Shown here: positions 1-64,000 of the stretch, one piece after another | How the letters are laid out: every line of letters starts with the position of its first letter | Position numbering within the stretch: position 1 is the first letter of the stretch | Assembly (NCBI GenBank): GCA_050014495.1 | Contig: JBEKDF010000009.1 | Span: 1-64,000 of the forward strand | DNA length: 64,000 nt | Source of the DNA: Candidatus Bathyarchaeia archaeon | GTDB lineage: Archaea; Thermoproteota; Bathyarchaeia; TCS64 | Direction: 5' to 3' | Notes under the pieces: generated by a model | Databases searched by the model: none | What the model was told of the DNA's origin: nothing | Seen by the model: the letters and a program-made list of their open reading frames with translations, nothing else | Position numbers and translations under genes: made by a program

Positions 1-109
1 AGTATTGTTGCGTAGGTGGTTTCCTTGTGGACGTCTAGTCCACAGACGACGGCGCTCATGGTTTGACCTGAGCGCCGCGCCGATAAAGTCTTCATACATC
101 ATCGCGCGC

Positions 110-358
110 ATGAGGACCTCGTCTGTGTTGGGTCTTCGTCCCCTCGGGGTGTCGTTGGTGTACATGGCCTTGATTATGGGTCTGAAGGCTTCCCAGTCGA
201 TGGCTTGGCCTATTTTGGCGAGTCTGTCTCCTTTTCCTTTGACTTTTTCGTAGAGTTTTCTGAGGAGGTAGCTGTCGAAGGACTCCATGTGTGTGAAGTC
301 GTTGGGGGTGATCTAAATAGTTAACCGAGGGGGAAAAGAGAGGTAAATCCGAATTCTC
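110..358 (-). mobile_element. IS5-family insertion sequence remnant (left end plus N-terminal transposase fragment)
   Basis: The minus-strand frame from ATG at 288 reads MESFDSYLLRKLYEKVKGKGDRLAKIGQAIDWEAFRPIIKAMYTNDTPRGRRPNTDEVLM, like archaeal IS5 transposase N-termini (IDWExFRP...GxRP). Similarity stops at ~110. Possible terminus GAGAATTCGG reading inward from 358. Not in the ORF track because the frame runs off the window. Confidence 0.75.
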
Positions 359-589
359 TATACTATATAATGTATGCCACACCTGTTTTTCGCAAAAAAA
401 GTTATTTTCAAAAAATCTTAGGTATGATATCTTTGATGGGATAGATCACAAATAAAGCGATTAGATCACAGTGAATCGTCAATCCTACGCAAATTGTCCA
501 CGATACCGGGTGCGGCTTCCAGACCCTCCACACGCCTTCTTAACCAAATTTTCCGATACTCCTGTACTAATAAAAATTGACGCACTACC

Positions 590-826
590 ATGATTCCGGA
601 GTCTAACTCAATCCTATCTCTCCTTGTTTTTCTGAGCTTGATGAGCTTGGATGGGCCTCACCATAGCCATGCTTCTGGTCACGCAAGCGGACCTAAATTA
701 TTCGAGGCTCTTGAACGAATAAACCCAAGGAAAATATTGCCGATACATATTGAGAATGCGGTTCTATTTCAGAATAGGTTTAGCCAAAATATCCTTGTTG
801 AGTTCGGTAAGAGAATCAGTATCTAA
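590..826 (+). pseudogene. C-terminal fragment of an MBL-fold/beta-CASP (RNase J-like) hydrolase
   Basis: HASGHAS...INPRKILPIH matches the RNA-metabolising MBL C-terminal motif. The rest of the enzyme is absent. Confidence 0.65.
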
Positions 827-944
827 CTTCATTTCCACACGCATTAGCTGTACTTCGTAATAGAATTTTTTCAAGTATTTTCTACCTGTTTGCACGGAGC
901 CTGAAACTCAAAGTATCATCAGTTTCTTACTACTGAGGAGGTCG

Positions 945-1145
945 TTGATTCCCAGTGATCTGAAGGCTATAGATAGTGCAACGATTGGCGAGAATCTGGT
1001 TTACTTTCACGATGATGAATCCGGAGGTGATCTCGCTGCTAAGATGAAGGAGCCTGGATTCAGTCAGATTCCGATAAAAAATAGAACCAATGGGAATTGG
1101 ATCGGCAACGTGACAGATTTCGCACGTGCGACCATTACTGAATAA
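945..1145 (+). pseudogene. CBS-domain-like fragment
   Basis: KMKEPGFSQIPI...IGNVT resembles a single CBS motif. The ORF ends shortly after it. Confidence 0.45.
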
Positions 1146-1236
1146 TTTGTGAATGACGCTTAGAACCTCTTAAATGGAGAAAGGCCTTGAAATACTTAGT
1201 AAATAATAAATGTTCATGGTAAGATGAAGATGTGGG

Positions 1237-1554
1237 ATGTTATCTCTAAAGGACTCTTGGATAAAGGCTGCAATCGAACACAGGACGCTAACCATTAGAT
1301 ATCATTCCGGACGTACAAAAGGAGAATACACCGTCCGTGAAGTTGAACCTGATTACTATGGTTATGATGTTACAGGGAAAAATAACGGTTGCTGGGGTCT
1401 TTGCCGTCTTCGAGGTGATGTAAGGTGCTTCAAGGAAGACTCAATAATCGATTGGCATTATACTGGCAATACCTACTCTCCCAACCCGTTAGGAAGATGG
1501 CAAGAACTAATACCCATCTATAAAGCGAGAAAACTTGATCAAACGCATTGGTAA
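1237..1554 (+). CDS. stand-alone WYL-like domain protein
   Basis: AAIEHRTLTIRY...REVEP...GLCRLRGDVRCFK follows the WYL consensus (AI...Y...RxVxP...CxLRxxxRxF). Confidence 0.7.
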   Translation: MLSLKDSWIKAAIEHRTLTIRYHSGRTKGEYTVREVEPDYYGYDVTGKNNGCWGLCRLRGDVRCFKEDSIIDWHYTGNTYSPNPLGRWQELIPIYKARKLDQTHW

Positions 1555-1557
1555 AGA

Positions 1558-3516
1558 TTAAACGATCATTTTTTTATGCAAGGCATCTATTTTTTCAATA
1601 ATATCTTCAAAATGAGGAAATTTCAAACATCTACCATATGCAATTTCTGTGAACCGTGCCCACATCTCTGGATTTTTTCTAATTCTATCATCGTCACAAT
1701 CAAGTTCTTTTTCAATTTCCTCCCAGATGCTCTCAAAAACCTCCGTCGTCAAAATTCTATCAAGTTCTGTTTCTAAATTATGATCATTATACGCCCACTC
1801 ATCGAAAACCTTCTGAGCGGGTAGCGTTGTTTCCCTGCTTTGTACTAGCTTTAATATCTTTCTATTCTGAAGATCATAAGTACTATCTTTATCAAAAATG
1901 AGATAATTAGGAATTTTAAGACCGTCAAAAATTATTTTGGAGTTAATTACTCCGCCCTTGCCTCCGGTAGTTAGAATTGCAATCGAATACTTATTCCAGT
2001 TCTTTTCTTTCAGCTCTTGTAGCTTCCAAAGCACACCCAAATCGGATTGTCCCTCAACAAGCACGATAAAATCAGCAAAGAAACCTTCGTTCATAATTGT
2101 ATTCATGAGAGGAATTGAACGCACTCTAAAATTAGCAACAGGATCACGATAGGTGCGACCTTCACAGACTTCACTAAATCTAGCTCCGGCCTGGTCTATC
2201 GAAAAAGAGTGAATATTAATAGTTGGAGCAGCTTCTTCTTGTTTTATCTTTCGACATACTCTTAGATCGTCAAAACGTTCTAACCCAACGAAGAATGGGG
2301 AGTGAGTCGTGTAAATAACTTGAGTGTGAGGCTGCTCGTCCTCTTGGTCTCTTTTTGCTAGTTTGAGTAGGATATCCGAAAAGTATCTACATCGAGCAGG
2401 ATGCAAGTATAATTCAGGTTCTTCTATAGCTAATATTGTATCAATACGTACAGGTACTTGCCCTTCTTCGGCTTCTTCCTCTGAAATCTTCGCTTTAATA
2501 ATAGTCAAATATTCTAAAGGTGTAAGAATAATTGCTCTTTGCAGCCCATGCCCTTTATGCGATACATCGCTTTCAAAATTGTCCTCAAACACTGTTCGTG
2601 AAACGGTGGGAAGATTGATTTCTGGTGGCACCGGTTCATTCCAATTCAAACGAATTTCTGAACCTGGAGAATACCTTTCCAAAACTGTTGAAATATCCTT
2701 CGAAAGGTCTTCAAGTCCACCGAGGTTTTGTGGGCTGTACTTATTAATTATTGAACGAGTTACAACTTCTTTAAATTCTCGTAGGTCTACTCTTTGTTCA
2801 ATTTTTTCAAGAACTATCAAATCTAATAATTGATCAATCGCACTTCTGTTACCTTCCGTTTCTTCTGAGGCTTCTTTTACTGCTGGTAAGAAAATCAATT
2901 TAGTATACTTATCAAGGATACCCCCACCGACATTTCTTGCACCCAAGAAGGTACCTTTTGTTTGAAATACTTGTAGCTTTTCGGGGTGATCTTTTTCGTA
3001 TTGTTCCATCAACTCATCGACTACGCGCTCACTTGATGCTCTTCCTGTGAGCCCAGTCAAGGTAACACTTTCTACAAGTTGGGTGAAAGCTCTTCTTTTT
3101 TCTATAGCTCCTATAGTATTACGTATCTGCACAAATTCTGGTACTTGTTTTTTATAAGAATAATATTCTTCTACCGATTTTGAAGTTTCATCATTCCAAT
3201 GTATTATTTTCTTTATAGTTAATTTATCGTCTTGAATATATGATCTAAATTCATCTATCTCTTTATTTGTAAAATTATTAAATTCAATTTCAATTTCTAT
3301 AGGCTCTTCAGCATTACCATTATAGAAATCATCTATTTTTGTATTTGCTTCTGGTGTATAAAAATTATTTATCGCTTGAAGTATTGATGATTTTCCACTA
3401 TTATTTCTTCCTATGAATATTACTATATTTTTGAACAAAGTTGACACGTTTTTTAACGAACGGTAATTTTTTATTATAATTTTTTCAATTTTCATCTTAA
3501 TTGAAGGGCTATTCAA
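1558..3516 (-). CDS. OLD-family ATP-dependent endonuclease (ABC ATPase + TOPRIM)
   Basis: NYRSL, Walker A GRNNSGKS, GHGLQR signature, Walker B IEEPELYLHP, TTHSP, TOPRIM LVEGQSD...FDKD. The gene is visibly AT-rich. Confidence 0.9.
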   Translation of the reverse strand: MNSPSIKMKIEKIIIKNYRSLKNVSTLFKNIVIFIGRNNSGKSSILQAINNFYTPEANTKIDDFYNGNAEEPIEIEIEFNNFTNKEIDEFRSYIQDDKLTIKKIIHWNDETSKSVEEYYSYKKQVPEFVQIRNTIGAIEKRRAFTQLVESVTLTGLTGRASSERVVDELMEQYEKDHPEKLQVFQTKGTFLGARNVGGGILDKYTKLIFLPAVKEASEETEGNRSAIDQLLDLIVLEKIEQRVDLREFKEVVTRSIINKYSPQNLGGLEDLSKDISTVLERYSPGSEIRLNWNEPVPPEINLPTVSRTVFEDNFESDVSHKGHGLQRAIILTPLEYLTIIKAKISEEEAEEGQVPVRIDTILAIEEPELYLHPARCRYFSDILLKLAKRDQEDEQPHTQVIYTTHSPFFVGLERFDDLRVCRKIKQEEAAPTINIHSFSIDQAGARFSEVCEGRTYRDPVANFRVRSIPLMNTIMNEGFFADFIVLVEGQSDLGVLWKLQELKEKNWNKYSIAILTTGGKGGVINSKIIFDGLKIPNYLIFDKDSTYDLQNRKILKLVQSRETTLPAQKVFDEWAYNDHNLETELDRILTTEVFESIWEEIEKELDCDDDRIRKNPEMWARFTEIAYGRCLKFPHFEDIIEKIDALHKKMIV

Positions 3517-3937
3517 TCCATTTTTAAATTTTATGTAATAAAAGAGTCAGTTTCCAATATATTAGCTAAGAATTGTGCGTAAAGTTTTCCAGCTTTTTAT
3601 GATTTAATCTGTATGGCTGTCGGATCGATCATTCGAATTAAATTAGAAGAATAGGATAAGATCAGTGCCTCAAACCCAAACCACTACTCTCCCCTACTCT
3701 GCCCCATTCTCCTAGCTACTCTCTCTCCCCTCCCCACCCCCTTACACAACAAACAAACACACGCGAACGAAGAACTTTTAGATGGGCTGGCTTCAAATAA
3801 TCAAACTCAGCTCTATACAATATCCATTAATAGAAGTGAATTAAATTTTATTTGCAATTTTTCGTGCTAAATTGTTAAAAGTATTTTGAGTGATATTAAA
3901 AGAGATTCTTGGGGCTGACTTGTGAGGAAGATTTGAA

Positions 3938-5095
3938 TTGAATTACATTGGTGAGTTTGTCGACGAAATAAGATCTCGTAAATTACATTTTCAATCAATT
4001 TTAGGCTTAACTAAAGATCGAAGTAGGCTGGAGGAGACCCTAAGAGAGGGCATCATGGACCACTGGTCAATTCTTCCTGATCGAGCTTTTTGTTTTAGTC
4101 GTGAATTTGCTGTTGACAGCAGTAGCGCGATGAGGAGTCTCTCGAATGGCATTGAACTCTACATCACGCGGAGCATGATGATAGGTAACGATGGGTCCAG
4201 AAGAAAAGGCGTAAAGTTTGAAATGATAAAAGCCCCACCCGCAGCCATGATTTCCCTAAATTTCGAAAGAATGCTTAGGGATTTGATCGAAGTTGAAGCA
4301 GTACTCAATAATGTTGAGAGTTTAAAGGATGGAGACATCGTTCTCGTGGATGGTAATCTGTACGGTCGTCTCACTCACCTCGTGGAAGAGCTCCCTCTAG
4401 AGAATTGGCGTCACCTTCCTTTGCTTATCTTCGAGAGACTTCAGAACCTCTTCATCAAATGCAGAGAAAAGAAGGTGATGCTAGTAGGCGTCTCTAAATT
4501 CAGCCGCACACGTGTACTGTGTAGCGCCCTTCTCAATGAAAAGGGCGTAAACATTACTGATCCCTTGTTCCTTGATACCGAGATAATAAATAGGTTCAAA
4601 CAGGGCGTTCCCGGTCACTCAACCCCGCTTCTCTTGGGCGAGTACGCTCTCGAGCGGGCTGAGGAGATGAGAATCGACCCGGAGAGCTACAGAAAACGGT
4701 ATTTTAGGAACATTCCGGAGTCACAGGTTGAATGGGCGGTTAAGACGATCCGCGGAGTATCTGAAGCCCCCGCTATTGCCATGTTCCACATGACGCCTAC
4801 CTTAGGGGAGCAGCCACTTAGGGTCGACATACCCGCTAGCTGCCTCGGGATCGACGCCAAGATAATGGATGTAAGACCCTACAAGTTCGTCGATCCATCT
4901 ATTGTCGAACCCGTCGTGAAGCAGCTGCTCTCAGGGTATGGAGGACGGGAGGTCTACAACGCCCTCCTCTGGGCAACCGATCATGAGGTTCGTCTGGGTG
5001 AGGAGGCTGTCGACACCATCTACAGGCAGGTCATAGGTGATGAGCTGGGGATCCAGGTTGAGTACGATAGGAGTTCTAGGAGGTTCCATGGATGA
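3938..5095 (+). CDS. nurA: NurA-family nuclease
   Basis: FAVDSS, LVDGNL and GVSK motifs. Overlaps the start of herA. Confidence 0.85.
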   Translation: MNYIGEFVDEIRSRKLHFQSILGLTKDRSRLEETLREGIMDHWSILPDRAFCFSREFAVDSSSAMRSLSNGIELYITRSMMIGNDGSRRKGVKFEMIKAPPAAMISLNFERMLRDLIEVEAVLNNVESLKDGDIVLVDGNLYGRLTHLVEELPLENWRHLPLLIFERLQNLFIKCREKKVMLVGVSKFSRTRVLCSALLNEKGVNITDPLFLDTEIINRFKQGVPGHSTPLLLGEYALERAEEMRIDPESYRKRYFRNIPESQVEWAVKTIRGVSEAPAIAMFHMTPTLGEQPLRVDIPASCLGIDAKIMDVRPYKFVDPSIVEPVVKQLLSGYGGREVYNALLWATDHEVRLGEEAVDTIYRQVIGDELGIQVEYDRSSRRFHG

Positions 5096-6687
5096 GTGCG
5101 AGAAAAGTAGGTTACATCGCCGGAGAGGTTGAGACCGGAAGCTTCTGGTTTGTAAGCGACTTAGAGGACTTTCCTCCCAGACACGAGTATCTAATAATCC
5201 CGCATGTTAGAGAGCGCAGCAGCTCCGGGTTCAAAGATGTTGAGGTACTTGCCCAGGTCAGTAGAATAGCGAACTACTCAGACATCTTGGGTGAGCGCCT
5301 CAGTCTTCAAGAGCTTGAAACCATAATCAGCCGCTACAGTGGAAATACCAAGGTCTACGGCGAGGCGAGTATCCTCGGCTACATGAGCGAGAGCGGCGAG
5401 GTGTTGATGCCACGCAGCGCAGCCATCCCAGGGCAGGAGGTATTCGTAGCCCCCACGGAGACACTGGAGCGCTTCTTCGCCCGAGACGTCAAGTCTGGGA
5501 TACCAATAGGTAATCTGATTACACGTGATGAGGTGAGAGTAGTAATCGACCCGAACGGCTTCAGGAGACACGTTGCAATAATTGCCCAGACGGGCGCCGG
5601 CAAGAGCTATCTCGTTGGCTTGATGCTTGAGCGCCTCCTTCCCCTCGGTGCAACGATAATCGTCTTCGACCCCAACAGCGACTACGTGATGATGAGGAGA
5701 GATTCGGGTGGGAACCCAACAAAGATAGCAGATGACGTGGTAATATATCGCCCCCCAGGAATATCGGGCAGACGCCACTCGGATGAGGAGATCGGCGGCT
5801 CGGAGAGCTACACCATTGACTTCAGTTCCCTCGGCTCCGAGGGAATCCAGGACGTCGCCGGCATCTCCTCACAGTGGACCCACATAATAAAGGCCATAGA
5901 ATCTGCCCTTCAAGGCCTACAGGGCTATTACGAGCCAAGGCAGCTAATTGAAGCGCTGACGAATCTGAGCAACGATGACCAATATCCCGAACAGCGAGCA
6001 GCGGGAAACGCGCTATCATACATAAAACGTCTTCAAAAGTACCCAATCTGGGGTAACAAGGATATCCCGATTACGGACCTCATACGTCCGATGCACATGA
6101 GCATCATAGACCTAGCTGGCCTCCAGAGGCGCGTATCCGCCTACATCGTCTCAAAGACCCTGGAAGACATCTGGTCCCGAGCAGTCACCGGAGACCTCGA
6201 CTTCCCAATATTCGTGGTGTTGGAGGAGGCCCACAACTTCGCACCCGCATCAGGAGGCGACAGGGCTGCATCAAGCGCAATAATCGAGCGAATAGCCGCC
6301 GAAGGGAGGAAATTCGGGATATTCTTAACAGTCATAACTCAGCGCCCGAACAAGATCAACAGCAACGTTCTGAGCCAGTGCAACAGCCAGATAATAATGA
6401 GGCTTACCAACCCGGATGACATGAGCGCGGTACGAAGAAGCAGCGAGGGATTGAGCGAGGAGCTATTCCAGGATCTGCCAGGGCTCAATCGTGGCGAGGC
6501 AATCATCGTGGGAGAGCTAACAAAGGTGCCTACCATGGTCAAGGTTACTGGGAGGCAGAGCGGAGAAGGCGGAAGCGACATAGATATCGTTGGTGCCTTA
6601 GAACGCGCCCGTGGGAAGCATAAATTCGATATGCACGCCGAGGAAAAACCCGATCAAAAAGACTCTGAATACCGCACGAAGTGGTGA
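5092..6687 (+). CDS. herA: HerA/FtsK-family DNA translocase
   Basis: HAS-barrel-like N-terminus, RHVAIIAQTGAGKS, FDPNSDY, VLEEAH, EGRKFG, TQRP. Confidence 0.95.
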   Translation: MSARKVGYIAGEVETGSFWFVSDLEDFPPRHEYLIIPHVRERSSSGFKDVEVLAQVSRIANYSDILGERLSLQELETIISRYSGNTKVYGEASILGYMSESGEVLMPRSAAIPGQEVFVAPTETLERFFARDVKSGIPIGNLITRDEVRVVIDPNGFRRHVAIIAQTGAGKSYLVGLMLERLLPLGATIIVFDPNSDYVMMRRDSGGNPTKIADDVVIYRPPGISGRRHSDEEIGGSESYTIDFSSLGSEGIQDVAGISSQWTHIIKAIESALQGLQGYYEPRQLIEALTNLSNDDQYPEQRAAGNALSYIKRLQKYPIWGNKDIPITDLIRPMHMSIIDLAGLQRRVSAYIVSKTLEDIWSRAVTGDLDFPIFVVLEEAHNFAPASGGDRAASSAIIERIAAEGRKFGIFLTVITQRPNKINSNVLSQCNSQIIMRLTNPDDMSAVRRSSEGLSEELFQDLPGLNRGEAIIVGELTKVPTMVKVTGRQSGEGGSDIDIVGALERARGKHKFDMHAEEKPDQKDSEYRTKW

Positions 6688-7856
6688 AGATGAGTCTTAA
6701 AATAGTCTTAACAGGTGACAACCACCTCAATTATTATAATCAGAAACTAGGATCGAGGCTTGCGAAGCGTCGAGAGTACATTGGGCGCAACTGGAGACGA
6801 ACCATAGACTACGCTATCGAGCACGAGGCCGACCTCTACCTACATACGGGTGACCTATTCGACCAGATCAGCCCGAGGAACCCTCCGCGTGCAAGCGTCG
6901 TTGAGGGTTTCAGGGAGTTGATCGACGCTGGCGTCCAGCCATTCATAATAGCTGGGAACCACGAGGCCCCCGGGAGCACGAGCGACGGCCTCTCCCCCCA
7001 CGCAGTGCTCCATGAAGCTGCCCTCGCAACCGTATTTGAGGACACTCTCAAACCCGAGCAGAAGATCATCGAAGTGAATGGTATACGGGTCTCAATCACG
7101 GGCATGTCATACAATCAGAGGCTAGGCCCCGGTAAAGATCCGCTCCAAGGTATCACACTTCCAGCCGGGGCCGATTACAACATCGCAATGCTGCACTATT
7201 CACTGGATAAGGTCACTTCAACTATCTGGGAGGAGCCAAGACTCGAGTTATCAAGCCTCGAGGAGAACCCCGCCATCCAATTGTATGCGATGGGTCACAT
7301 TCACGCGCACATTCACACAATGGTCGGCGACTCACTTGTCCTGTACCCAGGAGGCACTGAGCACTTCGACTTTGGTGAGGCTGAAAACTCCACAGGCTTC
7401 TGCGAAATCGTGTTCAGCGGTGGCAAGACCCGCTTCGAGTACATTCCGCTGGATTCCCAGCCGATGCATCAGCTGAAACAGCACACAAGCAGCTTGCCAC
7501 AAGGAAACCCAAGCGACGAACTGCTAAAACGTGTAGAGAAGGCAAGTGATCCCAATGGTCTTCTTCAACTGATCCTAGAGGGCGAGGTCCCATTCGACGA
7601 GTATACACGTATAGATTTTACATCGCTCTTCGATCGAGGCAACAGTGCCAACTTCTACTTTGAGTACGTTGACCGCATAAAGCCTCAAGTGGAGGGACTG
7701 GAGCTCGAAAAGGCCAGCGGGTTACATCCACGGGGCGAGCTCACGACCGTGGGGATGAAAGCTGTGGAGAACGCGGCTGATGAGGAGAAACAAGTTTGGG
7801 AGAGAGCGCTCGAGCTGGCTCTGGCAAGCTACGATAAATGCCAGGAAGGAACCTGA
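6681..7856 (+). CDS. mre11: Mre11/SbcD nuclease
   Basis: Phosphoesterase motifs GDNH, GDLFD, GNHE and GHIH are all present. Confidence 0.93.
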   Translation: MVKMSLKIVLTGDNHLNYYNQKLGSRLAKRREYIGRNWRRTIDYAIEHEADLYLHTGDLFDQISPRNPPRASVVEGFRELIDAGVQPFIIAGNHEAPGSTSDGLSPHAVLHEAALATVFEDTLKPEQKIIEVNGIRVSITGMSYNQRLGPGKDPLQGITLPAGADYNIAMLHYSLDKVTSTIWEEPRLELSSLEENPAIQLYAMGHIHAHIHTMVGDSLVLYPGGTEHFDFGEAENSTGFCEIVFSGGKTRFEYIPLDSQPMHQLKQHTSSLPQGNPSDELLKRVEKASDPNGLLQLILEGEVPFDEYTRIDFTSLFDRGNSANFYFEYVDRIKPQVEGLELEKASGLHPRGELTTVGMKAVENAADEEKQVWERALELALASYDKCQEGT

Positions 7857-10600
7857 TCGTGTTCAAACTCGTCAGCCTTAGGACCCTGGGTTTCAAGCGC
7901 CTGGAGCTCGAGGAGCCTCTGATGTTCCCGGATGGCAGGGTGCTGATCTATGGCAGGAACGAGAGTGGAAAGTCCACGGTCATGGAGGCCATCCATTATG
8001 CACTGTACGGATATCCTCTTTACCCAACTAAAAAGGCGTCTAACGAGGATGTGATCCGCTATGGAAGAAACGAAGTTCTGGTCGAGCTGGCCTTCACAAT
8101 TGATCAGAATCAGTACATCGTCAGGCGCATAATCAAGACAAAGGGTGCCAACACACACGAGCTACGTATACAGCGCCCAGAGAGTGGCCTCGAACGAATC
8201 ATGGGCGCCCGCCGAGTAAACGAAGCGATTATCGAGAACCTTCATGGACTCGATAGCGAGGCACTACTCAACAGCTGCCTAGTTGAGCAGAAGGAGTTAG
8301 GCAAACTCGAGTCCGGAAACAAGAATGAACGCATCAAAGCCATGACTAACCTCCTCAACATCGAGGCATTCGTTGAGGCCCGTGATGACATTAAGGGCGA
8401 ACAGAGGGATCTTGAGCGGGAAAACTATTCCACAAAAGAGCGTCTCGCTGAAGCTGAAAGTGCCAAGACGGCGTATGAGGACGCCGAAAAAAGGAAGATA
8501 GACGCAGAGAGCCGAGTCGATTCGATTAAATCAGAGCTCGACCAATCTGAGGCCCGTATCCAAGAATTAGACAAAATCCTTTCATCATTAGAGATCGCTA
8601 GAAACCTCGCCAACAAATCAGAGACCAAACGAATAGAGATCAAAGGAATAGACGATGCGATTCAAAGAATAAAAGCCAGTCTCGAAGAAGCGAGAAACGC
8701 ATCGCTAAGAGCTGAGAAACTCGAAGCTCAGCTACCCGTCGTTAGGAATCGTGCCGAGCAAGCGCAGAAGAAAACAGAGGACCTCGATAGGCTCCTGAGA
8801 CTCGAGTCCCAGCTCAGAGAAACCCGACAAAAACAAGTCGGAGTAAAGAACCGTATAGGTGACGCCTCTGAAAAAGCAGAGGAGGCGCAGAAAGCAAAGG
8901 AAAAAGTAGAGGAACTCGTACCGAGAATCACTGACTACGACCCCGCAAACTCTGCAAACACTCTTTTACCAACACTAGACTCGTTCGATCGGCGAATCAC
9001 AAACCTAAAGGCCGACGTGGAACGCGCCAGGGAAGCTGAACAGGCAGCAGAAAAACACCTATCAGCCCTCAAGGGCTCGGAGGAAAAACTCGGTGAATTG
9101 GAAAAGAGTTCCTCTGAACTAAATAGAAGTAAAGCGAAGGCAGCGCAAACAAGGATCATCGGTATAGTAATGGCGATAACAGGCGTTGTGATAGCAGTTG
9201 CTGCTATAATCATTCCTATAATAGCGGTAATTGGAGTACCCCTAGTCTTAGCCGGGGCAGTGCTATTCCTGAGGAACAGCACCTCGAAATTCGACTCAGG
9301 TATTTCGAGCCTCCAAGTGGAGAGAAACGCTCTGCTGGGCGATCAGCAGCGAATCGGTGACTATACCGAGTCATTTGAGAAGGCGCAGGCCTCAGAAAAA
9401 GTTGGTCTTGATGAACTTGGCAAAAGTGAACGAGAGTTAAGTGAAAAGCTCAGCACTCTGCCTACTAGACCAAGAGACTACGCATCAGTCGTAAAAAGCG
9501 ATGGCGATTTTTCCGCTTTAAGGAGTCAGGTCACCGAGGACCTCCAAATGCTAACTCGACTAAAAACTGAGATGGAAAAAGCGAATGAAATCTCAGCAGA
9601 GCTTGACGAGCGATTAGTAGCACTGGAAACCTTGAAAGAAGAATCCAGTGGCTATGAATTAGGATTAGATTCCATCCAGGAGAAGATAAACAAATACAAT
9701 GAATCCGGCGTAGAGGCATTAAAAGAAAAACAGATCAAAGAAGAAAGGGATGAGGCCAACGAAAATCTAACTCGTATTATCGAGGAGATCCGCGGGAAAA
9801 GGGAAACCGCATCAAAAATACAAAACATCGAGGCCGAGTTAAAACAAAGTCAAGAAGCTAATCAAACCGCAACCGCTGAATTAACCAATCTGGAAGCTGA
9901 ACGTGAACGCACCCTTGCTGAGAGCGGCGCAGATCCTAAAGATGAGGAAGAACTTGAGAGAGAAGACGAAGAGCTGATGAAACGCTGCTCGAGTCTCGAA
10001 ACCGAACAGGAGATCATGACAAAGCAGATAGACGAATCCTTCGAAACCATGGAGAACAATAAGCAACTACGTGAAGAGCATCCCTTACTCGAATCAAGAT
10101 ACACCACAGAGAAATTCGAGTTGGATGCGATGACTAGAGCCATAAAACTACTCGACATCACACGCGACAGTATCATGTCCGGGGTGAAAAAGAGCGTCGA
10201 GGCGCACATGGCCCAGTTCCTCCCGACTCTCACCGAGAACCGGTACAACATGGCGAGAATAGATGAAGAAGAGTACCAGATCGAAGCTTACGATAGGGAA
10301 GCGAAGACATGGAGGAGAAAGGGCGTCTTCAGCGGCGGAACACAGGATCAGTTCAGCCTGGCCCTGCGCCTCGCCTTTGCACTCAGTACAATACCGGAGA
10401 CCCGCGGTGCACGCCCAGGCTTCATCTTCCTCGATGAGCCATTAAGCAGCTTCGATTCGCAGCGCCGAGAGGGTTTCATAAACTTGTTAAAGAACGAGTT
10501 GAGCCAAAGCTTTCCCCAGATAATAGTCATAAGCCACATAGAGCAGCTACAGGAGGAGTTTCCAAACCTCATTCAACTCGACTCGGGAAGAGTAATATAG
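7838..10600 (+). CDS. rad50: Rad50/SbcC-like SMC ATPase with a central hydrophobic hairpin (true start may be GTG 7859)
   Basis: Walker A GRNESGKS, long coiled coil, FSGG signature, FLDEP, ISH. No CxxC. Hydrophobic stretch at aa ~440-478. Confidence 0.9.
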   Translation: MPGRNLIVFKLVSLRTLGFKRLELEEPLMFPDGRVLIYGRNESGKSTVMEAIHYALYGYPLYPTKKASNEDVIRYGRNEVLVELAFTIDQNQYIVRRIIKTKGANTHELRIQRPESGLERIMGARRVNEAIIENLHGLDSEALLNSCLVEQKELGKLESGNKNERIKAMTNLLNIEAFVEARDDIKGEQRDLERENYSTKERLAEAESAKTAYEDAEKRKIDAESRVDSIKSELDQSEARIQELDKILSSLEIARNLANKSETKRIEIKGIDDAIQRIKASLEEARNASLRAEKLEAQLPVVRNRAEQAQKKTEDLDRLLRLESQLRETRQKQVGVKNRIGDASEKAEEAQKAKEKVEELVPRITDYDPANSANTLLPTLDSFDRRITNLKADVERAREAEQAAEKHLSALKGSEEKLGELEKSSSELNRSKAKAAQTRIIGIVMAITGVVIAVAAIIIPIIAVIGVPLVLAGAVLFLRNSTSKFDSGISSLQVERNALLGDQQRIGDYTESFEKAQASEKVGLDELGKSERELSEKLSTLPTRPRDYASVVKSDGDFSALRSQVTEDLQMLTRLKTEMEKANEISAELDERLVALETLKEESSGYELGLDSIQEKINKYNESGVEALKEKQIKEERDEANENLTRIIEEIRGKRETASKIQNIEAELKQSQEANQTATAELTNLEAERERTLAESGADPKDEEELEREDEELMKRCSSLETEQEIMTKQIDESFETMENNKQLREEHPLLESRYTTEKFELDAMTRAIKLLDITRDSIMSGVKKSVEAHMAQFLPTLTENRYNMARIDEEEYQIEAYDREAKTWRRKGVFSGGTQDQFSLALRLAFALSTIPETRGARPGFIFLDEPLSSFDSQRREGFINLLKNELSQSFPQIIVISHIEQLQEEFPNLIQLDSGRVI

Positions 10601-10628
10601 TCCTCGCAAATACAGGACGCGCGCGCGC

Positions 10629-11702
10629 AAATCTAAGAATGGCGATATTAGACTGGAGAAAACTCAGAAACATGGTTTCAACGACATTACAACCCTTCAT
10701 GCTAGAATTTCCCCTCCTTCAGATCCAATTATGAGTGGCACAGATGTAGTTCTAAAAGGCGTAACTGACAAAGATATTGAAGAAGCAAAAAAACTATTTC
10801 TCCGATTCTCTAGCGAGAAAACACTTGAAAAAACCCAATACGGGGAGCTACTAAGTAAAACCGGTAAAATTGGTTTAATCTATATAAATGGAGTAAAAGT
10901 AGCGGAGGAGGAGAATTTCCTCTTCAGTTATAACATTATCTCATTAACCAATGCAATAAGAAAGGCTCTAAACCGGGAAAGGACAAATGTCGGGCGCACC
11001 GCTTATTCCTCTCGTATTAAAAACATCCTACTCTCCTGCAAAGAAGGACACGTTGCAGAGTTTCTAATGAAGGACCTTCAGGAATACTCGTCGGGGTTGA
11101 TGCATGATGAATTAAAATGGATCGACATTCAGGAGCATGCAGTAAAGATTCTAAACACAGAGGGAAAACATGTCTTTCTAACCTCTTCAGAGATAATGAG
11201 CCATGGAAATATTGTAAATGAAGCAAGGGACATGGGTTATAAAATAATAACGATTCCTGAAAGTTTGAGGGATAAAATTCAGGGAGAACAGGATCTTCAC
11301 GGAAAACCAATCGTGGACGTCTTGCAGTTTAGCGACGATTACAATAAGAGTTTTAAATTCAAATTTATTGAAATATCCGAACTGAATAATAATGAAAAAC
11401 ATATTTTTGAGTTGAGAAATAAAATCTTCAACTTAATTGGAGGCCGTCCCAGACAAATTATTGATATTAAAATCTCTGAAACTATGCGGAAGAACTTCAT
11501 GGGTGAAGACGACACTGATGGTGTATGGGAAAATGGAGTGATTATTCTCAAGAGAAATCAGCTTCGATCATTAGATTATTTCTCGGCGACCCTTCTTCAC
11601 GAAACAGCGCACGCTATCAGCGGTGCTCCTGATTCTTCGCGGCTCTTTGAACAGACACTTAGTGAAATATTAGGTCGTGTGACAGTTCAAGCCCTAAAGT
11701 GA
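10629..11702 (+). pseudogene. N-terminally truncated protein with LNRER and HExxH motifs (resembles MPN635-like ATP-binding proteins)
   Basis: The frame is open upstream of ATG 10731 (KSKNGDIRLEKTQKHGFNDITTLHA...). It contains ALNRERTNVGRTAY and LLHETAH. The expected N-terminal ATPase part is missing. Confidence 0.55.
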
Positions 11703-11840
11703 AGCGATTTTTCATGTACCTATATCGGCCAAAAAAAAGTATTCAAATTCAAGGTTCGATTTCTTTAGATTCTCCAGCGGAACTTTGTACCTCATTTTAG
11801 AGCAGGAGATTGCTGAAAATACTTCGACAGTCTCGCCTGA

Positions 11841-12510
11841 GAGAACTTGATTATAAGAAGATTCGTAGTAACCTTGTTTTCTGACTCAGCAACTAAACAA
11901 GCTAGACAACGAACACACCAAAACACCGACAAACCCAACATAAGAAGCAGAACCGACACCGAAAAACACCAAAAACAAGCCGCGGCACCACCCCAAAACC
12001 ATAAAAACCTCCCCAGAGAGCCCCAACCATCCTCCCCCCAAACCGGATCCATGGCCGACGCTATCAGACAACACCCAGACCACACAGCTGCAGCAAATTA
12101 AAACAGAAACAGCTGAAAACCATCTTAACCCGAACCCTGGGAAGCGACGTAACCAGCACCCGCCCGCCGTCGAACACCCGTTTGATCACCGCAAACGTCC
12201 TCTCAATCGGACGCCGCTTCAACCCGATCCGCCGGTTACGCGCCTTATCCGCCTCACAGAGCGGGTGACCGCGAACCCCACGCCTCATCGATGCATCCCA
12301 CCCACGCGGCTCCACGCCGAAGTACCCTTTATCCCGATACACGACCTCACCGGGGAGACTCAGATCCACCCTGCTGTCATGCACCGAGGCCGAAGTCGCC
12401 TCAACGGCTCGAACCAACCCGTACTCGAGATCAGTCTTAACGTGCAGCTTGTACCCGAAGAACGACTCCTTCAGCCTCTTCGCCCACGTCCCGTCCTTGC
12501 TCCGGCGGGT
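11841..12510 (-). mobile_element. IS5-family remnant: C-terminal transposase fragment (12064..~12510) plus right end
   Basis: TRRSKDGTWAK..FGYKLHVKTD..SVHDS..YRDKGY..RRPIERTFAVIK are IS5 DDE motifs. Followed by a C/A-rich tail and a possible terminus GAGAACTTG at 11841. Confidence 0.85.
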
Positions 12511-12838
12511 CAAGGACTCCAAAACCGTCGGGAAGGACCTCGCGAGGCTGCTAAGGGTCGAGGAGCTCCAGAACATCTACACAAACGCGAAAAGCTGCGA
12601 GAACATGCTAGAAGGGAAGGTCACCGCCTGGCTCAGTGAAAAGGCGAATGTGGAAACTCAGATCAGGGACAGGAAACTAGAGAAGGTGGCCATCTATATC
12701 GGTTTGCAGAAGAAGCTGAATGCATCGAAAGGGAGACTGACGAAGAGAGGCGATGAATTAGAAAGGCAAAGGAAGGCTAGAAAGTCAAAAAGGAAAGAGA
12801 TCGAGAAAAAGGCAAGCGCGCTTCTATCAGATTCTTAA
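12511..12838 (+). pseudogene. orphan coiled-coil fragment
   Basis: LARLLRVEELQNIY... followed by a charged heptad-like stretch. No plausible start of its own, and it abuts the IS fragment. Confidence 0.35.
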
Positions 12839-12981
12839 GTAATTAACAGCAAAATAGCCACGGCTTCCGAAACCTAAAAAGGGAACCAACTCACTACAGA
12901 GCAGGTAGAAAACCATTTGAAAGCCACCCTGAACCGTGAAATAAATTCCCCCATAATGGACGTTCTAATAACAGTTATTGA

Positions 12982-12998
12982 TGGTAGCCCGGCGGAGA
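12982..12998. repeat. att site: duplicate of the tRNA-Gln 3' end (TGGTAGCCCGGCGGAGA)
   Basis: Exact 17-bp direct repeat of 25234..25250. Confidence 0.93.
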
Positions 12999-13075
12999 CC
13001 TCTGGCTAGCCATTTTTTCTATAAATTTTTAACTTTTTAATGATTAAAATATCAACTTGGTTACTAATTAGTGAA

Positions 13076-13618
13076 TTAGTCTAATATCAAATCAATTTCT
13101 TCTTCTATTTGAGGTATGTGATACAAATTATCCTTTATATCAAAATAATCAACTTGAATGCGTATCTTATTCTGATTTCTAATGTACTGCTCAACTTCTG
13201 GTGAATCATTACTAGGATAATGATAAACAGATCCTGCAGGTATTCTTAGAAAAGAATAATTACTATGAAGAGATCTAAGTGGAATTTTATTATTTTCATG
13301 ATCAATAACATAAATAACTCCTTTGACAGCTGGACCTAGACCTATATTTTCGATAAAAATACCCGGTATAAAAATCTGTTCATTTGTTATTCCACCGAGA
13401 CCGATAGCTAATCTCTGTCTTTGTGCTATTGAGGAAGGTCTTAAGAATATTCTCGGTTGAACGAGTGTTTTACTCCATTCTTCCATCGTTTTTCTTGATA
13501 ATTGGTTGCCTTTATAGATCAAAAACGCGCATATTGCAGATGCCATAGCAGAAAGAGCAGCTATAATTTGGAAAATAATAGTGAGGTCCATCAATTCAAT
13601 CATTATTTTACTATACAT
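13076..13618 (-). CDS. hypothetical protein with N-terminal membrane anchor
   Basis: Hydrophobic N-terminus IIFQIIAALSAMASAICAFLIY. AT-rich cargo-like gene. Confidence 0.7.
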   Translation of the reverse strand: MYSKIMIELMDLTIIFQIIAALSAMASAICAFLIYKGNQLSRKTMEEWSKTLVQPRIFLRPSSIAQRQRLAIGLGGITNEQIFIPGIFIENIGLGPAVKGVIYVIDHENNKIPLRSLHSNYSFLRIPAGSVYHYPSNDSPEVEQYIRNQNKIRIQVDYFDIKDNLYHIPQIEEEIDLILD

Positions 13619-13681
13619 AAAAAACTATGTTAACGTAAGTTACGCTTATTCCTTAAAACTCTGAAGGCTGATTGAGGGTTC

Positions 13682-13867
13682 TTGAGAGGGAAAGTGATCC
13701 ATGTATATCTCACTAAGCCTCTAGTTGACCTTGTTTTAGAGGCCGTGAAGCCTCTAGGCATCAGTAAAAGTGAATTCATCAGGTACGCGGTCATCGAACA
13801 CCTCATCAAGACGGGCTACATCAAGACACCTCAATCCGTGAGGAACCCTCGACCTCGAGGTGAATAG
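13682..13867 (+). CDS. ribbon-helix-helix (CopG-like) DNA-binding protein
   Basis: VIHVYL...LGISKSEFIRYAV pattern. Confidence 0.75.
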   Translation: MRGKVIHVYLTKPLVDLVLEAVKPLGISKSEFIRYAVIEHLIKTGYIKTPQSVRNPRPRGE

Positions 13868-14114
13868 GATAGCTAGGAAGGCTGTCAAGGTTTATCTCCC
13901 TCCTCAGCTCGGCCTCGCCCTGGAGGTGGCCAGCAAGGATCTCGGGATTAGTGAGGAGGAGATCATGAGGTGGGCCTTCACGGAGTTTGCGATCTCAAGA
14001 GGCCGCTTGGCTCAGAGTCACCTGGACCCCGCAGAGCTTTCAGATCGCCCTATTCAAAGGGCAAAGGATCAGTCCATAATCAACGCTTTAAAAGCAGCAA
14101 GAGATCAGGCCTGA
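13860..14114 (+). CDS. ribbon-helix-helix-like protein
   Basis: VKVYLP...LGISEEEIMRWA, a paralog-like neighbour of the previous ORF. Confidence 0.65.
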   Translation: MNRIARKAVKVYLPPQLGLALEVASKDLGISEEEIMRWAFTEFAISRGRLAQSHLDPAELSDRPIQRAKDQSIINALKAARDQA

Positions 14115-14329
14115 CTGACTGAAAGCATGAGGAGTTTAGAGATCCTACAGCCATTAGATTAGAGCTCCTGGTCCTTGGTGTCGGGCCTGAGCTCCAGGGA
14201 CTATGAGAACCTCGGCATCAGTGATCGAGATGTCCTGAACTTCCTCATGAATTAAGCTTTGAGTAGCGAGGACCTCAAGGTCGATTAGGCCGCGCGCGCA
14301 TGTTAAAAAAGAATTGATAGTTTTGATGC

Positions 14330-14608
14330 TTATTCCCAGGTGTGCGCTCTTACCAGGTTCAAAGTTTCCTTTTTGACTACGTTGCATGTAGTAGTTGAAG
14401 CTACTCCCTCAGTGAACCTGATCTCCAACGCAATTTCGCTAAGTTTTTCCTTTTCCTCAGCCTGGGCCACAACGTAGAAGTCGTATGGTCCGAAAAGGAT
14501 GTCGGCATCGATCACACCTTTGATACTCTTGAACTTGTCTAGAGTTTCCAGCGGGAATGACCGAGCCAAACTTCCGAGGATGACCGCTTTTTCCATATCA
14601 ATACTCAC
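14330..14608 (-). CDS. stand-alone Lrp/AsnC ligand-binding (RAM) domain protein
   Basis: IKGV...FGPYD...IRFTEGVASTTT. Confidence 0.85.
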   Translation of the reverse strand: MSIDMEKAVILGSLARSFPLETLDKFKSIKGVIDADILFGPYDFYVVAQAEEKEKLSEIALEIRFTEGVASTTTCNVVKKETLNLVRAHTWE

Positions 14609-14925
14609 TTTATTAATTGTCCATATTTTTTATATAAACCTATCCAAACATCAATTATGAAAGAAAAATATTGGTCATATGCACGTTATATTTGTCTTTC
14701 GTTGTTCATATCGCGCACGAGTGATTTCTGGGTAGGATGGATTAAATGCGTCCTAGTTCAAGTATGATTTGATGGGGAATTCCGGCGCGAATCATGTGTA
14801 GGGTTTTATGAGTGCCTCTCAGGGCTCACACTGATCAGGTACTACCACACGCGGATCGGGAGATTCTCTCCGACGGTGAAAGGTGAGAGGATCCTCAGTG
14901 AAGTCTTGGCGGAGGAGGTTCAGCG

Positions 14926-15264
14926 TTGACGGTGAGGCGCGGCAAGTGGAAGGCTCGACGTGTGGTTATGGGGAGGAGCCTGAGGCCTGTGGAGTTGGGC
15001 TCCGTGAAGACCAGTCAAGAGGTTTTACGCGCTGCTGAGCTGGGCATCGACCTTGAGTATGTTTCAGATAAGAACCTGTTACGCGGCTACATCAGCCTGA
15101 TTAGTCATGGCCAGATCATGCAGATCCCTCCCGCTATTCGCGGAAAATTGGCGCGGGCGGATCTGATCACTTACCAGTGTCGTGGCAGAAACAGCGTCTT
15201 AACGCAGCGAGGCAAACAAATGCTCCGCGAGATCGAGGAGGAGAAGAAGAAGGAGGTACCGTGA
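14926..15264 (+). CDS. hypothetical protein, possible C-terminal winged-helix
   Basis: SD-like GGAGG upstream. LARADLI...LTQRGKQML resembles a wHTH wing. Confidence 0.55.
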   Translation: MTVRRGKWKARRVVMGRSLRPVELGSVKTSQEVLRAAELGIDLEYVSDKNLLRGYISLISHGQIMQIPPAIRGKLARADLITYQCRGRNSVLTQRGKQMLREIEEEKKKEVP

Positions 15265-15269
15265 ACGAG

Positions 15270-15700
15270 GAAACAGTTTCATGGTACTGTTTTAGAACCT
15301 CCTCGTGAATGTGATCAGAGATAATCGGTTTTGAATCCTAAACCCTGAAACCTTAAACAGTTTCACGATATACAGTTCAGGGATGAATTGTAGTTTATAC
15401 AATTGTACAACTGTATAACTGTACTCATTCTATACAACTGGCGAATACAATACAGGGATGAACAGTTTTTGAACCCTGAAATTAACCCTGAACCAGTTTC
15501 ATGTTTTCAGGGAAAAGACGCCTAAACCGTGTTTAAGAGCTCCCCTGAAACAGTATCAAACTGGCTGAATCTCCCAAAAATACAATCATCTCACCAAACG
15601 AACCTGAAAAACGGGGTATTCCAGTTTCTACAGGTTACAGGATACAATTTCGTGAAACCCCCAAATCGCCTATTCTGAAACCGTACTAATACCCTGCTCA
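15270..15700. repeat. non-coding cluster of short CCCTGAA / CAGTTTC / TACAA motifs (candidate origin or protein-binding array)
   Basis: CCCTGAA at 15343, 15474, 15486, 15543; reverse complement TTCAGGG at 15376, 15506; CAGTTTC at 15274, 15358, 15494, 15622. No ORF. Confidence 0.6.
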
Positions 15701-15807
15701 TTAGCGCCTGCTAATGAACATGCGATGAAAAGGCCCTCGGGCTACCTTGAATAAATGCTTAGTCTCCGGGGGCCCCGAACAAATCTCATGCCAACCAGAA
15801 TGAGGTG

Positions 15808-16461
15808 TCAAGCAGATCCAGGAGCTTCCCAGGATCCCTCTAAGTCTTGAAGTGCCAGGTCAAGATGTCCAATTTCAGTTGGATAACTATCCCCGAGTTC
15901 CCTCTCCAATTCTTTAATTTTTTTAATAGCATCTTTACTCATACTTAGATCAGAAAATAATGATCTTAATTCGTTGATGTCTTTAGGATTTAATGATTGG
16001 TTAATAATATGTCTCTTCAAGGGAGCCAATAGTCCATTTTCGTTAGTAGCGTATCTTGATGAAATACTCGTCCATTCTCTACCTGTTTCAATTTGTTTAA
16101 GAGCACAATACATAGACAATATTCCCATCCATTTGATTAATGACTCTAACAATTTTTTAGAGTTTGATTCATTCATAGATTCTTTTTTTATCTCTTCATT
16201 TATTTTAGATGTTAATTCAAATTCTGCATTAAATAACGATAAACTTGAAACTTTATATTTTTTACTATCAATGTCTTTTTCAACCTCATGCTTTTTAATT
16301 AACGCATCTAGTTCTTTTGATAGTGTCTCCTTGCTTCCAATTTCAATTTTTAATGCTCTATGCAGTTCGTTAAATCCAAGTGAAACATGATTTTTTAGAG
16401 TATGGAATATCAATTCTTGTCTTTCTTCATCTCTTGGATCAGGCCCTCGTTTAATATACAT
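15808..16461 (-). CDS. winged-helix transcriptional regulator (repressor-like)
   Basis: LGFNELHRAL..GSKETLSKELDALIK is an HxlR-like wHTH. Divergent from the element's main operon. Confidence 0.7.
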   Translation of the reverse strand: MYIKRGPDPRDEERQELIFHTLKNHVSLGFNELHRALKIEIGSKETLSKELDALIKKHEVEKDIDSKKYKVSSLSLFNAEFELTSKINEEIKKESMNESNSKKLLESLIKWMGILSMYCALKQIETGREWTSISSRYATNENGLLAPLKRHIINQSLNPKDINELRSLFSDLSMSKDAIKKIKELERELGDSYPTEIGHLDLALQDLEGSWEAPGSA

Positions 16462-16518
16462 TGTACTACTGGTACATAATTCCGAACCGATTATAAAGGT
16501 TTACGCTAAACGACACCC

Positions 16519-16734
16519 ATGGACGAACAAACAGAGTTAGAATCCATCGTTATGGCTACTCGAGTAACTCCCGGAGATTATGAGCTTCTCAAGAAGGTTT
16601 GTGTTGCTCGGGGTGAGAACTTCAGCACTTTTTTAAGGAGATCTCTAAGAGGTGAGCTCGCCAGGCTTTCATATTATTCTCCCGAGGTCAAGAAGGCCCT
16701 CGGCGTCAAGATTGAAGAAATTGGAGGTGTCTAA
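16519..16734 (+). CDS. RHH-like small regulator
   Basis: MATRVT..YELLKKV..RGENFSTFLRRSL. First gene of the rightward operon. Confidence 0.65.
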   Translation: MDEQTELESIVMATRVTPGDYELLKKVCVARGENFSTFLRRSLRGELARLSYYSPEVKKALGVKIEEIGGV

Positions 16735-16736
16735 GA

Positions 16737-16880
16737 GTGAAAGCCGACTGCCCGAACTGTAGACTGAGGGCCGTCGAACCCTCGAAGAGTTGGAAGATGA
16801 CCGGGAAAGGCGGGATCGTACTCTCGACACATCAATTCCGATGTCCAACATGCGGCTTCAAGTGGCGGTCCTACTCATGA
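16737..16880 (+). CDS. 47-aa Zn-ribbon protein, Cren7-like
   Basis: Below the ORF-track cutoff. GGAGGTG SD, GTG start, reads KADCPNCRLRAVEPSKSWKMTGKGGIVLSTHQFRCPTCGFKWRSYS. Its stop overlaps ATG 16877. Confidence 0.7.
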   Translation: MKADCPNCRLRAVEPSKSWKMTGKGGIVLSTHQFRCPTCGFKWRSYS

Positions 16881-17728
16881 AGCAGGTCAGAAAAGGTGCA
16901 GTAATCAGGTCCGCCAACCTGGTCAACTCGTTCACCGACTCATACGCTGGTAAGAGCCCTTCTTCGACACAACAAGCCAGAATAGTGGCCTCCGGTTTCA
17001 CTTATTATTATGGCCATGATCCATCAAAGTGGATTCAGGACGATATTTACGGTTACCTCAAGAGAAACGAGGGGCTGAGTCGAAGCACTCAGTATTGCTA
17101 CTCGGTGATCCTTAGAGCCCTTCTCAGGTTCTGCCACAGAGAAGACCTAGCTAAACTGGTAAAACCGCCTAGAAGGATCAGCGCCGGCAAGAAATACCCC
17201 ACCGATGATCAAGTGGACAAGCTTTTCAATGTGGCCGAGACGCTCTTGGAGAAATGCGTAGTCCAGGGCCTCTCACACACGGGCGTGAGAGTCGGTGAGC
17301 TCGTCCATCTCGAGGTGGATGACTTTGATTTCGAAAAACGTCAGATAAGTATCTGCGCGAAGAATGGATGGATCCCCAAGGAGTATAAGGAGAGGAACGT
17401 GCCCGTCGACACCAAGACCGCTTCAATGGTGAAGGAGCACATAGGCGATAGAACGACAGGCAAAATCTTCCCCTACTCAGAGACTTGGATACGTAGGCTC
17501 ATCAACGATTTATCTGAGAGGGCTGGATTAAGCGAGCTCCATATCACCCCACACTCGTTACGACATGGCTACGCTGTCCACGCATTGAAACACGGTATGG
17601 ATCTCCGTAGCCTTCAGAAGATCCTCGGGCACGCCGATCTGGCCACGACAGCTACTTATCTCCAGCTGACTGACCGAGACGTCGCCGAAGCATACGACAA
17701 GGTCTTCGAGAAGGGAGCCGAGGCATGA
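16877..17728 (+). CDS. XerC/D-like tyrosine recombinase
   Basis: TGVRVGEL, HSLRH, LGHADLATTATY. Start placed at the ATGA overlap (16877) rather than 16790. Confidence 0.92.
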   Translation: MKQVRKGAVIRSANLVNSFTDSYAGKSPSSTQQARIVASGFTYYYGHDPSKWIQDDIYGYLKRNEGLSRSTQYCYSVILRALLRFCHREDLAKLVKPPRRISAGKKYPTDDQVDKLFNVAETLLEKCVVQGLSHTGVRVGELVHLEVDDFDFEKRQISICAKNGWIPKEYKERNVPVDTKTASMVKEHIGDRTTGKIFPYSETWIRRLINDLSERAGLSELHITPHSLRHGYAVHALKHGMDLRSLQKILGHADLATTATYLQLTDRDVAEAYDKVFEKGAEA

Positions 17729-17892
17729 TCTGCCCGAACTGTGACAAGCGGGCTCAGAGATCAGCCTTCTACACAGGAAACAAGGATCCTGCAGGCGATG
17801 AGGTCTACAAATGCTCCCGGTGCGGCCACAGCTTCACCGAGAACGACCAAATAGAATGTAGCCGAGTCAAAAAACCGGAGGCATCACAATGA
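17725..17892 (+). CDS. 55-aa zinc-finger protein
   Basis: MICPNCDK...YKCSRCGHSF. ATGA overlaps with both neighbours. Not in the ORF track. Confidence 0.75.
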   Translation: MICPNCDKRAQRSAFYTGNKDPAGDEVYKCSRCGHSFTENDQIECSRVKKPEASQ

Positions 17893-18404
17893 GCGACGGC
17901 GGTAAGATAGTTACCAAGGCCGATGATGTCGTGAAGTGGATCCAGGAAGGTGAGACCTGGATTAAGCGAGGCCGAGAGATGTTCAGCGCTGGCTTCACGT
18001 CTAAGACCACTGAAGCGGCACCAAGAGCAGCCGCCTTCGACGAGACGCTTCTAAACGGCGTCGAATGGATGCCAGGCAAGTACGGCGAGTATGTCTTCTC
18101 GCAAGACTACAAGGATCTCTATATCGCGGTCCAGGACGCCGGCGGCAAGGTCGATATGGGCGACTTCACCGTTAGCATCGGCAAAAACGAGGACTACATC
18201 AACAAGAACCCGAAGAAACGAGCCGACCCAGCCCCAGCGCCCACGCAGGGCGGCGGCTACCAGGGCCAGATGAAGGACCCCGAGGGGGCTCCCACCCAGG
18301 CGCAGCTCAGCTTCCTCGGGAAGCTGGGAGTCGCCGGCTTCAGCGGCACCAAGAAGCAGGCCAGCGACCTCATCGAAGAAAAGCTGAGTGAGAAGAGAAA
18401 ATGA
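17889..18404 (+). CDS. hypothetical protein (C-terminal PTxxQ..L...TKxQASxLI module)
   Basis: Coupled operon position. As I recall, the C-terminal motif is common in viral DNA-binding/annealing proteins. Confidence 0.6.
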   Translation: MSDGGKIVTKADDVVKWIQEGETWIKRGREMFSAGFTSKTTEAAPRAAAFDETLLNGVEWMPGKYGEYVFSQDYKDLYIAVQDAGGKVDMGDFTVSIGKNEDYINKNPKKRADPAPAPTQGGGYQGQMKDPEGAPTQAQLSFLGKLGVAGFSGTKKQASDLIEEKLSEKRK

Positions 18405-18949
18405 AAACCGTCCTCGTCACCAACAAGGAGTTCGAGACCATCCCAGGCTATACTACCGGGGTCGATGTCGCCACCTGGAAGGGCAAGATAGACACCATAC
18501 TCTACCGACTCAAGGACAACCCTAAGGTCCAGGTGGTCCGCAAGGCCTGGCTCACCGAGGACGACTCCGAGATGCTCCTCCTCGAGCTCAAGGTCATCGT
18601 CGGCAGAAGCAACGTCCAGCGCCACCTCAGCTTCAAGCTTGAGCCCGTCATGATCCAGCGCGAGGTCCTCGACAAGCACCGGAACAGGCACCTAGTCACC
18701 GAGGATAAGACCAGCTGGAGGCTCTTCTACGAGCTCCTCAGCCAGAAGCTCGCAGCAGCCCGCCTAGGCCTCACTGAGATCCAGTACGAATTCATGCCCT
18801 ACATCAGCATGAGCCTACCCGGAGGCGGCCAGGGCACCCTTGCCGATATCCTTGACATCACCCTCGAGGCCGACAGGCTCAGCAGCCTAGGCCAGATCGA
18901 GGACAAGCGCGAACGCAGGGTAGTAGACGCGGAGGTGATGATCAAATGA
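18401..18949 (+). CDS. hypothetical protein
   Basis: ATGA-coupled ORF within the element operon. Confidence 0.7.
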   Translation: MKTVLVTNKEFETIPGYTTGVDVATWKGKIDTILYRLKDNPKVQVVRKAWLTEDDSEMLLLELKVIVGRSNVQRHLSFKLEPVMIQREVLDKHRNRHLVTEDKTSWRLFYELLSQKLAAARLGLTEIQYEFMPYISMSLPGGGQGTLADILDITLEADRLSSLGQIEDKRERRVVDAEVMIK

Positions 18950-19161
18950 AGATGATCACGCATCCCAAGCCTGATCTGGTGCTCGAGATGACCGCCGAGG
19001 AGGCCACGGCCTTCATTGACGATAGTAAGGGTCTCGTGGTTAGGCAGGCGGCGAAGAACGGCGCGGCCATAACATGGCTACTGACTCAGGGCCACTGGAT
19101 CATGATAAACCCGCCGAGTAAAGAGGAGGAACAATCACGTCACGGACAAGAGGATCCTTAG
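18946..19161 (+). CDS. hypothetical protein
   Basis: GGAGGTGA SD and ATGA overlap. Confidence 0.55.
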   Translation: MKMITHPKPDLVLEMTAEEATAFIDDSKGLVVRQAAKNGAAITWLLTQGHWIMINPPSKEEEQSRHGQEDP

Positions 19162-19360
19162 AAGTCTTCAGCTCCGGCTACGCCAGGGCCCAGATCAAGA
19201 TTACGGCAGACAGAGAGAAGTCCGTAGCCATCGTCCGCGAGATGATCCTCAGCCGACTAACCGTCAACTATAGTGTAAGTCCGATCAAGGAGAGTCAGCC
19301 GCCTGGGCCACGAGGCTTTCACTGCTTTATCAATCTTGAGCTGCCGGAGGCCTCACGGCC

Positions 19361-21277
19361 ATGACTGGCGAAGAAAAAAACATTTCATTTCTTACTCCCA
19401 CCCCCGGCGCATATAGTTTAGAGGAGGCCAAGCAGCGAGGCTTAGCCTGGAAGGAAGCCCAGAAGCGGGCCACGGAGCTCATGGACCTAGACTTCGTGAA
19501 GCGGGTTATCAGTGAGACCGTTAAGCACGACGAGGAGGCGAAGCTGATCACCTTCTTCGCTATGGTCCTGAACTACACCTATGAGGACCAGCAAGGGATA
19601 ATATTCAGCGCCCCTAGCTCCACGGGTAAAAGCTGGATAGCACTTGAGATAGCCAAATTCTTCCCAAAGGAGGACGTTGACAGCAAGGGCTACACCTCAC
19701 GCCGAGCCTTCTTCCATATGAATCAGGACCTACAGACTGCAGACGGAAAACCCCTCGAGAAAAGGGCCGACTACCTTAGGCAGAAAATGGAGGGTTGGGA
19801 GGGCTCAAACCCCAAGCCCCACGCCCCCGACACAAGCGACAAGACACCCGAGGCTGTCAGACTCAGGAAAGTCGCCTCAGACTGGAAGGAAAAGCGCAAA
19901 GAGGAGTACAGGAAACATCGAGACACCTACGACGCCCTAGATAAGGTCTACATCGTCGACCTCGCCCAGAGGATCTTAATATGGAAGGACATGCCCGACG
20001 ACGGGGTCCTTCAACCCCTACGCAGCCTCATGAGCCATGACGAGAAGGAGCTAATCGCGGATATTACGGATAAGTCACAGTCGGGCTCAAACCTCACGAA
20101 GAGGGTTAAGCTCCTAGGATACCCCACCGTGATCTTCTGTCAAGCAGGCTTCAGCCCCGACGATCAGGAGCGCACACGCAACTTTATTGTAAGCCCGGAC
20201 ATGGATCAGGAGAAGCTCAGCGACAGCCTAGGCCTCCAAGCCGAGACCCTCAGAAACAGGCCCGGTTTCCAGCAGAGACTCGATACACAGATAGAGCGAA
20301 TGGCGCTTAAGGCGAGAATCGAGGCAATCAAGGCCGAGAATATTCAGCAAATAATGATAGAGGAGTCTGACATAAACAACGCCCTCAAATGGTATAAACG
20401 GGGCAAAGATGGCAGACCCCGCGACCTCACCCCCAGAGACCAGCGGGACTGGCCTCGCCTAATCGCCATGGCGAAGGGCCACGCCCTCTTCAACTTATTT
20501 CAGAGGAAACGGACCCCCGAAGGCTACGTTATCGCTACGACCGAGGACCTCGAGGTCGCGAAGACTATTCTCGGCAGGATCGTGGAAGCGAACCGCCTCG
20601 GGATGCCTCCATACGTCTATGATTGGTGGGCTGAGGACCTGAGTAAAACATTCGAGGCCCAGCCCTACGGATTAACCAAAAACGAGTTTAACGCCAGCTA
20701 CTTCGGCAGATTCAAGACTAGACTCGGCGACAAGGCACGCAAGAACTTGATCAAGTCCCTCGAGGAGACGGGCCTGATTGAGGAGCGCACCGACCCCGAC
20801 GACAAGAGGACCACCAAACTATATGCAACGGGGGTAGGAGTAAGAAATGAAATAAATATTTCTCAGGAGAGCCCAAAACTCCAGGATTTTATTGGTAAGT
20901 CAGGTACACTCTTACAGGAAGATACGCCAGCGTCGCCCGGACTGAAGCCAGAGGAGAAGATAGAGAGGGCTCCGGAGCTCTCCGGGGGTCCCTCGCCTGA
21001 AAAGGATGGGCTAAAGGAACAGCCACCCGAGCCAGAGGGTCCCGAGGAAGTCGTCCCCGTCACCGTTGAGGCCGAGGACCCTAAGCCCCGCGTCACCCTT
21101 GAGGAGAGGTTTAGGCAGATTACGAAGATCTTCGAGGAATCCCACAACCAGGCCAGCACCGACTACATCGCGTCGAGGCTCGGTGTCACCTCAGAGGAGA
21201 TGGAGAAGCTACTGAGGGCTATGACGCCTCATGTCTTCACGGTCCCAGGCTCGGACCTATGGAGGTTCAGCCCGTGA
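19361..21277 (+). CDS. P-loop ATPase with C-terminal wHTH domains, putative replication helicase/initiator
   Basis: Walker A-like SAPSSTGKS, LTPRDQRD helix, wHTH-like LEETGLIEERTDPDDKR, acidic/Pro linker, second HTH-like tail. Confidence 0.7.
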   Translation: MTGEEKNISFLTPTPGAYSLEEAKQRGLAWKEAQKRATELMDLDFVKRVISETVKHDEEAKLITFFAMVLNYTYEDQQGIIFSAPSSTGKSWIALEIAKFFPKEDVDSKGYTSRRAFFHMNQDLQTADGKPLEKRADYLRQKMEGWEGSNPKPHAPDTSDKTPEAVRLRKVASDWKEKRKEEYRKHRDTYDALDKVYIVDLAQRILIWKDMPDDGVLQPLRSLMSHDEKELIADITDKSQSGSNLTKRVKLLGYPTVIFCQAGFSPDDQERTRNFIVSPDMDQEKLSDSLGLQAETLRNRPGFQQRLDTQIERMALKARIEAIKAENIQQIMIEESDINNALKWYKRGKDGRPRDLTPRDQRDWPRLIAMAKGHALFNLFQRKRTPEGYVIATTEDLEVAKTILGRIVEANRLGMPPYVYDWWAEDLSKTFEAQPYGLTKNEFNASYFGRFKTRLGDKARKNLIKSLEETGLIEERTDPDDKRTTKLYATGVGVRNEINISQESPKLQDFIGKSGTLLQEDTPASPGLKPEEKIERAPELSGGPSPEKDGLKEQPPEPEGPEEVVPVTVEAEDPKPRVTLEERFRQITKIFEESHNQASTDYIASRLGVTSEEMEKLLRAMTPHVFTVPGSDLWRFSP

Positions 21278-21456
21278 CTCAGGTTAATTGCTTCATGGTG
21301 GATTGTCGGCACCGATTCAGGGAAGTATGCCAGAAGCCCGCGGTCGAGGTGGATAAGTCGGGGCGCTGCGTCAGCTTCGACCGCATACCGGGCTACCTCA
21401 TGGGGCATGGGTACGACGCCAGATTCAAGAAGTCGGAGGGAGGAACCGCGCCGTGA
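21259..21456 (+). CDS. small Cys-rich protein
   Basis: C-x3-C-x6-C-x12-C pattern. The start is probably GTG 21274, overlapping the upstream stop. Confidence 0.55.
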   Translation: MEVQPVTQVNCFMVDCRHRFREVCQKPAVEVDKSGRCVSFDRIPGYLMGHGYDARFKKSEGGTAP

Positions 21457-21644
21457 CTGAAAGGCTGTTCAGGTTCTTGGTTGAGAGGTCCATATGGAAG
21501 CGTGGCCACGTCCTGGCCCTGAAAACTGAGTGGAGAAAGATCTATTGCTCAGATATCGAGTCGACCAAGCACTACGCTGAGGAACTGAGGACATACCACG
21601 GCTTCAGGATCCTAAGCGAGGTCATGGAGGCGTCCGAGAAATGA
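21453..21644 (+). CDS. hypothetical protein
   Basis: SD plus overlapping start/stop coupling. Confidence 0.55.
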   Translation: MTERLFRFLVERSIWKRGHVLALKTEWRKIYCSDIESTKHYAEELRTYHGFRILSEVMEASEK

Positions 21645-21937
21645 GCACCATCCGCGTCGGAAAATGGGACGTCCCCGCCGACCTCTTCAACGATTACATC
21701 CGCTTTTCGATAATGGCGAATACCTACCTCGACCCCGAGGCCGAGATCCCGACTCACTCGGATTATGAGCGGGCGCTGAGGTGGAAACTATGCGTCCAAG
21801 AAGTGATGAGGGTCCACCGGGCGATATGCGCCGCGATCGGGGTGCCTTACTCAGAGAACACCGACGACGAGTTTTACATGGCTTTCCACCGAGAGGTCAA
21901 TAAACAAACTAAGCTCAAGGGAGGCACTGCATATTGA
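21641..21937 (+). CDS. hypothetical protein
   Basis: ATGA-coupled ORF. Confidence 0.6.
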   Translation: MSTIRVGKWDVPADLFNDYIRFSIMANTYLDPEAEIPTHSDYERALRWKLCVQEVMRVHRAICAAIGVPYSENTDDEFYMAFHREVNKQTKLKGGTAY

Positions 21938-22671
21938 GCCTCGTCGATGAGCACCTCGCCCAACGCGAGGAGAACCGCAGAACCCGAGTCCCCGGCGTCG
22001 TCTACGTCACCGATATCGTCAAGCCCTGCCAGCGCGGCGCCTACTACACCGCCATACTCAACAAGGCCGCCTCCCCCGAATCCCTCCGCATCTTCGAGGC
22101 CGGAAACCTAATCGAGGACTGGTGGATCAACGCCGTCCTCAGTGGCCGCAAGGACCTCCATGTAGTCGCCACCCAGCTCCCGGCCCGTTACGTTGATGAG
22201 GCCGGCGCCTTCGAGATCCACGGCCGAGTCGACGCCCTAATCCAGCATGGCGACCGAGCCCTCGTGGTCCACGAGGTCAAAAGCCAGAGAACCGCTTCCT
22301 GGCTCCGCGAACCGAAGCCAGAGCATGTTGAGCAGCTCCAGTTCTACCTCGCCGCCCTCGGCCTCGACTGGGGCCAAGTCGACTACCTCGACAAGACCAT
22401 CCTCCTCCAGGGCCGCGACGTGAAGGCCCGACCAGGCAAAGGCGGAACCGTCGACAAGAGCTTCCCCGTCCAGCGCGATACACGGGTCTTCGCGGAGCTC
22501 GTCCGCCGCGGCCGCCTCCTCGCCGAGGCCATCAGGGCCGGGAAACCACCCGCGAAGGCTGAGTGCTGGATGTGTCAAGGATATTGTGACTACGCGGCTG
22601 AATGCCGCGCCGAGGATGGTGAAGGGCCGCTAAATGCGGGACTCAACGTCGTCGAGGAGACATCGCCTTGA
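21934..22671 (+). CDS. Cas4-like PD-(D/E)xK exonuclease with Fe-S cysteines (no CRISPR array seen in window)
   Basis: N-terminal PCQR, GRVD..HEVKS..QLQFY, C-terminal CWMCQGYCDYAAEC. Confidence 0.85.
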   Translation: MSLVDEHLAQREENRRTRVPGVVYVTDIVKPCQRGAYYTAILNKAASPESLRIFEAGNLIEDWWINAVLSGRKDLHVVATQLPARYVDEAGAFEIHGRVDALIQHGDRALVVHEVKSQRTASWLREPKPEHVEQLQFYLAALGLDWGQVDYLDKTILLQGRDVKARPGKGGTVDKSFPVQRDTRVFAELVRRGRLLAEAIRAGKPPAKAECWMCQGYCDYAAECRAEDGEGPLNAGLNVVEETSP

Positions 22672-22814
22672 CGAAGAAGAACCGCCGCGCGCGCGTCCCC
22701 AGACCACTACCTCCGATCATCAAGCCGGGCTGCCCGAAGTGCGCCGAGAACAAGGCTGCGGGCCTCACTCACTGCCTCAGGTGCGGCGCAGACCTCAAAA
22801 GGTGGATGCCATGA
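22668..22814 (+). CDS. 48-aa zinc-ribbon protein
   Basis: TTG start overlapping the Cas4-like stop. CPKC...HCLRCG. Stop overlaps ATG 22811. Confidence 0.65.
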   Translation: MTKKNRRARVPRPLPPIIKPGCPKCAENKAAGLTHCLRCGADLKRWMP

Positions 22815-23002
22815 AAATCATCGATGTCATCGTGCCCGAGATCGAGGGTCAACTCGCTAAAGAGCTGCACAAATCACCAACGATGATCCGATTCTACGCC
22901 TGTAGAATGACCCTTGAACTTGAACTTGGTCGGCAGATGACACCTGAGGAGCAACACGAACTCGCAAAATATGTCTATGAGATCCACAGGAGGGCCCGCT
23001 GA
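22811..23002 (+). CDS. hypothetical protein
   Basis: MKIIDVIVPE..., the 3' part of the ORF-track call 22634..23002. Confidence 0.55.
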   Translation: MKIIDVIVPEIEGQLAKELHKSPTMIRFYACRMTLELELGRQMTPEEQHELAKYVYEIHRRAR

Positions 23003-23051
23003 TGCCTCAGATCCTTGACGACCTAGACGAGTTGGCGCCGCGGAGGTGTGA

Positions 23052-23309
23052 TTGAAGTCCTTGCAGGCCTACTCCCCTAAGCTGGTTCGAGTCCGATACA
23101 TGGATCACGTTCTATTCAGATATGTTGATCCACGGACAGTGGGGCCAGTTCTGAGGGAGGCGGTGGGTTGGATAATCGCCCAGGACGATGAGGCTGTGAC
23201 CATCCTCTTCGACAGGGCCCTGGAGCTCCAGGAGCGTGAGAAGCCTGATCTGGCCTCAGGGCTCAGGATCCTGAGGAGCTGCATAAAGGAGATCGAAGAA
23301 ATTGGTTGA
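23052..23309 (+). CDS. hypothetical protein (small beta-rich)
   Basis: GGAGGTG SD. VRYMDH...EAVGWI. Confidence 0.65.
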   Translation: MKSLQAYSPKLVRVRYMDHVLFRYVDPRTVGPVLREAVGWIIAQDDEAVTILFDRALELQEREKPDLASGLRILRSCIKEIEEIG

Positions 23310-23504
23310 TCAATCTTCTTTTCTAAAAGACACACTAGACTTTTCGACATCGACAGAGGCCGTCAATTCTTCCTGTCCTTCAATTTTTAGGATTTTTACA
23401 GCTGCGCTTGGAATAGTCACTAAGAAACTGCCCCTTTGTCGTTTCTGTACTTTGACTTTTCCCACGTCTATTTCGACCATATTCGCTACCGCTTTATCTA
23501 CCAC
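23310..23504 (-). CDS. AbrB/MazE/SpoVT-family DNA-binding protein
   Basis: KVKVQK..GSFLVTIPS..VKILKIEG. Confidence 0.8.
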   Translation of the reverse strand: MVDKAVANMVEIDVGKVKVQKRQRGSFLVTIPSAAVKILKIEGQEELTASVDVEKSSVSFRKED

Positions 23505-23574
23505 AGAGTTAAATATAAGCCTTCATAAATTATGTGGTAGATATGGCGGTAGAATCAACGGTTGGTAATGATGT

Positions 23575-23880
23575 ATGATGAAACTCCTGTTAGATGAGAA
23601 CTGCTCGAACTTGGGACCAGCCCTCAAGGAGTTGGGTTGGAGCGTCTACACCGTTCCTGAGGTGATAGACCGGCCAGCTGGCTGTAAGAGCGTTACGGAT
23701 GACAGGATCCTGGAGTTCGCTAAAGCCGAGAAGTACGTGATCATCACGAAGGACCAGGGACTCAAGGACCAATGCCAGAATGCTGAAGTCCCCTATGTCG
23801 GTTTAGGAGGTGTCGAGGAGGAGGCCGGTATCGTCGACCGGAAACTCAGGAAGGTAGTAGCCTGGAAGAGGTACCTCTAG
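23575..23880 (+). CDS. DUF5615/Mut7-C-type PIN-like protein
   Basis: MKLLLDEN...DDRILEFA...IITKD. Confidence 0.8.
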   Translation: MMKLLLDENCSNLGPALKELGWSVYTVPEVIDRPAGCKSVTDDRILEFAKAEKYVIITKDQGLKDQCQNAEVPYVGLGGVEEEAGIVDRKLRKVVAWKRYL

Positions 23881-23881
23881 A

Positions 23882-25267
23882 ATGGCCGAGTCCAAACAAT
23901 TCAAAGAGATCACACTTACCCACAGCTCCCGAGGCAGGAAGCTGAGTAGGCCAATCACATTCAGGATCATAATTGCTAGGAGCCCTGGAGAAAAGGCTGT
24001 CCAGGACTACGTGATCGAGTCTTTATCCATAAAAATGCCGAGTCTGATCCCCTTCGTCTTCGAGAATAGCACCGTGGTGAATCGAGCCAAGGATCTTAAA
24101 TTCCACTACATTGGGAGCCCCGCGACACTCTACCAGGACGTATATGGAGTCTATCGATTCAGTAAGTGGATAGGCCAGTCACCTGATGAGCTCTTCAAGG
24201 GATGCCTGAACAGGAAAGGTAAGCCTGATCCATCTAGACTAGACGAGCTCAAGAGACGTCTCGACGACTTCATGTGTGATCTCAAGGCGGGAAATACCGC
24301 TCCGAGTACCGTGGCCAACTACGTGAAGGGAGTAAAAGGCCTCTTCAAGTCGAACGGTGTCCCTCTTGAATTACCTTTCAGGATCAGTCGTAAGAAAGCG
24401 GAGCCGGATCATTCTCCGACCCCTGAGGAGCTTCAGCAAGTTCTTGACATCGCTGCTCCAAGAGAGAGGGCGATCGTGAGCTTCCTAGCTCTAACTGGAG
24501 TCCGGGAGGGAACCCTTGTGAGACTCAAGTATCGACACGTTCAGCAAGATCTCGAGGCCAGAGTTTCACCCATCCACATTCACGTTGAGGTCGATATCAC
24601 AAAGGGCGAGTATGGCGCCTTCGATACCTTCCTGGCCGGTGAGGGTGTCGAGTACCTGAAGGCCTACCTTCAATCCAGGAGGGCAGGAACAGAGAAGATC
24701 CCATCCGAGGAGATCATGCCAGACTCGCCCCTCTTCAGCTGGGCCTCATGCGGAAGGCCTCTCACAGAGTCAAGGATCCACGCCCTGGTGAGTCGCCTAT
24801 ACCTGAGGGCCGGGATCATCTCAAAGGCCGATAAAGGTAGAAGGTACAGGGTCAGGCCTCACAGCCTGAGGAAGTACTTCAGGACCCAGCTCGCAGCTCT
24901 ATCAATCCCCACCGATCACGTTGAGTACATGATGGGCCACGTGATGAGCACCTACAATGACGTTCAGAGCCTGGGTATCGAGAAGCTAAGAAATGAGTAC
25001 GCCACAGCTGGACTCAGCATCAGGCCGAGGACCAGAGCCAGTAAGATCGAGATGGTCAAGTCGATGCTTGAGTCCATAGGGGTGTCACCTGAGGAGATGA
25101 GAGCAGCTCTAGTTAAGCCAAACAGGACCGTGATCGGCCTGGAGGATGGAGAGGCAGTTCAGCTTAAGGCTCTCCAGGGTGTCATGAAGAGAGCTCTCCT
25201 TAAGGAACTTGGTATAAATTCATGGCTAGAGAGTGGTAGCCCGGCGGAGATTCGAACTCCGGTCTAA
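23882..25267 (+). CDS. tyrosine integrase, 3' end reading through att into the tRNA antisense
   Basis: TGVREGTL, HSLRKYF, MMGH..STY. Overlaps 25234..25267. Confidence 0.93.
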   Translation: MAESKQFKEITLTHSSRGRKLSRPITFRIIIARSPGEKAVQDYVIESLSIKMPSLIPFVFENSTVVNRAKDLKFHYIGSPATLYQDVYGVYRFSKWIGQSPDELFKGCLNRKGKPDPSRLDELKRRLDDFMCDLKAGNTAPSTVANYVKGVKGLFKSNGVPLELPFRISRKKAEPDHSPTPEELQQVLDIAAPRERAIVSFLALTGVREGTLVRLKYRHVQQDLEARVSPIHIHVEVDITKGEYGAFDTFLAGEGVEYLKAYLQSRRAGTEKIPSEEIMPDSPLFSWASCGRPLTESRIHALVSRLYLRAGIISKADKGRRYRVRPHSLRKYFRTQLAALSIPTDHVEYMMGHVMSTYNDVQSLGIEKLRNEYATAGLSIRPRTRASKIEMVKSMLESIGVSPEEMRAALVKPNRTVIGLEDGEAVQLKALQGVMKRALLKELGINSWLESGSPAEIRTPV

Positions 25268-25309
25268 GGGTCCAAAGCCCTCCATCCTTGTCCACTAGAC
25301 GACCGGGCT
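25234..25309 (-). tRNA. tRNA-Gln(TTG), CCA encoded, no intron
   Basis: Reverse complement AGCCCGGTCGTCTAGTGGACAAGGATGGAGGGCT-TTG-GACCCTTAGACCGGAGTTCGAATCTCCGCCGGGCTACCA folds as a cloverleaf. Confidence 0.97.
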
Positions 25310-25400
25310 CCAGCATCCAATACCACGCATGACTCTATTAAGGCTTAACCGAAGGGGCTAAACCCAAATACCTCATCCACGTCCCTAGTGACTGAATTAA

Positions 25401-25679
25401 ATGGAGTTGACCTCAAAGATGCGTGCTGGGCTTAGAGCCCGGGCGCACGGCCTTGACCCTGTGGTCCAGATTGGTAAGTTTGGTGTAACCCCTGAGGCGC
25501 TAGCAAATATAGATAAAGCATTATCTGACCATGAGCTAATAAAAATTAAGTTCATAGGATTCAAGGAAGCACGCATCGAGCTATCATCTGAGATAGCTGG
25601 TGCAACCGGTTCTATTCTCATCGATGTAATAGGTAACGTCGCCATTTTATATCGAGTTAATCCCAGAGTGTCCGATTAA
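25401..25679 (+). CDS. yhbY: YhbY/CRM RNA-binding protein
   Basis: LRARAHGLDPVVQIGKFG...HELIKIK...IGNVAILYR. Confidence 0.92.
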   Translation: MELTSKMRAGLRARAHGLDPVVQIGKFGVTPEALANIDKALSDHELIKIKFIGFKEARIELSSEIAGATGSILIDVIGNVAILYRVNPRVSD

Positions 25680-25943
25680 ATGACACCGCTTTTTGTATTA
25701 TTCCCAAATTTCCACTTGAAGCTACGCAGATAACTTCGGCTTACTCTTCTCATGGATCCTTGATGTATTAGTGATCGCAGCCTACTCATTCCTAAACTCT
25801 TACTTTATGTTTAACCCCTTCTACATTTTCATTCCCTTCATGGTCTCCCTAGAGAATGAGAAGAATTACTAGTCCTCGTTGAACGTAGTGAGAAAAAATA
25901 CACGTTTTAAGACTAGAACTACTCTACAATCCATTATTTAGGT

Positions 25944-26579
25944 TTAAGTTTCTGTTCCTTTTCCTTTTTCTGAGTTCTTGTAAGCCGTGAAAACCCTGAA
26001 TCCACTACCCCTGGATGTGACTTCGATATTCCCGAAAGTTTCCTCAATTATCCTTGATAGTGTTCTTCCACCCTTATTCGATTGAACGACTAGCTGAAAG
26101 GCTCCACCATCCACAAGGTGATTGCGGGCATTAACTATCATGGGCTTAACGGTTGTGTCTATTCCTGCGGAAATGGGTGGGTTGGTGACTATAAGGTCAA
26201 ATTTAAGTTTATTAACTGGCTTGTAAAGACTGCCCAGTCTCACAGTGGCCTTCACGCCATTGCGCCTCACATTAGCCTCAGCGAGAGAAGCCGCACGCAT
26301 GTTTACATCTGTCAACCAGACTTCGAGGGAAGGATTGAGTCTCGCTGCAACTATTCCTACGACACCATAGCCGCAGCCAAGATCGAGAGCCCTCCCTTCC
26401 TTAGGCAGTTTCATGGCCTCGATGAGGAGACGTGTCCCCGAATCTACGCGCTTGTGACTAAATACTCCTGAGTTCGTCTCGAACTCGAAATCAAGGCCTT
26501 TAAGCTTAGTTTTTATGAGACCTCTCTTATCAGGGGAGGTTGGGTTCTCGGAGAAGTAGTACTCGGACACGCTTACCAC
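25944..26579 (-). CDS. class I SAM methyltransferase (RsmC/MTS-like)
   Basis: SGVFS..VDSGT, LDLGCGYG, TNPP. Confidence 0.9.
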   Translation of the reverse strand: MVSVSEYYFSENPTSPDKRGLIKTKLKGLDFEFETNSGVFSHKRVDSGTRLLIEAMKLPKEGRALDLGCGYGVVGIVAARLNPSLEVWLTDVNMRAASLAEANVRRNGVKATVRLGSLYKPVNKLKFDLIVTNPPISAGIDTTVKPMIVNARNHLVDGGAFQLVVQSNKGGRTLSRIIEETFGNIEVTSRGSGFRVFTAYKNSEKGKGTET

Positions 26580-27553
26580 GTTTTAGGATAGGTACCTCTG
26601 ATCATGATGACACGCTCGGGTATTGCAGCGATGCCATGCTCCTCCTTGAGTATTGTCTCGGTATTCATTTCCGCCTTCATTAGGGCGACGGCCTCATTAC
26701 GCTGCGTCATTACAGCTATGAGACTCTTTGGCTCTATTCCGGATTCTAAGCGGAGTATACCGGGGACAGCGAGTTGAGCCCCCGTGCAGAGTGCCTCGAC
26801 TGCGGAGTCCCTAACCCAGACATGGGGCAGGAGCGCGAGTGCCTCCTCGACCGGGTGAAGTATATTCATCAGTGGAGCCTCATTTCCTTCTCTGTATTGG
26901 TCCATCGCATCTGCGATATCGTAGAGAGTGACTGCTTGAGACTCAGTGAATGGGCCACTACGAATACGACGGAGCTCCTGCATGTGGGCGCCACAGCCAA
27001 GTACCTCACCAACGTCACTACAAAGTTTCCTGATATATGTCCCACTCTGGCAGGCGACCTTGAAGAGCCAGTTCCTGCCGTCGCCCTCAAGATAATCTAT
27101 CCTATAGATATATCGTGTGCGGAGGCGTCTGCTCACAGCAGAACGGAGGGGCGGCCTTTGGTAGATCTCACCCTCGAACTGCTTCAGCGTTTCTACAAGG
27201 TGTTTCTCTTCTATATCCTCATGAGTACGCATTATGGCTACATACTCCTTCCCCGAGTCAAGGAGTGCCTGCACACACTTCGTGGAGTCCTCAAGGGTAA
27301 CAGGAAGAACACCTGTAACTTTGGGATCGAGAGTGCCCCCATGACCAACGTGGTCGAGTTCCATCAACTTCTTAACCCAAGCTACAACCTCATGGCTCGT
27401 AGGACCAGGTACTTTGTCGACGATAACAACGCCTCGTTTGAGCATCTGCTGGAGATTCCTCTCTTCGGTTGGAATGCCAAGGCTGGTATTGGGCTCCTCT
27501 TCAGCGCGTGTGTAGATGGTCCGTTTTATCTCCCAGGCAGGTTGCTCCGGCAT
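26573..27553 (-). CDS. cbf5: H/ACA pseudouridine synthase Cbf5 (TruB + PUA)
   Basis: GPTSHEV, HGGTLDPKVTG, GTYIRKL, C-terminal PUA domain. Confidence 0.97.
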   Translation of the reverse strand: MPEQPAWEIKRTIYTRAEEEPNTSLGIPTEERNLQQMLKRGVVIVDKVPGPTSHEVVAWVKKLMELDHVGHGGTLDPKVTGVLPVTLEDSTKCVQALLDSGKEYVAIMRTHEDIEEKHLVETLKQFEGEIYQRPPLRSAVSRRLRTRYIYRIDYLEGDGRNWLFKVACQSGTYIRKLCSDVGEVLGCGAHMQELRRIRSGPFTESQAVTLYDIADAMDQYREGNEAPLMNILHPVEEALALLPHVWVRDSAVEALCTGAQLAVPGILRLESGIEPKSLIAVMTQRNEAVALMKAEMNTETILKEEHGIAAIPERVIMIRGTYPKTW

Positions 27554-27814
27554 GACTTATCCCCACGTGAATCCATGCCCAGGTCTATAAGCATGGCGCA
27601 TCTTGAGTAGATGGTCAGTACGAACGCGAAAACTTCACTAATTGTACCAGTTTATTCGTTCATTACTTAATTTCTAAAATATAATATAAAAATAACTGCC
27701 AATCTCTTCATTGTTGTCTACTTTCACATAACAAAGTTCCCCTCTTATTAGGGATGGTTTATTTCTATGTGAAGAATGGATGTGTTAAGCAGTCGTTAAC
27801 TCAACGGTGTATGA

Positions 27815-29029
27815 ATGGTCCAAACCCAAAAAGCGTCGGTCGACGCTGTCCGTAGGCTTCAGCTAGAGAAACAAGGGATAGGCGAGCTACCAAAGAGTAC
27901 GACAAAGAAGAGGATAGAAGAAACCCTAGGACGCCTCGGCTGTGTTCAGATAGATACGATAAATGTCGTGGAGCGTGCCCATTATCTTACCCTTTGGAGT
28001 AGGCTAGGACAGTATAAAAAGAGTGATCTGTACTCCCTCGCTTACGAGGATAGACTTGTTTTCGAGGGGTGGGGTCACGCCATGTGTTATATGCCCATGG
28101 ACCATTGGAGGTTTCTAATCGCTGCTAACCAGGATAGAGCTAAAAACAGGGTCTTACACACAGGCTGGTTCAGCCAAGTTGATCCGAACATAGTCGACTT
28201 AGTCCTGAACAGGGTCAGAAGGGAGGGACCGTTGGGGAGCTCCGCCTTTGAGGGGAAGAAGCCGATAGGAGGCTGGTGGGGATGGAAACCTGCGAAGCGA
28301 GCCCTCGAGGCTCTATTCAGCTCAGGCGACCTCATGGTGACACGTCGAGATGGCTTTCAGAGAATATACGATCTCACTGAAAGGGTGCTCCCAAGTTGGG
28401 TGGACACCTCCGAGCCTACTGAGGATGAGCGGACCAAGTTCTTCGTAACTCGAACACTCGCCTCACTCGGTGCCACAAAACCCGTCGATATTAAATCCTA
28501 TTATCAAACATGGTGCGTCAAGCTTGGGTTGACCACTAAGCAGATTAAAGCACTCCTTGACGGACTCGTGGAAAAGGATCTCGCTACAAAGGTGAGCATC
28601 GAAGGAATCCGGACACCGTACTACTGCCTCGTCGAAGATGCGGTTAGGTTGGATGAGCTGGATAGAGACTGGAGCTACGGAGATGTACACCTAATAAACT
28701 ACTTCGACAGCCTCCTCTGGCATTCCGATAGGCTTGTAACACTCTTCGGATTCGAGCGTGTACTCGAAGTCTATCTGAAACCCGAGGACCGAAAATTTGG
28801 CTACTTCACAATCCCCATACTCTATGGGGACAAGCTTATTGGGCGCCTGGACCCGAAATTGGAAAGAAAGGAGAAGAAGCTTATTTTAAGGGGCCTTTGG
28901 TATGAGGCTGGCTTCAAGCCAGACGAAGTTTACAATAACGAGTTCGACAAGACGTTAAACGACTTCGCTCGTTTTAATGGTGCAGAGAAGATTGAGTGGC
29001 AGTTGAAAAAAGTGCCTACTTCTGCTTGA
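27815..29029 (+). CDS. YcaQ/AlkZ-family winged-helix DNA glycosylase
   Basis: VQIDTINVVERAHYL.LWSR, EVYLK..RKFGY. Confidence 0.88.
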   Translation: MVQTQKASVDAVRRLQLEKQGIGELPKSTTKKRIEETLGRLGCVQIDTINVVERAHYLTLWSRLGQYKKSDLYSLAYEDRLVFEGWGHAMCYMPMDHWRFLIAANQDRAKNRVLHTGWFSQVDPNIVDLVLNRVRREGPLGSSAFEGKKPIGGWWGWKPAKRALEALFSSGDLMVTRRDGFQRIYDLTERVLPSWVDTSEPTEDERTKFFVTRTLASLGATKPVDIKSYYQTWCVKLGLTTKQIKALLDGLVEKDLATKVSIEGIRTPYYCLVEDAVRLDELDRDWSYGDVHLINYFDSLLWHSDRLVTLFGFERVLEVYLKPEDRKFGYFTIPILYGDKLIGRLDPKLERKEKKLILRGLWYEAGFKPDEVYNNEFDKTLNDFARFNGAEKIEWQLKKVPTSA

Positions 29030-29792
29030 TTGTGCGGGTAGTGAGTTTGGGCTCACCACGGATAACCTTGACCATCTCAACGGCTTCTTTCACAGCTTCA
29101 TCCTCGCCATCGAGGAGGAATATCTTGGCCCCCTCAGCTCCGTCAATTCCTCCGCCGCCGATTGGGACAACATCGACTCCGAAGAGCTCCTTGAATGCCT
29201 CCATTTCGGTGATTATATAACCGCCTATGACCATTATTCCACACTTTACGTCTAGAGCAGTATCAATCTTCATGATGCCCATTCTATTAACAGCGTCTGT
29301 AAGGTTGATTGGTACGAGCTTCTCTAGGCCCGCGGCGATTATTGTTGTTATACCGTTACTTGTGAGGTAACCCCAGGCTGCTCCTATCGTGCCCCCACCG
29401 ATTCCTCCGAGGAGGATACCAGCCTGACCAAAGGGATCGATAGCGTTGGCGCCCTTGATGAAGACATCACCCGGCCCCATCTCCTTGAGAATGTCGGGGA
29501 GTTCGGGTACCTTAACTGTCTTCACCTTTCCCTTCTGGATGACCGTGTGGTCACCGCGTCCTTTTGCCTCAGTTATTTGAAGCCCATCCTTAGTGACGAC
29601 ACCAGCAGTAAACATCCCCTTTTCCTTAATCTCCTTCCCCAGGAGTTCCTCGAGAACATAGGCGTTAGTCGTGCTCGTGGCAATTATGACCGTGCCATTC
29701 TCCTTTGCGAGTTTGACGATCTCCATGTGACCTATCGCTTTAGCGATGAGTCTCTTCCCTTCTGAGGGGGTGAGAACTACCTCAGCTAACAA
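29016..29792 (-). CDS. conserved hypothetical protein
   Basis: LTPSEGKRLIAKA, FIKGANAID, GGGGIDGAEG. Function not assignable by eye. Confidence 0.7.
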   Translation of the reverse strand: MLAEVVLTPSEGKRLIAKAIGHMEIVKLAKENGTVIIATSTTNAYVLEELLGKEIKEKGMFTAGVVTKDGLQITEAKGRGDHTVIQKGKVKTVKVPELPDILKEMGPGDVFIKGANAIDPFGQAGILLGGIGGGTIGAAWGYLTSNGITTIIAAGLEKLVPINLTDAVNRMGIMKIDTALDVKCGIMVIGGYIITEMEAFKELFGVDVVPIGGGGIDGAEGAKIFLLDGEDEAVKEAVEMVKVIRGEPKLTTRTIKQK

Positions 29793-30054
29793 GTTTAATC
29801 CTCCGATTCTTATGGTAGCCTCCGAGGGTTCTGTTTAAAAACTTAGCTAAACTAAGGAGGGTTTAACGGCAGCTATAAACCGCTATGACTAGGTAAAGGA
29901 CTCATAATACGTAATTCGAATAATAATATCACATATTACGGTGATGGACTGGACGGAATCGTAGGCTTATTGATGAATACTGGAAATGACACTCCTGACC
30001 TTTGGGGTTTTTAACTGGTGCTTGTAAAGTAGTGCAGGATACAACACATTAGCG

Positions 30055-30852
30055 TTATACTACGCTTTCCTCCGAGAGGGCCTCAGCGAAGATCTCACCG
30101 AAATTTGTAAGGCTGATGACCTTCATTTTGCTCCCCTTCTCAGCATCTATAAGCCCCTTCATCTCGAGCTTAGTCACTATGCGACTGAACTTGTTACGGA
30201 GTGTACTTGATGCTGCTTTATTACCAAACCAACGAATTATATCGCTGATGGATTCCGCCTCGCCACCATTCTCACGTAATAAAATAAGGAGTTTTTTCTC
30301 CCTCTCCCACTCCTTCTCCTCGTGCTTTGTATTAGGCTCGAGGCGATAGCCGGGAAGCTGTATCTCCTTGGGTTCCTTGCTGCTTTGATTGCGGGCGTTC
30401 TCGAACCACTTCTCAAATTGGGGATCTCCGACCTTACCAGTGACGTACCAAGCAGATTTCTCTGGTGGAACACTATAAACTCGGGCGTTTCTGAACATTA
30501 AAGCAACGGTAAGTGCGACCCCCTGCGAAATATCGGTTGTACTTGTGACATCGATGAGAACCTCCTCACCACTGGCCCTCGCCTTGCTAACGACGCCGTA
30601 GATCGCCTTGAATGCACTCCTATGATCCATGGGATCAAAGCCCAGCATCTCGGGATCGAGAATTTCGAGTTTATCGCGGAGCTCCTCAGCGTTTTTCTGG
30701 CTCATATAGCTAAAGACTGCGGTCTCGTCGGTGGCCTTAGCGTTACTGTATAGAAGATATAGCTTGGTTATGCCGTGGTGTTTGCTCCAATAACGGATAC
30801 CATCGAAGGGTCGGCGGAAGTGTGTGCCCACTAGACAGACTATGATTGTCAT
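30055..30852 (-). CDS. CARF-like Rossmann domain + wHTH regulator (Csa3/DUF6293-like)
   Basis: CLVG..., VLIDVTST, VYSVP, C-terminal wHTH LEMKGLI...LTNFG. Start taken at ATG 30852. Confidence 0.7.
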   Translation of the reverse strand: MTIIVCLVGTHFRRPFDGIRYWSKHHGITKLYLLYSNAKATDETAVFSYMSQKNAEELRDKLEILDPEMLGFDPMDHRSAFKAIYGVVSKARASGEEVLIDVTSTTDISQGVALTVALMFRNARVYSVPPEKSAWYVTGKVGDPQFEKWFENARNQSSKEPKEIQLPGYRLEPNTKHEEKEWEREKKLLILLRENGGEAESISDIIRWFGNKAASSTLRNKFSRIVTKLEMKGLIDAEKGSKMKVISLTNFGEIFAEALSEESVV

Positions 30853-31094
30853 ATTACACCCGGCTTTCTTTGAATCTTTTACGGAATGTAACCTTGTATG
30901 ATTCAATATATAAACTATTGTAGATATTTGGTAAAATATATATATTATTATATATATTTGGGACAATCCTATATTATAAAGGATAAAAGCGAATTGTCCC
31001 CAAATTCGTTATTCGGAGTATTATGAATTAAACGATTACGTTCTTATAGCCCACGAGTCTTGCATGCTACTATCTAGCTTAGCGATCTCCATCG

Positions 31095-31379
31095 GTGATG
31101 TTTGGAATGAGTGCATCGAACTCCGTCGCGAGGGTTTTCTCCCTTCCTAATTGCAAAAAATGTGAGCAGTTAAAGGAGTGGATGAAGGAGTGTCATGTGC
31201 CCTTCGAAGCGAAGTGGTTTGACACGGAGGCACAGACAGAGTTTGTAATGAGAAACATGTTCGGGAACCCACCTATACTCGAGGTGGGGAAGCGATGTGT
31301 GTCGTCGGAGGAGATGTTTCCCGGCGGGGTGCTAAGCGAGGGCATAGTGAGGGATTTGCTGAATGTTAAAGAGGGGTAG
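31095..31379 (+). CDS. glutaredoxin/NrdH-like protein
   Basis: FSLPNCKKC...PPIL. Overlaps the nrdD start. Confidence 0.85.
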   Translation: MMFGMSASNSVARVFSLPNCKKCEQLKEWMKECHVPFEAKWFDTEAQTEFVMRNMFGNPPILEVGKRCVSSEEMFPGGVLSEGIVRDLLNVKEG

Positions 31380-33624
31380 GGATCTTCCCGAGGGGCAGAC
31401 GTTCATAGACCAGTTCTACAAGTCGGAGCGCCTCTACAAGGGAATGCCAATGGTGCGCACCACCGACGGTTACCTTGTAGAGTGGAACAAGGCGAGAATA
31501 GTGGAACAGCTCGTGAGGGAAACTGAGCTCGCGGAAACGATGTTCGGGATAAAACCCATTAGCATTATGAGGGCTGAGAAGCTGAGTCAGGAGGTTGAGA
31601 AGCGTATTAGGCTCATTAAGCCTAAGGTCGTCTCGGGCCCTATGGTTAGGGAAATCACGAATAATGTCCTACTCGAGTGGAGCGAGTCCGAGAACGCGCC
31701 AGAGCTCCAAGTGTACAGGAATATACTGACACGTGTCGGTGTCCCCGTTGTGGATGCATACGAGATCGATACTGGCTCTGGATTTGAGGCGAAGGAGAAC
31801 GCTAACCTCCAGCCTAACCCGGAGACGGTGCATAAGAAGAAGGCGGACAGACTCTCTAAGGAGCAGTACCTGCTGCTAATGGACCCTACGCTGGCGACGG
31901 CTCACCACCAGGGTGACATCCATATACATACACTGGAGTATTTTGGTTCCCGACCCTTCTGCCAGGACTGGGACCTCAGGTACTTCCTCTATTACGGTCT
32001 TATCCCTGATGGTAGTGGGTTCAGGAGCAGTGTGGCTGGTCCAGCAAAGCAACCTGAGGTGGCGATACTCCACAGCGTGAAGGTATTGGCCGCTGGGCAG
32101 ACGAACTTTAGTGGCGGCCAGGGCTTCATGTACTATACGATGTTCCTCGCGCCTTTCCTCAGGGGGCTACCCTACGAGAGGGTGAAGCAGCTCGCCCAGA
32201 TGATGTTCTATGAGTTGACACAGACATATGTGACGCGTGGAGGGCAGCTTGTATTCAGTAATATCCAGTTGCCGATGGGTGTGCCGAAGATCTGGCAGAA
32301 TGTTCCCGTCGTAATGAAGGGACGCGTAGGTCCGGACACATACGGGAGCTACGAGGATGAGGTGCAGACCTTCTTCCGTGCTATCACGGAGGTGGCACTT
32401 GAGGGGGACTACTGGGGGAAACCCTTCAACTTCCCGAAGAACGAGAACTATGTCTCACCCGAGTTCTTCAAGCCAGAGTACGATGACCTCTGGATGCTCG
32501 TCCACGAGTCTGTGAGCAAGTTTGGGGCACCCTACTTCGACAACATGCTTCCAACATACCGTGGCTACGGTAACGGCATAAGCTGCTACCAATGCTGCGC
32601 TTACCAATTCGCGAACACGCCAGAGACTGACCCCAAGTTCAATGAGAAGCTATACTTTGAGGGTGGTCAGCATTTCAGCATGGGCGGATGGCAGGTCGTG
32701 AGCCTAAACATGCCTAGGCTGGCCTACCGCGCCAACGGTGACTACGATAAGCTTCTGGAAGCGGCGCAGGAGAACATGCGGATGGCCGTAGACGTCTTCA
32801 AGACGAAGCAGCACTGGATGAAAAAGTCCCTCGCCAATAATATGGTGCCATTCGCGACACAGACACCCAGAGATCCACACACGGGTGAGCTGGGGCCGCC
32901 AGCCGTTGACTTCTCCGAGCTCGTGAATGTCATAGGCGTCGTGGGAGTCAACGAAATGGTTCAGCACTTCACGGGTAAGCAGCTCCATGAGGACCCGGAC
33001 TCTGTGCGCCTCGCTATACGGCTCCTGCTCGACATGGAGAAGTATAGGAAGGGACTCGAGATGAGGAACGGGTTCAAGATAATGTTGGCGCGTACACCAG
33101 CTGAATCGACAGCACAAACCTTCGCTATCAGTGACCTCGTCTCTCCCACCTACAAGAAGTACGCCATCAACACAGTTAAGGGAGACCTGGAAGGGGCAGC
33201 AGCGCTGGTGAAGGGAAAGAGAGACCTCCCAGTATACTACAGCAATGGTACACACACCTATGTAGGGGCGAAAATACCCCTGGGGACGAAGATCGACATC
33301 GAGCATAAATTCTTCCCAATATTAAGTGGCGGGAACATCTTCCACGCCTGGCTCGGCGAGGCGTGCAGCGATCCGGAGGCACTCTACAAGCTGACTCAGC
33401 GCATCTGCAGGAACAGCCAGATCGGATACTTCAGCTACACAAAGGACTTGACGGTGTGTAGTAAGTGTGCTAGCACGTCGCCGGGAATGCTGAAGATGTG
33501 TCCATCATGTGGTTCCGAGAACGTGCGCTGGTGGAGTAGAATCACCGGCTACTACACGGATGTGACTGGGTGGAACGAGGGCAAGCGCCAGGAACTCATG
33601 GACCGCTACCGCGTCACCATCTAA
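31363..33624 (+). CDS. nrdD: anaerobic (class III) ribonucleoside-triphosphate reductase
   Basis: ATP-cone-like N-terminus, KENAN, QCC, TPAES, YYSNG, CxxC..CxxC, RITGY glycyl-radical loop. Confidence 0.96.
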   Translation: MLKRGRDLPEGQTFIDQFYKSERLYKGMPMVRTTDGYLVEWNKARIVEQLVRETELAETMFGIKPISIMRAEKLSQEVEKRIRLIKPKVVSGPMVREITNNVLLEWSESENAPELQVYRNILTRVGVPVVDAYEIDTGSGFEAKENANLQPNPETVHKKKADRLSKEQYLLLMDPTLATAHHQGDIHIHTLEYFGSRPFCQDWDLRYFLYYGLIPDGSGFRSSVAGPAKQPEVAILHSVKVLAAGQTNFSGGQGFMYYTMFLAPFLRGLPYERVKQLAQMMFYELTQTYVTRGGQLVFSNIQLPMGVPKIWQNVPVVMKGRVGPDTYGSYEDEVQTFFRAITEVALEGDYWGKPFNFPKNENYVSPEFFKPEYDDLWMLVHESVSKFGAPYFDNMLPTYRGYGNGISCYQCCAYQFANTPETDPKFNEKLYFEGGQHFSMGGWQVVSLNMPRLAYRANGDYDKLLEAAQENMRMAVDVFKTKQHWMKKSLANNMVPFATQTPRDPHTGELGPPAVDFSELVNVIGVVGVNEMVQHFTGKQLHEDPDSVRLAIRLLLDMEKYRKGLEMRNGFKIMLARTPAESTAQTFAISDLVSPTYKKYAINTVKGDLEGAAALVKGKRDLPVYYSNGTHTYVGAKIPLGTKIDIEHKFFPILSGGNIFHAWLGEACSDPEALYKLTQRICRNSQIGYFSYTKDLTVCSKCASTSPGMLKMCPSCGSENVRWWSRITGYYTDVTGWNEGKRQELMDRYRVTI

Positions 33625-33718
33625 ATTTTTGAATAGTTTTATTTTTGCAATATCATACGCGCAAAAAAGCAACCTATAATCCCCCAACTTTTATTCCCCA
33701 GAATCCAATCAGAACACC

Positions 33719-33925
33719 ATGAGTAAAAGAAGCAAACGCGAGGCAGAGATACTTCTAAGTCTCGTCAATGCACGATACGGAGACCGCGTCACAGCTGAGG
33801 AGCTGGAAGAGATCCAAAAGGGAATCGACTCTATTCTCGATTCCTCTGAAGCTATGCATATCGTCAAGCTCGAGAACGGAGACGAGCCGTATCAATTCTT
33901 CAAGCCATACGGTGAAGAGAAATGA
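33719..33925 (+). CDS. small GatC/AtzG-like amidase partner
   Basis: 68 aa, LENGDEP motif, coupled to the amidase. Confidence 0.65.
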   Translation: MSKRSKREAEILLSLVNARYGDRVTAEELEEIQKGIDSILDSSEAMHIVKLENGDEPYQFFKPYGEEK

Positions 33926-35319
33926 AGAGCCCCATCTACACTCCCATTTCTGAACTCTCTAAACAGATTAAGAAAGGGAGGATCTCCCCTGTCGAACTTA
34001 CTGAGACCTTCCTAAACCGCCTCGAGACCATCGGCTCACGTCTCAACGCAGTGGTAACCCTAACACGGGGTCTCGCCCTCAAACAAGCGCGTAATGCCGA
34101 GAAGGAGATAGATGAGGGCATCCATCGTGGACCCTTACATGGTATTCCTTGGGGTGCCAAAGATCTCCTCTCCACGCAAGGCATACCTACCACTTGGGGT
34201 GCAGAGCCCTTCCGAACCAGAATAATCGACACAGACGCAACAGTTGTTAAGAGGCTCCGAGACGCTGGTAGCATTCTATGCGCCAAGCTCGCTATGATAG
34301 AGTTTGCTGGAGGCATGGGTTACCGCCAACCCAACGCTAGTCTAACAGGCCCTCCACGTAATCCTTGGAACATCGACACTTGGGCAGGTGGATCATCAAG
34401 TGGCTCAGGCGCTGCCGTCGCAGCGGGTCTTATTTCCTTCGCCATAGGCAGCGAGACTTGGGGCAGTATCCTCAGTCCAGCCAATAACTGTGGTGTCGCT
34501 GGTCTCCGCCCAACTTATGGACGTGTCAGCCGTCATGGGGCTATGGCTCTCTGCTGGACCCTTGATAAGATCGGCCCTATCGCCCAGACTGCCAACGATT
34601 GTGGAATAATCCTACAAGCCATCGCTGGACCCGACTCGGAAGATTCCACCACGATTCAGAGGCAGTGGAAATACAACCCACGCCCATTAAAGCAGAGGCC
34701 TCATCTCGCTGTCCTCAGGGGGGTAGTCGATGACGCTAACCAGGATGTGAGGGATAATTTTGACAATGCCCTCAAGACCATACGAGGATTCGCAGATGTC
34801 GAGGAGATAGACCTCCCATACCTCCCGTATGAGGCAATAACACGCACAATCCTCAACGCGGAAGCTGCGAGCTCCTTTGAAGACCTTGTCGACTCCGGTC
34901 TAACTCAGCGTTTAACCGCCCCCGAGGACCATTGGGGACCCTACGCCAGATCCATCCTCCTTGCTACCGACTATATCCGGGCCATGCGCCTACGCGGAAA
35001 GATGGTTAGAACTGTGACTGAGGTGATGAAACCCTTCAACGCCCTTGTTGCTCCAAGCGCAAAGAAACCCGCCACACCTATTTGGGAGGAGTTCCGGAAG
35101 GTTGCTCCTGGTACTACCAAGGACGTGATGGGCGCAATAGGCAATGGATGCGGCTTACCGGCCATCAGTGTCCCAGATGGCTTTACAAGCCTCGGCCTAC
35201 CTACAGGCATCCAATTTATGGGCAATCCCTACGAAGAAAACACAATCCTCGCCATAGCACGAGCCTACCAAAGCATGACCAACTGGTATACCCGCCACCC
35301 ACCTGACACTGAGCCCTGA
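33922..35319 (+). CDS. amidase-signature family enzyme (GatA/AtzE-like)
   Basis: GPLHGIPWGAKD, GGSSSGS, IGSETWGSI. Confidence 0.92.
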   Translation: MKSPIYTPISELSKQIKKGRISPVELTETFLNRLETIGSRLNAVVTLTRGLALKQARNAEKEIDEGIHRGPLHGIPWGAKDLLSTQGIPTTWGAEPFRTRIIDTDATVVKRLRDAGSILCAKLAMIEFAGGMGYRQPNASLTGPPRNPWNIDTWAGGSSSGSGAAVAAGLISFAIGSETWGSILSPANNCGVAGLRPTYGRVSRHGAMALCWTLDKIGPIAQTANDCGIILQAIAGPDSEDSTTIQRQWKYNPRPLKQRPHLAVLRGVVDDANQDVRDNFDNALKTIRGFADVEEIDLPYLPYEAITRTILNAEAASSFEDLVDSGLTQRLTAPEDHWGPYARSILLATDYIRAMRLRGKMVRTVTEVMKPFNALVAPSAKKPATPIWEEFRKVAPGTTKDVMGAIGNGCGLPAISVPDGFTSLGLPTGIQFMGNPYEENTILAIARAYQSMTNWYTRHPPDTEP

Positions 35320-35527
35320 AACTGAACCCAAGAGTTTGCGAATTCAAATAATATGCTTCCCATAATTCGGGAATGAGCATCAAAAATAGTTATCTAATTC
35401 GAAGGCTTATCGGCTACTCGATCGAGGCTATTGCGGTTGGCATTTTAGTTGCAGTCTCTGCAGTAATGGTTATATTCAGTAGACACCAGGCCCACCTTTT
35501 TTACCACAGAGGCAGGAAACAAACACC

Positions 35528-36133
35528 ATGGCCACATCGGAGCTAACACTGAAATACTTTTTTTTCTATATAGCCTCCTTTGTAGTTATACTCCTTGGCT
35601 TCTACTTGGTCCCCTCCGGGTACATTGAGGCTCTGACTGCAGAGACATCGGCATTGGCACTAGCTTTGTTCGGACACGTTGTTAGTTGGGGGCAATTTGA
35701 AGGTCAAACAACCCTCACACTAATCGGACAAAATGTTGTCACCGTCTCAATCGTGCGTGAGTGTACGGCATTGAACGTGCTCGGTGTTATGGTGGGGCTA
35801 ATACTCCCCCTCAGGACGAGTTGGATCAAACGACTCTCTGGAGTCGCCCTTTCCGGTGTAGTCCTCTTTGTACTAAATATACCGAGAATAGCCCTTACCG
35901 TCTACCTCACCGCTTACGATACATGGCCTTTCACCCTGATTGCGGGACGAAGCCTTGAAACCTATCATTACCCAATAAGCTTCGCTTTTGGTGTAATTGG
36001 CGTCGCTTTGACTATCCTAATGGTTGTTAAATGGACTACGCCGGAGTTGGCTGAAACTCTGCTTGGAATTGTTGATAAAGTCCTTGGACTTGTTAAGTCG
36101 CTCATTGGCCTAGTTTCTCAAGACTCAACTTGA
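35528..36133 (+). CDS. exosortase/archaeosortase family membrane protease
   Basis: Multi-pass hydrophobic protein with IVRECTA (Cys), LNIPRI (Arg), YHY (His). Confidence 0.85.
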   Translation: MATSELTLKYFFFYIASFVVILLGFYLVPSGYIEALTAETSALALALFGHVVSWGQFEGQTTLTLIGQNVVTVSIVRECTALNVLGVMVGLILPLRTSWIKRLSGVALSGVVLFVLNIPRIALTVYLTAYDTWPFTLIAGRSLETYHYPISFAFGVIGVALTILMVVKWTTPELAETLLGIVDKVLGLVKSLIGLVSQDST

Positions 36134-36159
36134 TCCAGGTCTTGCTTGTGCGCATCGCG

Positions 36160-36304
36160 CGTGCTCAATCGACCCTGGATCTTAGAATAATCAGTCGAGT
36201 CCCGAGTTCCCCATAGTGGACGAGACAGCCTCATTCAGCATGCTCATCCACGAGCCGACTATTGTGCCGTTCATAGATATTTTCTCCTTAACCCTGTTTA
36301 ACAT
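36160..36304 (-). pseudogene. remnant of an HpcH/HpaI aldolase N-terminus
   Basis: MLNRVKEKISMNGTIVGSWMSM...GNSGLD*LF*D resembles the N..K.....GxW...GxDW...D start of this family. Two in-frame stops. Confidence 0.5.
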
Positions 36305-36395
36305 CGCTGACTCGATAGTAGGATTCGGAATATCCGATATTACACCTGTTAGTTAAATGAAATGATGAGAGATCCGTTTCGTGAAAAATAGGGTT

Positions 36396-36722
36396 TTACT
36401 CTTCTTCCTTCTTCTTCTTAACGGGCTTCTTTGCCTCGACTTCCTCATCCTTACGGATGCTTATGGCGATTGTGGAGACGTTCCTCTTCCCGCCGTCCTG
36501 CCCCTCGAGCTCCTCGGTTCCGATCTCTATCTCCGGCTTGCTCAACCCCGCAATGAAGCGGTTTCTGCAGACCTCAGTTACGTCAACTGCCGTACTTATC
36601 GCCTGACCTCTCGCCTTGAGTACTACGCCGTCCGCTCCCTTCTGGTTGAAGGCTGTCAGAACCGCCATTACGTAGGTCATTACAGGTTTACTGCCGATGT
36701 AGATTATGCTGTCCTCTGTCAT
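36396..36722 (-). CDS. albA: DNA/RNA-binding protein Alba
   Basis: IYIGSKPVMTYV, LKARGQAISTAVDV, RNVSTIAI. Confidence 0.96.
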   Translation of the reverse strand: MTEDSIIYIGSKPVMTYVMAVLTAFNQKGADGVVLKARGQAISTAVDVTEVCRNRFIAGLSKPEIEIGTEELEGQDGGKRNVSTIAISIRKDEEVEAKKPVKKKKEEE

Positions 36723-36791
36723 TCTGGATCAAATAAACGATACCGCATTGCTTAAAAAAGTATAGACTCCCTGATTGGTGACTCATGAGGA

Positions 36792-37289
36792 TTAATCTAT
36801 GCTGAGTAGCTGGTCGAGCAGAAGATGGTCGTGGGAAGCTGGACTCCTCCAACCCTCCTTATAATTAAAATCATACTCCCTTGTATAATCACGAACGAAG
36901 CATATCGTCGGATCGCCCTTCACACTACCCCTCTTAAAATCCACCTCATAATCATTCATCAGGTCGCATACCTCCCACTGATCCCTAAACATCGAATCGG
37001 AGACAACAAGAGGGATCTTTGAGTAACCTGAGGCGTTCAGCACTCGCCTCCTCCTCTTACCATATTGATAAAGGTCTTCGCCACTCCTAATAGAGATGGG
37101 GTGATGCTCCCAAAACACCTTGCCCAGAGGGAAAAAGTCGAAATTATATCTCCCGATTTGGTATTCATGGTTCATCTCTTTTGGGGTTAAGCCCAGCCAC
37201 TGCAGATACCTGAAACACTGGACCTCCTGATAGCTCACGAACCTTTCCCCCCAGATAACGTAACCAGTGTCGTCTCTGAGTATTTTCAT
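36792..37289 (-). CDS. hypothetical protein, possible Vsr/DUF559-like endonuclease fold
   Basis: SYQE...L...G...HEYQIGRYNFDF...FWEH spacing. Confidence 0.5.
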   Translation of the reverse strand: MKILRDDTGYVIWGERFVSYQEVQCFRYLQWLGLTPKEMNHEYQIGRYNFDFFPLGKVFWEHHPISIRSGEDLYQYGKRRRRVLNASGYSKIPLVVSDSMFRDQWEVCDLMNDYEVDFKRGSVKGDPTICFVRDYTREYDFNYKEGWRSPASHDHLLLDQLLSID

Positions 37290-37654
37290 ATGATCACCAC
37301 CGAAAGTATTTCGGAGGCGCGAGGAGCGAGGAGAATAGTGTGTATGAAGAGGTACTGGGCGTTCTCGCTCAGCTTCAGGGTGGTATATCCTCCCGCCTTA
37401 AACAGATCTAGGGATCATTGGAGATAACATTTACCTATTCTCGGAAAGGCTGTTATTGTGAAAAAAACTAATAAAGAAATTCGGTGGCTTCGTAATAACT
37501 TTAAATGGAGTGTATAAACTGGATATTGTTTAGATATAAGGAGACGTTCTTGATTAGTATGTGTCAATTATAAGGGATAGAACTTAGGCACAGCATAATA
37601 CTTGTCACAGGGGTGCATCATAAGTCTAAATACTTTACACGCAGATGTTAACTC

Positions 37655-37786
37655 TGCCCAAGCAACAGCGACCGGGGATCGAAAAGGCGTGAAGAATCCC
37701 GGAGCTGACTCGGAACGGTGGGCCTAAAGGCTCTAGGGGCTTAGGCTTCAAGAGACCTCACCGTGAAGAGGAGAAATGCTTGGGCA
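37655..37786 (+). ncRNA. candidate structured small RNA (~130 nt), family unknown
   Basis: 10-bp terminal stem TGCCCAAGCA/TGCTTGGGCA enclosing two hairpin arms. GC-rich in an AT-rich gap, TATA-like upstream, pyrimidine-rich downstream. Confidence 0.6.
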
Positions 37787-37979
37787 CCTTATTTCTTCGA
37801 AAATCATCTCACTGAAAGTATCTACACTGTGTCGTCCTCAGCACTGACGTAAACATGACTTGCTTCTTCGCTAATTGACGAAAATCCATCCTTTACACAT
37901 GTGATACGAAGACAATAAGAGAGTACAAGGTTATGCGTCACTAGTAATCGTTAAAGCCAGTATATCCACCCTTAGACCC

Positions 37980-38432
37980 ATGTCGATTGAAGCAAAGTTA
38001 AAGAAGCTAGGACTCGAGCTACCCTCCCCTCCCAACTACAAGGGTAACTACATCGGTGCTAAGTGGGCTAATAACATAGCATTCAGTTGCGGACAGGGTC
38101 CATTCGATAAGACGAAGAGAGGCATGGTGGGTAAGGAGCTCACTCTCGATGAGGGCTACAAGGCAGCCCAGGAGGTTGGCCTCAACTGCCTCTCACAATT
38201 AAAAAGGCAGCTCGGGAGCCTCGATAGGATCAAGCAGATCCTCCAAGTTATTGGCTTTGTCAATAGCGCTGACGGATTTATGGATCAGCCAAAAGTTCTT
38301 AATGGCTTCACAGATCTTCTCGTGAATCTTTACGGTGATCCCGAGGGGAAGCCAGCGAGAGCAGCGATCCCACTCCATCACCCTGGGTGGGTTGCAGTCG
38401 AGGCGTGGATGGTTGTTGAGCTCAAGGAGTAG
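37980..38432 (+). CDS. RidA/YjgF-family protein
   Basis: LKKLGLELP..GNY, CGQGP, GFVNS..F.DQPKVLNG, ARAA. Confidence 0.9.
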   Translation: MSIEAKLKKLGLELPSPPNYKGNYIGAKWANNIAFSCGQGPFDKTKRGMVGKELTLDEGYKAAQEVGLNCLSQLKRQLGSLDRIKQILQVIGFVNSADGFMDQPKVLNGFTDLLVNLYGDPEGKPARAAIPLHHPGWVAVEAWMVVELKE

Positions 38433-38853
38433 ACTTTTTTTCCTCTTCTCTTATCCTTCCACTTAGATGGTTGAACCCTAACTCGGCATCGGCCAAGAGA
38501 TTCTTCAACCTTTTTATGCGCCATCCAATCCTTGCCTTAATGAAGGCATAAGCGTCGGGATAGTCACTTTTACGAGGGCAATCCTCTGACCCTGGGATAC
38601 CTGCTAAATTCTGGGGGAGATCTACTGCAAAAATTTTCTCCAGTTCGTCCACGGGGTCGTGTGTCTCTCTGTAGATATCATTAAGTTTGTCCATACACAC
38701 ACGGCAGGACCCGATGTGTTCTAGTTGTCTGACCTCAGACTCGATGCTCACCATGAAGCCGATGTAATCTGCTTCCATATGAAGAAGCCATAGGGGTTCA
38801 CACTCTTCGGAGAGGGCTGAGAACCTAATACGCCGCATCGATTCACTAGCCAT
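38422..38853 (-). CDS. hypothetical protein
   Basis: 143-aa ORF with HxxxCxxC (zf-HC2-like). Confidence 0.6.
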   Translation of the reverse strand: MASESMRRIRFSALSEECEPLWLLHMEADYIGFMVSIESEVRQLEHIGSCRVCMDKLNDIYRETHDPVDELEKIFAVDLPQNLAGIPGSEDCPRKSDYPDAYAFIKARIGWRIKRLKNLLADAELGFNHLSGRIREEEKKSTP

Positions 38854-38920
38854 ACCCTAATCAGACTCGAGTTATCTTAAAATCGCTGCGAAAAGGATTA
38901 AATCGGGGAAAAGTCCTTAA

Positions 38921-39208
38921 ATGAGAAGTCTTCAGCAAGCCCTGATCCGAATGAGCCTCGAAGATGTCCTCAAGCTGATTGATGAGTCGAAGAAGTTCCT
39001 AGAGCCCTATAGGATTTATGGGCAGATGATAATGGATGGAATCGCTCAGCTAGAAAGCCTCGAAAAACTAGTCAAGGAGGAGAAGATCCCAGAGGCATAT
39101 GCGTTGAGTTGTTCGATGTGCGAGCAGATCACCCAATATCGGTCTTTCGTTCCCCAATTAGCGGATAATATGGAGAGAGTTAGGGAGATTCTAAAAAGTA
39201 GTTGCTGA
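38921..39208 (+). CDS. hypothetical helical protein
   Basis: Fills the gap. The start may be ATG 38951. Confidence 0.6.
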   Translation: MRSLQQALIRMSLEDVLKLIDESKKFLEPYRIYGQMIMDGIAQLESLEKLVKEEKIPEAYALSCSMCEQITQYRSFVPQLADNMERVREILKSSC

Positions 39209-39222
39209 AAGCAGTTTATGAG

Positions 39223-39303
39223 TTAACGCCTTCTCATGAAAGCATTCACGACGATGGCAAGTCCAACGATGATAATAAAGGAAGGCCAGATCTTGTCCCA
39301 GAT
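39223..39303 (-). pseudogene. C-terminal remnant of a membrane protein
   Basis: IWDKIWPSFIIIVGLAIVVNAFMRRR* with no start codon of its own. Begins right after the (CG)5 tract. Confidence 0.45.
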
Positions 39304-39463
39304 ACGCGCGCGCGATGAAGTTCATAAGATGGCTTAAAAAGTTTCGTACAAGCGCCACAAATGGTCTCGTGATCGTCTACCCATAGGTCGCACGCGCCTG
39401 ATCTCCAATGACAGATATGCTTCAGCTACTGTAAAACGGGTTAACTCGTGATAGATTATGAGA

Positions 39464-40333
39464 CTAGGCACGCTTATCGATCTTGACGCCCCCTCGGGGG
39501 CCTATCGTGGCCTTAGCATGGCGGAGAGCCCAGCAGCTTATGACTATGCCTACCGGGAGAGACGCAGGGTGCCTTGCAGCCAACTCTATATGGAGGTCGA
39601 GGGCGGTCGGCCCCTCACCGAGACCCATTGCACCTATACCGAGTTCATTCACCTTACCCAGAAGCTCCTCCTCTATAGATGCTAGCTTTGGGTCTGGGTT
39701 CCTCACTTTGAATGGTTTTAGTAGCGCCTTCTTCGCGAGGAGCATGCATAGGTCCTCACTTCCGCCGATGCCGACCCCGATGAAGTAGGGTGGGCACCCC
39801 TGTGACCCAGCCGCAGCGACGGCCTCAATCACGAACTGTTTGACGCCTTTCATCCCTAAGCCTGGTTTAAGCATTCGATGATTTGCGACATTGCTGCTCC
39901 CCCCACCCTTCGGCATGGCGATGAGCTCTAGTTCGTTGCCGGGGACCAATTCCCAGTTGATTATTGGTACGAAGGCGCCTGTGTTATCGTTTGTGTTTCC
40001 CTTAAGCATGTCCACTGCGTTGGGTCGGATGGGGATCTCCTCGGTGGCCCGTCTAGTGGCTTTGACAAGTATCTCCTTGAGCTCAGATTTGAGTGGAAAC
40101 TTGTCTCCCACCTTGACCATGAAGGCGACGACGCCGGTATCTTGGCACATGGGCCAGCTATTCTTTCTTGCGAGTGAGGCGTCGTCCAGTATACTCTTGA
40201 GCTGAGCTTTCCCGGTTATACCCTTTGTACCCTTCATGAGCCTCTCCATTTCCTTGATATATTCGACTGGAAGTTCGGTGGCAGCTATCCTGAGAAGCTC
40301 CACTGCTGTGTCTTCTACGATGATGTTAAGCAT
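39464..40333 (-). CDS. Fe-S fumarate/tartrate hydratase alpha subunit
   Basis: PMCQDTG, PKGGGS, GCPP, HPASLPV, SCWA.R. Confidence 0.93.
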   Translation of the reverse strand: MLNIIVEDTAVELLRIAATELPVEYIKEMERLMKGTKGITGKAQLKSILDDASLARKNSWPMCQDTGVVAFMVKVGDKFPLKSELKEILVKATRRATEEIPIRPNAVDMLKGNTNDNTGAFVPIINWELVPGNELELIAMPKGGGSSNVANHRMLKPGLGMKGVKQFVIEAVAAAGSQGCPPYFIGVGIGGSEDLCMLLAKKALLKPFKVRNPDPKLASIEEELLGKVNELGIGAMGLGEGPTALDLHIELAARHPASLPVGIVISCWALRHAKATIGPRGGVKIDKRA

Positions 40334-40942
40334 TCATTTCATCTCCGAGATGATCCTGTCCCTATTGGCGTTCACCTTCATGCCTACATCTTGAGTTAGA
40401 TTACCACCGTGGGAATCTATAGCCACTATAAGGGGTCCAAAGTTCTCTGTTTCATAGACCCAAAGGCACTCAGGCATGCCAAGCTCCTCCAACCAGAAGA
40501 CATCTTTAACCTTCTTAATTCCCTTGGCTGCGAGTAGGGCAGCACCTCCCGTGAAGGCGGTATAGACGCAACCGAACTTTTGGCACGCCTTCGAGGTCCT
40601 CTCACCCATGCCACCCTTGCCGATTAGGACTGCGGGTCGGAAGGCTTCTATAAATCTGTCCTCGAATAGTTCCATCCTTGTGCTAGTCGTGGGGCCAGCA
40701 GCTACTACCTCCCACTCCTTTCCTCTCTTCCTCATTATGGGACCGCAGTGGAAGACTCCTACTCCTTTAAAGTCTACAGGGGTCTTCTTCCCCTGCTCAA
40801 ATAATTCAAGGGCCTTACTATGTGCCTCGTCCCGTGCGGTTATCACTATACCCGTGATGTAAATTATGTCCCCGATATTGAGCTTCCTAAGCTCCGCTTC
40901 AGGGACTGGTGTCTTGAGGTGATACTCCAAACCCCTTCTCAC
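40334..40942 (-). CDS. Fe-S fumarate/tartrate hydratase beta subunit
   Basis: TARDEAH, HCGP, GPTTSTRM, IGKGG, FGPLIVAIDSHG. Confidence 0.93.
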   Translation of the reverse strand: MRRGLEYHLKTPVPEAELRKLNIGDIIYITGIVITARDEAHSKALELFEQGKKTPVDFKGVGVFHCGPIMRKRGKEWEVVAAGPTTSTRMELFEDRFIEAFRPAVLIGKGGMGERTSKACQKFGCVYTAFTGGAALLAAKGIKKVKDVFWLEELGMPECLWVYETENFGPLIVAIDSHGGNLTQDVGMKVNANRDRIISEMK

Positions 40943-41214
40943 TCATTTGAACAGGTCTCAACAGCGATTTAAAACCTGAGGAATTCCATGTTAGACTGGA
41001 CAAAATTACCGTGTGTTTTCATCTATAATCTAAGTGGCGCTTAGAAAAAAAGTGAGTATTATCCTTGAATCACCCAAGGCTTCAAGAGATACTAAAGATC
41101 TCGTGCTACCCTAACAGTTAGCAGAACCCAAATTAATACCACATTTTCCAGAGGAAGCTGATCCCGGGCGTTTCTGAGAAAAGGTATAATATATACAGCG
41201 TTATAACTTCTGAG

Positions 41215-41634
41215 ATGTCTTCGGAAAAACAGGGGTTCATTATCCACCCCTCCCCTGATAACAAGGTTTTTCGAGACCGGATTAAGGAGCTGAGCGGAGA
41301 AAAGGTCGAACTCTGCTTCCAATGCGGTGCCTGTAGCTCGGGATGTCCATTGACCCAGGAGATGGATTACCTCCCCAGCAAGGTGATTAGGCTGGTGCAG
41401 CTTGGCCTCGATGAAGCGCTGGACTCTAAGACCATATGGGTCTGCACGAGCTGCTTCAACTGCGAGGTCAGGTGTCCCCGCGGCATAGACATCGCCAACG
41501 TAATGGAGTCGCTCCGCCAACTAGTACTGAGGAAAAAGTACGATCGTGTGACCCTCGACCAGCTAAGTGACGAGCAATTGAAGGAGCTGCCCCAGGTCGC
41601 AATCATCAGTAGTCTGAGGAAACTAACTGCGTGA
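41215..41634 (+). CDS. hdrC: HdrC-like 2x[4Fe-4S] protein
   Basis: CFQCGACSSGCP, WVCTSCFNCEVRCP. Confidence 0.9.
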   Translation: MSSEKQGFIIHPSPDNKVFRDRIKELSGEKVELCFQCGACSSGCPLTQEMDYLPSKVIRLVQLGLDEALDSKTIWVCTSCFNCEVRCPRGIDIANVMESLRQLVLRKKYDRVTLDQLSDEQLKELPQVAIISSLRKLTA

Positions 41635-41641
41635 TCAAGTC

Positions 41642-42535
41642 ATGAATGTTGCATACTATCCGGGCTGCACGTTGAAGACAACAGCTAAGGAGTTTGACAT
41701 AAGTACGAGGGCCTCAGCCAAAGCGCTGGGCATTAACCTCGTGGAGCTCCCACGCTGGAACTGCTGCGGTACCGTCCATGCCCTCGCGAAGGATGACGTT
41801 ATGCACCACCTAGCGCCTCTGAGAAATCTCCTCCGGGTTGAGGAGGCTCAACAGAGCGGCATAGTTGACGAAAAACGTGTCATTGCCCTGTGCGCGATGT
41901 GCTACAACACATTGAAGCGGAGCAACCAGGCCTTTAACGCCGATTCGGACAAAGCAGGGAAGGTCAAGGAGAGCATGAATAACGAGGCGAACGTCTACAG
42001 CGGACAGGTCGAGGTGGAGCACTTACTTGAGTTCCTTCGCACATATGGTTGGGACAAGGTACAGTCCCACGTCTCCAAGCCTCTGAACGGGTTGAAGGTT
42101 GCCCCATATTATGGATGCCTACTCTTAAGACCCCGAGGCATAGGAATAGACGACGCAGACAACCCACGTGTCTTCGAGGATCTGCTAAAGGCACTAGGAG
42201 CAGAAGTAATAGATTTTGGCTATAAACAGAAGTGCTGCGGCAGCTACCACACCGTCCACATGGTAGATGTGGTAGCAGATCTCAGTAACAGGATTCTGAC
42301 GCAGGCTCAGTCTGCTGGCGCGGATCTTGTCGCCACAGCATGCCCACTATGCGAGTTCAACCTCGGCAACAGGCAGACTGAGGTAGCCAAGAAGTATTCT
42401 AAGTTCCAAGGTATTCCAATTGTTTATTTTACCCAGCTGATGGCTCTCGCCTTCGGCCTCGGGGAGGATGATACGGCGCTCGGGATGAATAAGCCCGACC
42501 CGAGGCCTTTGCTCAGGGAGAAAGGGTTGATTTAG
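41642..42535 (+). CDS. hdrB: HdrB-like CCG-domain protein
   Basis: YYPGC, CCG, CxxC, YYGC, CCG, CPLC. Confidence 0.92.
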   Translation: MNVAYYPGCTLKTTAKEFDISTRASAKALGINLVELPRWNCCGTVHALAKDDVMHHLAPLRNLLRVEEAQQSGIVDEKRVIALCAMCYNTLKRSNQAFNADSDKAGKVKESMNNEANVYSGQVEVEHLLEFLRTYGWDKVQSHVSKPLNGLKVAPYYGCLLLRPRGIGIDDADNPRVFEDLLKALGAEVIDFGYKQKCCGSYHTVHMVDVVADLSNRILTQAQSAGADLVATACPLCEFNLGNRQTEVAKKYSKFQGIPIVYFTQLMALAFGLGEDDTALGMNKPDPRPLLREKGLI

Positions 42536-42536
42536 A

Positions 42537-43226
42537 ATGACTGAGAACGGTAACAAGATGGTCACCATCTATGTGATGGGCAAGAAGCAGAAAGTACCTG
42601 CGGACCTAACTATTATGAAGGCTATGGAGTACGCTGGCCACCAGTTTAGGAGAGGTGCCGGTTGCAGGGGCGGCTTCTGTGGTGCTTGCGCAACTGTATA
42701 CAGGAAGAAGGGGAGCTACAAGCTCCAGGGAGCTTTAGCCTGCCAGAAGATAGTCGAGGATGGGATGATTATAGCCCAAATACCATTCAGCCCACAAGAG
42801 AAGGTGACCTATAAGATCAACGAGCTAAAGGCTGAGGCGAACACCTTCCTCGAATATTACCCCGAGATCGCTAGGTGTCTAGCCTGCAACACGTGCACGA
42901 AGGCTTGTCCACAGGATATTATGGTTATGGACTACGTCCAATCAGCTCTGCGCGGCGACGTCACCCAGGCCGCGAAGCTGAGCTTTGACTGCCTCGGATG
43001 CGGACTCTGCGCCATGAGGTGCCCCGCTGAGATCGTTCCCTACAATATTGGGCAATTAGCACGTCGCCTCGAGTCCAAGTATATCGAGGGACCCACCGAG
43101 CACGTCCTCAAGAGGTGCGAGGAGGTGAAAGAGGGTAAGTTCGACGCCGAGATCGAGGAGATGATGAAGATGGACAAGGCAACACTCTCTAAGAAGTACA
43201 ATACGAGGGAGATGAAGATCAAATGA
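42537..43226 (+). CDS. fumarate reductase/SdhB-like Fe-S subunit
   Basis: GCRGGFCGAC..LAC ([2Fe-2S]) plus two CxxCxxCxxxCP motifs. Confidence 0.88.
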   Translation: MTENGNKMVTIYVMGKKQKVPADLTIMKAMEYAGHQFRRGAGCRGGFCGACATVYRKKGSYKLQGALACQKIVEDGMIIAQIPFSPQEKVTYKINELKAEANTFLEYYPEIARCLACNTCTKACPQDIMVMDYVQSALRGDVTQAAKLSFDCLGCGLCAMRCPAEIVPYNIGQLARRLESKYIEGPTEHVLKRCEEVKEGKFDAEIEEMMKMDKATLSKKYNTREMKIK

Positions 43227-44878
43227 GTGGCTACATTTCAGGCTACCCAGAGTATATGCAGGATTCCATCAGGAAAGTCGCCGAGAAGAGGGGCAGCAAC
43301 CTCTCGTCACATGGCATCAATGCGATGACAGCTGAGGAGAGGCAATCCATCCTCGAGCACTTTCACCCCGACTGGAAGCCCAACATGAAGCGTCCGATAG
43401 CCATGGGGCCGAGTAAAGGGATGATGGTCCCCAACGAGGTTGCGGATATCCTTGAGGCCCACCCACTCATAAAACCTAGTGACATAGACCTCAACCACAT
43501 AGACTACGATGTCGAAGTTCTTATCATCGGAGCAGGTGGGGCAGGCTTAAGCGCTGCGCTACTTGCGCAGGAGAACGGAGTGCCCGTAGACCAGATACTA
43601 ATGATCCAGAAACTCAGACTGGGAGACGCAAACTCGAAGATGAGCCAGGGGGGAATCCAGGCAGCCGACTCTTCAATTGACAGCCCCTCGATCCACTACT
43701 TGGATGTCATTGGTGGCGGTCACTATGCGAATAAGCCGGACTTAGTTGAGGCCCTCGTTAAGGATGCCCCCGATGTGATCAAATGGCACGAAGAACTAGG
43801 CGTGATGTACGATAAGAATCCCGATGGTTCTTTGCTCGAGATTGCAGGGGGCGGCACCAGCAGGAGGCGAATGCATAGCTGCAAGGACTACACTGGCTTG
43901 GAGATTACCCGTGTACTCGTGGACGAATTCATTAACCGTGGAATAAGCAACATCGAATTTACGAGTGCAGTCGACTTCATAATGGATAGTAAGAACCAAG
44001 TCGCAGGGGCTGTCTTGTTCGATATGGAGACCGAGGAGTACCGTGTCGCGAGGGCTAAGTCGACGATTCTAGCAACTGGTGGCTTTGGCAGGTTGCACAT
44101 CCAGGGTTTCGCGACGACGAATCATTACGGTGCAACGGGCGACGGTATCGTCATGGCTTACCGCACAGGCGCAATTTTGAGGGATCTTGACTCAACACAG
44201 TACCACCCAACAGGCGCTGCTTACCCGGAGCAGATTGTTGGTCAGCTGGCCACGGAGAAACTCCGTGGTAGAGGCGCTCTCCCCGTCAATAAGAATGGCG
44301 AACTATTCGTCTACCACTTGGAACCACGTGATATCGAATCCTCAAGCTACATCAGGGAGTGCTACGAGAGGGATAACGGGATAATTACTCCGACAGGGAT
44401 GCGTGCTGTCTGGCTCGACACACCGATGATCGAGATAGTAACGGGTCCAGGCACAATCGAGCGCGAGTTCGCCGCTATGTTCCGTAACTTCAAAAAATTC
44501 GGCATAGATATCAGAAAGGAGCCTATACTTGTCTTCCCCACTCTTCACTACCAGAATGGTGGAGTTGAGATTAATCCCAACACCGAGACCAGTGTCCCCG
44601 GACTATTCTGCGCTGGTGAGGTCTGCGGTGGTGTACACGGTAAAAACAGGCTCATGGGAAACAGTCAACTAGACCTCTATGTCTTCGGACGTAGAGCGGG
44701 TAAGGCAGCTGCGGAGCACGCTAAGAATGCTTCCGTGGGCAAGCTCACCCTCGCTCACTTAGACCGCTATGAAAGGTGGCTCGCGAAGGCTGGTGTCAAA
44801 ACGGATCGGAAATCCCCGATCCTTCTCCCCGAGTACAGGGGAAAGAAGACGCTCGAACATAAATTGAACATACTGTAG
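43223..44878 (+). CDS. fumarate reductase/SdhA-like flavoprotein (TfrA-like)
   Basis: GAGGAG, QYHPT, TEKLRG, EPRD, LHYQNGG, HGKNRLMGNS. Confidence 0.9.
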   Translation: MSGYISGYPEYMQDSIRKVAEKRGSNLSSHGINAMTAEERQSILEHFHPDWKPNMKRPIAMGPSKGMMVPNEVADILEAHPLIKPSDIDLNHIDYDVEVLIIGAGGAGLSAALLAQENGVPVDQILMIQKLRLGDANSKMSQGGIQAADSSIDSPSIHYLDVIGGGHYANKPDLVEALVKDAPDVIKWHEELGVMYDKNPDGSLLEIAGGGTSRRRMHSCKDYTGLEITRVLVDEFINRGISNIEFTSAVDFIMDSKNQVAGAVLFDMETEEYRVARAKSTILATGGFGRLHIQGFATTNHYGATGDGIVMAYRTGAILRDLDSTQYHPTGAAYPEQIVGQLATEKLRGRGALPVNKNGELFVYHLEPRDIESSSYIRECYERDNGIITPTGMRAVWLDTPMIEIVTGPGTIEREFAAMFRNFKKFGIDIRKEPILVFPTLHYQNGGVEINPNTETSVPGLFCAGEVCGGVHGKNRLMGNSQLDLYVFGRRAGKAAAEHAKNASVGKLTLAHLDRYERWLAKAGVKTDRKSPILLPEYRGKKTLEHKLNIL

Positions 44879-44886
44879 GGATCTGA

Positions 44887-47247
44887 ATGACTGAAACACC
44901 TAGAATCGGCGTCTGGCTCTGCGAGTGTGGTGGGAATATAGGCGACGTAGTCGAGACTGATCGCGTCGTCGAGGAGCTCAAGTCCGAAGCTGCCTTCGTG
45001 AAGAAGGAGAGATACCTCTGCAGTAAACCGAGCGTTGACGCAATCAAGGAGGCTGTCGAGAAGCAGCACCTGGACAGAGTAGTCCTCGCCTGCTGTACAC
45101 CTAAGATGCATAGGGAGACATTTCTGAGTAACCTCGCGGAGAAGGGAGTCAACCCCGCCTTCTTGGAGATGGTAAATGTCCGTGAGCAGTGCAGCTGGGT
45201 CCATAAAGAAGACCACGAGGGTGCGACTCTGAAGACTTTAGACCTTATTAGGGGTGCGGTGGCGCGGGCAAAGGAGTCTGTGGCACTGGAGTCGAAGAGG
45301 ATGAAGGTTATCCCCGAGGCCCTCGTAATCGGAGGAGGCGTCGCAGGTATCACTACAAGCCTTCGCCTCAGCGAGTTCGGCATGAATGTGCATCTCGTTG
45401 AGAAACGTCCCAGTATCGGTGGCCACATGATCCAATACCCGAAGGTCTTCCCGACGCTCGATTGTAGCCAATGCATACTTACACCGAAGATGGCGTCAGT
45501 AAGCCAGAGCAGGAACATTGACTTAATCACATATGCTGAAGTTGAGGAGGTCTCTGGTATCCCCGGTGATTTCAAGGCTAAGATAAGACTCAACCCACGG
45601 GGCGTAGATGTATCAAAGTGCATCGGGTGCGGTGCCTGTAGTAGGGTCTGCCCGACGAAGGTGCCCGCTGAACACGACCAAGACCTTGGCGTCAGGAAGG
45701 CGGCATATATACCCTTCCCACAGAGTGTTCCCAGCGTCTATACCATCGACTTCGAGCACTGTATCCACTGCGGGGCCTGCGCGAAGGTTTGCCCACGGCA
45801 ATGTATTGATCTTGACGATACCGGTTCCTCTAAGGAGCTGAAGGTGGGTGCCATTGTGATGGCAACTGGATTCGAGCTCTACGATCTCTCTGGGCTCATA
45901 CAGTATGGCTACGGACGTTACCCAAACGTTGTGACTAGCCTCGAGATGGAGAGGATACTTGACGTCAACGGGCCGACGGGGAGCCAACTCATCGTCCCGA
46001 AGACCGGTAGGCAGGTTAAGACCGTGACTTTCGTCCTCTGCGCCGGAAGTAGAGACACTGAGGTAGGACGCAGTTACTGTAGTAGAGTCTGCTGCCTTTA
46101 CAGTATGAAGCAGGCCCAGCTCCTGAGAGACCGTGGCGTCGACGTTTGGATTCACTATATAGATATCAGGTCACCAGGTCGTCGCTACGAGGAGTTCTAC
46201 AGGACTACACAGGAGAAGGGCGCGATGTTTGTGAAGGGGAAGGTGGCTGAGATTGTCCCAGACGGGGAGCAGGTGCTCGTGCGCAGCGAGGACATGATGC
46301 TTAATAAGATGCTTGAGTATTCGAGCGACCTTGTTGTCCTGGCTCCACCGATGGTAACGACCCCTGAGACCCTGAAGCTCGCTGAGATGCTGCGTGTGCC
46401 TGTTGATGAGGATCAGTTTGTATTGGAGAGGCATCCGAAGCTCGACCCGGTGTCCACGAAGAGAGACGGAATCTTCGCGGCAGGCACGGTTGTTGGTCCA
46501 AAGGATATCCAGTCAACAACGGCGGAGGCGGAGGGGGCGGCGATGAAGGTGGTTAACTTCCTCCATGTGGACAGGGTCATCGAACCTAACAAGGTGTTCC
46601 TTGCACACCCGGAGCTGTGCGATGGTTGTGCTAAGTGTGTGGGTTCTTGCCCCGAGTCTGCGATTACCCTCTCAGATGGGAAAGCGTTGGTGAACGAGAT
46701 AATGTGCACGGGCTGTGGTGCCTGTGTGCCATCTTGTCCTAGGAATGCCTTGGATCAGCAAGGCTTGAGTGAGACTCAGATCAAGGCTCAGATAAGAGGG
46801 GCCCTCGAGGGATCGAAAGCTGAGCTTAAGATACTCACATTCGTCGAGAAGGAGGTAGCGTACACAGCGGTCGACCTCGCCGGGCTGGCGAGGCTACCCT
46901 ACCCAAGCAGCATCAGGATCATCCCGATGCCCTCACTTGCGAGGCTGAAGCTGGAGCACCTACTCCAAGCCTTCGCCTACGGGGCGGATGGGGTGATGCT
47001 TCTCGAGGCACCATCTCATGAAGGTCCATATGGTCATGCTCATGTGCTGGCGGAGGAGAGAGCCGATGAGTACAGGTGGGCACTTGAGGATCATGGCGTG
47101 GATAGTAGTAGGATGTGGTTCAGCAGGGTCTATGTTCCCGACTGGAGGAAGCTAGAGAGGGTCTTCAAGACCTTCAACGACATCATTGCTGGGGAGGGCC
47201 CGATAGGAGAAGATGCTAGGAAAAAGCTCCGCGAGGAGCTCCAATAA
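44887..47247 (+). CDS. hdrA: HdrA fused to a cysteine-less MvhD-like domain
   Basis: CECG, CCTP, REQCSW, GGGVAG, FPTLDC, CSRVCC, ferredoxin motifs. C-terminal DLAG..YP..IRII..GADGV. Confidence 0.92.
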   Translation: MTETPRIGVWLCECGGNIGDVVETDRVVEELKSEAAFVKKERYLCSKPSVDAIKEAVEKQHLDRVVLACCTPKMHRETFLSNLAEKGVNPAFLEMVNVREQCSWVHKEDHEGATLKTLDLIRGAVARAKESVALESKRMKVIPEALVIGGGVAGITTSLRLSEFGMNVHLVEKRPSIGGHMIQYPKVFPTLDCSQCILTPKMASVSQSRNIDLITYAEVEEVSGIPGDFKAKIRLNPRGVDVSKCIGCGACSRVCPTKVPAEHDQDLGVRKAAYIPFPQSVPSVYTIDFEHCIHCGACAKVCPRQCIDLDDTGSSKELKVGAIVMATGFELYDLSGLIQYGYGRYPNVVTSLEMERILDVNGPTGSQLIVPKTGRQVKTVTFVLCAGSRDTEVGRSYCSRVCCLYSMKQAQLLRDRGVDVWIHYIDIRSPGRRYEEFYRTTQEKGAMFVKGKVAEIVPDGEQVLVRSEDMMLNKMLEYSSDLVVLAPPMVTTPETLKLAEMLRVPVDEDQFVLERHPKLDPVSTKRDGIFAAGTVVGPKDIQSTTAEAEGAAMKVVNFLHVDRVIEPNKVFLAHPELCDGCAKCVGSCPESAITLSDGKALVNEIMCTGCGACVPSCPRNALDQQGLSETQIKAQIRGALEGSKAELKILTFVEKEVAYTAVDLAGLARLPYPSSIRIIPMPSLARLKLEHLLQAFAYGADGVMLLEAPSHEGPYGHAHVLAEERADEYRWALEDHGVDSSRMWFSRVYVPDWRKLERVFKTFNDIIAGEGPIGEDARKKLREELQ

Positions 47248-47380
47248 CCCCTCATTCAAGAGTTCTAAACTCTATAATTCAAAATTATACACGTGGAGAT
47301 GTTTCTTAGGATGTGGAATTAGAAGTCAATTAGCTCGTTGTTTCATTGCTTTTGAAATGATCGTCGCGCGTACGAACGAC

Positions 47381-48154
47381 TTAGGCGTGGCTTAAGAAGT
47401 CCTTTCGCCCACCGTCAACAACTAGAACCTGCCCTGTGACGAAGCTAGACTCATCAGAGGCAAGGAAAAGAACCGCATTTGCGATGTCCTGAGGTTCCCC
47501 AATACGCCTCATTGCTGCCATTCCCGCCTTTAGCTTCTGCAGCTCCTCTGTTTTCTCTCTAGTCGAACGACTTGTCATATCTGTGCGCGTCCATCCAGGC
47601 GCCACACTGTTCACGTTGATACCGTGGGGGCCGAGATCCTGTGCAGCGACCGTCGTCATCGCTATTAGGGCGGCTTTGGCGCAACAATAGGCGAGTTCCC
47701 CAACTGGGGCACCTCCGAGCCCTGAGATGCTAGAGATATTAATTATTTTGCCCGACTTCTGCTCCACCATCATCTTCGATGCTATCTGGGTGCAGTTAAA
47801 TGGGCCCTTGAAATTTACAGCGATGACTCTATCCCAATCTTCTTCGGAGGTATCAAGTGTTGTCCCGCCAGTGCCTATTCCTGCGTTATTTACCAGAATA
47901 TCCACCCTCCCGAACTCGGCCAGGACCTTGTTAAACATTCTCTGAGCCTCTGTCCTCTTAGATACGTCGGCTTTGACGGCGATAGCTCTCCTCCCCATTG
48001 CCTTTATATTTTTAACAACTTCTTTCGCGTCATTTACGGACTTTACATAGTTCACGACGATGTCCGCCCCCTCTCGGGCGAATGTCTCTGCGATTGCTTT
48101 ACCTATCCCACGGGAAGCACCCGTGATAACTGCTACCTTTCCATCGAGCTTCAT
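47381..48154 (-). CDS. SDR-family oxidoreductase (FabG-like)
   Basis: TGASRGIG, NNAG, YxxxK, VDGG. Confidence 0.93.
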   Translation of the reverse strand: MKLDGKVAVITGASRGIGKAIAETFAREGADIVVNYVKSVNDAKEVVKNIKAMGRRAIAVKADVSKRTEAQRMFNKVLAEFGRVDILVNNAGIGTGGTTLDTSEEDWDRVIAVNFKGPFNCTQIASKMMVEQKSGKIINISSISGLGGAPVGELAYCCAKAALIAMTTVAAQDLGPHGINVNSVAPGWTRTDMTSRSTREKTEELQKLKAGMAAMRRIGEPQDIANAVLFLASDESSFVTGQVLVVDGGRKDFLSHA

Positions 48155-48195
48155 GGTGCAGACTCGCCACAGTGGGAGATTAAACTTTCCAGAAT

Positions 48196-48675
48196 CTATT
48201 GAGTAGCCTTTATCGCGTCTGCAAAAGTCTTTAGTTTCTCTTTATAATCCCCTATCTCGACTTCCGTCTCCTTTATCTCTAATGTTACAATGGGTGCGCC
48301 CGTGATTTTGGCCATATTCTCGAAGGTTGATCCTGGTGAACTCTGGTAAGTACAGAAGTATGCTACATTGCGGATCTTACTCTTTGCCTGAATCAGGTAG
48401 CTTCGTATGGGGCTCGCCATGTTCCAAGCCCAAATAGGCGTACCAATGACAACGACATCGTAGTAGGATGGGTCCATTTTTAGCGCTTCTATTACGGGAG
48501 TTGCTCCGCTCATCGCCTCCCTCCCCGAGGTCAGCCACCCCATAGGTCCTGCACGACTCTTTGCTTCAGTAATAGCCTCTATATCAGCGGAAAGCAGAGT
48601 ACTAAGCTCATCAGCGAGCTTTTTCGTCGTCCCTGTTCGGGAGAAGTATGTGATAAGAGTCTTCATGAGATCCAC
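48196..48675 (-). CDS. flavodoxin-family protein
   Basis: YFSRTGTT, GTPIW, FCT. Confidence 0.88.
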   Translation of the reverse strand: MDLMKTLITYFSRTGTTKKLADELSTLLSADIEAITEAKSRAGPMGWLTSGREAMSGATPVIEALKMDPSYYDVVVIGTPIWAWNMASPIRSYLIQAKSKIRNVAYFCTYQSSPGSTFENMAKITGAPIVTLEIKETEVEIGDYKEKLKTFADAIKATQ

Positions 48676-48900
48676 GTTTATGAGCTTAAATAAAAAATCG
48701 ACTAAACTTCAGGTTAATGAGAGCTGATAAAAAAAGTAGTCATCTACAGAAGATCCTCTAATGTTGATTCTCCCATATTATTACAGAGATAATTCAGCTA
48801 TCAACCGCAATGTGGACCCAATGAATGACCAGAATTGTTTGTGACTACACCTCAATCTACTCGCGTAAGTGTTATCCTTACAATGTATCCCTATTTACCT

Positions 48901-50241
48901 ATGCCAGTCACAAAGGAAGAGCTTCTCAAGGAAGCCCAGAAGTGGAGTAAGATCGCTCCACCCTACCATGCCTTCTACCACGGAAAGGTCGAGGTCATGC
49001 CCAAATGCGCTATTAGGACCCTACAGGACTTCAGCATCTGGTACACCCCTGGTGTAGCCCAGGTTTGCAAGGACATAGAGAAGGACAAGGAGCTTGCCTT
49101 CGAGGGGACGAGCAAGTGGAACTATGTCGCCGTCGTCAGCGACGGCACAAGAGTACTCGGACTCGGCGATATCGGCGCCCAGGCCGGAATGCCCGTGATG
49201 GAGGGCAAGGCTCTTATCTTCAAGTATCTGGGCGGAGTCGATGCCTTTCCCATATGCCTTAGCACAAAGGACCCGGAGGAGATAATTCAGGCTGTTAAGT
49301 GGATAGAGCCAACCTTCGGCGGGATTAACCTTGAGGATTTCTCGAGCCCCAAATGCTTCTACATCCTAGAGAGACTCAGGAAGGAGATGCCCATCCCCGT
49401 CTGGCACGATGACCAGCAGGGTACCGCAGCGGTGATACTTGCCGCTACCTATAACGCATTAAAGATGGTGGGTAAGAAACTCAACACCGCGAAGATAAGT
49501 ATAGTCGGCGTCGGAGCGGCTAATACTCGTACCTACTATGTCCTCAAGTCAGCGGGGGCAAACCCGAAGAACATCCTCATGGCTGACTCCACTGGTATCC
49601 TCAGCCGGACTAGGAAGGACCTTGAGGGCAGCTACAAATGGGAAATTGCTAAGGAGACCAACCCAGACGGCTTGGAGGGTGGTATTAAGGAGGCCCTCGA
49701 AGGAGCCGACATCCTTATCGCTGCTAGTAAGTCTGGCCCAGACGTCATTAAGAAGGAGGACATAAAGGGAATGGCATCGAACGCCATAGTATTCGCCTGC
49801 GCTAACCCCATTCCGGAGATCTGGCCATGGGAGGCTTCGGAGGGTGGTGCAAAGGTCGTTGCAACAGGGCGCAGCGACTTCCCTAACCAGGTAAACAACA
49901 GCCTCGTCTTCCCCGCTATATTCCGCGGAGCACTCGATGTCCGAGCCAAGACGATAACCGACGAGATGTGCATAGCCTCAGCTACGGCCCTCGCCAAGTT
50001 CGCCGAGGATAAGGGACTTACTGAGAAATATATAATTCCCAGCATGGATGAGTGGGAGATCTATCCCCTTCAGGCTACCGAGGTAGCGTTGAAGTGCATA
50101 GAGCAGGGCCTTGCACGCAAGAAAGCTAGTAGGGCAGAGATTTACGACGGTGCAGCCGCCATAATCGAAAGGACGCAGAAGATCGTGAAACTACTGATGG
50201 CGCAGGGCTTTATTCCTTCTCCGCCCCCTGAGCCTAAGTGA
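48901..50241 (+). CDS. NAD(P)-dependent malic enzyme
   Basis: [46 protein letters not shown]. Start taken at ATG 48901. Confidence 0.95.
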
Positions 50242-50287
50242 TCCTCATTTTTTCAAAATAGCGGCATTCACGAAAATAATGGGCTGT

Positions 50288-51181
50288 CTAGATTCTGTTC
50301 AGCCTCTTGAGAAGCGGGGTAACATCCACTCTCCTTAAGTCCAGACCTAATTCCTCGGGCTTCACACCCATGGAGAGACCGAGGACATCGACAAAGTGTA
50401 TAACTGGTATACCATATTCCTTTCCCTTCGATTCCTTGAGCTTGATCTGCCCGACTTCAAGCTGCATCATGCAAAAGGGACACGTCGCCACGATCGCGTC
50501 CGCCCCAGACTCTTTCACGTCGTCGAGGATGGTCTCAGCAAGCTTGAGCCCTGCTTCCTCCGACACCTTCCCGAAGAAGGAGCCACACCCGATGCAGCAC
50601 GCTGTCTTCTCATGGTAATCTATGCTTGTCGCCCCAGTCGACTCGATAAGTCTGTCGAGTTTCTGAGGGAACTCCGCGTCGTCGAAGCCTGAATACCTCT
50701 GAGGGAGGAAGAGGTGACAACCGTAGAAGGGAGCGGCTCTCAGACCGGTTAGGGGCTTTACACTAAGTTCCCTCAGCCCATCGGGGCTATAGTCCTTGTA
50801 GAGGGACGTAACAACGTGCTCTATCCTTACTTTTCCCTTATACTCTCTCCCCACTTCCCCCAGTAATTTATTCACATCCTCCTTTATCTCGGGGTTGTGA
50901 TCTAGAAGGTACTTTGCCCTCGAGAGGTTTCCGAAGCAGCTGGAGCAGAGGGTCATTAGGGGAAGGTCTTCCTGCTCTGCTATGGCGAGGTTCCTACTGG
51001 TGAGTGCCAACCCCCTCTCGTAATCCACGCTGTGGACGAGGCAAGCAGGCATGCAGCAGTTGAAGTCATCCCTCTGACGAAGATTCACGTCGAGCCTCTT
51101 GAAGACCGCCCTCATTGCCATTTCGTAGCCGAGTTCCCTAACCGATGCGACGCATCCAGGAAATAGTAGGTACTCTGTCAA
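50288..51181 (-). CDS. hdrB: HdrB-like CCG-domain protein
   Basis: FPGC, CC, CSSC, YGCH, CCIGCG, CPFC. Confidence 0.9.
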   Translation of the reverse strand: MTEYLLFPGCVASVRELGYEMAMRAVFKRLDVNLRQRDDFNCCMPACLVHSVDYERGLALTSRNLAIAEQEDLPLMTLCSSCFGNLSRAKYLLDHNPEIKEDVNKLLGEVGREYKGKVRIEHVVTSLYKDYSPDGLRELSVKPLTGLRAAPFYGCHLFLPQRYSGFDDAEFPQKLDRLIESTGATSIDYHEKTACCIGCGSFFGKVSEEAGLKLAETILDDVKESGADAIVATCPFCMMQLEVGQIKLKESKGKEYGIPVIHFVDVLGLSMGVKPEELGLDLRRVDVTPLLKRLNRI

Positions 51182-51660
51182 GCGTCCAATCTCCTGAGAA
51201 GATCTTCGCCAAATATCTTCCTCTGCTCTTCTATCGCCTTCGGAGAGATCGTAGCCCCTATGGGAGGTAACCCATATTCACCCCTCCACTCGTCGAAGTC
51301 GTTCGGAACCGAAACCGACCGCCCTGACCTCATTATCTCACGCATGATCGCCTTAGGATTCTCGGGTATTCTGCCCTCTTTTGACGCAAGGTTCCTCGTC
51401 AGGAGGAATATCTCGGTGGGCTGGATCCCCTGTGGGCACCTCTCAGTACACCGGTAACACCATGCACACAGCCACAGTTCCTCGCTCTTCAGAAGCTCAG
51501 GTAGGTTTTGGGAGACCCTCTGAAGGAGCCTCCTTGGGTTATACATCCCAGGCAGCGCCTTCGCCATGGGGCAACTCCCCGTGCAGCTACCGCAGTCTTG
51601 GCAGTAGCTCAGCTTCTTTTCGTCTAAAAGACGAGCGAGCAGATCCTTTGTATTAACCAT
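51178..51660 (-). CDS. hdrC: HdrC-like protein
   Basis: CQDCGSCTGSCP, WLCAWCYRCTERCP. Confidence 0.9.
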   Translation of the reverse strand: MVNTKDLLARLLDEKKLSYCQDCGSCTGSCPMAKALPGMYNPRRLLQRVSQNLPELLKSEELWLCAWCYRCTERCPQGIQPTEIFLLTRNLASKEGRIPENPKAIMREIMRSGRSVSVPNDFDEWRGEYGLPPIGATISPKAIEEQRKIFGEDLLRRLDA

Positions 51661-51865
51661 GTTATCCGATCCAGAAACCGGTCTATCTCAATCCAGTAAT
51701 TACAGTATATTAAATATTTACTTCAAGTGTGGATGGATGCCGTTTACTCAACTATTAATGAGTTTTCTCTGAGGTTACGGGACCATTAGATATCAATAAA
51801 GGGTATATACTGGCGTTAGAAAGGGTAGTGGAATAGCTCCCCTTGAGAAGCAGCTAGAGGCGTGT

Positions 51866-52348
51866 TTGTTGACTCAAAGAAAACCCAAGATGATGGATAA
51901 GGTGAACGCGGAGACCTGTGATCAGTGTGGTAAATGCCCGTCATCGTGCCCGGTCACAGTACGCATCGAGGGCTTCAATCCTCGCCAGATCATTGCGAAG
52001 GTCGCCTTGGGTAAAGAGGCTGAGCTGATGAAGAGCCAGGTTTTATGGACCTGCACTAGCTGTCTCAAATGTAAGGAGCGTTGCCCTGAGGAGATCTCCC
52101 CTTACGACGTTATACTAGCTCTGCGCCGTATAGCTATCAATCTGGAGTTACCTCACCCTGAGGGATACGACGAGTCAGTGAAAGCCGTGGTTGAAACTGG
52201 CGTCGTTCAGCAACCTCAGCTTGTTCGAACTCGTAACAAGGAGAGGAAGGATAGGAAGTCTATGGGACTTCCACCTGCGGAGAAGCCAAGGGACATGACT
52301 ATGTACACCAAGACTCTCCGAGGCATTCTTGAGGAAGATGAACTTTGA
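51866..52348 (+). CDS. hdrC: HdrC-like protein
   Basis: CDQCGKCPSSCP, WTCTSCLKCKERCP. Confidence 0.9.
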   Translation: MLTQRKPKMMDKVNAETCDQCGKCPSSCPVTVRIEGFNPRQIIAKVALGKEAELMKSQVLWTCTSCLKCKERCPEEISPYDVILALRRIAINLELPHPEGYDESVKAVVETGVVQQPQLVRTRNKERKDRKSMGLPPAEKPRDMTMYTKTLRGILEEDEL

Positions 52349-53223
52349 AGTACGCTCTCTATTTGGGGTGTACTGTCCAGACCGAACAGTACGGATACGA
52401 GGCCTCTGTGAGGGCGACTATGCCTAGGCTGGACGTAGAACTCGTGGGCATGGTCGGGGTAAGTTGTTGTGGGTTCCCACCATTTAGTAGTGTCAATGAA
52501 TTAGCCTGGTTGTACTCATCTGCTAGGAATATTGCTATAGCCGAGGAGATGGGCCTCCCACTACTAACCTTATGCAACGGTTGCCATCTCTCTTTCACGG
52601 AGACTATACACAAGCTGGGGAACTCCCCAGAATTGAAGGTGAAGGTTAATGAGAAACTTGCCGGAGAGGGACTTAGATATGATGGTAAGGTTAAACTCGT
52701 TCATATCTTTGAGCTCTTACACGATGAAGTTGGGAAAGATAAGATCACGGCCGCTTTAACGAATCCCTTGAAGGGATTCAGGTTCGCAGCGCAGCCGGGC
52801 TGCCACTCTATAAGGCCAAGCAGAGTCGGTAGACCTGACAACCCTGAGAACCCGAAGAAGCTTGATGAACTCATAACCTGGCTCGGGGCTGAGGCCGGTG
52901 ACTACCCTGAGAAAAACGACTGCTGCGGCAGCTCTCTAGCAGTATCAGCCGGGAAGGTCGTCCTCGATATAGCTGGGGAGAAACTCAAAGCAGTCAAACG
53001 CCGCGGCTTCGACGGCCTTGTAACGACCTGCCCATTCTGTTTCAAAGTCTACGACAACAAGCAGCGAGCCATCCAGGCGATGGGGGGCAAGGAGATAGAT
53101 ATGCCCGTCTTCTACTATACTCAGTTACTCGGCCTCGCCATTGGCCTTAAACAGGAGGAGTTGGGAATCGATCTAAATCAGAGCCCGGTCGACGAGTTGC
53201 TCATAAGGATAGGAGGAGCATAG
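52345..53223 (+). CDS. hdrB: HdrB-like protein
   Basis: YLGC, CCG, CNGC, PGCH, CCG, CPFC. Confidence 0.92.
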   Translation: MKYALYLGCTVQTEQYGYEASVRATMPRLDVELVGMVGVSCCGFPPFSSVNELAWLYSSARNIAIAEEMGLPLLTLCNGCHLSFTETIHKLGNSPELKVKVNEKLAGEGLRYDGKVKLVHIFELLHDEVGKDKITAALTNPLKGFRFAAQPGCHSIRPSRVGRPDNPENPKKLDELITWLGAEAGDYPEKNDCCGSSLAVSAGKVVLDIAGEKLKAVKRRGFDGLVTTCPFCFKVYDNKQRAIQAMGGKEIDMPVFYYTQLLGLAIGLKQEELGIDLNQSPVDELLIRIGGA

Positions 53224-53224
53224 G

Positions 53225-54532
53225 TTGAAGCCAGTACTCGTCATAGGTGGCGGAATCGCTGGTATACAAGCAAGCCTAGACCTCGCAGATAGGGGCACAA
53301 AGGTCCATCTAATTGAGAAGACCCCGAGTATTGGTGGCGTCATGGCGCAGCTTGATAAAACCTTCCCCACTATGGACTGTAGTATCTGCATACTAGCCCC
53401 GAAGATGATAGAGTGCTACAGGCACCCCAATATCACCATCCACTCTGAAAGCGAGGTCGTTAACCTCGAAGGCGCAGTTGGCGACTTTAGAGTTAAAATC
53501 CTCGAACACCCACGAAGCGTAGACGCGAAGAAGTGCACGGGATGTGGCCTTTGTAGTGAAAAGTGCCCCGTCAAACGTCCCAGCAGCTTCCAGGCTGGCC
53601 TTGGACAGCGTAAGGCGATCTACCTTGCCTTTCCTCAAGCCGTCCCCCTCATAGCCACAATCGATCGCGACGCCTGCCTCTGGTTCACAAAGGGATTATG
53701 CAGAACATGTGAGAAGGTCTGTCCCTCCAAAGCGGTGGACTATGAGCAAAAGGAGAACTTAATCGAACTAAACGTCTCTAGCGTAATCACTGCGACTGGC
53801 TTCGAGCAGTACAATCCAAAAGACATTGGCGAATATGGCTACGGGCGCTACAAGAACGTTCTGACTGCTTTGGAATTCGAGCGCCTCGTGTGCGCTTCAG
53901 GGCCCACCGGTGGTGTCCTAAGCAGACCCAGTGATGGGAAAGTGAGCCACAACACAGCCTTCATCCAATGCGTCGGGAGCCGAACCCAGACCGTCGGTTA
54001 CTCCTATTGCAGTGCTTTCTGTTGCATGTATGCCACTAAGGAGGCTGTCCTCATCAAGGAGCATGAGCCAAGTAGTCACGTCACAATATTTTACATGGAT
54101 CTAAAGACCTTCGGAAAGGGATTCCAGGGCTTCGTCGATCGCGCCCAAAGCCACTGGGGTGTCCAGTATATCAGAGGCCGTCCAGGTGAAATAAGGGAGG
54201 ATCCAGTTACAAAGAACCTAACAATCCTTTATGAGAACACGGAGATCGGCAAGGTCGAGCGTATCGAGGTCGACATGGTAATCCTCTGCACAGCCGCTGT
54301 CCCACACAGAGAAAACAAGGAGCTCGCTCAGGTCCTCGGTGTCGAGCTGGATGAATATGGCTTTTTCGAGGTGGGAGACCCCGTCTCCTCGCCAGTCGAA
54401 ACAGGCAAACCAGGTGTTTACGTCTGCGGTAGTTGCCACGGTCCAAGAGACATTCCCGAATCAGTAGCCGAGGCGAGCGCAACCGCGGCGAAGGCTTCTG
54501 AGAACATCGTACTTTCGGAGGTAGGACAATGA
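53225..54532 (+). CDS. hdrA: HdrA-like FAD module (lacks N-terminal domain)
   Basis: GGGIAG, LDKTFPTMDC, inserted ferredoxin, CSAFCC. Confidence 0.9.
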   Translation: MKPVLVIGGGIAGIQASLDLADRGTKVHLIEKTPSIGGVMAQLDKTFPTMDCSICILAPKMIECYRHPNITIHSESEVVNLEGAVGDFRVKILEHPRSVDAKKCTGCGLCSEKCPVKRPSSFQAGLGQRKAIYLAFPQAVPLIATIDRDACLWFTKGLCRTCEKVCPSKAVDYEQKENLIELNVSSVITATGFEQYNPKDIGEYGYGRYKNVLTALEFERLVCASGPTGGVLSRPSDGKVSHNTAFIQCVGSRTQTVGYSYCSAFCCMYATKEAVLIKEHEPSSHVTIFYMDLKTFGKGFQGFVDRAQSHWGVQYIRGRPGEIREDPVTKNLTILYENTEIGKVERIEVDMVILCTAAVPHRENKELAQVLGVELDEYGFFEVGDPVSSPVETGKPGVYVCGSCHGPRDIPESVAEASATAAKASENIVLSEVGQ

Positions 54533-56202
54533 CTTCAGCTCCCAGAATCGGGGTCTTTGTCTGTCGCTGCGGTATAAATATCGCCGCTTATGTGGATGTC
54601 CCCGCAGTCGTTGAGTACGCAAAGACACTCCCTGGCGTCACCTATGCAGAGGAAAACATGTATACATGCAGCAGCGATGGCCTAAACAAAATAAAGGAAG
54701 CGATCAAGAAGTACGGTCTAGAACGTATTGTCGTCGCCTCATGCACTCCTCGAACACACGAGCCCCTATTCCAGGCCACCTGCGAGGAGTCAGGGGTGAA
54801 CAAATACCTTTTCGAAATGGCAAATATACGGGACCAGTGTAGTTGGGTTCACCAGAAAGAGCCAGAGAAAGCGACTGAGAAAGCAAAAGACCTAATTAGG
54901 ATGGCTGTTGCAAAAGCTGCTCTCCTCGAGTCAGGCGATGAACCTGAAATCGATGTTACCCCGAGCACCCTCGTCATAGGTGGTGGGGTCTCCGGCATGC
55001 GGGCAGCCCTCAGCATCGCAGACCAAGGATTCAATGTCACTATCGTGGAAAAGGAGTCCACCCTCGGAGGTAAGCTGCGGGGATTCGACAGCCTCTTCCC
55101 ACACAAGCAGAAAGCCTCAGAGGTTCTCATGCCATTAATTACAAGGGTATCCACTCACCCTAGGATCCGGGTTCTGACCAAGAGCACTGTAAAATCTGTC
55201 TACGGCTTCCTTGGGAACTTTGACATAGGTGTTGAGACTCGTCAAGGAGTTGAGGTTCTAAAGGTTGGTACAATAATCGTCGCCGTTGGCGCAGACATAC
55301 TAAAGCCAAAGGGTCTATACTTGTATGGTGAAGACCCACGCGTTGTCACTCAGAGCGAGCTTGAGCAACTTCTTCACAAGGGTGAAGTTGACGCTAAAAT
55401 TGTTGTAATGATCCAGTGCGCAGGCTCACGCAATGAGGAGCACCCCTACTGTAGCCGGATATGTTGTAATGAGGCCGTGAAAAACGCCATTAATATCACT
55501 GAGAAGGAGAGCGATGTCTACATACTCTACCGTGACCTCCAAACCTATGGCATCCACTACTCGCGCCTCGAGCAGGAGGCCAAGAGAAAAGGCGTTAAGT
55601 TCCTAAAATATCAGGCGGAGAGACCGCCGTTGGTCACCTCAGAGCCTGATGGGCTCAAGGTGAGTCTATACAGTCCGACAGTGAACGAGGCCGTGGAGCT
55701 TAGACCCGATATGCTTGTCCTTAGTACCCCACTAGTGCCTGTGGCTGACGCTAAAGAGCTTAGCCAGTTGCTGAAGGTCCCTCTCGACTCAAATGGCTTC
55801 TTCATGGAGGCGCATGTTAAGCTTCGCCCAATAGATTTCGCTACTGATGGTATCTTCATCTGCGGCACTGCCCACAGCCCGAAGGACATTGGAGAGAGTG
55901 TCGCGCAGGCACTGGGCGTGGCGAGCAGGGCCTCAATACCCATGGCTAAGAAGAGGGTACGCACTGCGGCCATCATGAGCCAGGTGGACCAGACGCGATG
56001 CAGTGGTTGCGGCACTTGCCTAGATGTCTGCCCATACAACGCATTGAAGAAAAACGATAAGGGCCTCGCCGAGACCATCGCCGCCGTCTGCAAAGGTTGC
56101 GGAGTATGCGGTGCAACGTGTCCTGAGAAGGCGATAACTATGCACCACTTTACAGACGCACAGATAGAAGCACAGGGCCTAGCCGCCCTAGAGGAGGACT
56201 AG
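54529..56202 (+). CDS. hdrA: HdrA-like protein (N-terminal domain, FAD module, C-terminal ferredoxin)
   Basis: CRCG, SCTP, RDQCSW, GGGVSG, CSRICC, CKGCGVC. Confidence 0.9.
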   Translation: MTSAPRIGVFVCRCGINIAAYVDVPAVVEYAKTLPGVTYAEENMYTCSSDGLNKIKEAIKKYGLERIVVASCTPRTHEPLFQATCEESGVNKYLFEMANIRDQCSWVHQKEPEKATEKAKDLIRMAVAKAALLESGDEPEIDVTPSTLVIGGGVSGMRAALSIADQGFNVTIVEKESTLGGKLRGFDSLFPHKQKASEVLMPLITRVSTHPRIRVLTKSTVKSVYGFLGNFDIGVETRQGVEVLKVGTIIVAVGADILKPKGLYLYGEDPRVVTQSELEQLLHKGEVDAKIVVMIQCAGSRNEEHPYCSRICCNEAVKNAINITEKESDVYILYRDLQTYGIHYSRLEQEAKRKGVKFLKYQAERPPLVTSEPDGLKVSLYSPTVNEAVELRPDMLVLSTPLVPVADAKELSQLLKVPLDSNGFFMEAHVKLRPIDFATDGIFICGTAHSPKDIGESVAQALGVASRASIPMAKKRVRTAAIMSQVDQTRCSGCGTCLDVCPYNALKKNDKGLAETIAAVCKGCGVCGATCPEKAITMHHFTDAQIEAQGLAALEED

Positions 56203-56204
56203 AT

Positions 56205-56972
56205 ATGAGCACATTCGAGCCAAATATAGTTGGCTTCTTATGCAATTGGTGCAGCTACGCTGGAGCAGACCTAGCCGGCGTCAGTCGAATCCAGTACCCC
56301 ACTAACCTGCGCATCATCAAAGTCATGTGTAGTGGGCGTGTCGAGCCTGGGATGGTCCTCGAATTCCTCGAAGCAGGCGCTGACGGGATCATGGTGACAG
56401 GCTGCCACATAGGCGACTGCCACTACATTACCGGGAACCTCCACACGAAGCGGAAATTCGCCCTTCTCCAGAAGCTATTAGCAAAGACAGGTCTCGAGCC
56501 CCAGCGCATAAGGCTCGAATGGAACAGCGCCTCTGAAGGACAGCGCTTCGCCAATCTCGTCAAAGAGTTCACCGAACAAGTACGCGACATCGGCCCGACA
56601 CCCCTAAAAGCACCGAAACCAGACGCTGCGAAGCTCCTTAACCTCCGAGCTGCGAAGGCAGCAGCGGATGCCTTCAGGCTCCGCGCCCTTGTTGGTAAGG
56701 AAGAGAAGCTCGTGACCACAGGCAACGTCTACGGTGAGAAGATCACTCAGGATGAGTTCACGAAGACGATGGATAGCGCCGTCGAGACTGAGTTCCAGGT
56801 CCACCGTATACACATTCTACTTCAGGAGAGGTCGAGGTCTGTGAAGGACTTAGCAAATCAGCTCAGTTTGCAGCCTAGGACCGTACTCGGGTATATGGTT
56901 GCTCTTAGGCAGAGAGGCTGGGTCGACGTCAAGGAGACCGTGGAGGGAACACCCCTCTACGCGGCGCAGTGA
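56205..56972 (+). CDS. mvhD: MvhD with C-terminal wHTH-like extension
   Basis: FLCNWCSY, MCSGR, GCHIGDCHY, then SVKDLANQLSL...LRQRGWV. Confidence 0.88.
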   Translation: MSTFEPNIVGFLCNWCSYAGADLAGVSRIQYPTNLRIIKVMCSGRVEPGMVLEFLEAGADGIMVTGCHIGDCHYITGNLHTKRKFALLQKLLAKTGLEPQRIRLEWNSASEGQRFANLVKEFTEQVRDIGPTPLKAPKPDAAKLLNLRAAKAAADAFRLRALVGKEEKLVTTGNVYGEKITQDEFTKTMDSAVETEFQVHRIHILLQERSRSVKDLANQLSLQPRTVLGYMVALRQRGWVDVKETVEGTPLYAAQ

Positions 56973-56983
56973 GGCGATTATTT

Positions 56984-59900
56984 ATGAAGAAAACAGGCAG
57001 TGTAATGGTCGTCGGCGGAGGCATAGCGGGTATTCAAGCTGCTTTGGACCTCGCTGACTCCGGCTTCAAGGTCTACATAGTTGAGCGGGAGCCGAGCATC
57101 GGTGGAGTCATGACGCAGCTAGATAAGACATTCCCCACGAACGACTGCGCAATGTGCATACTCGCCCCCAAGCTTGTAAGTGCAGGGCGCCATCCAAATA
57201 TACAGCTCCTAACCTACAGCGAGATCAAGTCGCTCCAAGGCAAGGAAGGCAACTTTACCGCGACCATTCTCAAGAAGGCGCGCCATGTTGACCCTGCCAA
57301 ATGCAAGGGTTGTGGCGACTGCGCCACCAAGTGCCCAACATCCGCCATAGACACATACAATGCTAACCTCAACGACCGCAAAGCAGTGTACATACGCTTC
57401 AGCCAGGCCGTCCCACTTACATATGCGATCGACAAAGACAAATGCCTCGGCTGCGGCATATGCAGCGAAGTCTGCAAGGCCGATGCCATAAAATACGACG
57501 ACGTCGACGAGGAGTTGAAACTCAATGTCGGCTCCGTCATACTCGCCCCCGGCTTCGAGGCATTTGACCCCTCAAAGCTCAGCGAGCTAGGCTACGGCAG
57601 ATATCCGAACGTAGTTAGCAGCATTGAGTTCGAGCGTATACTCAGCGCCACAGGGCCCTACCGGGGAGTCGTCCTTCGTCCGAGCGATGGCGACATGCCC
57701 AAGAAGGTCGCATTCCTCCAGTGCGTGGGTAGCCGAGACGCCCGTGTTGGCAACCCTTACTGCAGCGGTGTCTGCTGCATGTACGCTATAAAGGAGGCCG
57801 TCATCGCACAAGAGCATAATCCCGGCCTCGAGGCTAGCGTCTTCTTCATGGACATACGCGCCTTCGGCAAGGAATTTGACGACTACTATACACGCGCTGA
57901 GCACGAGCACGGAATCAAATTCATCAGGAGCCGCGTTGGCCACATCGAGCAGGACCCGGATACCGATAGCCTCAACCTGACTTACGAAGAGGGTGGCGAG
58001 GTCAAGCAGAATCGCTACGACATGGTGGTCCTGGGTGTGGGTCTCAACCCGCCGAAGAGCGCGGAGCAGCTCAGTAAGGCGATAGGCTTCACACTCAACA
58101 AATATGGGTTCGCAGAGACCAAGCTCTTCAGCCCGCTGGAGACGAGCAGGAAGGGTGTCTACGTCTGCGGGGCATTCAGTAGCCCGAAGGACATCCCCGA
58201 CAGCGTCGCACAGGCAAGTGGCGCAGCCGCGAAAGCAGCTAAGGCGATCTCCAGTGTTCGTGGGACGCAGGTTAATCCCATTATGTTCCCAACGGAGCGC
58301 GACATCGCCAACGAGGAGCCACGCGTCGGCGTCTTCGTCTGCTGGTGCGGGATAAACATTGGCGGCGTAGTCAACGTCCCGAGCGTCGCGGCATATGCGA
58401 AGAAGCTCCCCCACGTAGCATATGCAGAGGAGAACCTCTACACATGCAGCCAGGACACACAGGACAGGATCAAGAACACCATCATTGAGTACAAGCTCAA
58501 CCGCGTTGTCGTCGCCTCATGCACCCCAAGGACACATGAGCCACTCTTTAGAGCCACCCTAAGGGAGGCGGGCCTCAACGAGTATCTCTTCGAGATGGCG
58601 AACATACGCGATCAGTGCAGCTGGGTACACATGCACGAGAAGGAAGCCGCAACAAAAAAAGCTGAGGACCTTATCAGGATGGCGGTCGCCAAAGCGAGCC
58701 TCCTCCAACCACTTGAGAAGCATAAGATACACGTCACACCAGGAGCACTCATCGTCGGCGGTGGCGTAAGCGGTATGACTGTCGCCCTCGAAATCGCAGA
58801 CCAGGGCTACGAGGTCCACCTCGTTGAGAAGGAAGCTGAGCTAGGCGGTAACATGAAGAGGATTAAGTTCCTCCCATCGGGGGAAGATCCTGCCGCGGAG
58901 CTGGCTAAGCTCGAGGCGCGAGTAAGGAAAAACCCTAATATCCGGCTCTACACGGGAACGCAGGTCGTAGAGATAGACGGCTACGTCGGCAACTTCGAGA
59001 CTACCCTTGTCAGTACAGAGAAGGAGACACAGATCAAGCACGGCGTAGTGATCGTAGCCACCGGCGGGGTGGAATACACGCCAAAGGAGTACGAATATGG
59101 CAAGCACCCCGACGTCATGACTCAATTCCAGTTAGAGGAAAGGCTCCACGGAGGCTACAAGCCCAACACAGTAGTTATGATCCAGTGCGTAGGCAGCCGT
59201 AATGAGGAGCACCCGAACTGCAGCCGTGTTTGCTGCACCGGCGCTGTTAACAACGCCCTAAAGGTCAAGGAGGCAAACCCCGCAGCAGACATCTACATCC
59301 TCTACAAGGACATGAGGACATACGGCTTCAAGGAGGACTACTACCGGGCCGCTGCAAACAAAGGTGTCATATTCATCAGATACGACGACGGGCACAAGCC
59401 CGAGGTCCTAGCTCAAGGTGGCCTCAAGGTGAAGGTACTCGATCTCGTCCTAATGGAGAACGTGGTCATCGAGCCCGACGCCCTCGTGCTCAGCGCGGGT
59501 GTACTACCCGCCGCTGACAATAAGCGCCTCGCGGGGATGCTCAAGGTACCTATCAGCAAGGACGGCTTCTTCCTAGAGGCACATATGAAGTTGCGCCCCC
59601 TTGACTTCGCGACGGAGGGCGTCTACCTCTGCGGTTTAGCACACGGCCCAAAGACCATCGATGAGTGCATAAGTCAGGCCAGTGGCGCCGCTGCGAGGGC
59701 GCTGACCATCCTAAGCCACGACGAGATCGAGGCCGAGGGCGCCATTGCCAGCGTCGATGAGGATGCCTGCAGCGGCTGCCAGATGTGCGCCGCCGTCTGC
59801 GAGTTCAAGGCGATAGAGATGGTGAAGAAAGGCGACAAGATACACAGCCACGTCATCGCCGAGGTCTGCAAGGGTTGCGGAGTCTGCGCAGCCACTTGCC

Positions 59901-59986
59901 CGAGTGGGGCAATCACGGTCGGGCACTTCACAGATCTTGAGATACTTAGCCAGGTGAAGGCCGCCTTAGAGGAGGCGAAGCAATGA
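56984..59986 (+). CDS. hdrA: large two-module HdrA
   Basis: Two GGG-FAD modules collinear with 53225 plus 54529. Start taken at ATG 56984. Confidence 0.93.
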   Translation: MKKTGSVMVVGGGIAGIQAALDLADSGFKVYIVEREPSIGGVMTQLDKTFPTNDCAMCILAPKLVSAGRHPNIQLLTYSEIKSLQGKEGNFTATILKKARHVDPAKCKGCGDCATKCPTSAIDTYNANLNDRKAVYIRFSQAVPLTYAIDKDKCLGCGICSEVCKADAIKYDDVDEELKLNVGSVILAPGFEAFDPSKLSELGYGRYPNVVSSIEFERILSATGPYRGVVLRPSDGDMPKKVAFLQCVGSRDARVGNPYCSGVCCMYAIKEAVIAQEHNPGLEASVFFMDIRAFGKEFDDYYTRAEHEHGIKFIRSRVGHIEQDPDTDSLNLTYEEGGEVKQNRYDMVVLGVGLNPPKSAEQLSKAIGFTLNKYGFAETKLFSPLETSRKGVYVCGAFSSPKDIPDSVAQASGAAAKAAKAISSVRGTQVNPIMFPTERDIANEEPRVGVFVCWCGINIGGVVNVPSVAAYAKKLPHVAYAEENLYTCSQDTQDRIKNTIIEYKLNRVVVASCTPRTHEPLFRATLREAGLNEYLFEMANIRDQCSWVHMHEKEAATKKAEDLIRMAVAKASLLQPLEKHKIHVTPGALIVGGGVSGMTVALEIADQGYEVHLVEKEAELGGNMKRIKFLPSGEDPAAELAKLEARVRKNPNIRLYTGTQVVEIDGYVGNFETTLVSTEKETQIKHGVVIVATGGVEYTPKEYEYGKHPDVMTQFQLEERLHGGYKPNTVVMIQCVGSRNEEHPNCSRVCCTGAVNNALKVKEANPAADIYILYKDMRTYGFKEDYYRAAANKGVIFIRYDDGHKPEVLAQGGLKVKVLDLVLMENVVIEPDALVLSAGVLPAADNKRLAGMLKVPISKDGFFLEAHMKLRPLDFATEGVYLCGLAHGPKTIDECISQASGAAARALTILSHDEIEAEGAIASVDEDACSGCQMCAAVCEFKAIEMVKKGDKIHSHVIAEVCKGCGVCAATCPSGAITVGHFTDLEILSQVKAALEEAKQ

Positions 59987-60414
59987 GCGAATACGAGCCC
60001 AAGCTAGTCGGCTTCCTCTGCAACTGGTGCAGCTACGCTGGCGCAGACCTCGCCGGAGTCAGCAGGTTCCAGTACCCGACTAGCCTGCGTATAATACGAG
60101 TCATGTGCAGCGGCAGGGTCCACCCCGCACACATATTGGAAGCTTTCAAGGATGGTGCCGACGGCGTCTTAGTCGCAGGGTGTCACACCCCAAGCGACTG
60201 CCACTATATCTCGGGAAACTTCAAGGCGCAGCGGCGTGTGGCCATGGTCAAAAAGCTCATGGAGCAGCTTGGCATCGACCCAGAGAGGCTTCGCCTCGAG
60301 TGGATAAGCGCAGCCGAGGGAGAAAAATTCGCGAAGACCATAAGGGAGATGACAGAGGACCTGAAGAAGCTTGGTCCGAGCCCGGTCGTTAAGTCCCTTA
60401 GGAAGGCTGACTGA
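59983..60414 (+). CDS. mvhD: MvhD [2Fe-2S] subunit
   Basis: FLCNWCSY, MCSGR, GCH..DCHY. Confidence 0.94.
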   Translation: MSEYEPKLVGFLCNWCSYAGADLAGVSRFQYPTSLRIIRVMCSGRVHPAHILEAFKDGADGVLVAGCHTPSDCHYISGNFKAQRRVAMVKKLMEQLGIDPERLRLEWISAAEGEKFAKTIREMTEDLKKLGPSPVVKSLRKAD

Positions 60415-60415
60415 C

Positions 60416-60925
60416 ATGGAACAATCTGAGATAAGGATCACCACCGAGGGGAAAGAGTTCAGGAACGAGGTGATGGCGACCCACGGCGCGGACAAGTTGA
60501 TGCTGTGCTATCAGTGCGGCACGTGCAGCAGCGACTGCCCGGTAGCTAAAAGAGTCCCTGAGTTCCGCCCACGTAACATCGCTCGCTTAGCCATCTATGG
60601 GCAGAAGAACCGCCTCCTCGACGGCGACCTCGTCTGGCTATGCGCTGGTTGCTACACCTGCTACGAGAGGTGCCCCCAGAAGGTGCACGTTAGCGAGATA
60701 GTATCCGCCCTCAGGCAGCTAGCCCTAAGGGAGGGTAAGCTGCATCCCACAATCAAGTCTATAGTCACAAGCATCCCTAGGCTCGGATACATCAGCGAAA
60801 TCGGTGAGTTTGAGAACGAGATGCGAGGCGAGGACGGGCTACCACCCGCACCCACTCCCGCCACAGAGGAGATCAAAGCTATAATGAAGAAGACCGGCAT
60901 CCTCAGCCGCGTCGGGGGCGAGTAG
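60416..60925 (+). CDS. hdrC: HdrC-like protein
   Basis: CYQCGTCSSDCP, WLCAGCYTCYERCP. Start at ATG 60416. Confidence 0.9.
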   Translation: MEQSEIRITTEGKEFRNEVMATHGADKLMLCYQCGTCSSDCPVAKRVPEFRPRNIARLAIYGQKNRLLDGDLVWLCAGCYTCYERCPQKVHVSEIVSALRQLALREGKLHPTIKSIVTSIPRLGYISEIGEFENEMRGEDGLPPAPTPATEEIKAIMKKTGILSRVGGE

Positions 60926-60927
60926 AG

Positions 60928-61788
60928 ATGGAGTACGCCTTCTTCGTCGGATGCACCGTGTTGAGTAGGTTACCCGGCTACGAGAAGTCCGCACGCAAGG
61001 TAGCGGAGAAGCTGGGTGTCGAGCTCGTCGACATGCCCGGCTCAAGCTGCTGCGGTACAACTTATATGGAGACCCTGGACCGTAAGACGGCCCTCGCCCT
61101 CGCAGCACGTAACATCGCGATAGCGGAGGAGATGGGCCTTGACATAGTCACTGTATGCAATGGCTGCACCGAGAACCTCACAAAGACAAACAAGACGCTC
61201 AAGGAGGACCCTACGCTCCGAGCCGAGGTCAATGAGATACTCAAGGATACCGGCAAACAGTTCAAGGGCACCGTCAACGTCAAACACTATGTTAGGATGC
61301 TCAAGGAGGATGTCGGCCTCGACAAGGTCAAGGCAGCATCCGTGAAGCCATTCAAGGGCCTCAGAGTGGGTGCCCACTACGGTTGCCACCTCCTAAAGCC
61401 TAGCGACGAGATGCTCTTCGAGGACCCTAACGACCCAAAGGTGCTCGATGACCTGATCCACGTCACTGGTGCGGAGAGCATCGACTACCCGGGCAAGACT
61501 GAGTGTTGCGCCGGCCCTGTGATGGGCATCAGGGAGAAGGTTACGTGGGATGTCGGTATGGGAAAGGTCGAGACCGTCAAGAGGTACGCCGACGCCATGA
61601 CGACCTGCTGCCCATTCTGCTACATAACATATGAGAGATGCCAGTTCATGACTGAGAACAATCCAGGCCTCCCAGTCGTCCACATCACCCAGCTACTCGG
61701 CCTCGCAATGGGCCTCTCAGCTGAAGAGGTTGGGTTGAGCTCAAACAAGGTGGATGCCAGCGTGCTTCTGGCGAAGCAGGAGACATAA
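60928..61788 (+). CDS. hdrB: HdrB-like protein
   Basis: FVGC, CCG, CNGC, YGCH, CCAG, CPFC. Confidence 0.92.
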   Translation: MEYAFFVGCTVLSRLPGYEKSARKVAEKLGVELVDMPGSSCCGTTYMETLDRKTALALAARNIAIAEEMGLDIVTVCNGCTENLTKTNKTLKEDPTLRAEVNEILKDTGKQFKGTVNVKHYVRMLKEDVGLDKVKAASVKPFKGLRVGAHYGCHLLKPSDEMLFEDPNDPKVLDDLIHVTGAESIDYPGKTECCAGPVMGIREKVTWDVGMGKVETVKRYADAMTTCCPFCYITYERCQFMTENNPGLPVVHITQLLGLAMGLSAEEVGLSSNKVDASVLLAKQET

Positions 61789-61790
61789 CA

Positions 61791-62759
61791 ATGGAGAAGC
61801 TCAAGTTCGGGTTCTACTGGGCAGCAAGTTGCGGAGGCTGCGAGATCGCCGTCCTGGACATCGACGAGAAGATACTCGATGTGATGCAGATCGCAGACAT
61901 CGTCTTCTGGCCCGTAGCCATGGATGTGAAGTATAAAGACGTCGAGGCCATGGCGGACGGCTACATGGATGTCTGCTTCTTCAACGGGGGCATACGCAAC
62001 TCGGAGCAAGAACACCTAGCGAAGATGCTGCGCAAGAAGTCGAAGTACATCGTTGCTTTCGGCGTTTGCGCCCAGCTAGGCGGAGTCCCCGGTCTCGCAA
62101 ACCTCAGCAACAGGAAAGATATCTTCGAAAGGGTATATCACACAACGGAGTCGACGGACAACATCGCAAATACGGAGCCGCAGACCAAGCACACACTCCC
62201 CGAGGGTAGCTCCGAGATACCTGTCTTTCAGGAGACCGTCAAACCCCTAGACCATGTCATATCCGTCGACTACTATCTCCCCGGTTGCCCGCCGCCACCT
62301 AAACTCATCTTCAACGCAATCGACGCCATCGCGAAGGGCCAACTACCCAAGAAGGGCAGTATTCTCGCCCCTGAGCTCGCCGTCTGCGATGAATGCCCCA
62401 GGAAGAAGGAGGAGAAGAAGATATCCTCCATCAAGAGGATCATCGACTTCACACCCGAGCCAGAGAAGTGTCTGCTAGAGCAGGGACTCGTCTGCATGGG
62501 CCCAGCCACACGTGGGGGATGCGACGCGAAGTGCCTCGGCGCGAACATGCCCTGCACAGGCTGCGGAGGAGCATGCCCAGGAGCCATAGAGCAGGGATCA
62601 GCCATGATCAGCGCCCTCTCTACTGTTCTCGGCATCGACGACGAGAAAGGCGAGGGCTACGATGTAGACGCCGTAGTGGCGCAGCTGAAGGATCCCGTCG
62701 GGACCTTCTACAAGTACGCGTTACCAGCTTCAATTATAGGTAGGAGAATCAAAAAATGA
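61791..62759 (+). CDS. mvhG: [NiFe]-hydrogenase small subunit (MvhG-like)
   Basis: SCGGC, FGVCA, PGCPP, CDECP, CLL..CMGP..C..C..CTGC. Confidence 0.92.
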   Translation: MEKLKFGFYWAASCGGCEIAVLDIDEKILDVMQIADIVFWPVAMDVKYKDVEAMADGYMDVCFFNGGIRNSEQEHLAKMLRKKSKYIVAFGVCAQLGGVPGLANLSNRKDIFERVYHTTESTDNIANTEPQTKHTLPEGSSEIPVFQETVKPLDHVISVDYYLPGCPPPPKLIFNAIDAIAKGQLPKKGSILAPELAVCDECPRKKEEKKISSIKRIIDFTPEPEKCLLEQGLVCMGPATRGGCDAKCLGANMPCTGCGGACPGAIEQGSAMISALSTVLGIDDEKGEGYDVDAVVAQLKDPVGTFYKYALPASIIGRRIKK

Positions 62760-64000
62760 AGACCATAACAATCGACCCCATCACGCGGCTAGAGGGCCAT
62801 GGAAAGATCAGCATCTTCCTCAATGACCAGGGCAATGTGGAGAACGCCTACCTACAGATTCCAGAGCTTCGCGGCTTTGAGAAGTTCTGTGAAGGTCGCA
62901 GAGCGGAGGATATGCCAATAATCACTCCCCGTATCTGCGGAGTCTGCCCCGTAGCCCACCATTACGCTGCAACTAAGGCACTGGACGCCTGCTTTAACGT
63001 CGAGCCAACCGAGACGGCGAAGAAGCTCAGGGAGCTGATGTATACTGGCTACATCATCTACGACCACACTCTCCACTTCTACTTCCTGGGAGGTCCAGAC
63101 TTCGTCGTTGGCCCAGATGCTCCCCCCTCGGAGAGGAATATCTTCGGTGTCCTCAAGCGGGTAGGTCTCGACGTCGGCAGGGATGTGATAAAGCACCGTG
63201 CGTACGGACAGAGGATAACCGAGATCATCGGTGGGAAGGCGACTCACCCAACTTGTGGAGTCCCCGGCGGCATAAGTAAGGGACTCACCGAAGAGGAGAG
63301 AAACAAGATCGAGGAAATGGCGCGGAGCAGTGTGGAGTTCGCGAAATTCACACTCAGCGTCTTCAATGACATAGTGCTCAAGAATAAGCAGTATGTTGAC
63401 ATGATCTTCAGCGACCCCTACCGCTTAGATGCCTACAACATGGGCCTAGTTGACGAAAATAACCACGTCAACTTCTATGATGGTGACATCAGAGTAACCG
63501 ATCAGCAGGGTGAGGAGCTCGAACGATTCAAGGCTGCCGACTATCTCGACCATATCGCCGAGCGTGTCGAGTCGTGGACCTACAGCAAGTTCACTTACCT
63601 TAAGAAGGTGGGGTGGAGGGGGCTCACAGCGGGGCCGGAGAGTGGTATATACCGCGTCGGTCCATTGGGTAGGCTCAACGCGTCAGAGGGCATGGCAACG
63701 CCGCTGGCGAATGCGGAGTACAAGAGGATGTACGAGACTCTAGGCGGTAAGCCAGTCCAATCGACCCTCGCATTCCACTGGGCCCGCCTAGTGGAACTTC
63801 TATACGCAGCTGAGCGCTCCCTCGAGCTCAGTACCGACCCATCGATAACAAAGTCCGACCTTCGTAACCCCATAGGGAAGCCCGGCGAAGGCATCGGGGT
63901 CGTCGAGGCCGCTCGCGGCACACTCTTCCACCACTACAAGCTCGACGATGACGCGATGGTGAAGAAGGCGAACCTCATAGTGGCAACCACGAACAACTAC
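62756..64000 (+). CDS. mvhA: [NiFe]-hydrogenase large subunit (MvhA-like), truncated by the window edge
   Basis: [16 protein letters not shown]...RGFE...RICGVC...EAARG. Open to the end of the window. Confidence 0.93.

Follow-up and report, generated by a model that had tools for sequence, protein, structure and literature searches.

Coiled-coil tips of Rad50 and SbcC dimerise through a CxxC hook, and from phage to human this zinc hook is regarded as a hallmark of Rad50 and as essential to its function. A 64,000-nt stretch of DNA from Candidatus Bathyarchaeia archaeon (GCA_050014495.1, contig JBEKDF010000009.1, positions 1 to 64,000 of the forward strand; hereafter the window) encodes a Rad50-like protein without such a hook, which raised the question of what occupies its apex instead and what this could mean for the DNA-end-processing enzymes encoded beside it.

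The nurA-herA-mre11-rad50 operon

The operon opens with nurA (3938..5095, + strand; 385 aa), whose product matched Pfam NurA (PF09376) with 47.7 bits against a cut-off of 21. Its stop overlaps by 4 nt with the start of herA (5092..6687, +; 531 aa), encoding a hexameric FtsK/HerA-type translocase, which scored 115.7 bits with Pfam DUF87/HerA (PF01935) and 204 bits with NCBIfam helicase_HerA, under the equivalog cut-off of 970, and which weak Pfam matches to FtsK_SpoIIIE and T4SS-DNA_transf place in the FtsK-HerA superfamily. The third gene, mre11 (6681..7856, +; 391 aa), encodes a metallophosphoesterase nuclease (Pfam Metallophos, 45.4 bits; NCBIfam Mre11_Sulfo, 69 bits, under its cut-off) containing the strings GDNH, GDLFD, GNHE and GHIHAH, which we take to be phosphoesterase motifs. 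The last gene (7838..10600, +, from an ATG at 7838, or from a GTG at 7859) encodes the Rad50-like SMC-type ATPase, assigned by Pfam and NCBIfam models and by its homologs. All four genes lie on one strand, tightly packed with overlapping or abutting ends, so that the coupling of the Rad50-like gene to nurA, herA and mre11 claimed in the original prediction is borne out by their position directly upstream. The intact frame, the conserved motifs, hundreds of homologs and the occurrence of the same DNA in sequencing runs from many studies led us to reject an artefact, a frameshift or a pseudogene; the 24 runs listed are all recorded as DNA, none as RNA, and are mostly labelled peat metagenomes. 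An antisense open reading frame of 115 aa inside the Rad50-like gene (8935-9282) found no support.

The length of 920 aa originally given for the Rad50-like protein holds for the open reading frame from ATG 7838, the numbering of which we keep below; the true start, however, is probably GTG 7859, giving 913 aa, since this start matches a database copy (P0005) and the family consensus and abuts the Mre11 stop at 7856. The protein has a complete Rad50-type ABC-ATPase head, split into an N-terminal half with Walker A and Q-loop and a C-terminal half with signature motif, Walker B, D-loop and H-loop; its motifs GRNESGKST, VEQKELG, FSGGTQDQ, FIFLDEP and ISH are fully or almost fully conserved across all 36 aligned family members. 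In the Walker A motif or P-loop (GRNESGKST, aa 39-47, 7952..7978, +), G39, N41, E42, S43, G44, K45 and S46 are invariant in all 36, as are S832, G833, Q836, D837, Q838 and F862 to P868 in the segment 10328..10441 (+), which runs from the signature motif FSGGTQDQ (aa 831-838) to Walker B, FIFLDEP (aa 862-868). Pfam SMC_N, AAA_23 and SbcC_Walker_B all scored over their cut-offs. A profile of the family alignment (A1) searched against PDB sequences returned Rad50 in 13 of 14 matches (E 2.2e-28 to 2e-08), the best being Rad50 chain 3aux (E 2.2e-28), with 5f3w, 3qku and 3qf7 as the other best Rad50 chains, whereas the SMC head 1e69 reached only 1.4e-09. The protein stayed far below the cut-offs of the NCBIfam Rad50 equivalog models, its best scores being 100.9 (cut-off 847), 100.4 (700) and 97.8 bits (1000); the cut-offs of such models scoring about 100 bits span 700-1087 overall.

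An AlphaFold2 monomer model (mean pLDDT 81.4) showed this head together with a long helical arm, in which residues 176-455 and 460-798 are helical with few breaks. The halves of the head are joined by a long antiparallel coiled coil, with two arms of about 260 and 320 residues. The C-terminal arm is broken about 62 residues past the apex by the motif LPTRPRDY (aa 541-548, 9458..9481, +), with P542 and Y548 invariant and residues 539-558 non-helical in the model. Of 121 close family members, 119 have this PxxPxxY break, versus 1 of 118 distant representatives.

The hydrophobic hairpin at the apex

At the very middle of the protein (relative position 0.50), residues 440-478 (9155..9271; residues 433-471 of 913 if counted from the GTG) form a 39-residue stretch without Asp, Glu, Lys or Arg, in a protein of which 33.9% of residues are charged. 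None of 20,000 residue shuffles reached an uncharged run of at least 39 (mean longest run 14.7, maximum 38), and the best 19-residue Kyte-Doolittle window of the stretch is 3.02. It contains two prolines, Pro460 and Pro468, and the only cysteines of the protein, C147 and C717, form no CxxC. The original prediction, which had described an uncharged, proline-containing hydrophobic segment at the midpoint of a protein lacking CxxC, was thus exact in each of these respects. Inside the hairpin, no proline column is invariant in alignment A1; the invariant positions there are G449 and G473.

In the AlphaFold2 model the stretch folds into a helix-turn-helix at the coiled-coil tip, with an apex pLDDT of 78-85. 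The first hydrophobic helix (aa 440-455, 9155..9202, +; mean Kyte-Doolittle 2.82) lies within model helix 414-455 and carries G442 and G449; a tight, hydrophobic turn, AIII (aa 456-459, 9203..9214, +), appears as a DSSP break between this and model helix 460-479; and the second hydrophobic helix (aa 460-478, 9215..9271, +; mean 2.62), followed by Arg479, carries G466 and G473. With two glycines seven residues apart, each helix shows a G-x6-G pattern, the second glycine of which is invariant in all 36 aligned members, and Arg/Lys flank the pair of helices. We conclude that the apex is a transmembrane-type hairpin at the place where the zinc hook normally sits. A complex prediction of two apex copies (residues 385-535, alignment A1) scored 0.00 in both runs and was uninformative on dimerisation.

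The replacement of the hook by a hairpin had been proposed with conservation in operon homologs as its check, and this conservation was found. The hairpin is kept in all 120 listed homologs (32-69% identity), at relative positions of 0.42-0.50, and in 118 of 120 further full-length representatives, which were new cluster representatives of at least 700 aa among the best 150 profile matches; CxxC occurs in none of either set. In the 231 of 241 members in which the hairpin core could be delimited, its median length is 44 residues (5-95%: 39-54), and 200 of its 10,380 residues (1.9%) are charged. The residue directly before the core is Arg or Lys in 222 of these 231 proteins and the residue directly after it in 174, and the 12 residues upstream hold 852 Lys and Arg versus 348 Asp and Glu, compared with a whole-protein ratio of 0.85. 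Ser, Tyr, Pro, Asn and Gly are over-represented midway through the core of the relatives, proline making up 6.8% of the least hydrophobic middle 5-mers. The feature is thus kept across the family while its sequence drifts.

Hook and hairpin types among genomes and known relatives

The locus, put forward as the best candidate for an undescribed system in the window, is not a rare system particular to it: the family profile found 754 clusters (50% identity) at E <= 1e-30, and hairpin-type homologs come from several archaeal and bacterial phyla. Where loci had enough flank, Mre11 was encoded directly upstream of the hairpin gene in 19 of 19 archaeal loci and in 15 of 24 bacterial ones; NurA and HerA are also upstream, in the same gene order, in 10 of 16 archaeal loci, and both accompany it in 6 of 20 bacterial ones. 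Most related loci have housekeeping neighbours (GAPDH, M50 peptidase, a Toprim protein, diphthamide synthase, LeuRS, UvrA/UvrB) and conserved synteny.

The genome from which the window comes carries, on another contig (C2), a second, canonical operon with the same four genes in the same order, whose 686-aa Rad50 shares the Rad50-type head and the coiled coil but has CPKC at residue 344, its midpoint. The proteins of the two operons are only 26-31% identical (NurA 26%, HerA 31%), which led us to reject a recent duplication of the native operon. Pfam Rad50_zn_hook (PF04423) found nothing over its cut-off in this genome; the model is insensitive, since it also missed the genuine CPKC hook on C2 (11.8 bits), and a CxxC scan and alignment were used instead. 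With these, hook-type open reading frames fetched from relatives had CPxC at the midpoint and no hydrophobic core in 22 of 22 cases, in contrast to the 39-residue hydrophobic hairpin of the window protein. Most of the hook-type Bathyarchaeia Rad50s fetched are 664-706 aa long, so that the window protein, with 920 aa, has the longer arms. In a FastTree phylogeny of 63 rows the hairpin type formed its own clade against the hook type with a support of 100.

Among 201 sampled Bathyarchaeia genomes, mostly incomplete bins, 39 had the hairpin type only, 126 the hook type only, 2 both and 34 neither at the thresholds used. The two types are therefore almost mutually exclusive, a strong hook-type match accompanying the hairpin in just 2 of 41 carriers, and because they nearly exclude each other the hairpin form is the only Rad50 found in most carriers, where 'only', given the incompleteness of most bins, means that no other was found. 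Weak, unplaced hook-profile matches in genomes G120 and G057 (E ~1e-26) are at the level of the cross-hits given by the hairpin genes of G159 and G073. When the Rad50 model NF003034 was applied to ten hairpin-only genomes with 93-98% completeness, it found in all ten only the hairpin gene, an SMC and an SMC-like protein of 670-890 aa without CxxC.

The nearest described architecture is that of Bacillus subtilis SbcE/YhaN, which had been named as a precedent and, by its published description, is indeed one. SbcE is an SMC-like ATPase nearest to SbcC/Rad50, without CxxC, whose central domain is hydrophobic and insoluble, contains a highly conserved proline and lies between two heptad regions of about 300 residues, and its gene adjoins that of the SbcD/Mre11-like nuclease SbcF (YhaO); it acts in double-strand-break repair, contributes to transformation and forms polar foci in competent cells, and both its central domain and the full-length protein were completely insoluble on expression (Krishnamurthy et al., Nucleic Acids Res 2010, PMC2811018). 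The window protein shares the central hydrophobic domain, the absence of CxxC and the Mre11/SbcD-like neighbour, but SbcE, as described there, coexists with SbcCD and has no NurA-HerA partners, and the available text of that paper never calls its central domain transmembrane. Pfam PF13514 (AAA_27) matched the window protein with 32.2 bits (cut-off 22); as a marker of the YhaN type it was rejected, since it scored over the cut-off in 12 of 14 control genomes, hook-type organisms included. In the phylum of one Eubacteriales match, 2 of 101 sampled genomes matched the family profile at E <= 1e-12.

A further related group is formed by Rad50/SbcC-like proteins of Chloroflexota, Dictyoglomota and other bacteria, which have the same central hydrophobic hairpin and no CxxC, and for which we found no name in the literature searched. 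In FastTree they are sister (support 96) to the Bathyarchaeia clade of 920-aa proteins that contains the window protein, from which they differ in being longer (947-1703 aa) and in lacking the PxxPxxY arm break (1 of 118), while Dictyoglomaceae loci have, like the window, a complete NurA-HerA-Mre11 set upstream. The best PADLOC match of the window protein, to LmuB of Lamassu (PDLC03859, 88 bits), reflects an SMC-like head and coiled coil in common; here, however, the partners are Mre11, HerA and NurA, and PADLOC found neither an LmuA-type effector nor any other partner or effector gene of the SMC-type anti-phage systems Lamassu, Wadjet, PARIS and Gabija at the locus. The available text of a Lamassu paper (PMC12663957) mentions neither a membrane nor SbcE/YhaN, and that of PMC9905601, which ties Rad50 and HerA genes to Ted DNA-import loci in Thermoproteales, mentions no membrane hairpin. 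The Bacillus architecture was thus known already, while the searched portions of the literature (including PMC7752040, PMC12663957, PMC9389158, PMC13748450 and PMC2288612) held no description of a transmembrane or hookless archaeal Rad50.

Proposed membrane anchoring and its alternatives

We favour the reading, which we consider probable, that the product of the operon is an archaeal Mre11-Rad50/HerA-NurA DNA-end-processing machine in a membrane-anchored version. With a conserved membrane-type hairpin in place of the zinc hook, this end-cutting machine as a whole is probably fixed to the cell membrane. Judging from its hydrophobicity, its flanking charges and the monomer model, the hairpin would enter the cytoplasmic membrane with both ends in the cytoplasm, a topology forced by the return of both arms to one head; with helices of only 16 and 19 residues and a hydrophobic turn, it may enter the membrane only part of the way. 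Closing the apex, the task of the hook, would fall to the hairpin: two Rad50 protomers of Mre11(2)Rad50(2) would be joined in the plane of the membrane, possibly via their glycine faces, and the ring would be completed by the membrane itself. The head and Mre11 could then reach up to about 35-40 nm into the cytoplasm (our own estimate, from ~260 coiled-coil residues at ~0.15 nm per residue), where DNA ends would be bound and cut by the head and Mre11 and then resected by HerA-NurA. Most carrier lineages would use this complex for their housekeeping break repair; in the window genome it is a second, old paralog that presumably arrived with a strain-specific island at a tRNA-Gln gene.

The same anchor could instead belong to a specialised surveillance or uptake module, in which linear DNA at its entry by virus, conjugation or transformation would be destroyed or resected for recombination. 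The setting of the window copy speaks for such a role. Because the native hook operon is kept in this genome, the hairpin operon appears as an addition to it, and the strain-specific region that holds it, at least 25 kb long and located at tRNA-Gln, is absent from four congeners. The right edge of this region (23882..25309) is formed by a tyrosine integrase (23882-25267, +; Pfam Phage_integrase) and the abutting tRNA-Gln gene (25234-25309, -; ARAGORN); synteny with the four congeners begins at about 25234 of the window, upstream of which they have nothing in common with it. Directly upstream of nurA are a WYL-domain gene (1237-1554, +; Pfam WYL) and, as a separate unit on the strand opposite to the operon, a gene for an OLD-family ATPase-Toprim nuclease (1558-3516, -; Pfam AAA_15 and OLD-like_TOPRIM; PADLOC Old, 190 bits), in a stretch (1237..3516) with a GC content of 0.351 versus 0.493 for the genome. 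Downstream of the operon follow a transposase fragment, two integrases and an MCM-like element, the contig bearing the other flank ends in a Cas1 fragment, and a Thorarchaeota locus has cas1-cas2 directly upstream of a hairpin-type operon. The contribution of SbcE to transformation and its polar position in competent cells (PMC2811018), as well as the description of HerA-NurA pairs as accessory genes of type III CRISPR-Cas (PMC6546367), point the same way.

Across the family, however, the evidence runs against a dedicated module. No other Rad50 was found in 39 of 41 sampled carrier genomes, and most related loci stand in the conserved housekeeping surroundings described above, with no DNA-uptake or pilus genes beside the annotated ones. 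PADLOC matched NurA and Mre11 to no model and gave only generic ATPase matches for HerA and the Rad50-like protein. A collection of 50,697 phage records contained no match to the latter, and 72,556 plasmid records gave five, all weak and partial. We therefore regard the surveillance or uptake module as unlikely in general. Processing of DNA ends at the membrane, as originally envisaged, is retained in its broader form, anchored repair, which the sole Rad50 of 39 of 41 carriers and their housekeeping neighbours favour, but not as a dedicated system against foreign DNA. For the window copy itself a housekeeping role is less obvious, given the native hook operon and the defence and mobile genes around it; a foreign-DNA role is possible for this second operon on a strain-specific island with an OLD-family nuclease adjacent.

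Far less probable is a soluble hairpin, in which a greasy dimerisation hinge would form a four-helix bundle from two hairpins in place of the zinc hook. This would preserve the known role of the hook in dimerising coiled-coil tips, the invariant glycines at heptad spacing do suggest tight helix packing, and, as membrane-spanning helices, the two would be short. Such a bundle would nevertheless need polar outer faces, and the core offers hardly any charge across 231 proteins and a mean helix hydrophobicity of 2.6-2.8; the Arg/Lys collar on both sides is what membrane helices with both ends in the cytoplasm usually show, and the reported insolubility of SbcE (PMC2811018) also argues against it. 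Least credible of all is an anchor that serves HerA, the tethered Rad50-Mre11 placing an FtsK-like pump at the envelope for chromosome segregation or division, since, despite the superfamily of HerA and its co-operonic NurA in 10 of 16 archaeal loci, no HerA is adjacent in 6 of the 16 archaeal and 13 of the 20 bacterial loci with enough flank, which makes the anchor independent of HerA, and the annotated contexts contain no division genes.

On the reading of a membrane-anchored end-processing machine, the wider claim is that the zinc hook is dispensable for the only Mre11-Rad50 of a cell: whole Bathyarchaeia lineages and some Asgard archaea, Nitrososphaeria, Chloroflexota and Dictyoglomota would use a membrane hairpin instead, the membrane would close the ring, and break sensing and HerA-NurA resection would take place on a machine fixed to the envelope. 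We judge the odds of this claim to be about even. If it is true, hook and hairpin are interchangeable solutions to one problem of apex closure, and these organisms deal with DNA ends, whether broken or incoming, at the periphery of the cell. A real anchor would confine end processing to a shell beneath the membrane, with bearing on the organisation of archaeal repair, on DNA uptake and on the encounter with viral DNA; the hairpin would also give the little-studied Bacillus SbcE/SbcF a structural explanation for its insolubility and polar foci. What is in hand is a large natural family in which the hook is swapped for a membrane-type hairpin, nearly all-or-none between Bathyarchaeia genomes, and this swap is a natural experiment on whether the apex serves to close a ring or to bridge two DNA ends. 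Since it carries both operon types, the window genome could be used as a test case.

The operon and the hairpin of its Rad50-like ATPase

The window, positions 1-64000 of contig C9 in a 3.1-Mb Bathyarchaeia bin of 92 contigs, carries four plus-strand genes with overlapping ends, assigned by Pfam and NCBIfam as nurA (3938-5095), herA (HerA/DUF87, 5092-6687), mre11 (6681-7856, a metallophosphoesterase closest to Mre11) and a Rad50-like gene of 920 aa (7838-10600, an SMC_N/AAA_23/SbcC_Walker_B ATPase). The start of the last gene is more likely the GTG at 7859, giving 913 aa, since this is the length of the database copy, the family consensus agrees with it and the mre11 stop is then abutted. Translated Mre11 contains the strings GDNH, GDLFD, GNHE and GHIHAH, which we take to be its phosphoesterase motifs. 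In NCBIfam the Rad50-like ATPase scores best against five Rad50 equivalogs, reaching about 100 bits where the cut-offs are 700-1087. It has a Walker A, Q-loop, signature motif, Walker B and H-loop, and these motifs show little or no variation among all 36 members of a family alignment (A1). A search of the whole PDB sequence set with the A1 profile gave 14 matches, namely 13 Rad50 chains (best 3aux, E 2.2e-28) and one SMC head (E 1.4e-09). Judged by its sequence, the window protein is, apart from the apex, an intact Rad50-type ATPase.

At this apex, residues 440-478 (nt 9155-9271) form a stretch of 39 residues without a single D, E, K or R, centred at relative position 0.50 and reaching 3.02 in its best 19-residue Kyte-Doolittle window. 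The whole protein is 33.9% charged, and an uncharged run of at least 39 residues arose in none of 20,000 residue shuffles. There are two cysteines in the protein and no CxxC. The stretch is exactly the one given in the original prediction, which placed it, uncharged, at the midpoint of a protein lacking CxxC. In an AlphaFold2 model built with A1 (mean pLDDT 81.4; 78-85 at the apex), a long helical arm is tipped by a helix (414-455), a turn (456-459) and a second helix (460-479).

Homologs were sought among about 5.8 billion proteins, with 189 matches at E <= 0.001. The best 120 of these were analysed; they share 32-69% identity with the query and belong to Bathyarchaeota wherever the source gives a name. 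All of these 120 have an uncharged hydrophobic stretch at relative position 0.42-0.50, and none has a CxxC; the stretch is 36-48 residues long in most, and in seven a single charged residue divides it into runs of 20-28. Searching the A1 profile, made from 36 of these homologs, against 1.84 billion cluster representatives yielded 754 clusters at E <= 1e-30. Among the best 150 matches were 120 new sequences of at least 700 aa. All 120 lack a CxxC, and 118 of them have a central segment that reaches a Kyte-Doolittle value of 1.6 or more across 17 residues. Across the family the hairpin sequence drifts freely and its character and position stay constant. The hairpin is a conserved feature and not an accident, and it passes the conservation check that the original prediction had set.

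Distribution of hook and hairpin types

In a sample of 201 Bathyarchaeia genomes, A1 matched 41 at E <= 1e-30, and A2, a profile of 13 hook-type Rad50s in which C344, P345 and C347 are invariant, matched 132 at E <= 1e-25. A strong hook-type match was found in only two of the 41 hairpin genomes, the window's own and its congener G108, in which a complete hook-type operon and a pair of Mre11 and hairpin-Rad50 genes lie on separate contigs. Four further hairpin genomes had A2 matches at E 1e-26 to 1e-28 and were counted as hairpin only; in G159 and G073 the match falls on the hairpin gene itself, and in G120 and G057 the matches carry no listed place. At these profile thresholds 39 genomes have the hairpin type alone, 126 have the hook type alone, 2 have both types and 34 have neither, counts to which we applied no statistical test because kin among the sampled genomes are not independent. 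Within the class Bathyarchaeia, the two types are nearly mutually exclusive. In ten of ten hairpin-only genomes (93-98% completeness, six families), the Rad50 model NF003034 detected only the hairpin gene, an SMC of about 1,170-1,210 aa and an SMC-like protein of 670-890 aa. The latter, which has no CxxC, is the ortholog of a 684-aa SMC-like ATPase of the window's genome (contig C1, 13643-15697, minus strand) that has neither CxxC nor hydrophobic core; the orthologs are 32-63% identical in the seven genomes with sequence fetched, and in the other three the match is likewise confined to the N-terminal part. All 22 hook-type ORFs fetched have CPxC at the midpoint, and none has a hydrophobic core. 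This near-exclusive distribution argues that hook and hairpin do the same essential job, and that the hairpin form is the general repair complex where it is the sole Rad50 found.

A scan with one genome per species gave 76 loci and 48 full-length hairpin-type ORFs, none of them with a CxxC. According to their records, the archaeal ones come from Bathyarchaeia, Thorarchaeota, Promethearchaeati and Nitrososphaeria, and the bacterial ones from Dictyoglomota, Armatimonadota, Nitrospirota and Chloroflexota (Anaerolineae, Ktedonobacterales and Chloroflexia). Mre11 lies directly upstream in 19 of 19 archaeal and 15 of 24 bacterial loci, and NurA and HerA are upstream in 10 of 16 and 6 of 20 loci with enough flank; the queries for these partners were proteins of the window's genome only, and divergent partners can be missed. 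A quick FastTree run on a full-length alignment of 63 rows, many of odd composition, recovered hairpin and hook types as separate groups (support 100) and placed the window protein at the base of a 920-aa Bathyarchaeia clade, which is sister to a bacterial group (support 96) and not to the archaeal hairpin clade of 757-803 aa. The tree, which gives no direction, hints at transfer between domains. A locus recorded as Candidatus Krumholzibacteriaceae bacterium (L027) nests, with its whole NurA-HerA-Mre11-Rad50 set, in the Bathyarchaeia clade beside L034 on very short branches; its contig is probably archaeal and was placed in a bacterial genome during binning.

Two operons in one genome and the setting of the window copy

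Searching the window's genome with NF003034 revealed a second NurA-HerA-Mre11-Rad50 cluster on contig C2, comprising NurA (97121-98407), HerA (95505-97124), Mre11 (94260-95504) and a 686-aa Rad50 (92203-94263) whose midpoint carries CPKC, at residue 344. Protein for protein, the two operons are 26-31% identical, which marks them as old paralogs and rules out that the window operon is a recent duplication of the C2 operon. Since the C2 Rad50 is 90% identical to that of the congener G162, the C2 operon is the native copy.

Most related loci have housekeeping neighbours (GAPDH, M50 peptidase, a Toprim protein, diphthamide synthase, LeuRS), with UvrA/UvrB near the hairpin-type gene in two of the related loci, and downstream gene order is kept among the 920-aa Bathyarchaeia loci. 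The neighbours in the window differ from this setting. Upstream are a WYL-domain gene (1237-1554, plus strand) and an OLD-family ATPase-Toprim nuclease gene (1558-3516, minus strand; PADLOC Old, 190 bits; AAA_15 and OLD-like_TOPRIM), in a stretch with a GC content of 0.35 against 0.49 for the genome; the two are probably a separate defence unit adjoining the operon. Directly after the Rad50-like gene comes an ORF of 323 aa (10731-11702, plus strand, GC 0.385) that matched nothing in Pfam or PADLOC and had no counterpart found downstream of the operon in annotated related loci. This family-less ORF is followed by a DDE transposase fragment, an integrase, an MCM-like element, a PD-(D/E)XK gene and a second integrase abutting tRNA-Gln (25234-25309). 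By DNA comparison, synteny with four congeners runs from about 25234 onward at 66-82% identity, and positions 1-25233 have nothing in common with them except a transposase fragment and two short matches to G108's own hairpin locus. In G162, the other side of tRNA-Gln continues into the counterpart of contig C6 (about 75-89 kb) of the window's genome, a contig whose end region (87500-95114) carries a Cas1 fragment. The synteny break at tRNA-Gln, with some 25 kb lacking a congener counterpart, places the operon, among defence and mobile genes, in a region that spans at least 25 kb and is specific to the strain. With its two integrases, transposase fragment and MCM-like element, this region looks like a composite island. 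As an addition inside an island, the window copy might act on incoming DNA, a role that we regard as possible and rather unlikely. A Thorarchaeota locus (L068; 336-1672, 11791-16940) has cas1-cas2 directly upstream of its hairpin-type NurA-HerA-Mre11-Rad50 operon, and its downstream neighbours encode a D12 adenine methyltransferase and a protein of 1397 aa that contains a HerA/TrwB-like ATPase domain.

The hairpin as a putative membrane anchor

The limits of a hydrophobic core could be set in 231 of the 241 family members; the median core has 44 residues (5-95%: 39-54), and charged residues make up 1.9% of the total. Arg or Lys stands immediately before the core in 222 of the 231 and immediately after it in 174, and the 12 residues upstream hold 852 K+R against 348 D+E, as compared with a whole-protein ratio of 0.85. 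A nearly uncharged core with such a collar is the usual sequence signature of membrane helices with cytoplasm-facing ends. Within the hairpin only G449 and G473 are invariant in A1, and the majority glycines G442 and G466, each seven residues earlier, give a G-x6-G face per helix.

The best-supported reading is that the operon encodes a membrane-anchored variant of the Mre11-Rad50/HerA-NurA end-processing machine, in which the hairpin would replace the hook as the closure of the coiled-coil apex. Of the membrane-tethered machine at DNA ends that had been proposed, the conserved hookless hairpin stands and the incoming-DNA role becomes a rival; we infer membrane insertion, and likewise the topology, dimerisation in the bilayer and reach of the arms. 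Judging from the model, the hairpin may dip into the membrane instead of crossing it, as the two helices have lengths of 16 and 19 residues and the turn, AIII followed by Pro460, is hydrophobic too. That the hairpin is a soluble greasy hinge is very improbable, being a poor fit to its composition and charge collar.

By architecture, the closest described protein to this putative membrane-anchored ATPase is Bacillus subtilis SbcE (YhaN), with SbcF (YhaO), a likeness drawn from their description. In the portion of the SbcE paper available (PMC2811018), SbcE lacks a CxxC and has a hydrophobic central domain, described as unique, in which a proline is conserved; this bears out the YhaN-type precedent cited in the original prediction. 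SbcE is completely insoluble when expressed, its gene has an SbcD-like neighbour, and the protein acts in break repair and transformation and forms polar foci in competent cells. Nowhere does that portion of the paper propose a membrane anchor. PF13514 is common to YhaN and the window protein, although this Pfam family is not specific. In the literature searched we found no archaeal Rad50 described as hookless or transmembrane. The hairpin-type Rad50 is therefore undescribed there, as had been suggested, yet, with its 754 clusters, widespread in sequence databases.

The arms of the Bathyarchaeia subfamily carry further marks. About 62 residues past the hairpin the coiled coil is broken by LPxxPRxY (9458-9481, aa 541-548; P542 and Y548 invariant), matched about 70 residues ahead of the hairpin by DYxPA (about 8933-8956, aa 366-373). 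Both are specific to the subfamily, PxxPxxY occurring in 119 of 121 close versus 1 of 118 distant members, and they could form a joint or docking site, at an estimated distance of about 10 nm below the apex. Archaeal members fall into two length classes, of about 908-932 and about 757-803 aa (for example the database homologs P0051, P0092 and P0095, and loci L054-L087); because the hairpin is at the midpoint in both, the two arms shorten in step, by some 65 residues. Among very long hairpin-type members, a 1345-aa protein from Armatimonadota (L029, 7563-11600) has its hairpin at relative position 0.44, and in a 1703-aa protein from Chloroheliaceae (L059, 6468-11579) the longest uncharged run is off-centre.

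Follow-up and report, generated by a model that had tools for sequence, protein, structure and literature searches.

The DNA analysed here, to which we refer as the window, is a stretch of 64,000 nt from contig JBEKDF010000009.1 of a Candidatus Bathyarchaeia archaeon. Two putative attachment sites in the window enclose what appears to be an integrated element of roughly 12.3 kb, in which the helicase gene of interest is situated. The tRNA region shares no longer match with the remainder of the window than the 17-mer common to these sites. The relevant features are as follows.

12982..12998, no strand: 17-nt direct repeat of the tRNA-Gln 3' end, putative left attachment site (exact 17-mer shared with 25234-25250)
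16790..17728, + strand: second tyrosine recombinase, the "16877 recombinase" of an earlier note on this DNA (Pfam Phage_integrase, E 6.3e-29)
19361..21277, + strand: open reading frame of 638 aa, predicted MCM-like AAA+ ATPase with winged helix (ORF list, structure model)
19372..19424, + strand: left arm of the inverted repeat; core 19382-19419 (codons 8-20), matrix site 19390-19419, 35.3 bits
19436..20830, + strand: coding region of the conserved ATPase-winged-helix core, between the arms (matches of relatives, structural alignment)
20811..20863, - strand: right arm, the same site on the opposite strand; core 20816-20853 (codons 486-498), matrix site 20816-20845, 28.3 bits
23882..25267, + strand: tyrosine integrase, its 3' end overlapping the tRNA gene (Pfam Phage_integrase, E 3.7e-12; PHROG integrase)
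25234..25309, - strand: tRNA-Gln, anticodon TTG (ARAGORN)
25234..25250: tRNA-Gln 3' end, putative right attachment site (repeat shared with 12982..12998)

A Pfam search of the element revealed no Orc1-type gene. The second tyrosine recombinase is inconsistently present beside homologous genes. Two ORFs upstream of the helicase gene (17889-18404 and 18401-18949) were considered as a separate primase and rejected, as their best matches to the Prim-Pol part of the relative P0016 (E 1.2 and 0.084) amount to no similarity. The 19 listed runs that contain this stretch include peat metagenomes, and none is an RNA run.

Pfam and PHROG searches of the 638-aa protein returned no match. Some of its relatives are labelled PF27228 (MTBMA_p00010_2nd), a label that covers 10-96% of members in the atlas clusters; our local Pfam copy, apparently without this model, matched neither the protein nor the labelled relative P0061. 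By sequence, a profile search of the PDB gave only a weak match of the SlyA/MarR winged-helix type (E 0.068). The AlphaFold model (mean pLDDT 70.8, with residues 1-17 and 492-576 below 50) divides the protein into a core of about residues 26-490, a linker of low confidence (492-576) and a small helical domain at the C-terminus (580-621). When the model was compared with the PDB by VIA-align, 229-330 residues within approximately 24-490 could be aligned with Z scores of 10.4-12.2, and the best 50 entries shown were all MCM; the best 50 listed by Foldseek were likewise all MCM, with E from 2.3e-4. The modelled core has an AAA+ ATPase fold followed by a C-terminal winged helix, as in MCM-like helicases, and the wing hairpin of the latter is formed by strands 472-478 and 481-489. 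The Walker A motif SSTGKS (residues 86-91) is nearly invariant among 19 aligned relatives. The N-terminal OB-fold and zinc domain of cellular MCM is absent. Given that only about 25 residues precede the part aligned with the MCM AAA+ domain, the protein is better described as MCM-like than as a member of cellular MCM. On its predicted structure, the gene thus encodes an MCM-like AAA+ ATPase with a winged helix. We found 349 relatives at E <= 0.001 among 8000 scored candidates, some of which carry fused Prim-Pol, PriCT, Toprim or CHC2 zinc-finger domains; when viral_contigs was scanned with the alignment, none of 50 pattern matches was a relative. Matches of the relatives begin near residue 30-45 of the 638-aa ORF and stop near residue 484-500.

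Both ends of this core are marked at the DNA level. The segment 19382-19419 matches the reverse complement of 20816-20853 at 35/38 positions (3 mismatches), and its sequence has one occurrence on the + strand and one as the reverse complement, whereas two matches were reached in 0/100 dinucleotide-preserving shuffles. A repeat search extends the pair to 53-nt arms (19372-19424 and 20811-20863) that are 83% complementary and 1386 nt apart, and that form the strongest repeat within positions 1-30000 of the window. Both arms are inside the single ORF 19361-21277. The residues encoded by the left arm have a pLDDT of 33-45, and those encoded by the right arm belong partly to the last wing strand (481-489) and partly to the beginning of the low-confidence linker. 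In + strand order the left arm consists of an A/T-rich outer flank, a C-run, a short variable centre and ATATAGTTT. The earlier note had reported a 38-bp inverted repeat with one copy in the first 20 codons and the other where the winged helix ends and the linker begins, each with a five-base G/C string and an AT-rich outer end. The repeat withstands the shuffles and is in fact longer than described, its placement agrees with the codon positions (8-20 and 486-498) when set against the strands and pLDDT of the model, and the strings and A/T-rich ends are present in the arms.

When the arms of relatives are included, a composite site of approximately 30-45 bp emerges, with four parts on one strand: an A/T tract; a C-rich block with the consensus CT(A/C)CNCCC(A/C)C(C/T)C; 2-4 variable bases followed by a short G run; and ATATA. 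The C-block is conserved and ATATA is kept in 43-44 of 44 arms, while the A/T-rich flank is conserved in composition only, with 45% of flank cells mismatched. The invariant ATATA together with the conserved C-block points to sequence-specific recognition rather than mere pairing of the two arms. A 30-column matrix made from the arms of 22 loci was used to scan the 3.1-Mb host assembly. At 16 bits or more it found four matches, of which two are the arms themselves (35.3 and 28.3 bits); the remaining matches, at 22.6 and 16.1 bits, stand alone and do not rise above chance. Thus, within the host assembly, the site is private to the helicase gene. A host-wide motif, such as one for a host initiator or a common promoter element, is ruled out by the lack of further sites in these 3.1 Mb.

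The pair is not peculiar to the window. Besides the window, 27 of 37 related loci that are complete have a left (+) and right (-) pair, which a position matrix located at the homologous position. The pair-bearing loci (L004-L023, L025, L028-L031, L042 and L043) all have 40-62% protein identity, each with exactly one + site close to where the core begins and one - site where it stops. Six truncated loci have the single arm expected of them. The matrix was trained on 22 of the pair-bearing loci, L004, L028, L029 and L030 being outside the training set, and an independent gapped local alignment placed the pair above the locus's own null in 25 loci. It should be kept in mind that these counts overstate the number of independent observations, because many of the loci are close kin (L006/L007, L011/L012, L013/L014, L016/L018/L019 and L029-L031). 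In complete loci at or below 39% identity the pair was found in 0 of 9; thus, with the pair missing from more distant members, it is not a general requirement of the ATPase family. Half-sites in L055-L057 score only 7-10 bits (95th-98th percentile of background), too marginal for their orientation to carry a conclusion. A generic inverted-repeat search of the distant relatives L035-L038, L045-L049 and L055-L079 gave nothing above the nulls, L054 being the exception. By eye, a degenerate resemblance to the site can be seen in L080.

L054 is informative in another respect. Both of its sites are flipped (left -, right +) and are identical at 33/34 positions, so that the encoded peptides are swapped while the ORF remains open. 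The site can therefore sit in either orientation. Additional copies are found in some relatives: L013, L014 and L043 have a third copy approximately 45 nt after the right arm, with which it makes a compact inverted pair, L071 has a similar pair immediately 3' of the core, and L045 has a local pair at its 5' end. Compact pairs, their sites about 45 nt apart, are limited to L013, L014, L043 and L071, and in the window itself the position matrix found no third copy.

If the repeat were a by-product of the protein sequence, its codons should vary as freely as those elsewhere in the gene. We compared codons at identical residues in 21 genes, using 200 pairs under 75% identity. Synonymous codon identity in the arms is 0.71, against 0.44 expected for matched amino acids. 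Along the gene, codon identity among identical residues is 0.44 for the whole and 0.71-0.72 for residues 1-20, and 7-codon windows at residues 487-502 have a synonymous identity of 0.71-0.97. All of the top 25 synonymous-identity windows (25/25) are in the arms. Furthermore, the two arms of a locus resemble each other (identity 0.746) more than arms of different loci do (0.621), a difference that 0/10000 shuffles reach. These patterns indicate that the site is under selection as DNA. The protein can accommodate it, since the arms are placed in flexible tails. That the constraint acts on DNA rather than on protein was already argued in the earlier note from the opposite strands on which the copies are read, and it is now supported by the synonymous freeze limited to the arms, by their co-variation and by the peptide swap in L054. 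Co-varying repeat pairs in homologous genes, for which the same note had suggested a search, were indeed found, both in the 27 of 37 complete loci and in the likeness of arms within a locus. A one-off duplication is ruled out by the pairs at the homologous place in relatives, the synonymous constraint on the arms, their concerted change and the L054 flip.

What, then, is the site for? Given that the sites mirror each other at both ends of the gene and are kept in relatives, the inverted arms are most likely sites bound by a replication protein. They may well be paired binding sites for the element's own initiator, forming an origin embedded in the gene, and this is the reading we consider best, though we hold it tentatively. 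The inverted copies occupy the two linker-coding segments that flank the MCM-like AAA+/winged-helix core. The element would supply the sequence-specific DNA-binding protein that recognises them, with the winged helix encoded beside the right arm as the most plausible candidate, and they would direct the assembly of two helicase complexes in opposite orientation. The sites would then be the replication origin of the element or an essential cis part of it. In a circular excised element, an inverted pair would lead to converging or diverging loading, whichever arc between the sites is considered. Tying the origin to the initiator gene would mean, in this proposal, that site and specificity domain are inherited together. 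The intragenic origin of paired initiator or helicase-loading sites put forward in the earlier note thus remains the best reading, in that the pair is kept in relatives, private to the gene and beside the part that codes for the winged helix, while we infer the initiator or helicase-loading role itself. The compact inverted pair that extra copies form around a 45-nt spacer in some relatives speaks for an origin. Against it speak the 1.4 kb of coding DNA at 54% G+C between the window sites and the presence of two sites only, with no iteron array; unlike in classical archaeal or viral origins, no A/T-rich unwinding element is found between the two window sites. A more elaborate form of the proposal is possible, if somewhat doubtful: the whole may be a self-contained replicon cassette, in which the codons for the two flexible linkers of an MCM-like helicase-initiator double as its bipartite origin, each site recruiting the protein through the adjacent winged helix and the inverted copies loading two rings oppositely, in a quasi-symmetric manner without ORC. 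With the sites inside the ORF, origin and specificity domain of such a cassette would move as one unit through primase and tail fusions.

Several other explanations have to be weighed against a gene-embedded origin, and some of them share its evidence. The same signs of a protein-binding site would fit autoregulatory operators or roadblocks, where the ATPase itself or a small partner, acting as the element's repressor, would bind at both ends of the core and either loop the DNA or stop RNA polymerase, thereby setting the level of replication protein in the way of intragenic auxiliary operators. In 14 of 24 loci the left arm is only 4-40 nt past the start of the ORF, near the promoter place of a leaderless or short-leader gene. 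However, in the other 10 of 24 it is 796-1076 nt within a Prim-Pol fusion ORF, far from any start, so a promoter-proximal role is not the conserved one. We regard such operators as unlikely in themselves; operator role and origin function are compatible, and one does not exclude the other. The invariant ATATA, which has purine-rich or A/T-rich neighbours in all arms, could also be read as a TATA box, making the arms a symmetric promoter pair that controls copy number through a shortened sense RNA of the core and antisense RNA made from the right arm. A Met conserved in most relatives about 20 codons past the left arm (M41 of the window protein) speaks for this reading, but it is missing in P0014, P0019 and P0020. 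In addition, the flipped arrangement of L054 would reverse both transcripts, and the strongly conserved 12-bp C-block and the G run are, to our knowledge, no features of archaeal promoters. We therefore consider promoters improbable. Pairing of the arms in mRNA or single-stranded DNA, as a helix of 38-53 bp that closes a 1.4-kb loop and limits translation or marks the transcript for processing, would be consistent with the location of both arms in one ORF and hence on one transcript, with their co-variation, and with the double flip in L054, which preserves complementarity. Yet the 121 within-locus core mismatches include 33 G.U on + strand RNA against 42 on - strand RNA, and over all columns the figures are 41 (+) and 51 (-) of 212, which shows no bias for the transcribed strand. 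The centre of the helix is mismatched in 22 of 22 loci, a helix needs no sequence consensus across clades, and the third copies and local pairs fit sites rather than a single helix. Single arms do not make hairpins either, since 146-199 of 200 shuffles fold as well or better for the four window strands. Such pairing has, in our judgement, little chance of being the explanation. Among twelve strands folded, only that of L022 makes a 5-bp stem (z-score -0.65 to -0.98), and a hairpin or ssi-type site is ruled out because the arms do not fold.

Two further possibilities concern rearrangement rather than binding. An inverted pair of about 38 bp in an element with two tyrosine recombinase genes would suit a switch: by inverting the 1.4 kb of core that the arms enclose, a tyrosine recombinase would turn the replication gene off and on. 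The earlier note had raised this as its other option, with the second recombinase as the agent. The window, L008 and L011 have two integrase genes each, whereas a single one is usual among the loci, as in L004, L013, L015, L016 and L025. However, the repeat-bearing loci L042, L043 and L019 have no recombinase match in the fetched DNA (up to 6 kb on each side), and likewise no Pfam recombinase match was found in the same extent of DNA for L014 and L017. The inverted junctions that such a switch predicts were absent from the Logan contigs of 4 of the 19 listed runs, which in 4/4 span both arm junctions in the reference orientation only and contain no inverted joints, at a depth of 5-10 and in contigs that drop rare variants. 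The ORF is open through both arms in 22 of 24 homologous loci, the other two being broken elsewhere, and the inverted state was found in 0 of 24. No minus-strand ORF is present between the arms. Tyrosine recombinases require an identical overlap region, but in 22 of 22 loci the central 8 nt of one arm are unequal to those of its partner; elsewhere the arms have stretches of 7-20 nt exactly in common, where crossover may be possible. Phage Mu's G segment and the shufflons resemble the present case in having inverted repeats of 26-40 bp within coding sequence. Invertible segments are found in both orientations in populations, offer alternative ORFs or switchable promoters and have a dedicated adjacent invertase, and we saw neither both orientations, nor alternative ORFs or switchable promoters, nor an invertase consistently linked to the sites here. 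Nor do the window arms have an internal dyad of the Xer type, in which a 6-bp spacer separates arms of 11 bp (PMC2958812); in one clade the dyad is limited to 5 bp around a spacer of 4 nt. With unequal centres in all 22 loci and none of 24 inverted, inversion by the second recombinase is not supported, and we consider it highly improbable. The domain architecture changes exactly at the arms, on the left of which there is no extension, a Prim-Pol or a zinc ribbon, and on the right several unrelated C-terminal tails; the C-terminal domain of the window protein is common to the L013/L014 clade, not to its nearest core relatives. This could be taken for a functionless repeat, either a relic maintained by gene conversion or a boundary at which recombination between related elements exchanges N- and C-terminal modules. 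Swapping at linkers is expected anyway, though, and gene conversion alone explains neither the consensus common to clades at 40-60% protein identity, nor the synonymous freeze limited to the arms, nor the third copies. A repeat without function is thus very unlikely.

Cis-acting sites in coding sequence are rarely caught by annotation, and the present locus is an unusually clean comparative case, combining a synonymous freeze in two 40-bp patches, concerted change and a natural flip that swaps peptides. If the arms are an origin, they would provide the first candidate pair of origin and initiator for integrative elements of Bathyarchaeia, which are uncultured and without genetic tools, and an example of an MCM-type helicase that locates its own loading sites; this would also explain why the core moves as a unit between primase fusions. 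Should the replicon cassette be real, it would represent a new mode of origin organisation and a ready-made minimal replicon for uncultured Bathyarchaeia. If the arms are regulatory instead, the gene would be a new example of one bracketed by intragenic operators. Whether origin or operator, the arms are a short, testable DNA probe, with a protein domain to test it against.

Replication sequences inside the gene of a replication protein have precedents. According to the available text, ori-lambda within gene O comprises four 18-bp iterons and a 38-bp AT-rich stretch (PMC3349717), and oriV of repABC plasmids is within repC, where silent coding mutations abolish replication (PMC3155836). As far as these sources describe them, both resemble the arms in placing the cis sequence inside the protein's gene, so that site and protein are co-inherited. 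What is common with the lambda O type is a cis site inside a gene, here a putative initiator gene, that is conserved as DNA. The differences concern layout and protein. The four 18-bp iterons of lambda are direct repeats grouped within about 130 bp, whereas here two inverted copies are 1.4 kb apart at the ends of the catalytic core; an array of at least three direct iterons with an adjacent A/T-rich unwinding stretch was not found, as the window has two inverted copies and its relatives have at most three. The repC origin is an A+T-rich region without repeats, in contrast to inverted copies in linker codons that occur in either orientation. Lambda O and RepC are initiators without a helicase, whereas the protein here is MCM-like, with an origin role that we infer. 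RSF1010 ssiA and ssiB offer a different parallel, being, in the text available, two inverted repeats of about 40 nt on opposite strands at which the plasmid's own primase starts (PMC8567376). The ssi sites are folded single-strand hairpins in one compact oriV, unlike arms that are 1.4 kb apart and have no propensity to form hairpins.

Closer in protein type are small mobile elements with multidomain replication proteins. In the text available, the pRN1 origin is directly 3' of the gene for the primase-helicase-winged-helix protein ORF904 (PMC4234260, PMC3869888), and in P4 alpha the winged helix is the part that binds to the repeats of the origin (cited in PMC4234260). In both, so far as these sources go, the winged helix of a multidomain protein binds the origin, as would be the case here. 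ORF904 and P4 alpha are superfamily-3 helicases, whereas the ATPase studied here is MCM-like by its predicted fold. The pRN1 origin is a 100-nt stem-loop outside the ORF, in contrast to sites that are inside the ORF and do not fold into a hairpin. In phage P4, a further cis region (crr), situated at the opposite side of the alpha operon, is required as well. In open-access text, our searches on bracketing repeats within the replication genes of archaeal plasmids or viruses, on origin data for pME2001 and on P4 crr yielded no account of such an arrangement.

The arrangement of the sites themselves recalls cellular origins. ORB elements, the targets of host Orc1/Cdc6, are intergenic and border a short A/T-rich unwinding element. 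In the present case, by contrast, the spacer is 1.4 kb of coding DNA, the element has no Orc1-type gene and the host assembly has no further sites; neither a short A/T-rich unwinding element between the inverted sites nor further copies at a host origin were found. In archaeal ORB pairs and in the quasi-symmetric ORC sites of yeast, inverted sites serve to load two MCM rings oppositely. The present locus has in common with them an inverted pair of sites together with an MCM-type helicase, and a G/C run ("G-string") within the sites.

The replication ATPase gene (19361-21277, + strand), a single ORF of 638 aa, contains both copies of an inverted repeat: ATTTCATTTCTTACTCCCACCCCCGGCGCATATAGTTT at 19382-19419 is the reverse complement of 20816-20853 save for three mismatches. 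An earlier note's coordinates were confirmed, as were its 35/38 match and the C5/G5 run it describes, with outer ends rich in AT. None of 100 shuffles yielded two matches to the 38-nt sequence, and a repeat search extended the arms to 53 nt each at 83%, a pair that ranks strongest among the repeats in the first 30 kb of the window. The gene sits within an integrated element of ~12.3 kb that is bounded by a 17-nt repeat of a tRNA-Gln 3' end.

Features of the element and its ATPase gene
12982-12998 and 25234-25250: 17-nt exact direct repeat of the tRNA-Gln 3' end
16790-17728, + strand: second tyrosine recombinase, within the element
19372-19424 (core 19382-19419), + strand: left arm, codons 8-20
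20811-20863 (core 20816-20853), - strand: right arm, codons 486-498
21934-22671: Cas4-like PD-(D/E)XK nuclease, downstream of the ATPase gene
23575-23880: PIN-like (DUF5615) protein, downstream of the ATPase gene
23882-25267, + strand: tyrosine integrase gene, its 3' end overlapping tRNA-Gln
25234-25309, - strand: tRNA-Gln

Many small ORFs of the element have no family matches. Since two tyrosine recombinase genes are present, the element may be two in tandem. G+C is 0.26-0.5 at 13000-16800 versus 0.52-0.62 at 17000-23000, the former stretch being far richer in AT.

The 638-aa protein matched nothing in Pfam or PHROG, although PF27228 'MTBMA_p00010_2nd' appears as a label in precomputed annotation of relatives and in atlas clusters. 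Of 8000 candidates scored in a word-seeded search, 349 were relatives at E <= 0.001, and an exhaustive HMMER search against 50%-identity representatives found 1097. They come from Bathyarchaeota/Bathyarchaeia assemblies and metagenomes, many with Prim-Pol, PriCT, Toprim or CHC2 zinc-finger domains ahead of the homologous part; the family is represented at E <= 1e-30 in 33 of 401 sampled genomes of the class. An AlphaFold model computed on an alignment of 19 sequences (mean pLDDT 70.8, pTM 0.61) matched only MCM subunits among its best 50 Foldseek matches in the PDB (E from 2.3e-4), and VIA-align gave Z of 10.4-12.2 to the MCM AAA+ and winged-helix part over model residues ~24-490, with MCM in 50/50 listed entries. 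Because just ~25 residues precede the aligned region in the model, the protein has no counterpart of cellular MCM's N-terminal domain; it is thus an MCM-like ATPase rather than a cellular MCM. The name 'replication ATPase', which derives from predicted fold and fusion partners rather than from an assay, is a fair one. In the model the wing hairpin comprises residues 472-478 and 481-489 and pLDDT is below 50 at residues 1-17 and 492-576, so that both arms lie within the low-confidence segments flanking the folded core, or at their edge. The codons that hold the sites are those of flexible linkers on either side of this MCM-like AAA+/winged-helix core.

We fetched loci with homologous genes (38 on metagenome contigs, 8 in species genomes) and compared each gene's 5' end with the reverse complement around residue 495, ungapped and then gapped, against the locus's own null windows. 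The pair exceeded these windows in 25 loci; one further locus, L004, was overlooked solely through a 1-nt indel. A 30-column site matrix was built from 44 arms of 22 loci, with L004, L028, L029 and L030 outside the training set. Of 37 complete loci, 27 carried exactly one + site near the core start and one - site at the core end, namely L004-L023, L025, L028-L031, L042 and L043; the matrix also found the lone expected arm in 6 truncated loci and two sites in the 64-kb window. All 27 pair-bearing loci are 40-62% identical to the query. The pair is absent from all 9 complete loci with 31-39% identity, and L044 (41%) has a full left site and, on the right, only the A/T-tract and C-block half. Independent lineages are fewer than 27, because several loci are near-copies (L006/L007, L011/L012, L013/L014, L016/L018/L019, L029-L031). 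When 33 cores are placed on a tree, the loci that carry the standard pair fall into two groups, of 21 and 4 rows.

One ORF spans both arms in 22/24 loci, the genes of L007 and L043 being broken elsewhere. In 14 loci the left arm begins 4-40 nt past the ORF start; in 10 it begins 796-1076 nt into a Prim-Pol fusion. Beyond the right arm, the ORF runs on for 117-424 nt in the 22 intact loci. The N- and C-terminal additions differ among loci, and the switch points are exactly the arms. L020, whose ORF begins 4 nt ahead of the left arm, is without the fusion in a Prim-Pol-fused clade (L011, L015-L019, L021-L023), and primase fusion and fission therefore took place exactly at the left arm. The C-terminal helical domain of the window's protein is common to the L013/L014 clade, not to its closest core relatives.

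The arms are also conserved beyond what the protein would require. In a codon alignment of 21 genes (L004, L007, L012 and L043 left out; 10 of 210 pairs at >=75% identity dropped), the codon identity of residues that match is 0.44 over the whole gene, as against 0.72 and 0.71 at residues 1-10 and 11-20, and 0.57 and 0.66 at residues 481-490 and 491-500. All of the best 25 7-codon windows fall at residues 4-21 or 487-502, and amino-acid-matched codon identity in the arms is 0.71 where 0.44 is predicted from the rest of the gene. The site consensus is an A/T tract, CT(A/C)CNCCC(A/C)C(C/T)C, 2-4 variable bases, a short G run, one base, ATATA (invariant in 43-44 of 44 arms) and mostly (G)TTT. Arms of one locus share 0.746 identity, compared with 0.621 for a left arm and another locus's right arm, and 0/10000 shuffles reached the within-locus mean; because kin share both arms, this test is conservative, not liberal. 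Clade-specific versions of the site, such as a C5-N4-G5 dyad form and a long-C-run form, occur in both arms of each clade. The check for co-varying repeat pairs in homologs that the earlier note had suggested thus turned out positive, with the pair at the homologous place and its arms changing together, so the repeat is no one-off duplication.

The orientation is flipped in L054 (genome G386, a contig of 1954 nt), where the gene is on the + strand, its left site occupies the - strand (554-587) and its right site the + strand (1887-1920), the two matching at 33/34. The ORF remains open and the encoded peptides swap along with the sites, the N-terminal tail resembling the usual right-arm peptide (...EIYSPSVGG...) and the tail beyond the wing the usual left-arm peptide (...LPPTEGEYIS...). 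Together with the synonymous freeze and concerted change of the arms, this flip bears out the earlier claim that the constraint is on DNA rather than protein. Inversion between the arms was ruled out as its source: flipping the core leaves an inverted pair looking just as it did. The flip could arise if an ancestor carried a local inverted pair at both ends and different copies were later lost. Local pairs of this kind do exist in relatives. L045 has a - and + local pair at the 5' end, L071 (2364-2483) a similar compact pair just 3' of the core, and L013 (4222-4325), L014 and L043 a third, + copy that follows the right arm at ~45 nt, or ~45-60 nt when L071 is counted in, and is on the other strand. 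This third copy and the right arm make a compact inverted pair within the linker-coding region, round a spacer that is partly A/T-rich; the window is without it. At L054 1880-1954 the right site and flank are tandemly repeated with a period of ~45 nt up to the contig end, which could be a genuine iteron-like duplication or an artefact of assembly at that end. In L043, whose ATPase gene is also broken, a 300-nt direct repeat (7390-7689 and 11197-11496, 98%) duplicates core end, right arm and third copy 3.8 kb downstream, which suggests rearrangement or the insertion of a further element there. Constant throughout is one site per core end, in mutually inverted orientation.

Judged by sequence comparison, the arms are two DNA sites under purifying selection and private to the ATPase gene. 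The reading that we favour, tentatively, is that they are paired sites for the element's own protein and make up a gene-embedded origin or an essential cis part of one. An element protein would bind both sites, the winged helix encoded beside the right arm being the obvious candidate, and two oppositely oriented helicase complexes would be assembled there. On an excised circle, an inverted pair would give converging or diverging loading whichever arc separates the sites, so that standard and flipped layouts would be equivalent. Location within the gene would keep site and specificity domain together.

A regulatory role of the same sites would be compatible with an origin, and we consider it unlikely; a promoter-operator in particular is at odds with a left arm lying deep within the ORF in 10 loci. 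The remaining rivals have a smaller probability still. The earlier note had offered an invertible switch, in which the second recombinase flips the core between the arms, and this proposal is not supported. Contigs of 4 runs, 2 of them possibly the source of the assembly, cover both arm junctions solely in the reference orientation and contain neither joints nor loose ends; their depth of 5-10 would miss a rare form. None of 24 loci is in the inverted state, no minus-strand ORF was found between the arms in an ORF search of the window, and the repeat is not reliably accompanied by recombinase genes. Tyrosine recombinases require identical overlap regions, whereas the central 8 nt are unlike between partner arms in 22/22 loci. 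A dif-type site has 11-bp arms and a 6-bp spacer, according to PMC2958812. Pairing of the arms in RNA has left no signature in their mismatches: G.U would account for 33 (sense RNA) and 42 (antisense RNA) of 121 in core columns, and for 41 and 51 of 212 in all columns. Hairpin sites were rejected, the arms folding no better than shuffles. So was a host-wide motif, the matrix finding in the 3.1-Mb host assembly just the two arms and two isolated chance-level matches. The stronger of these two, and the sole other notable match there (contig C24 14960-14989 of the host assembly G000, 22.6 bits), has no homologous gene nearby, and chance alone should give ~1 match of this kind over 6.2 million positions.

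Comparison of the loci gives a strong signal, and the function is what we propose from it. In the open-access literature we found no description of a conserved, co-varying inverted pair that brackets a helicase catalytic core in either orientation. Origins or operators within coding sequence are already known. The pRN1 origin lies directly 3' of a primase-helicase-winged-helix gene, as stated in PMC4234260 and PMC3869888. Ori-lambda lies in gene O (PMC3349717) and oriV in repC (PMC3155836), and both follow the logic proposed here, with a cis site embedded in the gene.

Follow-up and report, generated by a model that had tools for sequence, protein, structure and literature searches.

A 132-nt element at positions 37655-37786 of the 64,000-nt stretch of Bathyarchaeia DNA analysed here (the window) raises the question of whether it is an RNA gene and, if so, how its product acts. 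The element lies between a divergent 165-aa gene (36792-37289, minus strand) and a RidA/YjgF gene (37980-38432), near the gene for Alba (36396-36722, minus strand), and its minimum free energy of -60.1 kcal/mol compares with -41.5 ± 3.5 kcal/mol for shuffled sequences (z -5.29, equalled by 0/200 shuffles). Further upstream, a weakly supported exosortase-like membrane protein (35528-36133, plus strand) and a 753-aa protein, which we take to resemble anaerobic ribonucleotide reductase (31363-33624, plus strand), are encoded. The original prediction of a three-way-junction RNA was built on a closing stem (P1, 37655-37664/37777-37786, 100% complementary), two arms, two GTGAAGA strings (37689-37695 and 37763-37769), TCTAAATA upstream of the RNA (37625-37632) and a pyrimidine tract beginning at 37787, all of which are present in the sequence. 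The element is a real RNA gene with a conserved pseudoknotted fold, several copies per genome and a common control sequence (here class I), and its product probably acts by binding a protein and not as a guide or coding RNA.

To our knowledge, few structured archaeal RNAs have been described beyond rRNA, tRNA, SRP and RNase P RNA, guide RNAs and CRISPR. Rfam 15 gave no match at E≤10 for the region 37300-38000 and, for six paralogue loci, just two sub-threshold matches attributable to chance. The sole Rfam match of the window was a tRNA-Gln(UUG) gene elsewhere (25234-25309, minus strand), in agreement with the earlier judgement that the element is not a tRNA. Divergent 5S, SRP or RNase P RNA, discounted in the original prediction as well, was rejected since each of the three was found elsewhere in the host genome and in 4/4 relatives. 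A tRNA mimic was rejected because no CCA is encoded and the end of P1 carries no G3-U70-type pair, and a Y RNA because Ro60/TROVE was found in 0/5 genomes (three of them RNA-bearing), the control search being positive in 2/14.

Homologues form a conserved family. BLAST returned full-length matches in 11 of the 17 other genomes of the genus, and a first covariance model found matches in 46 of the 79 genomes of the order. The second model, trained on 65 of the 81 first-model matches, gave 136 matches (six of them partial) in 51/79 genomes, one to six per genome, distributed over five genera of one family: g1 (16/17 genomes), g8 (28/32), g5 (4/5), g6 (1/1) and g9 (1/1). Class I was not found with this model in the 14 genomes of seven sister genera (0/14) or in the other families of the order (0/8); the covariance searches were strictly filtered and limited in the number of candidates scored, and such negatives therefore mean 'not found' and not 'absent'. 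Samples at class level (26/151 genomes matching, all within the same family) and phylum level (1/151, the host genome itself) added nothing. To look for spread to bacteria and viruses, 91 of the 123 loci matching a pattern were scored again, the 32 titled Bathyarchaeia being left aside; among the matches listed, at least 17 passed (15 untitled, one 'uncultured archaeon' and one titled bacterial bin, L262, which is probably mis-binned), and 0/3 viral loci did so.

The fold is supported by covariation. In a MAFFT alignment of 65 sequences 89.4% of cells were paired and 31/44 pairs were compensatory, slid controls reaching at most 41.4% paired (the shuffle control of this test ignores kinship), and the strongest covarying column pairs were the stem pairs. 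G-U outnumbered A-C by 128 to 16 (G-U 68 without an invariant wobble), which places the RNA on the plus strand. The window copy, a short form of 131-132 nt, extends over 37656-37786 (plus strand), with G37656 as the likely start and the 3′-end at or near 37785-37786. P1 is paired in 99.1% of cells, with 6/10 pairs changed on both sides. Arm 1 (37666-37708) consists of stems P2 and P3 and the 13-nt loop L3 (37681-37693), and arm 2 (37709-37770) of P4 (37709-37711/37768-37770, 3/3 pairs compensatory), P5 (96.7% paired, 5/6 pairs compensatory), P6 and an apical stem.

The originally predicted three-way junction is accordingly upheld by covariation; missing from that prediction were a pseudoknot and also the paralogues and their common operator. 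Five pairs connect loop L3 (37684-37688) with a bulge after P5 (37722-37726), paired in 98.1% of cells, with 3/5 pairs compensatory and 4/5 formed in the window copy. Among 95 distinct metagenome matches, obtained by a search pattern that included the bulge and excluded the loop, the loop pentamer complements the bulge in 94 (63/63 with GCUUC and 31/32 with GCUGC). An inner GCCTAA/TTAGGC stem had been proposed instead; it is pairable on paper, but in the homologues GCCU pairs with the arm-1 loop and UUAG forms the tetraloop of a near-invariant GGC-UUAG-GCU hairpin (37738-37747), the proposed protein-binding site.

At the junction, G37707 and A37708 of strand J2/3 (37706-37708) would stand opposite A37772 and G37771, respectively, as tandem G.A pairs. 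The two columns hold G in 52 and A in 65 of the 65 sequences, the facing columns R in 65 and A in 61, which agrees with the tandem of G1b.A1n and A2b.(G/A)2n beside the NC helix that defines a k-junction in excerpts of PMC4005666 and PMC5061560. Judged by sequence, we infer a k-junction with P1 as the third helix (P1 = T, P2 = C, P4 = NC), for which the topology is suitable on paper, and class I is likely a further natural example. Conserved G.A candidates are found at this junction and not at the GTGAAGA motifs, for which K-loop-like structure had been suggested.

It was from these two motifs that binding by L7Ae had been suggested, which would make the RNA a guide of box C/D or H/ACA type. 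The archaeal host and the conserved G.A-rich junction strands (GGA facing GAA) speak for such a guide, which we nevertheless regard as highly improbable: GTGAAGA varies within the genus at both sites, the first being part of the pseudoknot loop and the second of a variable internal loop, a conserved box D partner is absent, and the string CTGA at 37705-37708 is not itself conserved, so that box C/D was rejected. H/ACA was rejected as well, since the ACA near the 3′-end is paired in P1 and covaries (ACG in about a third) and the apical loop is a UNNG tetraloop. In an excerpt of PMC10573300, moreover, L7Ae failed to fold the k-junctions tested. Class I contains no conserved unpaired stretch of guide length, and no reading frame is common to the homologues; letter-for-letter conservation is limited to the ends, the purines of the junction, the core of the pseudoknot and the one hairpin, whose distance from the core varies. 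This confined conservation, together with the lack of guide and reading frame, fits a protein-binding RNA.

Independent transcription, claimed in the original prediction, is borne out by a conserved promoter and trailer and by an RNA-seq contig restricted to the element. The TATA-like box (37627-37632) lies at -29 to -24 from G37656, and in 93 distinct promoters (of 131 upstream regions) the TATA is centred 26 nt upstream of the first G, with further conserved positions at -34, -39/-40 and -53/-54. Upstream of BRE/TATA there is a proximal TTG...CA dyad (37602-37617, -54 to -40), and the pattern TTG-N9-12-SAA occurred in 40/93 promoters versus 0, 3 and 3 in the three windows used as controls. 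The pyrimidine-rich, terminator-like trailer (37787-37803) encodes no CCA and is conserved in the paralogues; comparable C/T trailers follow the 5S, SRP and RNase P RNA genes of the host genome, the tRNA genes of which mostly encode CCA. In a groundwater metatranscriptome, one 165-nt contig from a relative (ca. 95% identity) covers 37666-37786 only, out of 2.3 kb, and carries at each end 22 unmatched letters that we presume to be library adapters. This expression evidence is one contig from one run, which might derive from a single molecule copied repeatedly, or from DNA, and RNA ends and strand are not proven by contigs; likewise, stretches of the 2.3 kb without RNA-seq cover do not imply silence.

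Start of the contig at the junction (37666), conserved purines flanking the pseudoknot and the resemblance of the junction to the TPP k-junction, with P1 as the third helix, would suit a protein-free orphan aptamer or ribozyme, in which the two arms would be held parallel, as in the TPP riboswitch, and create a pocket at the pseudoknot. We find this unlikely, as there is no expression platform, both arms have freely varying internal loops, Rfam gave no riboswitch or ribozyme match, and short 5′ losses like that of the contig are common in cDNA libraries. The orientation of downstream genes is random: of 137 copies, 67 are followed by a gene on the same strand and 62 by one on the opposite strand, and the functions of 129 scanned neighbours are unrelated. 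Both points argue against class I being a riboswitch leader, and a cis riboswitch was rejected because class I does not consistently lie in leaders of same-strand genes.

The host genome contains four class I copies, on contigs C9 (the window copy, 132 nt), C11 (142 nt), C24 (167 nt) and C17 (168 nt). Longer forms of 165-170 and 200-208 nt retain the core and carry an additional arm, inserted between the 3′ strand of P5 and that of P4. In the extra arm of the 200-208-nt forms (L153:2501-2715, L151, L165, L157, L160, L167, L172) a GUGACGU internal loop is conserved and the cap is GNRA-like, and two of these forms have the tRNA-editing gene AlaX directly downstream. In a quick tree of modest support, the copies cluster mostly by genus, indicating genus-level expansions; decayed and truncated copies were also found, and the paralogues look like a set under birth and death. 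The window copy retains its orthologous position across the genus. In genome G005 its orthologue (L043:2302-2437) is an A/T-rich remnant in which the promoter boxes persist, and the HTH-zinc module described below is lost from the same genome.

Varying copy number and context, along with these expansions, could also be read as marks of a selfish, non-autonomous element of MITE or SINE type with P1 as terminal inverted repeat, the more so as a dispersed 28-bp repeat is located <500 nt from 8/137 copies and one copy follows an integrase gene. This reading is very unlikely and largely refuted: promoter and operator are located outside the stem and accompany it, the covariation is strand-specific, reverse transcriptase was found in 0/3 RNA-bearing genomes tested, and the window copy keeps its position and has no target-site duplication. 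The element is thus not a MITE, an outcome that the original prediction had named as one that would undo it. The 28-bp motif itself occurs in 180 copies in the host genome versus 0 in a base-shuffled genome (e.g. contigs C72, C74, C75, C84, C86), mostly in tandem arrays at intervals of about 600 bp, and each immediately before similar ATG starts, in the manner of a gene-cassette array or of a large family of paralogues with one promoter. Two such motifs flank the C24 RNA copy, none was on the contig of the window among the matches listed, and nothing relevant was found in the literature.

The divergent 165-aa gene was rejected as a partner of the RNA: 18/19 further loci (17 from g8 or g1 relatives) have no adjacent RNA, and the 19th has a decayed copy. 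The gene is present in 32/79 genomes of the order and confined to g1 and g8. Its product had no Pfam match and is PD-(D/E)xK/DUF559-like by motif, which is a lead only, with Atlas leads at 0.89; QE..C, DFFP and WEHHP are invariant. Atlas neighbours of this protein agree with a Bathyarchaeia host. In g1, the gene has an upstream stretch of about 115 nt with conserved blocks (37290-37405 in the window), and an operator-like dyad precedes 6/18 other copies.

A further gene, AlaX, bears on whether class I is a fixed subunit of a lineage-specific ribonucleoprotein, with a role like that of Y RNA, vault RNA or SRP RNA, i.e. a scaffold with interchangeable paralogues and not a titrating RNA. Closed ends, a compact tertiary fold and an extra arm that is optional without loss of the core are features expected of such a subunit, and a copy is retained ≤6 kb upstream of AlaX in 33 of the 45 genomes carrying both. 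AlaX is, however, near-universal in the order (72/79 genomes), and the link may therefore be old synteny; in 20 AlaX-upstream loci without a known copy no homologue was found, the best match scoring 11.5 bits and falling inside coding sequence. The absence of Ro60/TROVE from the genomes searched, the separate presence of SRP, RNase P and 5S RNA, the sister genera in which class I was not found and the decayed and truncated copies likewise count against a fixed subunit, which we consider rather unlikely.

Upstream conservation of class I genes extends over about 160 bp and contains a second dyad, the distal operator, with the consensus TGTCTCA-N6-TGAGACRTTMTTAAC...CAAAA. In the window copy (37526-37570) the right half is kept and the left half worn; with an RNA-trained matrix this operator scored 21.1, second best in the genome, and with matrices trained on the promoters of the HTH-zinc gene only -2.4 and -9.9. 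When the matrix was trained without host loci, the top five sites of the 3.1-Mb host genome (scores 29-44, the next being 24) were those of the four RNA genes and one at C29:6994. The latter precedes a structured leader and a single-copy gene of about 110 aa (the HTH-zinc gene, C29:6457-6786), followed by CBS and Mut7-C genes. In reverse, a matrix from 17 HTH-gene promoters gave scores above 5 for 71/128 RNA promoters, each time at -135 to -138, and for 0/128 control stretches. The core operator was found in 73/102 short forms and 2/29 long forms. A strict operator pattern had no match in five RNA-negative genomes, and a shorter pattern gave eight sites, two of them real. An operator-like site was also seen at C35:9624 (plus strand) of the host genome, flanked by gatE and a small conserved gene; an RNA copy is located there in genome G004, and none in the host genome.

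The HTH-zinc protein combines a three-helix domain at the N-terminus with a four-cysteine ribbon at the C-terminus. Among proteins of solved structure, those matching its sequence best were the DNA-binding domain of GcrA (E 2e-4) and Myb (E 6e-4); Foldseek gave no match at E≤0.001, the agreement with GcrA and Myb being below significance. The gene is present in 65/79 genomes of the order, and outside it weak partial matches were found in 5/251 sampled genomes. The protein was initially favoured as the regulator binding the operator, in line with a best operator score whose median was 23.3 for the 43 genomes carrying the gene and 13.4 for the eight without a match to it, where kin are not independent. 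This candidate was weakened by genome G021, a single contig with no match to the HTH-zinc profile, which retains two class I RNAs, with low-scoring operators, and a gene of a second RNA class (class II) with a full operator (30.3). The HTH-zinc protein is therefore not required for either operator or RNAs, and the persistence of both RNA classes in G021 also argues against it as their sole hairpin-binding partner. Genomes G026 and G039 have the gene without the operator, and in G001 and G005 gene, leader and operator were lost en bloc while class I copies remain.

The leader of the HTH-zinc gene is a branched RNA of 138-257 nt with a GUAGY...RCUAC closing stem and a GGG-UNNG-CCU hairpin (in the host genome at C29:6790-6994, minus strand, L347 and L348). 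Further loci with RNAs of this second class, leader or stand-alone, are L546-L555 and L575. Stand-alone class II genes of about 220 nt occur in genera g2, g3, g5, g6, g7, g11 and g12, several of them without class I; the operator was found in 11/11 scored, and in 7/8 loci printed the divergent gene is, as we take it, rps3Ae. Class II had no Rfam match. Neither class II RNA nor leader was accepted as a class I homologue, since the second class I model found none in 26 leader loci. Common to both sets is the apical motif of GGC-UNNG-GCU type, GG(S)UNNG(S')CU, present in 126/137 class I sequences and 22/30 HTH leaders versus 1/30 reverse strands and about 1% of shuffles, the motif having been defined after both RNA sets were seen and the sequences being kin. 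The hairpin is invariant in 19 aligned class II sequences that were selected for having it; the leader of the host genome itself is without the exact motif, which is present in just 2/9 further HTH leaders. As UNNG tetraloops are common stable caps, the common hairpin may reflect folding and not recognition.

In view of the paralogues, their common operator and the hairpin in an mRNA leader, we tentatively prefer among the readings of function, as quite possible, a stand-alone, stable RNA that acts in trans on a protein in a decoy or titration role like that of CsrB and RsmZ. The k-junction-like core and the pseudoknot would provide a compact, nuclease-resistant fold displaying the hairpin, which one host protein would recognise in class I, class II and the mRNA leader alike. 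With the operator on, free RNAs would soak up or scaffold this protein, and its hold on the leader would be relieved. Antisense action on the leader was rejected, as class I complementarity to the own leader is no greater than to foreign ones (6.98 vs 7.18 nt). The wider proposal of a small-RNA regulon, in which the two unrelated RNA classes and the leader of the GcrA/Myb-like transcription-factor gene share one dedicated promoter type of ~160 bp and compete for a single protein that binds the hairpin, is more doubtful. If true, it would mean that archaea have a post-transcriptional circuit of Csr/Rsm kind and a class of promoters kept mainly for small-RNA genes.

Both the class I family and the two-class regulon appear to be undescribed: no description of class I was found in the open-access literature or Rfam, while supplements could list such an RNA. 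Class I represents a well-supported new fold with more than 130 genomic examples, and its common promoter led to a second new RNA class. Operator, hairpin and pseudoknot are short and defined, which makes the questions of binder and inducer tractable in vitro despite the uncultured host.

In comparison with known systems, class I resembles the Y RNAs in its length of 100-200 nt, closed terminal stem and paralogues, but differs in having neither a bulged Ro site in P1 nor a tRNA-like domain, in encoding no CCA, and in that TROVE protein was found in none of the five genomes searched. Like the orphan structured RNA motifs of archaea and bacteria, for example the 224 motifs of PMC5737381, class I is intergenic and covarying; unlike them it stands outside Rfam 15, is multicopy and shares its operator with a second RNA class. 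With the TPP riboswitch and DUF-3268 k-junctions, as described in excerpts of PMC4005666 and PMC10573300, it has in common a tandem G.A three-way junction with P1 as the third helix and arms that meet distally. It differs from both in being stand-alone, in the Watson-Crick pseudoknot between the arms and in a second G.A-rich face on P1, and from the TPP riboswitch also in lacking the TPP consensus, in keeping with the Rfam result. CsrB/CsrC and RsmX/Y/Z are paralogous stand-alone decoy RNAs with a common upstream activating element and many GGA loops. Class I shares with them the stand-alone paralogues, a control element common to these and a hairpin that is also found in an mRNA leader, whereas each class I RNA has a single UNNG hairpin in place of repeated GGA hairpins, is pseudoknotted, is preceded by an archaeal promoter and matches no Rfam family. 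The decoy logic, if upheld, would thus resemble a known bacterial kind, and the new part may be the family and its architecture.
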